Shown: positions 1 through 34,651, numbered from the stretch's first letter. The stretch: DNA of 34,651 nt from a virus (IMGVR_UViG_3300043443_000352:1-34651); one strand, 5' to 3'. Numbers and translations: made by a program. The notes: generated from the sequence alone by a model not told the origin.

Positions 1-446
1 CAGCACGCTTTTATGTCACTGGTGGAACAGATAACTCTGGCTGGTGGGATTTCCAGATCGAGTACATCGGCGGATCAGTTCTTAGCTGGACCTATAACGA
101 GCAAGTAGATATTCTTGTCACTCCTATTGCCGACCGTGGCGATGTAGGTCCAACTGGTCCAGTAGGTCCAGCAGGCCCTGGTGTGCCAGCAGGCGGTTTA
201 GTTGGCCAGATTCTTCGAAAAATCGGCGAGCTTGACTATCAAACCGAGTGGGTAGACCCAGAATCTGTTCAAGACGTAGCTTTAAATGAGCTAACAGATG
301 TTGATTTGTCATCGTTAACCGACGGTCAAGTTCTAGTTTACGAACAGTCCACAAACAAGTGGATACCCACATCTCCAGAAACTCTCCCTCAATCGTCAGA
401 GTCGCTCTCTGGTACAATTGAGGGAGGATCCGCGTCGACTTTTTAG
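1..446 (+). CDS. Collagen-like fibre/virion protein, 3' part (5' truncated by window edge)
   Basis: Frame 3 is open from position 3 (ARFYVTGGTDNSGWWDFQ...[29 protein letters not shown]...DYQTEW) to TAG at 444-446, so the track's 183 start is internal. It has short Gly-X-Y triplets, the phage fibre motif GVPxGGxxGQxLxK...DYxTEW, and LTDVD...DGQVLVY...W. Confidence 0.8.
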   Translation, partial: ARFYVTGGTDNSGWWDFQIEYIGGSVLSWTYNEQVDILVTPIADRGDVGPTGPVGPAGPGVPAGGLVGQILRKIGELDYQTEWVDPESVQDVALNELTDVDLSSLTDGQVLVYEQSTNKWIPTSPETLPQSSESLSGTIEGGSASTF

Positions 447-456
447 GGAATAATCC

Positions 457-831
457 ATGGCCGTACAGATACAACTTAGAAATGACACTGCAGCCAACTG
501 GGCTTCCGCAAATCCAACTCTAGCTAAAGGCGAGATTGGCGTTGAGATCGACACCAACAAGATGAAAATTGGTCTCGGCAATACTGCTTGGAACAACCTC
601 TCCTATATGGGCATTGACTCAGAGGAACTAGTGCCACTGGTTTCCTATACCCACACGCAAGGCGCAGACAGCGACGTCTGGACTATTGCACACAACCTAG
701 GCTTCTACCCATCTGTCAGCGTATTTATGTCGTCTGGCGATGTTGTAGAGGGAGCAATTGAGCACCAAGACGTAAACACTCTAACAATCACCTTCTCGGT
801 AGCCATTTCGGGTACCGCGTACCTCTCCTAA
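457..831 (+). CDS. Small virion protein with Mtd (major tropism determinant)-like N-terminal domain
   Basis: MAVQIQLRNDTAANWASANPTLAKGEIGVEIDTNKMKIGLGNTAWNNLSY matches the Mtd_N-type motif. The C-terminal domain reads YTHTQ..WTIAHNLG..AYLS. GGGA lies upstream. Confidence 0.8.
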   Translation: MAVQIQLRNDTAANWASANPTLAKGEIGVEIDTNKMKIGLGNTAWNNLSYMGIDSEELVPLVSYTHTQGADSDVWTIAHNLGFYPSVSVFMSSGDVVEGAIEHQDVNTLTITFSVAISGTAYLS

Positions 832-843
832 GGAAAATAACAA

Positions 844-3234
844 ATGGCAAAACAGTTCTTAACGAACCTGAACCTCAACAAGAATGAGCTTCAGAATGCA
901 AGAATTCAAAATCTTGCTACTGCTCCCTCATCGCCTGTTGTCGGTCAATTCTACTTCAACACTACAGACGGTCAGCTGCAGGTATACACTGGCGTAACTA
1001 ACGGCTGGGTAGCTCTAGCTGCTGGCGGAAACGTTGCAGAGGCAATCAATGCCGCTATTGCAGCTCTAGACCTGGCTAACACCTACGATGCTATTGGTTC
1101 AGCTGACGCCGCCGAGACAGCAGCAAACCTATACACAGACGGCGAGATTGCAACTGCACTTACGACTGCTCAGGGGTACGCTGACACAGCCGAGGCCGAT
1201 GCTAAGTCATACGCAGACGGACTAGCCGTCAACTACGATGCTGCAGGCTCTGCAGCTTCTGCACAGGCTAATGCTGCAACTTACACCAACACCGTTGCAG
1301 CTGGACTGACCTCAGACATTGCTAATGCAAAGTCAGAAGCAATTGCTGCAGCTGAGAGCTACACAGACAACGCAGTAGCTGCCTTAGTTGACTCTGCCCC
1401 AGCCACTCTAGACACTCTTAACGAGTTGGCTGCCGCACTTCAGGACAACCCAAATGTTATCAGTGACCTTACCGACATTGCCGCTGGTAAGCAAGACACT
1501 CTAACCGCTGGTACTGGCATCACCATTGATGGCCTCACTGATACCATCTCGGTAACTGCTGACACCTACGACGCTTTCGGCGCTGCTGCTTCGGCTCAGA
1601 CTGCTGCAGAGCTTTACGCTGACGGTGTAGCTCTAACAGCTGAGAACAATGCAAAAGCTTACGCTGACGGCCTAGCTGTTAACTACGATGCCGCGGGTGC
1701 TGCTGCCACTGCTTACACAAACGCTGTAACTTACACCAATGCTGCTGAAGCTAACGCTATCGCACACGCTAACACGGTTGCAGCCTCCGCCGAGGCTAAT
1801 GCAATTGCGCACGCTAACACTGTTGCAGGTACTGCTTACAGCAACGCTGTAGCTTATGTAGATAACGCAGTCAGCAACCTGGATCTCACCTACACAACTG
1901 ATGATGTAACTGAAGGCACCAACCTATACTTTACCCAGGCTCGTGCTCGTGGTGCAGTTTCTGCTGACAACACTTACATTAGCTACAATGCAACAACTGG
2001 TGAATTCTCACTAGACACTGCAAATGCAGCTACTGTTGCTTACGCAGACGACATTTATGACTCGTTGTCAGCTGACATCGTGTCTGGCATCACTTCGGCT
2101 GCTCAGAGCATTACTAACAACTACACTGCTGCTGACAACACTCTAAGCACTAACCTGACTACCGCTTACCAAGCTGCAGACACTGCACTAGAGGCAAGCC
2201 TTACTCAGGATTTTCAGGACGCCGACAACGTTGTTCTCAGCACCCTTCGCAGCGAGATTCAGTCTGCTGCAGCTGGCCTAGATGTCAAGGAATCAGCTAG
2301 AGTAGCAACAACCGCTGACATTACTTTGTCTGGTACTCAGACAATCGACGGTGTTGCAGTTGTAGCTGGCGACCGAGTTCTTGTAAAGAACCAGGCAACT
2401 GCTTCTGAGAATGGTTTGTATGTTGTTGCAGCTGGTGCATGGTCTCGTGCAGCAGATGCAGATGAGCCTGCAGAGCTGAACGCTGGAACCTTCGTATTCG
2501 TTGAAGAGGGTTCTGTAAATGCTGACACTGGCTGGGTAGTCTCAACTAACAATCCAATCACTATCGGCACCGATGCAATGAACTGGACCCAGTTCTCTGG
2601 TGCTGGCGTTATTACTGCTGGCAACGGTTTGACCCAGAGCGGTACAGAGTTTAGTGTTGTTGCTGGCTCTGGCATCACCGTAGACGGTAGCGGTGTAAGC
2701 ATCGCTTCTGACTACGCTGGTCAGGCTTCGATTGACACCGTTGGAACCATTACCACTGGTACATGGGAAGGCAGCACAGTTGATGTTGCTCACGGTGGTA
2801 CTGGTGCAACCATCTTTACTGATGGTGAGTATCTAGTAGGTAACGGAAGCAATGCGCTTACTACCGTCTCTAGCATCCCTGGTGCAGACATATCTGGTGA
2901 CATCTCTGGAAACGCCGAGAACGTAAACGGAACCGTTGCGATTGCAAACGGTGGTACTGGTGCAACAACTGCTGCTGGTGCTCGTGCAAACCTTGGTGCA
3001 ACCACCAAGTACGCAGAGAACAACGGCAGCCTAACTCCAGCCAGCGGAATCGTAACTTGGACCGTAGCCCACGCTCTAAACACCTCTGACGTAACCGTAC
3101 AGATGCGTGATGCTTCAACCAACGCTGTTGTAGAAGCAGACATCGTAATCACCAACGCCAACACTGTAACCGTGAGCTGGAATGCAGCAGCAACTGTATC
3201 TGCAGACAGCTACCGTGTAGTGGTAACTGGCTAA
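844..3234 (+). CDS. Tail fibre-like protein, 796 aa
   Basis: Ala/Thr-rich helical repeats (YADGLAVNYDAAG x2, AEANAIAHANTVA x2). Fibre motif LVDSAPATLDTLNELAAAL. COG5301-like block GLDVKESARVATTADITLSGTQTIDGV..GDRVLVKNQ..ENGLY. GGTGATTAAGARANLG motif. RBS AAGGA. Confidence 0.85.
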   Translation: MAKQFLTNLNLNKNELQNARIQNLATAPSSPVVGQFYFNTTDGQLQVYTGVTNGWVALAAGGNVAEAINAAIAALDLANTYDAIGSADAAETAANLYTDGEIATALTTAQGYADTAEADAKSYADGLAVNYDAAGSAASAQANAATYTNTVAAGLTSDIANAKSEAIAAAESYTDNAVAALVDSAPATLDTLNELAAALQDNPNVISDLTDIAAGKQDTLTAGTGITIDGLTDTISVTADTYDAFGAAASAQTAAELYADGVALTAENNAKAYADGLAVNYDAAGAAATAYTNAVTYTNAAEANAIAHANTVAASAEANAIAHANTVAGTAYSNAVAYVDNAVSNLDLTYTTDDVTEGTNLYFTQARARGAVSADNTYISYNATTGEFSLDTANAATVAYADDIYDSLSADIVSGITSAAQSITNNYTAADNTLSTNLTTAYQAADTALEASLTQDFQDADNVVLSTLRSEIQSAAAGLDVKESARVATTADITLSGTQTIDGVAVVAGDRVLVKNQATASENGLYVVAAGAWSRAADADEPAELNAGTFVFVEEGSVNADTGWVVSTNNPITIGTDAMNWTQFSGAGVITAGNGLTQSGTEFSVVAGSGITVDGSGVSIASDYAGQASIDTVGTITTGTWEGSTVDVAHGGTGATIFTDGEYLVGNGSNALTTVSSIPGADISGDISGNAENVNGTVAIANGGTGATTAAGARANLGATTKYAENNGSLTPASGIVTWTVAHALNTSDVTVQMRDASTNAVVEADIVITNANTVTVSWNAAATVSADSYRVVVTG

Positions 3235-3274
3235 TAGTAAAATAGTTAAGATCTAAAAGAAAGAGGTCGCTCTA

Positions 3275-3505
3275 ATGGCAAGTAAGAAATTCCTAACACC
3301 GATTAATATCGTGCAGGGACCTGCCTTCCCAGCTGACGCTGACCAGGGCGACCTCTTTTTTAGGTCTGACCTTGGCTCTATGTATACATACGACGGCAGC
3401 GCCTGGGTATCGATGACCGCCAGTGACATTACAAATGTCGACGGTGGAAATGCAACAAGCGCTTATAACATCAACTACGACGGTGGCGGACCGTCTTCTT
3501 TTTAA
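3275..3505 (+). CDS. Small virion/fibre adaptor protein, 76 aa
   Basis: RBS GAGG. P..ADQGDLFFRSDLGSMYTYDGSAW is the P-x-GD-x-(W/F)...YxYDGxxW module found throughout the fibre genes here. Ends in DGG motifs. Confidence 0.7.
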   Translation: MASKKFLTPINIVQGPAFPADADQGDLFFRSDLGSMYTYDGSAWVSMTASDITNVDGGNATSAYNINYDGGGPSSF

Positions 3506-3525
3506 GGAATAAGGACTAAGAAAAA

Positions 3526-5784
3526 ATGGCAGTCAGAATTCAATTCAGACGCGGTACCGCCGCAGAGTGGGCAGCAGCAAATCCAACCCTAGCCCCTGGT
3601 GAGCTAGGTTATGAGTCAGACACTGGCTCTTTCAAGATTGGTAACGGTACAACTGCCTGGGCGTCTCTTGCTTACGGTGCAGTTGGCGAAGCATATGTAG
3701 ACAATGCTATCGCTAACGTGGTAGGACTCTCCCCAGAGACTCTAGACACCCTAGAAGAGCTTGCAGCTGCTGTAGGCAACAACCCTAACTTTGTTCAAAC
3801 GGTAACTGACATGGTTGCAGATGCTGAAGCCAACGTTGTTGCCTATACTGACAATGCCGTGGCTAGCTTGGTAAATGCAGCGCCACAAACACTAAACACA
3901 CTTTCGGAACTTTCTGCAGCTTTAAACAACGATGAGAACTTCTACCTCACGCTGCAGAACAGCATCAATGGTGTAAATACATATGCTGTTGCTTACACAG
4001 ATAATGCAATTATTCAGGTTACAGATGTTTTTAATACATCTCTAACTTTTTATGCCACGACTACTCAGCTGACCACAGCTGTTGGCGAGCACACTCAGGA
4101 CACTACAAATGTTCACGGCATATCTGATACAGCCAACCTGGTATACGCTCAAGAGTTGACTGACGCTATTTCGGTACACAATGCCGAGACATTGAACGTT
4201 CACGGTATTGCAAATACTGCAGCATTGGCAACACTATCAGACGTCACTCAGGCAGCTAACACCATAAACAACACTATCGGCGACCACACGGCCTTGACAC
4301 TTAACGTTCATGGTATTGCCGACACATCGGACTTAGTTACAGGAACAAATATTGCCACTGTGATTGCCCCCACGTTGGCTGCATATGCTACGCTCAGCTC
4401 ACCAGAGTTTACTGGAGAAGTAGTCTTACCAGCTTCAACGACTATTGGAGCAATCTCAGGTGTGGAGCTAGGTTACTTAGATAACGTGGCTTCTAATATT
4501 CAAGACCAACTAGACGCTAAGCTAGCAACTGCCAGTGCCGCAAGCATCTACGCTCCAATAGCTAACGCGGCTCTAACTGGCAATGTGTCTTTACCAGCCA
4601 CTACAACTATCGGTGACGTATCTGCAACAGAGATTAGCTACCTAAACAACGTATCTTCTGCAATTCAAACTCAGTTAGATGCGAAGGCACCAATTGCCTC
4701 TCCAACATTCACTGGAACAGTCTCTGGTATCACTGCCGCAATGGTTGGTCTAGGAGACGTCGACAACACCTCTGACCTAGACAAGCCAGTATCTAATGCA
4801 GTTCAAACAGCACTAGATCTGAAAGCTAACCTAGCCAGCCCAGTATTCACTGGCGAGGTAGAGACATCAGACCTCACAGTTACAGGCAACCTTATTGTCC
4901 AGGGAACTACAACTACAGTAAATGCTAGCGACCTTAAGCTCCGTGACAACATGATCTATCTGAACCAAGCAGGATCATCAGTTATCACTAACGCTGTAGG
5001 CGATGGCACAAATGTTGTTTACACCACTTCCGAAGCTCACGGCTATGCAGCAGGTGACTTTGTCACTGTAGCAAACGTAATCCCTACCTCGTTCAACATT
5101 TCGGGTGACGGTGAAGAGATTATTGCAGTAACTAGCAACACTTTCACTGTTGCAAGCACTGTAACTGACACCTACACAAGCGGTGGAACTGCACGCGGTA
5201 AAGTTCACTTCAATCCAGACCTCGGCTGGGCTGCTGGACGTTACGCTGACAACACCTACGCTCACGCTGGTATGTTCCGTGACGCAACTGATGGTCGATT
5301 CAAGTTCTTTGACAACTACACCCCAGAGCCAGACGAGTCAGTATTTATTGACACATCGCACGCTAGCTTTGCTTTAGCGCCTATTCAGGTTCAAAATGTA
5401 ATCACCACTGGCGTAACTACAAACTTTGTGGCTTTCTCTGACGGCACTGAGCAAACTACCGCAGGCGTCCCGTCTATAACTCAGTTCAGCACCCTAACAG
5501 GGGACTACACACTAGATTCCATCTCTAAGAAAGATGGCGTCTATGAGGTCAATAGCTCGACCCCAGTAACAATTACAATTCCAAGCAACGCAACGCTAGC
5601 TTGGCCTATCGGCGCAAGCGTTGACTTCTTACAGGTAGGTACTGGTCAGGTCACTATCAGCCCAGCTGCTGGCGTGACCTTGAACTACACCCCAGGAAAC
5701 AAGCTCAGAACGCAGTGGTCAAGCTGTACTATAATGAAACGTGGTACCGACAGCTGGGTCCTATACGGCGATTTGACAGCATAA
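3526..5784 (+). CDS. Tail fibre-like protein with Mtd-like N-terminus, 752 aa
   Basis: MAVRIQFRRGTAAEWAAANPTLAPGELGYESDTGSFKIGNG (Mtd_N-like). PETLDTLEELAAA / PQTLNTLSELSAAL motifs, SPxFTG fibre repeats, three H-x5-VHGI repeats, and C-terminal ..KLRTQWSSCTIMKRGTDSWVLYGDL domain. Confidence 0.85.
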   Translation: MAVRIQFRRGTAAEWAAANPTLAPGELGYESDTGSFKIGNGTTAWASLAYGAVGEAYVDNAIANVVGLSPETLDTLEELAAAVGNNPNFVQTVTDMVADAEANVVAYTDNAVASLVNAAPQTLNTLSELSAALNNDENFYLTLQNSINGVNTYAVAYTDNAIIQVTDVFNTSLTFYATTTQLTTAVGEHTQDTTNVHGISDTANLVYAQELTDAISVHNAETLNVHGIANTAALATLSDVTQAANTINNTIGDHTALTLNVHGIADTSDLVTGTNIATVIAPTLAAYATLSSPEFTGEVVLPASTTIGAISGVELGYLDNVASNIQDQLDAKLATASAASIYAPIANAALTGNVSLPATTTIGDVSATEISYLNNVSSAIQTQLDAKAPIASPTFTGTVSGITAAMVGLGDVDNTSDLDKPVSNAVQTALDLKANLASPVFTGEVETSDLTVTGNLIVQGTTTTVNASDLKLRDNMIYLNQAGSSVITNAVGDGTNVVYTTSEAHGYAAGDFVTVANVIPTSFNISGDGEEIIAVTSNTFTVASTVTDTYTSGGTARGKVHFNPDLGWAAGRYADNTYAHAGMFRDATDGRFKFFDNYTPEPDESVFIDTSHASFALAPIQVQNVITTGVTTNFVAFSDGTEQTTAGVPSITQFSTLTGDYTLDSISKKDGVYEVNSSTPVTITIPSNATLAWPIGASVDFLQVGTGQVTISPAAGVTLNYTPGNKLRTQWSSCTIMKRGTDSWVLYGDLTA

Positions 5785-5803
5785 AGTTAAGAGAGAGTAA
5801 CTA

Positions 5804-6718
5804 ATGGCAAAGAAAGAAGCAGGTGGAAAGTCAGCTTCTCAAAATGACTTTCTTGAGCCGAAACCGCCTATCAATGTATCAGCTACTGACGTAGGTACAA
5901 ACAGACCATATAACGATGGAGCTGCTGTTGTCTCGTTCGAGCTGTCAGCTGACTCTCCTGCAGCAACTTCTTATACTGTAAACGCCTATAAGAATGGGAG
6001 CACCTTAGATTCACAAGTTGCAACCAACACTGGGGCATCTTCACCAATTACAATTACTGGTCTAGACTCTGGGATTTCTTACACTTTTAAAGTCACTGCA
6101 TCTAACGCATCTGGAACGTCAGCCGAGTCCGCAGCTTCAAGCTCAACTCCCATAACGACAGTACCTCAAGCCCCTCAGAATGCGTCAGCTGTATCTACTG
6201 CAGCTAATCAAGACGTGATTTCGTGGTCTAACGGTGCTGACGGCGGTAAAGCAATCACTAGCACATATTTTGTATCTAGTGACCAGGCAACTAACCCTGG
6301 TCAAGTAGTTATGACTACAAATCCTTGGACAGAGGCTGAAAATGGTGGTTCAACCCAGAACTATACTCTATACCATGTAAATGCTAACGGAACTTCGCTT
6401 GGCTCTCTAACTGCTGACGTTACAACTGTTGCACCGTTCTTCCCACCATACTTCCCACCTTACTTCCCACCGTTCTTCCCTCCATACTTCCCACCATACT
6501 TCCCACCGTTCTTCCCTCCATACTTCCCACCATACTTCCCACCGTTCTTCCCTCCATACTTCCCGCCTTACTTCCCGCCTTACTTCCCGCCTTACTTCCC
6601 GCCTAGATTCCCTTACTTCCCACCTTACTTCCCACCGTTCTTCCCTCCTCGCTTTGGTGGTTACTCGATTGACCCACGAGAGCTAGACAAGTACATGTCA
6701 GAGTGGGATACCGAATAG
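5804..6718 (+). CDS. Two fibronectin type III domains plus C-terminal (PPYF/PPFF)n repeat; probable virion surface protein
   Basis: FN3 signatures PxPPxNVSA...SPITITGLDSGISYTFKVTASNASGTS and VPQAPQN...ISWS.GADGGKAIT...NANGTS, then a 74-aa Pro/aromatic repeat and a 20-aa acidic tail. Confidence 0.85.
   Translation: MAKKEAGGKSASQNDFLEPKPPINVSATDVGTNRPYNDGAAVVSFELSADSPAATSYTVNAYKNGSTLDSQVATNTGASSPITITGLDSGISYTFKVTASNASGTSAESAASSSTPITTVPQAPQNASAVSTAANQDVISWSNGADGGKAITSTYFVSSDQATNPGQVVMTTNPWTEAENGGSTQNYTLYHVNANGTSLGSLTADVTTVAPFFPPYFPPYFPPFFPPYFPPYFPPFFPPYFPPYFPPFFPPYFPPYFPPYFPPYFPPRFPYFPPYFPPFFPPRFGGYSIDPRELDKYMSEWDTE
6434..6655 (+). repeat. Coding tandem repeat: 12-bp (PPxF) units with a 36-bp higher-order period
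   Basis: 17 complete PP(Y/F/R)F tetrads plus two truncated units. The DNA unit ccgttcttccctccatacttcccaccatacttccca recurs near-perfectly. Confidence 0.95.
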
Positions 6719-6737
6719 TACTAGTAGTTAGGTATAA

Positions 6738-6771
6738 AATAAAGAGGTAGTCTTCGGACTGCCTCTTTATT
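6738..6771 (+). terminator. 15-bp stem-loop with cUUCGg tetraloop, probable intrinsic terminator
   Basis: AATAAAGAGGTAGTC-TTCG-GACTGCCTCTTTATT, with one G:U pair. It is intergenic, directly after the fibre operon, and the 3' arm ends T-rich. Confidence 0.8.
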
Positions 6772-6789
6772 ACTTAACGGGAGACTATA

Positions 6790-7398
6790 TTGCACTTTAA
6801 TCCAGTAGTTCTTAATGACGTATTTAGTAGCGAAGATGTGCAGTACCTTAGGCAGCTGCTGAACTCGAAGTCATACGCCAAGAATTGGCTAGACCCTAAT
6901 AATGATAGGAGAGTCTTAAAATTCACCGAGCTTGACTCATATTTCAGCAAAAAAATAGAGCCAATAGTTCAAGAAATATTCGGCAGTACTCGTATTAAAT
7001 CAACTTACGCGGTTTACTTAGATTACGATCGACCAACATCAAAGCTGCCAGCACATCTCGACAATAATGCTTGTACTTATACAGTTGATTATTGCGTATC
7101 TGCTAAAACCCCATGGGGGGTAGTAGTCGAGGGCGAAGAGTTTGTTTTTGGCCCAAACCAGGCTTTAGTGTTTACTGGTGGACACGATTATCACTGGCGA
7201 AACGATATGCCAGATCCAGAAAATAATAGAGTTGAAGTAATTATGTTCCACTTCTGCTTAGATGATCACTGGTACTTCACTCACGGGCAAGAGTATATGT
7301 ACGATTTAATGGACAATGGACTATTACCAGAGGGCGACTCATATCATCTAAGTCCAGCAGTTTTAGGTAGAAATCCTGTAGACTCGTCTCATGGATGA
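6790..7398 (+). CDS. 2OG-Fe(II) dioxygenase-like protein (divergent, phage type)
   Basis: TTG start after GGGAG. HxD motif (LPAHLDNNACTY) and distal His (HWR). Lacks the YLNDDYEGG motif of its neighbours. Confidence 0.7.
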   Translation: MHFNPVVLNDVFSSEDVQYLRQLLNSKSYAKNWLDPNNDRRVLKFTELDSYFSKKIEPIVQEIFGSTRIKSTYAVYLDYDRPTSKLPAHLDNNACTYTVDYCVSAKTPWGVVVEGEEFVFGPNQALVFTGGHDYHWRNDMPDPENNRVEVIMFHFCLDDHWYFTHGQEYMYDLMDNGLLPEGDSYHLSPAVLGRNPVDSSHG

Positions 7399-8122
7399 TT
7401 GGTTTACTAAAGACAGGTCAGAGACCGCAAGCAATAGGATGCCTGCTAGATATATAGGTCAAATAGAAGTATTAAATCCAGCTCTCGGTATAAATATTTA
7501 TAGAAATGCTCTGAGCGAACCTAATTGTAAAAAGTATATCTCGACTTTAGAGTCACATTTAAATGGTCAAACTCGGTTTCGTTGGAGCGGCGCTTACGTT
7601 ACTACATCAGAAGAGTTGGATTTAGAGTCTAGAAATGCTAAGGATTTTAAGTTTAATTCAACTGGTCTAGGACCGAAGACTCAAGAAACTGCTGCTCTTT
7701 ACTCTATGCATGAAGAGATTTTTCAATCCACTAGACGCTGTGTAGACGATTACGGCCAGTACTGGGGAGTAGGAATTAATTCCTACGAAGCCTTCAATTT
7801 TGTAAAATATGAAGGAGCTGGTACTCATTTTAGGATTCACGCGGATCACGGACCTACTTATGTCTCAACGACATCTATAGTTGCATACCTCAATGATGAC
7901 TATGAAGGAGGAGAGCTTTGGTTTCCTAGATTCAATTTAGTTATAAAACCAAAAGCAGGAGATATAGTGGTATTTCCATCTACTTATATCTATGAGCATG
8001 CGTCCCAGGAAATGATTAGTGGAACTAAGTACTCTGTTGTAATAATGAGTGACTATAATGATAGAGACGGCGTGAACCACAGAGTATCGCAGACGGTTAA
8101 GGAATATGAACTCAAATACTAA
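7391..8122 (+). CDS. Prolyl 4-hydroxylase-like 2OG-Fe(II) dioxygenase
   Basis: HAD...YLNDDYEGGELWF...KPKAGDIVVFPS...H-x9-K (HASQEMISGTK). Confidence 0.9.
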   Translation: MDDWFTKDRSETASNRMPARYIGQIEVLNPALGINIYRNALSEPNCKKYISTLESHLNGQTRFRWSGAYVTTSEELDLESRNAKDFKFNSTGLGPKTQETAALYSMHEEIFQSTRRCVDDYGQYWGVGINSYEAFNFVKYEGAGTHFRIHADHGPTYVSTTSIVAYLNDDYEGGELWFPRFNLVIKPKAGDIVVFPSTYIYEHASQEMISGTKYSVVIMSDYNDRDGVNHRVSQTVKEYELKY

Positions 8123-8864
8123 CGAGGTAAAGAAGGCAACTGCCACTGAAGGCCAAGCAGAGCAAGAAATGTTAAATGATCGGCTTGCTAAGTGGTACAC
8201 ACTGGACGAGATTACTTGGAGCTCTGCAGAAGAGGTTCGCCCTGGATCGGGCATCTGGGTATATCACGACGTTCTACCTAAAGATATGAACATAATCGAG
8301 CGAATCGAGGAGGTCTTGCACTCTCCAGACAACGATTACGAGTACCAAGAAGCTATGGTTGGGTACTCAATGAAGATTCCAGAGTATCGAGACTGCTATG
8401 ATTTTAAATACAAAAGACATGACTTTGACCACGATACTTCAGAGTGGGGCGACAAGCTTAGAGAGCTTGCAGACGAAACCATCTATCGACAGAAGCAGGT
8501 AGTTAAGGACTACACTCGTCGCTACAATATTGGTGAGCTGCGTTACTGGGAAGCCACAAACTATATTAAATATGGCCCAGGGCAGCACTTCCAAGAGCAC
8601 CATGATCATGGCTACTCTTACAACTGTGTAGTGTCTCTAGTTGGATATCCGAATGACGACTACGAGGGTGGAGAGCTGTACTTCAGACTTCAAAATATCA
8701 AGATTAAAGCCAGAGCGGGGGATCTGTTTATCTTCCCATCGAACTTTATGTACCCACACCGAGCAATGCCAGTAGTATCTGGAACTAAGTACTCGATGGT
8801 TACTATGTTGGACTACTCGGACAAATTCCACGGCGGTATGTTTTTGGAAGAGACAAACTCTTAA
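8106..8864 (+). CDS. Prolyl 4-hydroxylase-like 2OG-Fe(II) dioxygenase
   Basis: HHD...YPNDDYEGGELYF...AGDLFIFPSNFMYPHRAMPVVSGTKYS (H-x9-K). Confidence 0.9.
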   Translation: MNSNTNEVKKATATEGQAEQEMLNDRLAKWYTLDEITWSSAEEVRPGSGIWVYHDVLPKDMNIIERIEEVLHSPDNDYEYQEAMVGYSMKIPEYRDCYDFKYKRHDFDHDTSEWGDKLRELADETIYRQKQVVKDYTRRYNIGELRYWEATNYIKYGPGQHFQEHHDHGYSYNCVVSLVGYPNDDYEGGELYFRLQNIKIKARAGDLFIFPSNFMYPHRAMPVVSGTKYSMVTMLDYSDKFHGGMFLEETNS

Positions 8865-8867
8865 AAC

Positions 8868-9629
8868 ATGAAGAAGTTTGCTGTACAAAAAACCCACCCA
8901 GGAGCAGCCCACATAGAGCAGCTACCTGGAACTAGGGAGTGGATGAATGAGACCCAAGAAAAGCACGCTTACATGTGCTTTCCGCTATCTCTGACCAATC
9001 GACTAGGCTGGGGTATATCTTTTCCCGAAGATATTTCATTCATTTGGGACGGCATAACTGACACAACTCCAGATCACATAAAAATATTAAGTGGACAAAA
9101 ATACGTAAGCACTGTCCGAGGAAACGCAACTATTAGTTTTTATTCTGGATTGCTAGTTAGGACAGATCCAGAAACAAGCACACTGACTATGCCAGTGCCG
9201 AACCTTTTTGTCAGAGGTGCTCAATGTTATACAACGCTGATTAGCACCTCGTTTTATATGCCAGAACTTCCTCTTGCTTGGAGAGTTACGGAACCAAACG
9301 TAGTCATAACAATCCCAGCGGGACAACCAATAGCTGCGATCCTGCCAATTTCGTTGACGTCATTGCAAGAAGATTACGTTTTAGAGTTGGATGAAACTCC
9401 GCTTGGAACCGAATACTGGGATGAAGTCAAAAAGTATGGCGACGAGGCTGAAATAAAAAATGGTGTTGGCGATTGGTCAAAAATGTATAGAGATGCAGTC
9501 AACTACAGAGGAGAGCAAGTGGGCCAGCACGAAACAAAGTCTATTAAATTAAAAACTGTGCACTGCCCATTTACTGGCCAGACATATGAAGTAGAGGACA
9601 CCGAGGCTAGTGGACACGCAGAAGATTAA
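8868..9629 (+). CDS. DUF6065-like protein of unknown function
   Basis: REWM..T..KHAYMCFPLSLTNRLGWGI.FP.DI.FIWDG and IPAGQPIAAILPI recall DUF6065. Recognised from memory; needs an HMM check. Confidence 0.6.
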   Translation: MKKFAVQKTHPGAAHIEQLPGTREWMNETQEKHAYMCFPLSLTNRLGWGISFPEDISFIWDGITDTTPDHIKILSGQKYVSTVRGNATISFYSGLLVRTDPETSTLTMPVPNLFVRGAQCYTTLISTSFYMPELPLAWRVTEPNVVITIPAGQPIAAILPISLTSLQEDYVLELDETPLGTEYWDEVKKYGDEAEIKNGVGDWSKMYRDAVNYRGEQVGQHETKSIKLKTVHCPFTGQTYEVEDTEASGHAED

Positions 9630-10350
9630 ATTTGTAAAAAATAGGCCATGGCTAAATGAGGAAAGTTCTTCTGTACCTTCTCCAATAATCAAAACCCTAC
9701 CTAACTGGTACAGGAAAGCTGACAGGTTTGCAACTAATCCAGCAACAGGGAAGCCATGGGAGATGCCAGATGGTAGCGGAAAGATCCCAACTTGGAAGGC
9801 TTGTCCAGCGGTCTTCGACATTATGGGCAGCGGATACGTCTATAAGACCCCCTGTGACATAGAGGTTTTTATCGATACCATGGGTATGGTTCAGATAAAA
9901 ATAGAAGACGAGCGCAGCAAAGATTTTATCCAAGAGCGATCGCCAATGCCTCAGTTCAAGCACCCTCACGGGTACCATGATAAGCACTTTGCTTGGTGGG
10001 CAGACTGGGCAGTAGAACTACCTGAAGGCTACAGTGCGCTATATACTCAGCCGTTTAATAGGTACGAACTGCCATTTTTGACCACTAGCGGAATTATTGA
10101 TAATGACAAAGTTAAGCTTCCTGGAACTATGCCATTCTTTATCATTAAAGGATTCACGGGGGTCATCCCTGCTGGCACACCATATGCTCAGATATTGCCA
10201 TTTAAGCGTGAACACTGGGAGTCCGAGGTAGATCTCGAAATATCACCCCAGGAAATGATGGAAAAGAATCGTTTAAATAGCGAGAAATACCGCCAACCAG
10301 ATGGCGGAATCTACATCAAAGAAGTCTGGGAACGCAGAAAATACGAATAG
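9610..10350 (+). CDS. Conserved phage protein, DUF6065-related (possible dUTPase-like beta fold)
   Basis: GTG start overlapping the upstream gene. LPNWY...TWKACPAVFD.MGSGY...LPEGYSALYTQPFNR..LPF.T.SGIIDND...IPAGTPYAQILPFKRE. Shares the IPAGxP..xILP tail with the preceding gene. Confidence 0.6.
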   Translation: MDTQKIKFVKNRPWLNEESSSVPSPIIKTLPNWYRKADRFATNPATGKPWEMPDGSGKIPTWKACPAVFDIMGSGYVYKTPCDIEVFIDTMGMVQIKIEDERSKDFIQERSPMPQFKHPHGYHDKHFAWWADWAVELPEGYSALYTQPFNRYELPFLTTSGIIDNDKVKLPGTMPFFIIKGFTGVIPAGTPYAQILPFKREHWESEVDLEISPQEMMEKNRLNSEKYRQPDGGIYIKEVWERRKYE

Positions 10351-10357
10351 GTATAAT
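10350..10357 (+). promoter_or_regulatory. GGTATAAT -10 element, probable leaderless promoter
   Basis: TATAAT at 10352-10357, 6 nt before ATG 10364, with no Shine-Dalgarno between. Confidence 0.6.
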
Positions 10358-10363
10358 ATAACC

Positions 10364-11050
10364 ATGATGGATCAAACTTCTACAGACTACACAAATAGGC
10401 ATGACGATCTTAGGGCTTCAATAACTCCGTCAGGATTTTTTGGAGACTCTGCAGACAATATCATCACAATTGAAGACTTCATGACCGAAGAAGAGTTGAC
10501 AATCCTCAACGAGTTTGCGAGACGCAATACAGAATGGGATAAAACAGAAACTCACTATAATGAGGATGGTACGGTTATCTATGACTCAGGATACTGGGAA
10601 GATAGAGTAGCCACTGCAACTACGTTAGACAAAGTGGACCCTAGAATTACGCAAATAATTATCGGAATGCAAGCGCGTCTAAAAGAGAGAGTAGACGCGT
10701 TTTTCGATGTTGATGCTAGAGCAACTAGTCCAGCCATTGTTAGGTGGCTACCTGGACAACTACAAATGCCGCATGCCGATAAGGAGTTGCACGAGGGGGA
10801 AGGTAGGGGTAAGCCTAATGACTTTCCTTACTACGATATTGCTGGCTTGTTCTATATAAACGATGACTACGTTGGCGGCGAGTTGTATTTTCCGAACCAG
10901 GGAATTCAATTCAAGCCTAAAGCTGGAGCAGCTTACTTTTTCCCTGGAGATATGAATTACATTCACGGAGTTAGTCCAATAGAGTCTGGCATTAGGTATA
11001 CCGTGCCATTTTTCTGGACTATCGTGAAACATAACGTCTCTAAAGGGTAG
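10364..11050 (+). CDS. Prolyl 4-hydroxylase-like 2OG-Fe(II) dioxygenase
   Basis: HAD...YINDDYVGGELYFP...KPKAG...H-x9-R (HGVSPIESGIR). Start moved from 10301 to ATG 10364, which removes a 50-nt overlap and fits the -10 box. Confidence 0.88.
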   Translation: MMDQTSTDYTNRHDDLRASITPSGFFGDSADNIITIEDFMTEEELTILNEFARRNTEWDKTETHYNEDGTVIYDSGYWEDRVATATTLDKVDPRITQIIIGMQARLKERVDAFFDVDARATSPAIVRWLPGQLQMPHADKELHEGEGRGKPNDFPYYDIAGLFYINDDYVGGELYFPNQGIQFKPKAGAAYFFPGDMNYIHGVSPIESGIRYTVPFFWTIVKHNVSKG

Positions 11051-11053
11051 TTT

Positions 11054-11740
11054 ATGAAAGTAATCGCCCACAAACCAGACGTCTATGAGGTTGAGAACTT
11101 CCTCTCCACAGATGAAGTAAGCAGCCTAATCGCATATTTTGAGTCAGACAAGGACTCATGGCAGCAAACTTGTTTCTATAACGCTAGAGTTATGGACCCG
11201 ATAGCGCCGTGGCAGGCTGGAAAATCTTTATCTATTGATGAAGATTATATGAAAAATCTCAGATTTAAACTACAGAGTCTGGCAGAAGAGCTGTTTTCTA
11301 AAGAGCTAAAAAACCTTAGCCTGAGTGCCCACAAGTGGTTAGAAGGTGCTTTTGCTGACTATCACTCTGACAACACAGAGCTAGACGGTACACCTAATGC
11401 TTGGCGAGAAAATAAGCTAGTTACAATAATCTACTTAAATGATGATTATTCTGGCGGTGATTTAATTTTCAGGGACCACCCTATAAAGATATCCCCTAAG
11501 GCTGGGACTGTTGTAGTTTTTGATGTCGGCATAGAAAACGTCCATGGAGTGACTGAGGTTACAGCTGGTAGCAGGTGGACAATGCTAGCTTCATTCGACT
11601 ACGCAGATTCAACGTACCCTGAAGATTACTGGGAACAAAAGAGACTAGAATTAGAGGAAACAGCTAAAATCCATCAGCAACAGCGCCAGGAATGGGAGAC
11701 TGAGGGTATGCCAGAAGAAAGAGTTCTGAGGAGCGAATAA
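11054..11740 (+). CDS. Prolyl 4-hydroxylase-like 2OG-Fe(II) dioxygenase
   Basis: HSD...YLNDDYSGGDL...HGVTEVTAGSR (H-x9-R). Charged helical C-terminal tail. Confidence 0.9.
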   Translation: MKVIAHKPDVYEVENFLSTDEVSSLIAYFESDKDSWQQTCFYNARVMDPIAPWQAGKSLSIDEDYMKNLRFKLQSLAEELFSKELKNLSLSAHKWLEGAFADYHSDNTELDGTPNAWRENKLVTIIYLNDDYSGGDLIFRDHPIKISPKAGTVVVFDVGIENVHGVTEVTAGSRWTMLASFDYADSTYPEDYWEQKRLELEETAKIHQQQRQEWETEGMPEERVLRSE

Positions 11741-11742
11741 TC

Positions 11743-12477
11743 ATGCTAGATAAATCAACCTTCGTGGTCTACAGAGACGAGCCGACAACAGTAAATAAGC
11801 TTGGCGTCACTCAAAATCGAATCGTGGAAATCCCTGACTTTGTTGATAGGGAAACTGCTGCAAAGATGATTGATTTTTTTGAGGCCCGCAGCGACCTCTG
11901 GGGCGATGTAGCTTTCTACAAGTCAAGTGGCATGGGTATTGCCCCAGAAGACCCCAATATTGAAAAAGTGGGCCTACCACCCAGGTTCTTTGAGACACTG
12001 ACAAAAAGATTTCAAGAAGCTGTAGGTGAAGTTTTTGGTAGACCAGTAAAACCAAACACGTCACACGCGCAAAAATGGGAAGTTGGCGGATTTGCATCGC
12101 CACATTCCGACAACTCAGATTTTGATGGAAATCCTACCCTATTCGAGATTAATAAATACGTAGGAATCTTGTACCTCAATGACGAGTATGAGGGCGGTAA
12201 TCTTTTCTTCACGAAAACCGACAACATCAACGAGAAAACTTTAACAATAACCCCTAAGGCTGGGTCCTACATTATCTTCCCTGGTGGTATTGAAAACATT
12301 CACGGTGTCGAAGAGGTTACGGATGGCGTACGTTATACAATGGTTTCTTTCTGGGATTTTGCCGAGGCAGAGTATAGCGAGGAGCGACAGGCCGAGTGGG
12401 CTGCAGAGCGCGAAAGAGTAGAAGCCGAGAAGGCTGCAGCTAGAGAAGAATGGGCCAGGGGCAATAAATGGGCATAA
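11743..12477 (+). CDS. Prolyl 4-hydroxylase-like 2OG-Fe(II) dioxygenase
   Basis: HSD...YLNDEYEGGNL...HGVEEVTDGVR (H-x9-R). Confidence 0.9.
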   Translation: MLDKSTFVVYRDEPTTVNKLGVTQNRIVEIPDFVDRETAAKMIDFFEARSDLWGDVAFYKSSGMGIAPEDPNIEKVGLPPRFFETLTKRFQEAVGEVFGRPVKPNTSHAQKWEVGGFASPHSDNSDFDGNPTLFEINKYVGILYLNDEYEGGNLFFTKTDNINEKTLTITPKAGSYIIFPGGIENIHGVEEVTDGVRYTMVSFWDFAEAEYSEERQAEWAAERERVEAEKAAAREEWARGNKWA

Positions 12478-13253
12478 ACTTAGCAGATTCACTAGAAGAA
12501 CTTCACCCACAAGTATGGGTTTTTCGTGGAGCTATTAAAAATCCTGAAAAATTGATGGAAAACTTGAAGGCTTTACCTAACTGGCAACCCTGGTGGGTCT
12601 TCGGCCTAATCAATGATGAGCTGGGTGGGCCAGATAGCACTTGGGAGAATTTCCCAAATGACGAACAATGGCAAGAGCACATAACATCTTTGCGTCAAAC
12701 GAAGCACCCAGAGCTGACAGCCGAAATTGATAACTATTTCTACGAAGCTACAAAGTTATACGTAGAACATCACGGGTTCGAGCTAGACAACTGGGTACAT
12801 CAAACCCCTTCGGTCTGCTTATATAAGTCAGACGCTGGAGTTACCAGTGAGATGACAATGCACTACCACACTGACTGGCAGCCAGAGAAGGCAGAGTCAC
12901 GAGGTACTAAGTTTAGATTGACTTGCACTATGTATCTAAACGACGACTACGATGGTGGCGAGTTAGCATTCATTATCCGTGAAAATAGGGATGACCCATC
13001 TAACGATTTCAAGTTTGATTATAAACCTACAGCAGGCGATATCCTAGTCTTTCCGTCAACAGAACCTTTTTATCATGGAGTAAAACCACTAACTAATGGA
13101 GATAGATTCTTTATTAGAAACTTTTGGCTAGAGTATTTTCCTGGCACCCCTGAATGGTTAGAGGGAGAAGCACTGCACGGCGAAGAGGCTTGGGCCGAGA
13201 TGGAGAAAAAGAGAGAGCACGAGTTCATCTCTTCTCGTAGAACGGTTGAATAG
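12468..13253 (+). CDS. Prolyl 4-hydroxylase-like 2OG-Fe(II) dioxygenase
   Basis: HTD...YLNDDYDGGEL...HGVKPLTNGDR (H-x9-R). Confidence 0.9.
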   Translation: MGINLADSLEELHPQVWVFRGAIKNPEKLMENLKALPNWQPWWVFGLINDELGGPDSTWENFPNDEQWQEHITSLRQTKHPELTAEIDNYFYEATKLYVEHHGFELDNWVHQTPSVCLYKSDAGVTSEMTMHYHTDWQPEKAESRGTKFRLTCTMYLNDDYDGGELAFIIRENRDDPSNDFKFDYKPTAGDILVFPSTEPFYHGVKPLTNGDRFFIRNFWLEYFPGTPEWLEGEALHGEEAWAEMEKKREHEFISSRRTVE

Positions 13254-14044
13254 TGGACAACTTAGATCCTAGAATAAAGGTGTACAAAGGACTAATTAAA
13301 GATCCGCAAAACCTAATACAAGAGATTGAAAATAACGCCACTTGGGATAAGTGGTGGATTTTTGGAAAAATGGCTCAAGGCGTGTGTCCTCCAGAGCAGT
13401 GGGATAACTTTCCAACAGAGGAACAGTGGCAGCAACACTTAGATCAATTAGAGAGAGATCAATCTAATAGCAACCTAAAAAACGCTGTCCTTGAGATTAA
13501 AAAATATTTCTATTTAGCCACCAAAGACTACGTGGAGACTCAGGGGTTCGACCTAGACAACTGGATTATGGACTCGCCGTCCTTTAATGTGTATGAGCCT
13601 AATCCAGAAGAGCAGACTGGACCTATAACAATGTCATTTCACACGGACTGGCAGTTCGAGAAGCAGGAAGCCAGGGGAGATAAGTTTAAGCTAACTTGCA
13701 CTATGTATCTAAATGATGACTACGAAGGTGCCGAGCTTGCTTTTGTTGTCACAGACGCCCCTAACGATCCAAGTACGTATAAATTAGTCAAATTCAAGCC
13801 ATCCGCGGGGGATGTAGTTGTGTTCCCATCTACTCCTCCCTACTATCACGGGGTAACTAAGCTGGTTTCGGGCTCCAGATATATCATTAGAACCTTCTGG
13901 CTAGAGCACTTTCCTGGGACACCAGAGTGGCTAGAAGGAGAAGCTCTCCACGGGGAAGAGGCATGGGCTGAGCTTCAAAAAGAGGTAGAAAAAGCTAAGA
14001 TCCACGATGCCCCTAGAATACAAGATTGGCATTTAGATTTATAA
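13253..14044 (+). CDS. Prolyl 4-hydroxylase-like 2OG-Fe(II) dioxygenase, close paralogue of 12468..13253
   Basis: GTG start overlapping the upstream TAG. HTD...YLNDDYEGAEL...HGVTKLVSGSR. Shares FPGTPEWLEGEALHGEEAWAE exactly with the upstream gene. Confidence 0.9.
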   Translation: MDNLDPRIKVYKGLIKDPQNLIQEIENNATWDKWWIFGKMAQGVCPPEQWDNFPTEEQWQQHLDQLERDQSNSNLKNAVLEIKKYFYLATKDYVETQGFDLDNWIMDSPSFNVYEPNPEEQTGPITMSFHTDWQFEKQEARGDKFKLTCTMYLNDDYEGAELAFVVTDAPNDPSTYKLVKFKPSAGDVVVFPSTPPYYHGVTKLVSGSRYIIRTFWLEHFPGTPEWLEGEALHGEEAWAELQKEVEKAKIHDAPRIQDWHLDL

Positions 14045-14078
14045 TTGTAAGGTCACCCTCACCATTAAAGGATTATAA

Positions 14079-14789
14079 ATGAGTAACGCAGTAGAGCAGC
14101 AGACTAGAGAAATAGTTTGGCTAAAAGATGATGTTGCCACATTCCCTGGGTTTATGGACAAAGAGCAGTGCGAGCAGATTATTGCTTTTTTCGAAGATCA
14201 GGGCGTTAACGAGGGTCACTGGATGCAGACCTGCTTTTACGATTCTAAAGGAATGGCACTTGTATCCAGCGAGGATGCCTTGAGTAGATCTGGACTAGAA
14301 GAGCGTCGCAAGGACTACTTTGAATGGCTGCGCCTAGAAATTAAGGCCGCTATTGAACAAGCTTTCGGTCGAGAAGTCAAGACAAACTCTACTCACGCGC
14401 AACTCTGGCCAACAGGGTCATTTGCTAGGTGGCATTCAGACAACTCTGATATTGAGGGAAATCCTACGGCATGGAGTGACAACAAGTTTGCTAGCATCCT
14501 CTACTTAAACGACAACTACGAAGGTGGAGACTTAGTATTTAGGGACCACGATCTAAGGGTTAAGCTTCCTCAGGGGAGCCTGATTACTTTCCCAGGTGGA
14601 ATCAACAACGTTCACATGGTTGAAGAGATTACATCTGGCGATAGAATTACAGTAGTAGGATTCTGGGATTTCGCAGACTCCTACTACACCCCCGAAGAAT
14701 TAGACGCCCGCCAAGCTGAGGTAGCCTTCGAAAGAATTCTACAGACAGAGCAAAAAGCTCTATGGCATCAAGGAAATAGCAATGCCTAA
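14079..14789 (+). CDS. Prolyl 4-hydroxylase-like 2OG-Fe(II) dioxygenase
   Basis: RBS AAGGA. HSD...YLNDNYEGGDL...HMVEEITSGDR. Shares WxQTCFY and HSDN..xxGxP.AW..NK with 11054..11740. Confidence 0.9.
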   Translation: MSNAVEQQTREIVWLKDDVATFPGFMDKEQCEQIIAFFEDQGVNEGHWMQTCFYDSKGMALVSSEDALSRSGLEERRKDYFEWLRLEIKAAIEQAFGREVKTNSTHAQLWPTGSFARWHSDNSDIEGNPTAWSDNKFASILYLNDNYEGGDLVFRDHDLRVKLPQGSLITFPGGINNVHMVEEITSGDRITVVGFWDFADSYYTPEELDARQAEVAFERILQTEQKALWHQGNSNA

Positions 14790-15426
14790 TTTAGATTTTG
14801 CCAAGGCAGAATTCTTTGCCGAAAAAATTCTAGTTATGAAAAATGTCTTAACTCAAGAAGAAGCAGACATGGTGATTGATTATCACAAAAACATGGATGC
14901 TTTTCTGGGGGAGGAAGACAATCAAATCATCAAAAAGCTAGAGCCATGGAAGACATCTTCTATAGACCACCCGCACGTATATGGAACAAAGCGATCCGCC
15001 GAGTGGTCACCAGCTAGAGCTAACAACACTACAGATCTTAGAGTTCTGGGGTATTTTAATTGGGTAAAAGATTTATTCTACAAAGTAGGAGAGTTTTACC
15101 ACGAATCTCTAGGCATAGACTATGAAAATGGCGCTCACTGGACTGACTTCTCTACGTTTCAATACACTAACGGACAAGAGATGGGCCCACACGTCGACTA
15201 TGACGGCGAGCCATATCTAGCCCCTGTAGCAACTGGATTGCTGTACCTAAATAGTGACAAAAAGGGTGGAGATCTTTATTTCAAAGATCAAGATGTTTTT
15301 GTCGAGTCTTCAATGGGGACTTTAGTAATTTTTCCTTGCGTCAAGCCATTTTTTCACCAATCTACCTTAATCACCGAGGGCGAGAAGTACCACATTGGAA
15401 CTGCCTGGAAGCGCTCAATGGGCTAA
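14782..15426 (+). CDS. Prolyl 4-hydroxylase-like 2OG-Fe(II) dioxygenase
   Basis: MGPHVD...YLNSDKKGGDLYF...HQSTLITEGEK (H-x9-K). Confidence 0.88.
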   Translation: MPNLDFAKAEFFAEKILVMKNVLTQEEADMVIDYHKNMDAFLGEEDNQIIKKLEPWKTSSIDHPHVYGTKRSAEWSPARANNTTDLRVLGYFNWVKDLFYKVGEFYHESLGIDYENGAHWTDFSTFQYTNGQEMGPHVDYDGEPYLAPVATGLLYLNSDKKGGDLYFKDQDVFVESSMGTLVIFPCVKPFFHQSTLITEGEKYHIGTAWKRSMG

Positions 15427-15435
15427 GATAGCCTT

Positions 15436-16035
15436 ATGGCTAATCTAACCCCTGAAGTTTTTCATCAGAGAATTTTTTACTATAAAGACATAGTAAGTAA
15501 TCCAAAAGCTCTAGTAGACCTCATAGAATCTACTGATCCACTTCTAACTAGCTCGGATGCCTTTTTTTCGTGGAAAAAATGGACTGCTTCCGACGACGAG
15601 TCATACGTATTTGGTTATCAAAAACAAGTAGACGCCGCTAAGCTCGCAACCAGTTCACTCGAAATACAAGAACTATATAAAACATTGATGGATGCACTGA
15701 CTAGTGCTGGACGCCACTACTGTGAGACATTAGGGCTAGAGTACTTTCCGCCATCACCACTAAGTATTTCGAAATACATAAAAGGCGGCTCGATGGGACC
15801 ACATGTGGATGAATATCCTGGTCAAACAAAAGAGCCAGTAATGTCTGGTGTAATTTATCTTAATGATGATTGCGTTGGAGGGGAGCTAGATTTCCCGCAG
15901 CAAGGGGTGAGAATTAAACCAGAAGCAGGAAGCATTGTAATTTTCCCCTCCGTAAAACCTTTTTATCATCAATCACTTGAGATAGTCTCAGGGGAGAAGT
16001 ACATGTCACCAGTATTTTGGATAAAAAATAACTAA
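15436..16035 (+). CDS. Prolyl 4-hydroxylase-like 2OG-Fe(II) dioxygenase
   Basis: MGPHVD...YLNDDCVGGELDFP...HQSLEIVSGEK (H-x9-K). Confidence 0.9.
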   Translation: MANLTPEVFHQRIFYYKDIVSNPKALVDLIESTDPLLTSSDAFFSWKKWTASDDESYVFGYQKQVDAAKLATSSLEIQELYKTLMDALTSAGRHYCETLGLEYFPPSPLSISKYIKGGSMGPHVDEYPGQTKEPVMSGVIYLNDDCVGGELDFPQQGVRIKPEAGSIVIFPSVKPFYHQSLEIVSGEKYMSPVFWIKNN

Positions 16036-16616
16036 CTTTTTTGCATTTTGTCTGGATTATTTACAAACAAAGTTAAGCCATACCTGATACCAGAAGTCAC
16101 CTGTCGTACACCGTGCTCATACAGCGCTGCAGCAGAGTGGATTACTAGCATTCCTCGTTTTGGTTTTATCTCTAAGCCAAGCTTCGAGTAGTAGAGCTGA
16201 CCACCTTCATAGTAGTCATTTATATAAATAACTACCCCATGAGCTACTGGCAGATCCAGTTCTGGAGGCCCCATGTCATCATGGGCAGGCAGGCTTTGGC
16301 CAGGCATCGTTCTGTTTAGTGGACCAACGCCTTTTTCAAAAGCTAACTCAATTTCGCCAGCAGATAGAGGTTTAATTGTTTCAACATATTCACCAATAAC
16401 CCTTGAAAGGATCTGAGAGAGCTTCTCGCTGGCTGGGAGAAATAGGTTCCTACCACCCCAAGTGCCAGTATCCATTGTGTTGCCAGATTCTCCAGCCCAT
16501 GTATTTTCTAGGTTTGCTTTTTCAATTTCGGCGTCTAGATACGCGAGCTCTTCACTTGACAAAAATAGCTCATTTACGTATATTTCTAAGTCAGGACCGA
16601 ACGGTTGAGTCAACAT
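16032..16616 (-). CDS. Prolyl 4-hydroxylase-like 2OG-Fe(II) dioxygenase (opposite strand)
   Basis: HDD...YINDYYEGGQLYY...KPKRG...HGVRQVTSGIR. Its stop overlaps the stop of the convergent gene. Confidence 0.88.
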   Translation of the reverse strand: MLTQPFGPDLEIYVNELFLSSEELAYLDAEIEKANLENTWAGESGNTMDTGTWGGRNLFLPASEKLSQILSRVIGEYVETIKPLSAGEIELAFEKGVGPLNRTMPGQSLPAHDDMGPPELDLPVAHGVVIYINDYYEGGQLYYSKLGLEIKPKRGMLVIHSAAALYEHGVRQVTSGIRYGLTLFVNNPDKMQKS

Positions 16617-16622
16617 ACAGTA

Positions 16623-16630
16623 ATTCTACC
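16623..16630 (-). promoter_or_regulatory. GGTAGAAT -10 element, probable leaderless promoter
   Basis: The minus strand reads GGTAGAAT-TACTGT-ATG(16616), the same 6-nt spacing as at 10350. Confidence 0.6.
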
Positions 16631-16672
16631 TCAATATTCTAGGACTCAGCAAACTAGTAAAAGTTAAAGTGC

Positions 16673-16680
16673 GGTAAAAT
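16673..16680 (+). promoter_or_regulatory. GGTAAAAT promoter motif for the collagen-fibre module
   Basis: Intergenic, divergent from the 16623 motif, upstream of RBS AAGGA and ATG 16718. Confidence 0.55.
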
Positions 16681-16717
16681 TATAGGGACTAGTCTAGCTT
16701 CCCTGTAAGGACTCTCA

Positions 16718-17092
16718 ATGGGTTATCTCCGCGGCAATGTGCACGACCTGATTACGGATCAAGGATCTACCGTACATCAGGTTTTTGGCGTTAAAAATTC
16801 CGCAAAAAAGCCCATAACTCTTACAGGGTACACGGCTCGTATGCAAGTCAGACAATGGGACACGGAAAACAGGGATCCAGCGCCCATCGTAATCGCCGAA
16901 TACACTACGGAAAACGGCTATTTAACAGTAAATGGAGCTGCAGGGACAGTGACTCTTCTAATTCCGCCTGCAGATATGGCTGCATACGAGCCCAAAACTT
17001 ATGTATACGATATCGAAGTTGAGTCTTCAGATAGCGAAACTACTCGAATCATTCAAGGCAAATTTATCGTGAGAGCCGAGGTAACCAAATAG
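16718..17092 (+). CDS. Fibre collar/attachment-type beta-sandwich protein (BppU-N / T5 LtfC-like)
   Basis: DQGST...[14 protein letters not shown]...GTVTLLIP...YVYDIEV...[15 protein letters not shown], a pattern typical of small phage proteins preceding fibre genes. Confidence 0.6.
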
Positions 17093-19982
17093 TGGCACTC
17101 TCTGACAACTTCGCATATGTTGACGTTAAAGGTCCAGGACCCCAAGGTCCAGCAGGACCAACAGGCCCAGCGGGGCCAGCTGGCGGTCCGACTGGTCCCA
17201 CTGGTGCAACTGGCCCAACTGGTGCAACTGGTTCTACTGGTTCCACTGGTCCAACTGGTGCAACTGGTGCAGATAGCACCGTCCCAGGCCCAACTGGCGC
17301 AACTGGTGCAACTGGACCTACTGGCGCAACTGGTGTAGCAGGTAGAGACGGTATCGATGGCGTAGACGGAGCTACTGGCCCAACTGGTGCCCCAGGGTCT
17401 ATAGGAGCTACTGGACCAACTGGTGCTCAAGGTTTACCTGGACTATCAATAACTGGCCCTACTGGTGTCACTGGTCCAACTGGTGCAGCAGGACCTACTG
17501 GCGCAACTGGTGCAACTGGTGCAGCAGGTCTATCTATAACTGGTCCAACAGGAGCAGCTGGTTCAGCTGGACCAACTGGTCCGACTGGTGCAACTGGTGC
17601 AGCAGGTATTCCTGGTGCTTCTATAACTGGTCCGACGGGTGCTACTGGTGCAACTGGACCTACAGGTGCTCAGGGACCTATAGGACCTACAGGTGCTGCT
17701 GGAGCCGACGGTTTAAATGGTGTAGACGGTGTAGATGGTGTAGATGGTGCTACTGGTGCCACTGGTCCAACGGGTGCTCAAGGTCCAACTGGAGCTCAGG
17801 GTCCGACTGGTGCAACTGGTGCAGCAGGTCTATCTATAACTGGTCCAACAGGAGCTCAGGGGCCGATAGGACCCACAGGTGCCACAGGTGCTACAGGGTC
17901 TCAGGGTATCCCTGGTCTATCTATAACTGGTCCAACTGGCGCAACTGGGCCTACAGGTCCAACTGGTGCTATAGGCCCAACTGGTGCGCAGGGTATTCCT
18001 GGATTGCAAGGTATTCAAGGCGCAACTGGGCCTACAGGTCCAACTGGTGCTACAGGTGCTGAAGGCAATTTCTATGTATCCTCTTCTCCTCCTCTAAATC
18101 CAGAGGCTGGTGATGCTTGGTTCAATGATTCAGAAGCAAAGTTCTATTTCTTCTATGACGGCTTCTGGATTGAAGTAAATGCCAACAGAGTTGGTGCAAC
18201 TGGTCCAACTGGTGCAACTGGTCCAACTGGTGCAACTGGTCCACAAGGTACCAGTATTAATTTCGTGGGGACTGTAGCTTCTGCAAACGACTTACCTCAG
18301 ACTGGCAACGAGCCCAATGATGCTTATATTGTCAGCTCTGATGGCGATCTATATGTGTGGGATGGAACCACCTGGGGGTCAGTAGGTCAGATTGTCGGAC
18401 CTCAGGGGGAAATTGGTCCAACAGGTCCAACTGGTGCGACTGGAGATACTGGTCCCGTAGGACCAACTGGAGCCTTAGGTCCTACGGGATCTACTGGTGC
18501 TAGCAACGAACTGACAGTAGGTAACGTTTACACTGGAACTCCAGGTGGAGATGCTCAAGTAACCATCACTGGAGACTCGCCTTCTCAGGTTCTAGAGTTC
18601 ATAATTCCTCAGGGTCCAACTGGCGCTACTGGCGACACGGGACCTATAGGGCCTCAAGGTGAAGTTGGTCCGACAGGGCCAATAGGCATAACTGGAGATA
18701 CTGGACCAATCGGCCCTACTGGACCCCAAGGGGACGTAGGACCAATCGGCCCTACTGGAGCCACTGGACCTACTGGACAGAGGGGTACATATACTGTATC
18801 TGATACTCCTCCAGCAGAACCAATTCAAGGTGACTCTTGGTTCAACACTTCTACTGCAAAATTCTTTATCTACTACGATAACTTCTGGATTGAAGTTGCC
18901 ACCACCGAGCAAGGACCTACAGGCCCACAAGGTGAAGTAGGACCAACTGGCCCAACTGGGCCGCAGGGCGAACAGGGTATCCAGGGTGAAGAGGGACCAA
19001 TTGGCCCAACAGGTGCTCAGGGATTAGATGCATTTATTTGGGATTCAAATAGGGTTTACCCAAATGGATATCAGCCAGGCGAAATAGTATTCTACGGTGG
19101 TCTTTACTATATCTGTCTCGCCGAGAATGATGCGATAGCTCCAACAGCAGAGGGCGCTATCGGAGTCTACTGGAACAACTTCTCATTTATCGGTCCAACT
19201 GGACCACAAGGACCTCAAGGCCCAACTGGACCTCAAGGATTAGAAGGGTTAGTAGGACCTACTGGTCCTACTGGTGCAGATAGTACAGTGCCTGGTCCGA
19301 CTGGTCCTACTGGTGCAACAGGCCCCCAAGGACCTGCTGGATCTCTTGCCGAAGCTTCCTACATTCAGTTTGATACCACATACACAGGTGGAGCTACCGA
19401 AGTAGGTATGCTTGCTTGGAACCCAGATATGGAGACTGTTGACGTAAAACTCAACGGAGCAACTCTCCAGCTTGGACAAGAGCACCTAATTCGAGTAAAA
19501 AATGCTTCTGGGACTACACCCATTGCAGACTTCACTCCAGTGATGTTTGTTGGATCTACTGGTGACACCGTGACCGTTGCACCAGCAGTTGCAGATGGTA
19601 CAGTACCAGCAGAATATATTGTTGGTGTTACAACTGAAGAGATTCCAGCTGATGGATTCGGGTTTGCTACTCAGTTTGGGTTTATCAACAATATAAATAC
19701 TGAAAACTACCCAGTAGGATCGATGCTCTACGTAGACCCACTTGTGCCTGGCGGTTGGACTACAACTATGCCAGCAGCGCCAGCTTGGAAGACTGCCTTT
19801 GCTGCCGTAACTAGACAGCACGCACAAACTGGTAGAGCTCTAGTTCGTGCAATCTTTGGTCTAGCTCTTAACGACCTAAATACAGTAAACGTCCCTAACC
19901 CACAGGACGGCGACATGCTATCGTATGACTCGGCTTCAGGCACATGGGTGAACGTGAGCGTTGTTGATGGAGGAACCCCATA

Positions 19983-19983
<1 letters not shown>
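17092..19983 (+). CDS. Collagen-like (Gly-Pro/Ala-Thr) fibre protein, 963 aa
   Basis: Long GPT/GAT/GPQ triplet runs interrupted by small globular modules: PxNPxxGDxWFN..FYDxFWIE x2, [17 protein letters not shown], and a CBM5/12-like [17 protein letters not shown]. Confidence 0.9.
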
Positions 19984-20990
<1,007 letters not shown>

Positions 20991-21043
20991 ATGAAGTTGG
21001 TACGAGTTTATTCAGTGTTTAACATAGAAAATAGGACGACACC

Positions 21044-22396
21044 GTGGCAGCATTAAATTTTCCAGATAATCCAGTTGTAGGTACTACGTATCAGCCAGAG
21101 GTTGATGGTCCAATTTGGACTTGGAATGGCGACTACTGGGACGTGACCTCGACCCAGTTAGGTCCAACTGGACCTGCAGGACCTACTGGTCCTAGAGGCG
21201 CTGCTGGGACAAGCATACAGTTTAAAGGCTCTGTTATAGCTTTAGGTAATCTACCTACTAATGCTCAGGCTAACCACGCATATATAAATAATGAAGACGG
21301 AAATCTTTATGTATACGACGGAGAAACCTGGACTGACGCTGGACAGATTGTAGGTCCGCAGGGTGAAGTTGGCCCGACAGGCCCTACTGGAGCAGCTGGA
21401 CCAACGGGACCACAGGGAGACACGGGGGCCGAAGGTCCACAGGGTACGACTGGACCTCAGGGTATTGCAGGCGCAACAGGAGATACTGGTCCAACAGGTC
21501 CTGCTGGATTAGACGGAGCTACTGGTCCTCAGGGGGCCGCTGGACTAGATGGCGCAGATGGTCAAGACGGTGCAGCAGCAACTGTAGCAATTGGTTCAAT
21601 AACTACTGGTGCTCCTGGTACCCAGGCCTATGTAGCCAACTCTGGCACTGCAACCTACGCAATATTAGATTTCACGATACCTCGCGGTGAAATTGGAGCA
21701 ACTGGTCCAACTGGTCCCGCTGGAGCTGATGGTTTAAATGGTGTAGATGGTCAAAATGGACTAGATGGTGCATCATTTACTATATTAAGTTCATTTAACA
21801 CAACTAGCGAGTTCAATCTAGCCACGCTGGCAAATGAAGCTGGAACAGCTTACATTGTAGATGGGCATCTTTATTTCTGGAATACCATCTCTGAAGTCTA
21901 TGATGATCTGGGGTCTATACAAGGTCCAACTGGTCCTACTGGGCCACAGGGCACTGACATTCACTTCGCTGGGTCAGTCACAACCGCAGCACAATTACCT
22001 ACAGTTGCTGATGTTAATGACGCATATATCAACGATGAAGATGGAAACCTGTATGTATATAACGGATCATCTTGGACAGATGCTGGCCAAATCGTGGGTC
22101 CACAGGGGCCGACTGGTGCCACTGGAGGTATTGGCCCAACAGGCCCAGCGGGAGTGTACTCAACGCTATCTCCAGTAGTTATTAGCAACGATCAAATTTC
22201 TATAAAAGAAAATCCAACATTTACTGGAACAGTTACGGCTGACTCATTCTCTGGATCTTTGACAGGAGATGTGACTGGAAACGTAGTTGGCACCGCTACT
22301 GACTCACAGAAAGTCGGTGGACGAACTATTTTCGTGCAGAGTTCCGCTCCTACGTCGGGAATGGCACACGGCGACATTTGGATCGACATTCCTTAG
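21044..22396 (+). CDS. Collagen-like fibre protein, 450 aa
   Basis: GTG start after [12 protein letters not shown]...WTWNGDYW motif, GPT runs, duplicated GTxIxFxGSV...[21 protein letters not shown] module, C-terminal APT..GDIWI. Confidence 0.88.
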
Positions 22397-22405
22397 GAAT
22401 TTTAG

Positions 22406-23212
22406 ATGGCATACATTGGCATTGAGGTAACATCTAATACGCCGTACTCGGTGCAAGTTAACTGCGTAGCTGGTAACGACTTAGGTGGCGCTGTTGACTG
22501 CTATTTCTATATGAATGGTGCTCAGATAGCATACTACCAATTGGCTAAAACCCAATCGATGCTTCAGTACTTAGTGACAGTGAATACTCAGCCTTCTACC
22601 CAGTACACCTTCTCGTCTATGCTAATCGGAGCAACATCTGGCACCCTCTACAATTCATACTCGACAACAGTCACAACCCCCGCACCGCCGCCTCCGTTCT
22701 TTCCCCCGTATTTTCCGCCGTATTTTCCACCATTTTTTCCACCATACTTCCCGCCTTACTTCCCGCCATTCTTTCCACCGTATTTTCCGCCCAATCCATC
22801 GTGGATTACTAGAATTTTGGCTAACACGGATGGCAACTTAGTGGAGGGTCAACCTTTCTCGGATGGGGTCTCGGCCAACTACGTTAATACTTACGCAATC
22901 TACTCTGGCTCGCTGCCAGCAGGTCTATCGCTTAACGCTTCTACTGGAGTGGTCTCTGGAACTCCAGCCCAGGGATCAGCTGGATCGTACAGCTTTGTGA
23001 TAAGTGCTAGCGGTGATGGCGGAACTATCTACACAAACACCTTGTACTTAACTGTGCTAGACGATGGCGGTAAGCTACGCGTCTACAACACAGCTACTTC
23101 CCAGTGGGAGGAGTCAACGGTGTACGTATATAACTCCAATACTTCCCAGTGGGAAGAAGGCAAGGTGTATGTATACAACAGCGCCACAGCCACCTGGGAT
23201 AAGTCCCAGTAG
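22406..23212 (+). CDS. Virion surface protein: FN3-like domain, (PPYF/PPFF)n repeat, putative Ig (He_PIG-like) domain and three VYN..W repeats
   Basis: QPSTQYTF..VTT (FN3-like), PPPPFFPPYF..., SGSLPAGLSLNASTGVVSGTP (putative Ig motif), three C-terminal VYNxxTxxW repeats. RBS AGGA. Confidence 0.8.
   Translation: MAYIGIEVTSNTPYSVQVNCVAGNDLGGAVDCYFYMNGAQIAYYQLAKTQSMLQYLVTVNTQPSTQYTFSSMLIGATSGTLYNSYSTTVTTPAPPPPFFPPYFPPYFPPFFPPYFPPYFPPFFPPYFPPNPSWITRILANTDGNLVEGQPFSDGVSANYVNTYAIYSGSLPAGLSLNASTGVVSGTPAQGSAGSYSFVISASGDGGTIYTNTLYLTVLDDGGKLRVYNTATSQWEESTVYVYNSNTSQWEEGKVYVYNSATATWDKSQ
22685..22792 (+). repeat. Second coding PPxF repeat (8 tetrads)
   Basis: PP-PPFF-PPYF-PPYF-PPFF-PPYF-PPYF-PPFF-PPYF-PP, encoded with mixed TTT/TTC, TAT/TAC and all four Pro codons. 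Confidence 0.95.
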
Positions 23213-23233
23213 CTAACTAACAACTAGACATTT

Positions 23234-23244
23234 TAGGGTAAAAT
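23234..23244 (+). promoter_or_regulatory. TAGGGTAAAAT promoter motif
   Basis: Intergenic, upstream of ATG 23277. An identical 11-mer lies on the minus strand at 28470-28480. Confidence 0.55.
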
Positions 23245-23276
23245 ATATATGTACTTTTCCCTAGTTAGGAACTGAA

Positions 23277-26200
23277 ATGCCCCTAAATTTCCCAGATAAC
23301 CCGTCAATCGGGCAGCAATTCATGTCTGGCGAATACGCCTGGGAGTGGAATGGCACTGTTTGGTCTGCTGTAGTTGCAGAATCTGGCGTGGGGCCGACTG
23401 GTCCTACTGGTCCAGCAGGTGAAGCTAGCACTGTTCCAGGGCCTACAGGAGCAACTGGTCCTCAGGGAGATACTGGTCCAATTGGCCCGACTGGAACCAC
23501 GGGAGATACTGGTCCACAAGGCATCCCTGGCGATGTTGGTCCGACTGGTCCTCAAGGGCTACAAGGCATACAAGGTGAACAAGGGTTACAGGGCATACAA
23601 GGAGAAGTAGGACCTACTGGCGCAGTGGGCGCTACTGGTGAAAAGGGTGACCGCGGAGATATCGGACCTACTGGACCTCAGGGAGTTCAAGGACTTCAAG
23701 GTGACATCGGACCTCAGGGTGAAGTTGGTCCTACTGGTCCTCAAGGAGATACTGGACCTCAGGGGCAGGTTGGGCCTCAAGGCCCTCAGGGTGAGCAAGG
23801 ACTTCAAGGACTTCAGGGGCTTCAAGGAGATATTGGCCCAACTGGTGCGACTGGCCCTCAGGGTGTTCAAGGTGTTCAGGGAGATGTAGGTCCTACTGGA
23901 CCAACTGGAGCCACGGGTCAAGGAATTGAGGTACTGGGCAGCTATCCTACCCTAGAAGACTTGCAAGCAGCCCATCCAACTGGCAACCCTGGGGATGCTT
24001 ACCTTATATCAGGCTATCTCTGCGTTTGGGATGTGCACACAAATGCCTGGCTAATTATTGGCGAGATTCAGGGGCCTACTGGTGCAACTGGTGCGACTGG
24101 ACCTACTGGTCCTCAGGGTTCTCAGGGCGAACAAGGATTACAGGGACTATCTGGACTAGACGGTGCTACAGGACCTACTGGCCCACAGGGCGAGCAAGGT
24201 ATTCAGGGACTACAGGGGCTTACAGGAGATACTGGTCCTACGGGTCCTCAGGGTGATGTTGGTCCTACAGGACCTACTGGACCACAGGGCGAGCAAGGTG
24301 TTCAGGGTATTCAAGGTATTCAAGGTGAAGTAGGACCTACAGGATCCTCTGGAATTGACGGGGCATCTTTCCAAATCCTAGGTACATTCTCTACTGAAGA
24401 AGAATTTAACTTAAGTATTCAGACAGGAGAGGCTGGAGTTGCCTACATTGTAGGCGGACACCTCTTTTTTTGGAATGCTACTACTGAAGTCTATGACGAC
24501 TTAGGGTCAATATTAGGCCCTACTGGCCCTCAAGGTGATGTTGGACTTACTGGTGATACTGGCCCTACTGGCCCTCAAGGTGATGTTGGACTTACTGGTG
24601 ATACTGGCCCTACTGGTGCAACTGGTGCGACTGGCCCTCAGGGTGAACAAGGGCTACAGGGATTGCCAGGCCTCGACGGGGCTCAAGGCGACACTGGACC
24701 TGTTGGCCCGACAGGCCCTACTGGAGCAGCTGGACCTGCTGGCACAGGTGTCCAAGAGGACCTATATAGCATCAACTCTGACATAAACACCATAGTTGGT
24801 CCATTTGCTGCTGGTGACTATATTTTATCTTTCGAAGGAGCTGGTCAAGTCACGCTTCACAGCTACACTGGTGAATTACCTAGCTTATATCCTTTAGTGG
24901 AAATCTCTAATGTAACTGAGTACTCCAAGTACCGAATATCGTTAACATCATCTATTGATGGCTTTGTGTCACTGTCTACTTTTAGCGGACGTGTGTCGAT
25001 CGCAGTTGATGCATCTGAAACTACAGCTGCTCTAATTGGTCAGATATCAATTCCAGGGGCTGATTGGACAGCACAACCTTCTAGAGTATTCCTCCCAGGC
25101 GCTTCAGATGTCCAACTGAGAGTATTAGATTACTACGACCAATTTGGATTTATTGGAATCAACTCGGGTCAGTTTGACGGTGTATTTAAGTCTCAAGACG
25201 GATACACCTGGACCTACCAGGCCATTCCTGGCCTAACTGGTAGCCCTTCTGGTATGGCTTACGGTTCTGGTAAAGGTGTAGTTGTAACTACATATACTGA
25301 CGGATTTGCATTCTCTGAAGACTCCGTTTCATGGGTGAAAATAAATCACCCTGGAGGAGCTAATGATTATGTAGCTAGCGTTGCGTATGCGCAGGGCGTA
25401 TTTGTTGCTGTTGCGGGAAACGGATATCTGTTCAGATCAACTGATGGCATCAACTGGGCATCCAGCAATCCGCTAACTTCTGGTAGCTATAGGTACAAAA
25501 TTATAAGCAATGGTACTCGGTTAGTTATCATATCTGACGGCAAAGTAGAGTACTCTGATGATGCTGGTATCAGTTGGGTAGACGTCACAGTTGCCAATAT
25601 AGCTTCCAGTGCAAGTGGAAAATATATGAATGGCATGTTTGTGACATTTGGAGGCTCTTCGTCACCTGGAACAAACATATACCACACTTCGCCAGATGGA
25701 GTTAACTGGACGCAAAGAACTATGCCAGCAACTTCAACTTGGTATAACATTGCTTACGGTAATGGCTTATACTCTGCAGTTAGCTACGATGGTTCTTACT
25801 CTTACACATCGACTGACTTAATTTCTTGGACTCAGAGAACCGCTCCATCGTCAGTTGGCCTTGCCACCATCGCAATGGGGTATGCCTTTGGTGCAGGTAG
25901 ATTTATAGCTGGTGGGTGGTGGTCACCTATGTGGATAACATCTACCGATGCTTCATCTTGGTCAGTTCTGGGCACTGTCCCTGGACAGCTTAGATATTAC
26001 GGCTTATCTACAGCTGGATCACGTCTATATCTATGTACTGATACTACTACAGCTTTCTATTCGGATGACGGCGGATCCACCTGGACTACAATAACTATGC
26101 CAGCCGATGAGCTGTATTACGTTGCGTATAAATCTGGGCTATATGTAGCTATTGGATACGGAAACTATGTATACACTTCTACCACTGGAACTGGAAGCTG

Positions 26201-27764
26201 GACTCAGCGTAGCTTTGTCGGACTGCCCAACAACGGCACCTGGTATGCAAGCGGACTAATACACAACGGCACCACCTTTGTGACACATAGTTACTTTGGT
26301 AGCTACACTTATTACTACACTTCTACAGACGGCATAACCTGGACACAACGTACCTGGCCCAATATGCCAACCAACTCTGGCCCTTACGACATGATTTGGG
26401 ACGGCAGTAAGTTCCTAGCACCTATGTGGTATGACGCATCAATTTACACCTCGGCAGATGGCGTTAACTGGACCAGAAATACTCTAAACAATACGTATTT
26501 GAATATTGCCTACGGTAATGGTAAATACGTTATGTGCGCTGCGGGCGGAAAGATTGCATACTCGACAAATGGAACATCTTGGACCGAGACCACAATCTCT
26601 TGGCCAGATGCTCAAGGTATGACAGTGTCGTTCGGTGACGGCGTCTTTGTCTTGACTAGTACCGAGACAACCGCAGCAGCCTACTCTACCGATGGAATAA
26701 GTTGGACACGGACTACTCTACCAGGTATAGGTAGATTCTGGCACACCCTAAAAGTTTCAGCAGGAGACACACCGCCTGCTGGAAAAATTTTAGTGGCTGG
26801 CTTTGGAAGTTTGATCATTGAAAGCTCTGACTCTGGTGTCACATGGTCAACATTCCACGCACCATCTACTTACAATGGCGGAAGTGTTACATACTCTAAC
26901 GGTGTATTTATGGGAGCACCTGGGACCTCGTCAGATTATGCCTATCTCTCCAATGATGGTATAAACTGGAGCAGACAGACTCTACCTAGCTCTCAAGTTT
27001 GGGCTCCTGGAGCATATAATCCCCTAACTAAAAAGTATGTATTTGCGGCAAAAAATACTTCGACTGTCGTATATAACTCTGCAACATCTACTACTTGGGC
27101 GACTGCAACATTGCCAAGTGTTCAAAACTGGTCAGAGGTTGCATATAGTAGCGAACTAGGAATTTATCTAGTATCAGCAGTTGGATCTACAGCTGCCGCA
27201 ATATCTACTAACCTATCTAGCTGGACATCAGTTACTCTTCCAGTGGCTCCTAGTTCTCCAATATCAGCAGTTGATGGCAGATTCTACTTATTTGTAGATA
27301 ATTCAGCAACCGCCTACTACTCCACCAACGGGACAACATGGTCATCGATGAGCATCCCATCTATAGTCACCTGGACTCAGGTGTTTGGCGGGCAGAATAA
27401 TACAAACTATGTAATTTTCAGTAGAACTAGCCTGACATCAATGTACTCTGAAGATGGAATATCCTGGATAGAGGCTCCTATAAAATCTAGATTCAGCGAG
27501 GTAACTAATACCAGCTGGACTAGGGGCGCATATTTTGGCAATGTTTATGTTGTAGTTGGGTCTGGAACTTATTTAGGCGCTACATACAATATTGCAGCAG
27601 TGTCTTATGATGGCATTGATTGGGAATTTGTCCCTATGGGATTAGCTAACGGTGGCACAGCCCTGATTGTAGGTACCGACGGGGTTTCAAAACTCTCAGC
27701 AATCACGAATAGACCAGAAAGATCTTACACAGCAACTAGTGTTGGATCGGTAAACCTAGCCTAG
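23277..27764 (+). CDS. Collagen-like fibre with large C-terminal Asp-box (BNR) beta-propeller region, 1495 aa; candidate receptor-binding protein
   Basis: [18 protein letters not shown]-terminus, about 450 aa of Gly-X-Y with inserted modules, then many S-x-D-G-x-x-W repeats ([37 protein letters not shown]) with (I/V)AYGNG blades. Confidence 0.88.
24516..24616 (+). repeat. Perfect 45-bp tandem duplication within collagen region
   Basis: ggccctactggccctcaaggtgatgttggacttactggtgatact at 24516-24560 and 24561-24605, plus a partial third copy. Confidence 0.9.
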
Positions 27765-27774
27765 GATAATAACT

Positions 27775-28026
27775 ATGAGATATGAAATAGATCAGACTTC
27801 TAAGGAAGTAAGAGTTTATGATGAAAATGATGTAGAGATTCTATATCAACCTACATGGCCAGATGGTTCCGAATGGGCTTCCTTAGAAGAAGCCACGGCC
27901 TGGGTTGACCAGTACTTGTTGAGCCGCACTGACTCTTCTTCAGAGTTAGCGGGACCTTCACCTGATAAGCCAACTGTCGCTAGACCGCCAGTATTGCCAC
28001 TGCCAGTAATACCTGGCACTGAGTAA
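27775..28026 (+). CDS. Small acidic protein after the fibre gene, possible fibre assembly factor
   Basis: RBS AGGA, 83 aa, QPTWPDGSEWAS.EEA.AW motif. Function inferred from position only. Confidence 0.6.
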   Translation: MRYEIDQTSKEVRVYDENDVEILYQPTWPDGSEWASLEEATAWVDQYLLSRTDSSSELAGPSPDKPTVARPPVLPLPVIPGTE

Positions 28027-28036
28027 CTAGTTAGAT

Positions 28037-28423
28037 TTAACTGGCTTTCTTACGTCTAATCGGCCTTTTCACTGGATCGATTAGTTCTTCACTTACAGGC
28101 GGAAAAAATACCTGCTGAGAAGACATAGAGTTAGTTGCGTTGTGCAGACCTAAGGTTAAATCTTTAATAAATTCAATCTCGGTGGAAACTTTGACAACGT
28201 GCTTCTCGATGTTGTTTACACGATCAGCTAAAGAGCTTCCACCATTTTCCCAAAGCTGGTGTTCGACTCTATCCATTCGATCCGATAGAGTTCTACCGTG
28301 CTCGTCGACGCCTAAAGCGCCATCAATTCTTTTAGCTATCCTGTATACAGCAATTACTGCACCGATAAGAACGCCTAAAGCTGTGATTGTGGCAGCTACG
28401 GCCATAATTAGTTCATTGGTCAT
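28037..28423 (-). CDS. Single-TM membrane protein with coiled coil (actinophage holin-like type)
   Basis: N-terminal hydrophobic helix LIMAVAATITALGVLIGAVIAVY followed by RIAKR, then DRMDRVE..ENGGSSLADRVNNIE. RBS TAGGA on the minus strand. Confidence 0.7.
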   Translation of the reverse strand: MTNELIMAVAATITALGVLIGAVIAVYRIAKRIDGALGVDEHGRTLSDRMDRVEHQLWENGGSSLADRVNNIEKHVVKVSTEIEFIKDLTLGLHNATNSMSSQQVFFPPVSEELIDPVKRPIRRKKAS

Positions 28424-28469
28424 GTATAATGATTCCTACAGGGTCTCGCAATTAGATTTGCCTTGATCC

Positions 28470-28480
28470 ATTTTACCCTA
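28470..28480 (-). promoter_or_regulatory. TAGGGTAAAAT promoter motif for the membrane-protein gene
   Basis: Reverse complement of attttacccta, 47 nt upstream of the minus-strand ATG at 28423. Confidence 0.55.
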
Positions 28481-28562
28481 TTAGGGTCCCCCTGATTGGG
28501 AGAGGTTTAGCCGTTAAGTTGGTCACAACTCCAATCTTTTTAGCATCTTTCGCGTTTCTAGT

Positions 28563-28590
28563 TTGCAAACGCACCTGAAAGGTGTATGCT
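28563..28590 (+). promoter_or_regulatory. Possible sigma70-type promoter for the primase module
   Basis: TTGCAA (28563-28568), 16 nt spacer, TATGCT (28585-28590), in the intergenic region before 28659. Confidence 0.35.
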
Positions 28591-28658
28591 GAAATAAAAT
28601 TTTCTATTGGAGAGAAAAATGTTCATTCTTAGTGACTTTGCAGGCAAGGTGATTCCTA

Positions 28659-31337
28659 GTGGAAATTAGTGCCTGGGACGCCGCTAATGGCCGTCTACTG
28701 AACGCTGCAAAATGGTATGCCCAGAATGGGTGGCACGTACTTCCAGTCCATGGAATTCAGGGCGGAAAATGTACCTGTGGTAAATCACACATGGACGCCA
28801 AAGAGCGAGGCAAGCACCCAGCTTCTTCCAGCGGTCAGAAAGATGCCACAACTGACATCTCAAAGATCGAGCAGTGGTGGTCAGAAAATCCAGAGTTCAA
28901 CATTGGCATGTATGCTGCTCCGTCAGGGTTTTTTGTAATTGACATTGACCCTCGACACGACGGAGACAAGTCGTTCGAGAAGCTAATGGAACGTGCACTA
29001 GGCGAGCTCCCACCGACTGTAGAAGCAATAACTGGAGTTTGGGGAGAACGAGGAACTAGGGGTAGGCACTTAATCTACCGTTGCTCGCCTAATGAGAAAT
29101 TTATAGGTAACTTCAATAAAGAAGGTCTGCCTGGCATTGACGTAAAGCACAACGGATATGTGTTAATTGCTCCGTCTCGTCACGCTTCTGGCGTGTGCTA
29201 TGAGTGGAAGCCAGGACATGCTCCGTGGGAGATAGAAGTTGCAGAAGCTCCTGAAGAGCTTCTAGCTGTTATTAGGGCAAAAAGCCTAAGAAGCAATGGC
29301 ACTAGTACTTCTTACCAAACTGGCAGTTGGGATTTCCTATATGACCTAACAGTCAAGGGTGAAAAATTAGACATTGATGCGATGCTCTCGGAAGGTCTTC
29401 AGGAAGGCGAACGCGCAATTGGTCTATATAAATTAGCCTGTGGTCTTGCAAACAAGTTCGGCACAGATGAAGCTGGTCGCCACGCTGTAGAGTCAACTAT
29501 GCTTCGGTTTAACGCCGAGATGGTAAACCCACCTATGCACGTTGAGGGTCAAAATGGCGTGCTAATGCACACCCGCAGAGCACTCGACTGGGTCTCAAAT
29601 AACCCTAAATATGACCTATTTTGGAACGATCTAAGCGACTGGGTAAAAACTCAAGGGATGTCTTGGGCAGGAGATATAACTAAAGCATTCTCAGAGCCAA
29701 CTACGTCTAAAACTGCATTTGACTACAGCACCAGCCTAATAGTCACAACTGACGATGACAGTGTTAGCGCACCAATAGCTAATGCAGTCGGCGAGCAGAT
29801 GACATCATTTGCAGCTCAAGGTAAGGGGCTAAAAGAGGTTGCTCTAGGTGGAAATCTAAATCTACCTAAAGACGTAGACTCGCTCTCAGAAGAAGCTGGT
29901 GGACGCCCTGGCTATCGAAGCCTCACAGACGTGGGTAACGGTCGAAGACTCGTTGATTCCTTTGGGGCTGGAATTCGTTACACTCCCAACGTAGGTTGGT
30001 TTGTCTGGGATGGCAACTATTGGAAGCCAGATATGCAGATGAAGTCAATCAAAGAAGTAACCAAAATGGTTTCTACGGTCGTGGCTAGCGAGGTTGCCCT
30101 TTATGCTGCAGATGACCCTAGGGCAGCTGATCTTGTTAAGCACGCAAATAAAGCGAAGTCTAACTCAGCGATTGAAAACATGATTGCTCAGGCTTCATCC
30201 GATCAACGTATACAAGTTGCCGTAGAGGAATGGGACAATAACCCGTATCTACTAGGTGTTAAGAATGGTGTTGTTGATCTTCGAACTGGCGAACTAAAAG
30301 CTGGTAGACCAGATCTACATCTGACAAAGCGATCTCCTATTTCGTATACTCCTGGTCTACGTAACATCCGCTGGGAAGCATTCTTGAATGAAGCAACCAA
30401 GGGCGATGTAGAGCTACAAGAATGGCTACAGCGAGCAGTTGGTTATACCCTAACTGGTCTAAATAGCCAAGACATCATGTTTATGATTTACGGTCCTCCT
30501 GGATCTGGTAAGAACACGTTCATCGAAACTGTGTTTGAAGCTCTAGGTAAGTCCGAGTACGCATGGGCATTGGACTCGAACATTCTTGCTCTCGGTGACC
30601 GAATCAGCTCTACAGATGAGTACCACATGGCTGAGTTGCGTGGTCGCCGTATGATCTGGGTTGACGAGTTGCCAGAGTCCGAGCGCATCAAGGAGAACCA
30701 GGTTAAGAAGCTAACTGGTTCTGGAACTATTCAAGGACGCTCGCCTGGTGAGCGACCTATCCAGTTCACATCTCAAGGTAAGCTTTGGATCTCTACCAAC
30801 CACAGACCCATCATTACTGATGATGCTATGTGGCGTCGTATGCGTCCAATTCCTCTTACCAATAAGCCAGAGAAGCCAGATACAACTCTTAAGCCATACC
30901 TAGCTGACCCAGAGGGAGCCCTTCCAGCTGTACTGAGCTGGGCTATTGATGGTGCAGTTAAATATCTATCATCTAGTCAGCTTGATCCTCTGGGCTGGTG
31001 TGCAGTGGTTAAGGAAGCTCACGACGCCTACAAGAAGAACGAGGATCGAATTGGTGCTTTCTTGGAGGAAGAGGCCAGAGAGTCAGAAGGTGGAAGCCTC
31101 AATCTGAGTGAACTCTACAGACTCTACAGCCTGTGGAGCAATTCGCGTGGAGAGAAGCCCCTGTCTCAGATTGGCTTTACTAGAAAACTATCTGATAGAG
31201 GTTTGACTATTGAAGGAACTGGAACTAGAGCAGTGATGCGAGGATATATCATGATGCCTCGAGAGGTGCCTCAGGCTCCTGTGGTAGACTTTAGTAGCCA
31301 CGCTAAGTACGCGGCAGCAACAGCACCGCAAATCTAG
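28659..31337 (+). CDS. Bifunctional DNA primase/polymerase (Prim-Pol) fused to D5/P4-family SF3 helicase
   Basis: GWHVLPV..C.CG..GKHP, VIDID, RGRHLIY and GYVLIAPS (Prim-Pol); LTDVGNGRRL and LLGVKNGVVDLRTG (D5_N); Walker A GPPGSGKNT; Walker B IWVDE; VKKLTG; STNHRP..DDAMWRR. Confidence 0.93.
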   Translation: MEISAWDAANGRLLNAAKWYAQNGWHVLPVHGIQGGKCTCGKSHMDAKERGKHPASSSGQKDATTDISKIEQWWSENPEFNIGMYAAPSGFFVIDIDPRHDGDKSFEKLMERALGELPPTVEAITGVWGERGTRGRHLIYRCSPNEKFIGNFNKEGLPGIDVKHNGYVLIAPSRHASGVCYEWKPGHAPWEIEVAEAPEELLAVIRAKSLRSNGTSTSYQTGSWDFLYDLTVKGEKLDIDAMLSEGLQEGERAIGLYKLACGLANKFGTDEAGRHAVESTMLRFNAEMVNPPMHVEGQNGVLMHTRRALDWVSNNPKYDLFWNDLSDWVKTQGMSWAGDITKAFSEPTTSKTAFDYSTSLIVTTDDDSVSAPIANAVGEQMTSFAAQGKGLKEVALGGNLNLPKDVDSLSEEAGGRPGYRSLTDVGNGRRLVDSFGAGIRYTPNVGWFVWDGNYWKPDMQMKSIKEVTKMVSTVVASEVALYAADDPRAADLVKHANKAKSNSAIENMIAQASSDQRIQVAVEEWDNNPYLLGVKNGVVDLRTGELKAGRPDLHLTKRSPISYTPGLRNIRWEAFLNEATKGDVELQEWLQRAVGYTLTGLNSQDIMFMIYGPPGSGKNTFIETVFEALGKSEYAWALDSNILALGDRISSTDEYHMAELRGRRMIWVDELPESERIKENQVKKLTGSGTIQGRSPGERPIQFTSQGKLWISTNHRPIITDDAMWRRMRPIPLTNKPEKPDTTLKPYLADPEGALPAVLSWAIDGAVKYLSSSQLDPLGWCAVVKEAHDAYKKNEDRIGAFLEEEARESEGGSLNLSELYRLYSLWSNSRGEKPLSQIGFTRKLSDRGLTIEGTGTRAVMRGYIMMPREVPQAPVVDFSSHAKYAAATAPQI

Positions 31338-31345
31338 GGAGAACT

Positions 31346-32179
31346 ATGAAGATCTTTATTGCCACGCCTATGTATGGCGGGATTGCAAAGAATAACTACA
31401 CAATTTCATTGCAAAACTTGATTATAAAGCTCTCTCAAGCTGGGCACAGTATCACCACTACCACCGTGGGCAACGAAAGTTTGATTACTCGTGCCAGAAA
31501 CACCCTGACTCACAAGTTCATGATCTCGGACTCTGACGCTCTACTTTTCATTGATGCAGATCATGGGTGGAATGCCGATGACGTAGTCAAAATGATTGAA
31601 TCAGGTAAAGACTTTATTGGTGCTATCTACCCAATGAAAGGCATCAACTGGGACAACGTAAAGTTGGCAGCTCAGCTCAACAAGCCAAACCTAGAAGCTT
31701 ATTCAGGACACTTTGCAATAAATTTTCTAGATGAAGAGCAAAAGTTTCAAGTAGACCAGCCATTCAAGGTAAAAGATATTGGCACTGGAATGCTGTTTTT
31801 GACTAGAAAAGTATTTGACACACTAAAGCCCCACTGCAAGCAGTACAGAAATAACAATGTTGGCAATACTGGTATTGAATTTGGCGACATGGTCACCGAG
31901 TATTTCACAACCTTTATTGATGAAAACGATATTCTACTCTCAGAAGACTATGCACTATGCAGAATGTGGCAAGCTCAGGGCGGAGAAGTCTATGCGGCCC
32001 CGTGGGTTCGCATCACCCATTCTGGGGATTACACCTTCTCTGGGCAGTTCGTCAACATGGTAGAGATTAACCAAGAACGACGCTTATTGTTGGAGAAGAT
32101 TGCATCCGAAATGGGGCAACCTCCTGCAGATATAGTAGAAAATTCTACAGTAGCAGAAATTAAAGAACCTTTAGATTAG
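31346..32179 (+). CDS. GT-A fold glycosyltransferase-like protein (phage type)
   Basis: KIFIATPMYGG, NESLITRARN, DxD motif LLFIDAD, IGTGMLFL, LSEDYALC, ITHSG. Confidence 0.8.
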   Translation: MKIFIATPMYGGIAKNNYTISLQNLIIKLSQAGHSITTTTVGNESLITRARNTLTHKFMISDSDALLFIDADHGWNADDVVKMIESGKDFIGAIYPMKGINWDNVKLAAQLNKPNLEAYSGHFAINFLDEEQKFQVDQPFKVKDIGTGMLFLTRKVFDTLKPHCKQYRNNNVGNTGIEFGDMVTEYFTTFIDENDILLSEDYALCRMWQAQGGEVYAAPWVRITHSGDYTFSGQFVNMVEINQERRLLLEKIASEMGQPPADIVENSTVAEIKEPLD

Positions 32180-32232
32180 TGAGAAAATAGTTACTAAGGG
32201 AAGTTCCCTAGAACAACCGAGGTAACTTAATA

Positions 32233-32349
32233 GTGGCTAATCCAAAAGAATACTCGTGCGCGGTATGCGCAAAGCATCATGTTGTCCCGTCTCTTGCCAG
32301 AGACTGTGAGAAAAAACACGAAGTTATTATTCTTAAAAAAGCTGGCTAA
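32233..32349 (+). CDS. 38-aa zinc-finger-like micro-protein (not in ORF track)
   Basis: GAGGT RBS, GTG start. MANPKEYSCAVCAKHHVVPSLARDCEKKHEVIILKKAG contains C-x2-C-x12-C-x3-H. Confidence 0.6.
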   Translation: MANPKEYSCAVCAKHHVVPSLARDCEKKHEVIILKKAG

Positions 32350-32401
32350 TCTCGCATATTTGTAGTAGCATAGTCTCAACCCTTAGTTTAAGGAGAGGAC
32401 T

Positions 32402-32668
32402 ATGGCTCTAGCTGAACGTTTACAAGTAGCTAATCAGAACTACCAAAACACGTTTTTGTGTAAGCTGATGAAGATTACCCTGGACGATAAACTTTCCGAG
32501 AGTGACATAGACGCCCTCATAAAAATTATCAACTCACGCCCTTTTGACGAGGCCCATGTGCCGAATGTGAGACTATCACAAGCGCTTCGCGAAGAGGGGT
32601 ATGATATAAGTGCGAGTGCCGTAGACAGACATAGACGTGGCGACTGCTCGTGTTATAGGCTGAAGTAG
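32402..32668 (+). CDS. Small HTH-like protein with Cys/His cluster
   Basis: Strong RBS AAGGAGAGG. NVRLSQALREEGYDISASAVDRHRRGDCSC resembles a helix-turn-helix with putative Zn ligands. Confidence 0.65.
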   Translation: MALAERLQVANQNYQNTFLCKLMKITLDDKLSESDIDALIKIINSRPFDEAHVPNVRLSQALREEGYDISASAVDRHRRGDCSCYRLK

Positions 32669-32676
32669 GGAGAACT

Positions 32677-33876
32677 GTGAGCCTTTCTGAGAAACTAGAA
32701 AAACTTCGTATGCCTGGACAAAGTGGTTCAGACGTTAGAGTAACTAAGACGCCAGAGGATTGGCGTCCAAGAATGGATATCGACACCCTAAAAGGTGGAT
32801 TTGTTGTAGGCACACCTCGCCCAGAAGGCGAAGTAGTAGACGCCGATACTATTCTTCAAGAGTTTGATCTAAGCCCAGACGAGTGGCGTGTAACATCCAT
32901 GCGTCGCGGTAAGTGGCAGAGATATGATGGCGACTATTTACACTCGGTAAGAGTAAATGTTGTTCCAGCAATTGGTTCCGCTGGCGACGCGCTAGACGTA
33001 GAGAAGCTGGCAGACCAGATTAAGAAGTGGCGTCCAGCTAAGAATATTAAGAAGTCAACTGGGGATGGTGCTTATGTTATCGCAGCTGCTGATCAGCAGA
33101 TCGGTAAGAAAGCCAACGGACACGGATCAGAACACTCGGTAGAGAGAATACTGGGATTAACGGAGAGGGCAGTACAGAGATTTGAAACTTATAAAAAAGC
33201 TGGCATTGCTCCTGGCACTATATGTCTTGCGCTACTCGGTGACCACGTCGAAGGCAATGTCAGCCAAGGTGGACGACTCCAAGGACTAGCCGCATCTGAC
33301 TTAGGACTTACAGAGCAGACAAGAGTCGCTCGACGACTTCTCCTCGCTCAGATCAAAGCCCTGGCCCCTCTAGTAGACCGACTAGTTGTACCCGTCATCA
33401 ACGGAAACCACGATGAAGTGACCCGCCAGGTAGCTGCAGACCCAGCGGATGGTTGGAATGTCGAGATCGCCTCTGCCGTGCAGGACATCTGTGCAGAGAA
33501 TCCAGAACTGTCTCACGTCGAGTTCCGCTATCCAAGTTCTGGACATCAGACACTTACCGTAGACATTGAAGGAACAATGCTTGGCTTGTTCCACGGCCAC
33601 CAGGCAAATCAGAATAATGTTCTCAAGTATCTCTCCCAGCAGGCAGCTGGCCAGACTGCACTTGGTGGCGCAGATGTTTGGATTTCTGGGCACTTCCACA
33701 ATTTCCGCACTATGGACATCGGTGACAGACTGTGGCTACAGGCTCCGACAACTGACCCAGGGTCAGAGTGGTTCCGTGACCGTGCTGGTATGGAATCCAA
33801 GCCAGGTCTTCTAACTATGATTATCGGCGGAAGCTACGAGCCGAGAGAGTTTATTAGCGTACTAGCGGTTAAATGA
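32677..33876 (+). CDS. Calcineurin-like metallophosphoesterase (possible nuclease)
   Basis: Motifs in canonical order: ADQQIG, LLGDHVEG, INGNHDE, FHGH, SGHFH. Confidence 0.8.
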   Translation: MSLSEKLEKLRMPGQSGSDVRVTKTPEDWRPRMDIDTLKGGFVVGTPRPEGEVVDADTILQEFDLSPDEWRVTSMRRGKWQRYDGDYLHSVRVNVVPAIGSAGDALDVEKLADQIKKWRPAKNIKKSTGDGAYVIAAADQQIGKKANGHGSEHSVERILGLTERAVQRFETYKKAGIAPGTICLALLGDHVEGNVSQGGRLQGLAASDLGLTEQTRVARRLLLAQIKALAPLVDRLVVPVINGNHDEVTRQVAADPADGWNVEIASAVQDICAENPELSHVEFRYPSSGHQTLTVDIEGTMLGLFHGHQANQNNVLKYLSQQAAGQTALGGADVWISGHFHNFRTMDIGDRLWLQAPTTDPGSEWFRDRAGMESKPGLLTMIIGGSYEPREFISVLAVK

Positions 33877-34651
33877 TGGTTAAAGTAGCTGTTTACACTA
33901 TTGCATTAAACGAAGAAAAATTTGTAGAAAGATGGTATGAAAGCGCGAAAGACGCTGACTACCTCTTAATTGCAGATACAGGTAGTACAGATGGTACCCG
34001 TGAAACTGCAATTAAGCTCGGAATCAACGTAATAGATATTTCTATCAAACCTTGGCGTTTTGATGATGCAAGAAATGCCTCGCTGGCAGCCCTTCCAGCT
34101 GATATTGACATGTGTGTGCAGTTAGACATGGATGAGATCCTTCTGCCAGGATGGCGACAAGAAATTGAAAACGCCGTTACGCAAGGTGCAACTCGAATTC
34201 GATACAACTATACCTGGAACTGGAAAGACGCGGAGGAAACTATCCCCGCTACAACCTTTGGTGGAGATAAAATTCATGCTAGGTACGGCTATAGGTGGAA
34301 GCACCCAGTTCACGAGGTTATTGTGCCTTACGCTGGTACTCAGGAGAAGCAGGTTTGGACAAAGCTGGAGCTTCATCACCACCCAGATAACACTAAATCT
34401 AGAGGACAGTACCTGCCGCTTTTAAAGCTATCCACAGAAGAAGATCCAAGCGATGATAGAAATGCTTTCTACTACGCAAGAGAGCTCTTCTTCTATAGAC
34501 AGTATGAAGATGCTGCGAGAGAATTTAAACGCCATCTAGAGCTTCCTACAGCCGTATGGGCACCAGAACGCGCAGCATCCATGAGATATCTAGCAAAAAT
34601 TGAAAAAGATAATAAAGAGCATTGGCTAATGTCAGCTCACATGGAAGCACC
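33873..34651 (+). CDS. GT2-family glycosyltransferase with TPR-like C-terminus (3' truncated; not in ORF track)
   Basis: Open from ATG 33873 to the window end: VAVYTIALNEEKF..ADYLLIADTGSTDGT..WRFDDARNASL..LDMDE..WKHPVHE..DDRNAFYYARELFFYRQYEDA. Confidence 0.88.
   Translation, partial: MMVKVAVYTIALNEEKFVERWYESAKDADYLLIADTGSTDGTRETAIKLGINVIDISIKPWRFDDARNASLAALPADIDMCVQLDMDEILLPGWRQEIENAVTQGATRIRYNYTWNWKDAEETIPATTFGGDKIHARYGYRWKHPVHEVIVPYAGTQEKQVWTKLELHHHPDNTKSRGQYLPLLKLSTEEDPSDDRNAFYYARELFFYRQYEDAAREFKRHLELPTAVWAPERAASMRYLAKIEKDNKEHWLMSAHMEA

What the first reader, a model, noticed from the sequence alone, without database searches (positions are those of the whole stretch)
5804..16616. Candidate virion-protein modification system: a (PPYF/PPFF)n protein directly followed by twelve 2OG-Fe(II) dioxygenases
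Seen: an FN3 protein ending in 74 residues of only Pro, Phe, Tyr and two Arg sits immediately upstream of about 10 kb holding 12 dioxygenases and 2 DUF6065-like genes. All 12 keep the HxD...H triad. The array is flanked on the other side by collagen-like fibres and a second PPxF protein, and two glycosyltransferases lie downstream. Established: P4H-family enzymes act on polyproline-II substrates (plant extensins, collagens, chlorovirus PBCV-1 Pro-rich repeats), hydroxyproline is a glycosylation acceptor, and aquatic phages carry multiple 2OG oxygenases with mostly unknown substrates. Inference: this is a substrate-plus-tailoring cluster that hydroxylates Pro and/or Tyr/Phe in the repeat, possibly followed by glycosylation or Tyr cross-linking, giving an extensin-like modified virion surface. 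A less likely reading is RiPP-like, with the repeat as a multi-core precursor, but no protease or transporter is visible.
Basis: partly seen in the sequence, partly recalled or inferred. Interest (0 to 1): 0.92.

Follow-up and report, generated by a model that had tools for sequence, protein, structure and literature searches.

The report
Phage proline polymer and its hydroxylases
An uncultured phage, likely of actinobacteria, has a fibre-region protein ending in a 74-residue proline/phenylalanine/tyrosine polymer directly before twelve iron-oxygenase genes; in related phages the polymer's spelling tracks which enzyme is present, so the enzymes likely hydroxylate its prolines, a predicted collagen-style modification of a probable virion protein.

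Summary
Observation confirmed: FN3 gene 5804-6718 ends in 74 P/F/Y/R residues, followed by 12 intact 2OG-Fe(II) dioxygenase genes and two dUTPase-fold DUF6065-type genes. Repeat and array travel together both ways (33 of 37 homologue loci; 50 of 50 and 40 of 41 in reverse tests), in two lineages with shuffled gene order. This scan found the same module before on other genomes. Beyond co-location, tested here: (1) lone-proline units (F-P-x-F) occur almost only where the 7391-type enzyme is present (109 of 111 loci agree, five independent pairs; none in 57 loci of the lineage without it); (2) the conserved core pairs a P4H-like enzyme (8106) with a P3H1-like one (10301); (3) close relatives insert a PF11397 GlcNAc-transferase (Skp1-hydroxyproline family) between repeat and enzymes. 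Best reading (0.6): the array hydroxylates the repeat's prolines on a virion fibre protein, sometimes followed by GlcNAc. No chemistry or virion location is shown. Collagen fibres, the window's downstream glycosyltransferases and Tyr cross-linking are not supported; DUF6065-type genes also stand alone in bacteria. No cultured phage with the module and no paper on it was found. In passing: a conserved +1 frameshift in one lineage's repeat genes.

The parts
5804..6718 (+). FN3 protein with C-terminal Pro/Phe/Tyr repeat; proposed substrate
   Evidence: PF00041; weak PHROG tail hits, E 6e-4 and 1e-3; 33 of 37 homologue loci carry a repeat and the array
6434..6655 (+). Repeat tract, 74 aa: 17 PP[Y/F/R]F units and one lone-Pro unit (F-P-Y-F)
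6739..6770 (+). 14-bp hairpin with UUCG loop; likely terminator or mRNA stabiliser between repeat gene and array
   Evidence: z -6.1 for 6715-6795; not listed by the terminator scan; hairpins of -12 kcal or better after the repeat gene in 95 of 174 lineage-I loci against 18 of 174 controls
6790..7398 (+). Divergent 2OG-Fe(II) oxygenase (family 11 here), accessory
   Evidence: phrog_2954 only; H89-x-D91...H135; 5 of 111 lineage-I loci, all Tyr-rich
7391..8122 (+). P4H-like oxygenase, paralogue '0c' (Lys 2OG ligand); predicted to serve lone prolines
   Evidence: PF13640; co-varies with F-P-x-F units
8106..8864 (+). P4H-like oxygenase, core family 0 (Lys 2OG ligand)
   Evidence: family profile's best solved match is a bacterial prolyl 4-hydroxylase, 3itq, E 3.6e-6; family 0 in 110 of 110 arrays
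8868..9629 (+). DUF6065, dUTPase fold, invariant R23 W25 H33 Y35 C37 P39 N44; core
   Evidence: pLDDT 91; Z 10.4, rmsd 4.6, 119 aligned with 1dun_A
9610..10350 (+). Second DUF6065-like paralogue (phrog_7084) with invariant Cys65; 60 of 110 arrays; also alone in bacteria
10301..11050 (+). P3H1-like oxygenase, core family 1 (Arg ligand)
   Evidence: family profile's best solved match is human prolyl 3-hydroxylase 1, E 1.9e-8; 108 of 110 arrays
11054..11740 (+). Oxygenase, family 2 (ENVHGV)
11743..12477 (+). Oxygenase, family 2 (ENIHGV), P3H1-like
   Evidence: only solved match P3H1, E 3e-10
12468..13253 (+). Oxygenase, family 4, accessory
13253..14044 (+). Oxygenase, family 4 (50% identical to 12468), accessory
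14079..14789 (+). Oxygenase, family 2, accessory
14782..15426 (+). Oxygenase (Lys ligand), rare family 17, accessory
15436..16035 (+). Oxygenase (Lys ligand), family 6, accessory
16032..16616 (-). Oxygenase on the opposite strand, rare family 21, accessory
22406..23212 (+). Second repeat protein: 36-aa PP[F/Y]F tract (nt 22685-22792) between an N-terminal domain and an Ig domain; likely second substrate
   Evidence: like proteins in L076, L094

Best explanation
The 5804 gene and the array behind it form one conserved module, and the enzymes likely hydroxylate the prolines of the Pro/Phe repeat on what is probably a virion fibre-associated protein. Shown: the genes, intact Fe/2OG sites, the two-way linkage, the co-variation of lone-Pro units with 7391, and the family resemblances. 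Inferred steps: the repeat is an exposed, extended tail; 8106 (P4H-like) would hydroxylate one Pro of each Pro-Pro pair; 10301 and the family-2 enzymes (P3H1-like) would hydroxylate the other, by analogy with 3Hyp-4Hyp in collagen; 7391 would serve lone prolines (F-P-x-F); the accessory enzymes may reach further positions or other fibre proteins; the dUTPase-fold pair are helpers whose invariant Cys suggests chemistry of their own. Relatives that carry a PF11397 enzyme would then add GlcNAc to hydroxyproline; this fragment has none. The likely result is a water-compatible, stiffened or decorated fibre surface from a very hydrophobic polymer.
For: Linkage: 33 of 37 loci of 5804 homologues carry a repeat with the array downstream, the four others are distant FN3 matches without repeat; reverse, 50 of 50 loci of 9610 relatives with 4 kb upstream, 40 of 41 viral and 31 of 34 metagenome loci of 8106-family genes with 5 kb upstream (the misses are one contig whose repeat lies further up, found twice, and two arrays that run to a contig end). 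The triplet family 0 + family 1 + DUF6065 persists in two lineages with different order and different carrier proteins. Co-variation: 102 loci have 7391-type and lone-Pro units, 7 neither, 1 and 1 discordant; 57 of 57 lineage-II loci have neither; units 814 lone of 1953 with the enzyme, 2 of 136 and 0 of 968 without; five independent pairs on the carrier protein's own tree all agree; null simulation 1/25337 to 5/242. Nearest solved relatives are P4H and P3H1. PF11397 genes, 19-58% identical, lie within 1 kb of a repeat in 12 of 17 hits. Virion context: fibre genes on both sides; repeat fused to Peptidase_S74, PASTA, Hint in relatives.
Against: No chemistry, expression or virion proteomics. The PDB matches are weak and cover the shared core only; P3H1 acts on Pro-4Hyp-Gly (PMC7619536) and the repeat has no Gly. 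The co-variation was picked after a scan of many trait pairs; the sign tests give p 0.25 and 0.0625; the window's own tract has just one lone-Pro unit. Both DUF6065-type genes occur alone in bacterial genomes without repeat. Syn9 has such an array with no Pro/Phe tract in 45 kb. In PBCV-1, which encodes an active P4H, no hydroxyproline was found in virions (PMC7019647). Twelve enzymes exceed what a four-letter repeat needs. The hairpin may uncouple repeat gene and array. 14 of 64 repeat loci have no array within the flank.
Confidence: 0.6

Rival explanations
1. The repeat is the substrate, but the main chemistry is on Phe/Tyr/His (beta- or ring-hydroxylation, cross-links) rather than on Pro.
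For: Phe is as invariant as Pro; position 3 varies (F, Y, H, W, S, N, R); the 6790 family occurs in lineage I only with Tyr-rich repeats, 5 of 5; families 9, 3b, 3d go with Tyr in lineage II; weak match of 11054 to the peptide maturase YhhC, far below cut-off.
Against: 13 of 18 Tyr-rich lineage-I loci lack the 6790 family; the Tyr and His associations follow clades and were not tree-tested; core enzymes resemble prolyl hydroxylases.
Confidence: 0.12
2. The enzymes make a small molecule or alter host surface or host proteins (as proposed for cyanophage arrays), and the repeat only binds, scaffolds or travels with them.
For: Iyer 2010 and the jumbo-phage review propose metabolite or capsule roles for cyanophage arrays; arrays here often hold a glutathione peroxidase (80 of 252), SDR (45), sulfotransferase (10), carbamoyltransferase (4); stand-alone bacterial DUF6065-type genes.
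Against: Does not explain why lone-Pro units follow one enzyme or why polypeptide GlcNAc-transferases sit beside the repeat.
Confidence: 0.14
3. RiPP-like: the repeat is a precursor that is modified, cut out and released as peptides.
For: Basic N-termini (172 of 267 carriers have 3 or more K/R in 20 residues) and often C-terminal repeats (91 of 267 end within 5 residues); a Hint domain behind the repeat in some relatives (L002, below cut-off) could self-cleave.
Against: No protease, transporter or leader-binding family among the window's genes or the common array passengers; carriers are FN3, Ig, PASTA and long fibre proteins, with internal repeats in 68 of 267; fusion to the fibre chaperone S74 (L071).
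Confidence: 0.07
4. The collagen-like fibres next door are the main substrates.
For: Collagen ORFs flank the array in this window; P4H and P3H are collagen enzymes; Iyer 2010 proposed collagen-like substrates for bacterial operons.
Against: Collagen-like ORFs in only 18 of 125 loci of 14 kb or more; DSL-LC01 has several collagen fibres and no array in that block.
Confidence: 0.04
5. Mere inherited synteny in an accessory-gene hot spot.
For: All loci are related phages; 7391-type is the first gene after the repeat in 94 of 103 loci.
Against: Order and carriers differ between lineages; the enzyme-negative loci fall in five separate places on the carrier tree.
Confidence: 0.03

Closest known systems
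Tandem dioxygenase array of Synechococcus phage Syn9, gp41-gp54 (Iyer et al. 2010, PMC2938197; passages read)
   Same: Ten or more divergent dioxygenases in tandem, a dUTPase-fold protein with a conserved Cys (Syn9 gp43 matches 9610 and the DUF6065 profiles), placed right behind tail-fibre genes.
   Different: No Trp halogenase or JmjC gene here; Syn9 has no Pro/Phe tract and no close member of core families 0 or 1; its neighbours are Gly-rich fibre proteins; the paper proposed secondary metabolites.
Chlorovirus PBCV-1 prolyl 4-hydroxylase (PMC7019647; passages read)
   Same: A viral prolyl hydroxylase active on Pro-containing peptides.
   Different: One enzyme in a eukaryotic virus, role unknown, no hydroxyproline found in virions; here a battery bound to one repeat, with P3H-like members.
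Collagen P4H + P3H1 system (PMC7619536, PMC11381544; passages read)
   Same: A P4H-like and a P3H-like enzyme together; Pro-Pro pairs in the proposed substrate; R669 and W675 equivalents in 10301 and 11743.
   Different: Single-domain cytoplasmic phage enzymes; the substrate lacks Gly, whereas P3H1 needs Pro-4Hyp-Gly.
Protist Skp1 pathway: prolyl 4-hydroxylase then hydroxyproline GlcNAc-transferase; CAZy GT60 (PMC8724618; passages read)
   Same: PF11397 genes sit between repeat gene and P4H-like genes in the window's close relatives.
   Different: Optional (17 hits, none in this fragment); the family also holds Ser/Thr mucin-type transferases, so a Hyp acceptor is not certain.
Mycobacteriophage virion glycosylation (Freeman et al. 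2023; seen only as a reference in PMC12582341, not held)
   Same: Phage-encoded modification of virion proteins in actinobacteriophages.
   Different: Glycosyltransferases without a hydroxylase battery or dedicated repeat (recalled).

Membership tests
2OG-Fe(II) dioxygenase (PF13640) | HxD...H triad and a distal basic 2OG ligand | tested here: met
   12 of 12
2OG-Fe(II) dioxygenase (PF13640) | Pfam gathering cut-off | tested here: met
   11 of 12; 6790 has only a PHROG match
Prolyl 4-hydroxylase | Lys as 2OG ligand (feature recalled) and nearest solved relative a P4H | tested here: inconclusive
   Lys invariant in family 0; best match 3itq at only E 3.6e-6; 8106 alone matches LH3 best, E 0.003
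Prolyl 4-hydroxylase | Forms 4-hydroxyproline in peptides | not testable with these tools
   needs an assay
Prolyl 3-hydroxylase (P3H1/leprecan) | Catalytic-core likeness with R669 and W675 equivalents | tested here: met
   other array members match other structures
Prolyl 3-hydroxylase (P3H1/leprecan) | Pro-4Hyp-Gly substrate and multidomain architecture | tested here: not met
   repeat has no Gly; enzymes are 228-249 aa against 736; so 'P3H-like', not a member
Syn9-type dioxygenase array | Tandem multi-family dioxygenases plus a dUTPase-fold Cys protein | tested here: met
Syn9-type dioxygenase array | Tryptophan halogenases and a JmjC gene | tested here: not met
   no such Pfam hit among the 14 array genes; the record is a fragment, 30% complete
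Trimeric dUTPase | Fold | tested here: met
   8868 model: Foldseek E 6e-5, Z 10.4
Trimeric dUTPase | Five catalytic motifs, dUTP hydrolysis | not tested
   identity to dUTPases 8-18%; motifs not mapped
RiPP | Protease, transporter or leader-recognition element in the cluster | tested here: not met
   none among window genes or common array passengers
Plant extensin | Ser-Pro4 and Tyr-X-Tyr motifs (recalled) | tested here: not met
   absent from the tract
Virion structural protein (5804) | Presence in the particle | not testable with these tools
   only context and weak PHROG tail hits

The most novel reading that the evidence does not exclude
A widespread phage 'peptide-polymer tailoring' system: a portable Pro/Phe tag is grafted onto different virion proteins (FN3, PASTA, Ig, long fibres), and a matched enzyme set writes 4-Hyp, 3-Hyp and optional O-GlcNAc onto it, the tag's sequence grammar co-evolving with the enzymes. 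It would be a prokaryotic-virus counterpart of collagen and Skp1 hydroxylation-glycosylation with no Gly triplet, and would name a substrate for a large class of orphan phage oxygenases.
Probability: 0.4. Interest if true: 0.9.

Novelty: new variant of a known kind. Interest (0 to 1): 0.78.

Why it matters
Aquatic phages carry long arrays of 2OG-Fe(II) oxygenases whose substrates have been open since at least 2010 (PMC2938197). Here the genomes point to a specific, synthesisable substrate and give enzyme-by-enzyme predictions (8106 on Pro-Pro, 7391 on lone Pro, 10301 after 8106, PF11397 after hydroxylation). About 1100 stored IMG/VR stretches hold the repeat pattern, so the module is common. 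If true it adds proline hydroxylation to known phage virion modifications, removes these genes from the 'auxiliary metabolic' bin, and offers small single-domain P3H- and P4H-type enzymes for Gly-free peptides.

Tried and rejected
Single-sequence fold of 8868 failed (pLDDT 32.6); repeated with a 117-row alignment. Complex prediction of 8106 with the repeat gave no verdict (score 0.05); not used. No RNA holder was listed; not used. Alignment A1 was too diverse for locus scans. tblastn against 50,697 cultured phage records found no match for 5804 or 8868, and only partial cyanophage matches for 8106 and 11743. Sigma-70 promoter scan was at chance level (20 against 20.0). Tyr-, His-, Cys- and Trp-specific enzymes were looked for: associations follow clades and were not accepted. 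The first tree test mis-scored L012, whose 7391-type gene was hidden by an overlong ORF call; redone. PF11397 search of the window found nothing, but its control rang nowhere either; tblastn also found none. No background rate of PF11397 genes in unselected phages was obtained (4 cultured records match). No solved structure for 6790, the 9610 profile or the PF11397 protein. Literature searches with no description of the module: DUF6065, 0 papers; 0; 0; subscription journals and bioRxiv supplements are not covered, and the supplement of PMC2938197 was not read.
Full report
Observation. The finding is in the sequence as described. ORF 5804-6718 encodes an FN3 domain and a 74-residue run of Pro 36, Phe 24, Tyr 12, Arg 2, spelled with three Pro codons. 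Fourteen ORFs follow in 6790-16616: eleven PF13640 members above cut-off, one divergent member known only to PHROGs (6790), DUF6065 (8868) and its paralogue 9610. All twelve keep HxD...H and a distal Lys (7391, 8106, 14782, 15436) or Arg. Most pairs are 23-50% identical, so this is a collection of old families, not a recent amplification. A 14-bp UUCG hairpin separates repeat gene and array. The record is a linear virus fragment, 30% complete by CheckV. Its primase is closest to Microbacterium jumbo phages (47%) and Actinomycetia phage DSL-LC01 (55% over 66% of the length), so an actinobacterial host is likely.

Linkage, forward. Of 37 IMG/VR loci with a relative of the repeat-free part of 5804, 33 have a Pro/Phe repeat in that protein (one, L010, out of frame) and the array downstream; the other four are distant FN3 matches with no repeat and at most one array gene. 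The third letter varies: PPFF, PPYF, PPHF, PPWF, PSFC, PNFC. A DNA pattern for (PP[F/Y]F)3PP is held by about 1100 stored stretches. Of the 80 loci of that scan fetched with flanks, 64 had 5 kb downstream, and 50 of 64 had two or more oxygenases or a DUF6065-type gene in the locus; most misses are long fibre proteins with a second, short tract.

Linkage, reverse. Among the best 80 of 583 relatives of 9610 (49-79% identical), 66 have a same-strand tract upstream: 50 of 50 with 4 kb of room, and all 14 misses have under 2.2 kb. A DNA pattern for the 8106 family, blind to the repeat (80 loci each), gave 40 of 41 viral and 31 of 34 metagenome loci with 5 kb upstream. Two misses are one contig whose tract lies further up (L425); two are rearranged arrays that reach a contig end. 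These sets overlap and are kin, so they show a module, not a function.

Core and accessories. Clustering 1175 distinct oxygenases shows two lineages. Lineage I, with the window, reads repeat-0c-0a-DUF6065-9610 type-1a. Lineage II reads repeat-1b-0b-DUF6065-3a, often on PASTA-like or other FN3 carriers. In 110 arrays chosen for having DUF6065 and dereplicated at 90%, family 0 is in 110, family 1 in 108, the 9610 type in 60, family 2 in 57. The family-0 profile matches best a bacterial prolyl 4-hydroxylase (3itq, E 3.6e-6; that it is the Bacillus anthracis enzyme, and that Lys marks P4Hs, is recalled). The family-1 profile and 11743 match best human P3H1 (E 1.9e-8, 3e-10), with equivalents of R669 and W675 (PMC11381544, passages). 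Other members match other structures, so the P3H1 match is not generic, but all matches are weak and cover the core only. In collagen, 3-hydroxylation follows 4-hydroxylation in Pro-4Hyp-Gly (PMC7619536, passages); a P4H-like plus P3H-like pair beside a Pro-Pro polymer fits that logic, although the repeat has no Gly.

Repeat spelling follows one enzyme. A scan of five repeat features against all subfamilies turned up one association inside lineage I that is not a single clade: lone-proline units (F-P-x-F) with the second family-0 paralogue, 0c, the 7391 type. Rescored on 179 loci with an untruncated repeat and 2.3 kb downstream, dereplicated at 92% to 111: both 102, neither 7, units without enzyme 1 (L403), enzyme without units 1 (L385). 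All 57 dereplicated lineage-II loci have neither. By units: 814 lone of 1953 with the enzyme; 2 of 136 and 0 of 968 without. On the core-enzyme tree (FastTree, long branches flagged) there are five changes of the enzyme and four starred pairs, 3.3 agreeing, none opposing, p 0.25. On a tree of the carrier's own N-terminal part (96 rows; 15 left out for short or different N-termini, among them L403 and L672), the six enzyme-negative loci fall in five places, five starred pairs, 4.9 agreeing, none opposing, p 0.0625, the floor for five pairs; this speaks against one co-transferred block. Simulating the trait independently on the tree, four or more of six enzyme-negative groups lacked it in 1/25337, 4/17519, 2/6466 and 5/242 qualifying runs at 4, 6, 10 and 20 expected changes; observed five of six. 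The trait was chosen after the scan, and the window's tract has only one such unit. Losing one Pro codon in a tandem repeat should be easy (inference), so its near-absence without 0c suggests selection tying repeat to enzyme.

Glycosylation. The window's own downstream genes are not part of the module: homologues of 31346 and 33873 occur in 11 and 1 of 252 repeat-plus-array loci, and DSL-LC01 has collagen fibres and a 64% homologue of 33873 but no tract, oxygenase or DUF6065 in its 39-kb block. Collagen-like ORFs occur in 18 of 125 loci of 14 kb or more. However, close relatives of the window (L005, L006, L359, L361, L372, L616) carry a PF11397 GlcNAc-transferase between repeat gene and 0c. 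In all, 17 hits (about 14 distinct), 19-58% identical, eight more confirmed by Pfam; 12 of 17 lie within 1 kb of a tract, 3 within 3 kb, 2 have no tract in the locus; nine relatives of the lineage-II copy all lie 0.7-0.9 kb behind a tract. That this family holds the Skp1 hydroxyproline GlcNAc-transferase is partly recalled; PMC8724618 (passages) describes the Skp1 Hyp glycan and GT60, which also has Ser/Thr-directed members. All these loci were selected for repeat or array, so there is no background rate. The window lacks the gene.

DUF6065. The 8868 model (pLDDT 91) has the dUTPase fold. Invariant in 117 sequences are R23, W25, H33, Y35, C37, P39, N44, G47, N112; 9610 shares the Cys. This is the dUTPase-fold Cys protein that Iyer et al. 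saw in Syn9 (gp43). Against a repeat-dedicated role: 23 proteobacterial contigs hold 65-75% identical copies of 9610 with no tract, oxygenase or 8868-type gene in the flank, 0 of 5 such genomes hold the repeat pattern, and two bacterial DUF6065 genes stand beside a regulator gene.

Virion location is inferred only: fibre genes on both sides (Mtd_N, collagen), weak PHROG tail hits, and fusion of the repeat to Peptidase_S74 (L071), PASTA (L062) and a Hint-like domain (L002, below cut-off). A caution from the nearest viral precedent: PBCV-1 encodes an active P4H, yet no hydroxyproline was detected in its virions (PMC7019647, passages).

Mechanism and odds. Best reading, 0.6: proline hydroxylation of the repeat on a virion fibre-associated protein, by a P4H-like/P3H-like core, a lone-Pro specialist and optional GlcNAc transfer. 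Rivals: other targets with the repeat as passenger or scaffold 0.14; Phe/Tyr chemistry 0.12; RiPP-like release 0.07; collagen 0.04; bare synteny 0.03.

Novelty. Tandem phage dioxygenase arrays are known (PMC2938197; PMC7824862, passages) but were read as metabolite or capsule systems. No paper on this repeat or on DUF6065 was found, and no cultured phage has 5804 or 8868 homologues. This scan reported the same module on other genomes, nine distinct notes; two word look-ups for the GlcNAc-transferase link and for the frameshift returned nothing. I class it as a new variant of a known kind, interest 0.78: it makes a long-open question directly testable, but nothing biochemical is shown.

Noticed in passing
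L093:3379-3817 and about 35 other loci (e.g. L053, L083, L087, L089, L108, L116, L117); not in the window: PASTA-like repeat genes of lineage II carry a conserved +1 shift at CGG-A/T, at two different Gly positions in two subfamilies. Of repeat frames with no in-frame ATG, 28 of 29 in lineage II link to an ATG frame this way, 0 of 6 in lineage I; controls with in-frame ATG 1 of 38 and 0 of 28. Core enzymes show shifts only in two error-rich contigs. Reading CGGA as one step opens the ORF. Likely a programmed +1 frameshift gating the repeat.
   Followed up: partly
window 9610-10350; L435-L457: The 9610 gene is 65-75% identical to stand-alone genes of mostly gammaproteobacterial genomes, closer than to many phage copies; suggests gene exchange and a cellular role for this dUTPase-fold Cys protein.
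   Followed up: partly
L361:1095-2123, L308:2508-3446, L008:2102-3289 and others: PF11397 GlcNAc-transferases next to repeat genes in several lineages; four cultured Xanthomonas and Stenotrophomonas jumbo phages hold distant homologues.
   Followed up: yes
L297:403-1002 and 79 more of 252 loci: A glutathione-peroxidase-like gene is the commonest passenger of the arrays; SDR in 45. Could protect the iron enzymes from peroxide (speculation). Absent from the window's array.
   Followed up: no
L494 (Syn9) 3856-7328: The Syn9 array follows Gly-rich fibre proteins gp36, gp38, gp39; these may be the analogous substrates of its oxygenases and halogenases.
   Followed up: no
window 6739-6770: Strong UUCG hairpin after the repeat gene; similar hairpins are enriched there in both lineages (95 of 174 and 25 of 78, against 18 and 6 controls).
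   Followed up: partly
L007-L017, L028: One clade has Cys-containing repeats (PSFC, PNFC, PAFC), and many carriers end in Cys-rich tails.
   Followed up: no
window 16556-16584: Near-consensus sigma-70 promoter (11 of 12) inside the minus-strand oxygenase, facing 16718 and the collagen genes.
   Followed up: no
window 23277-27764: 1495-aa collagen fibre with a long BNR/propeller-like C-terminal part (DUF6242, sortilin weak hits), a likely receptor-binding tip.
   Followed up: no
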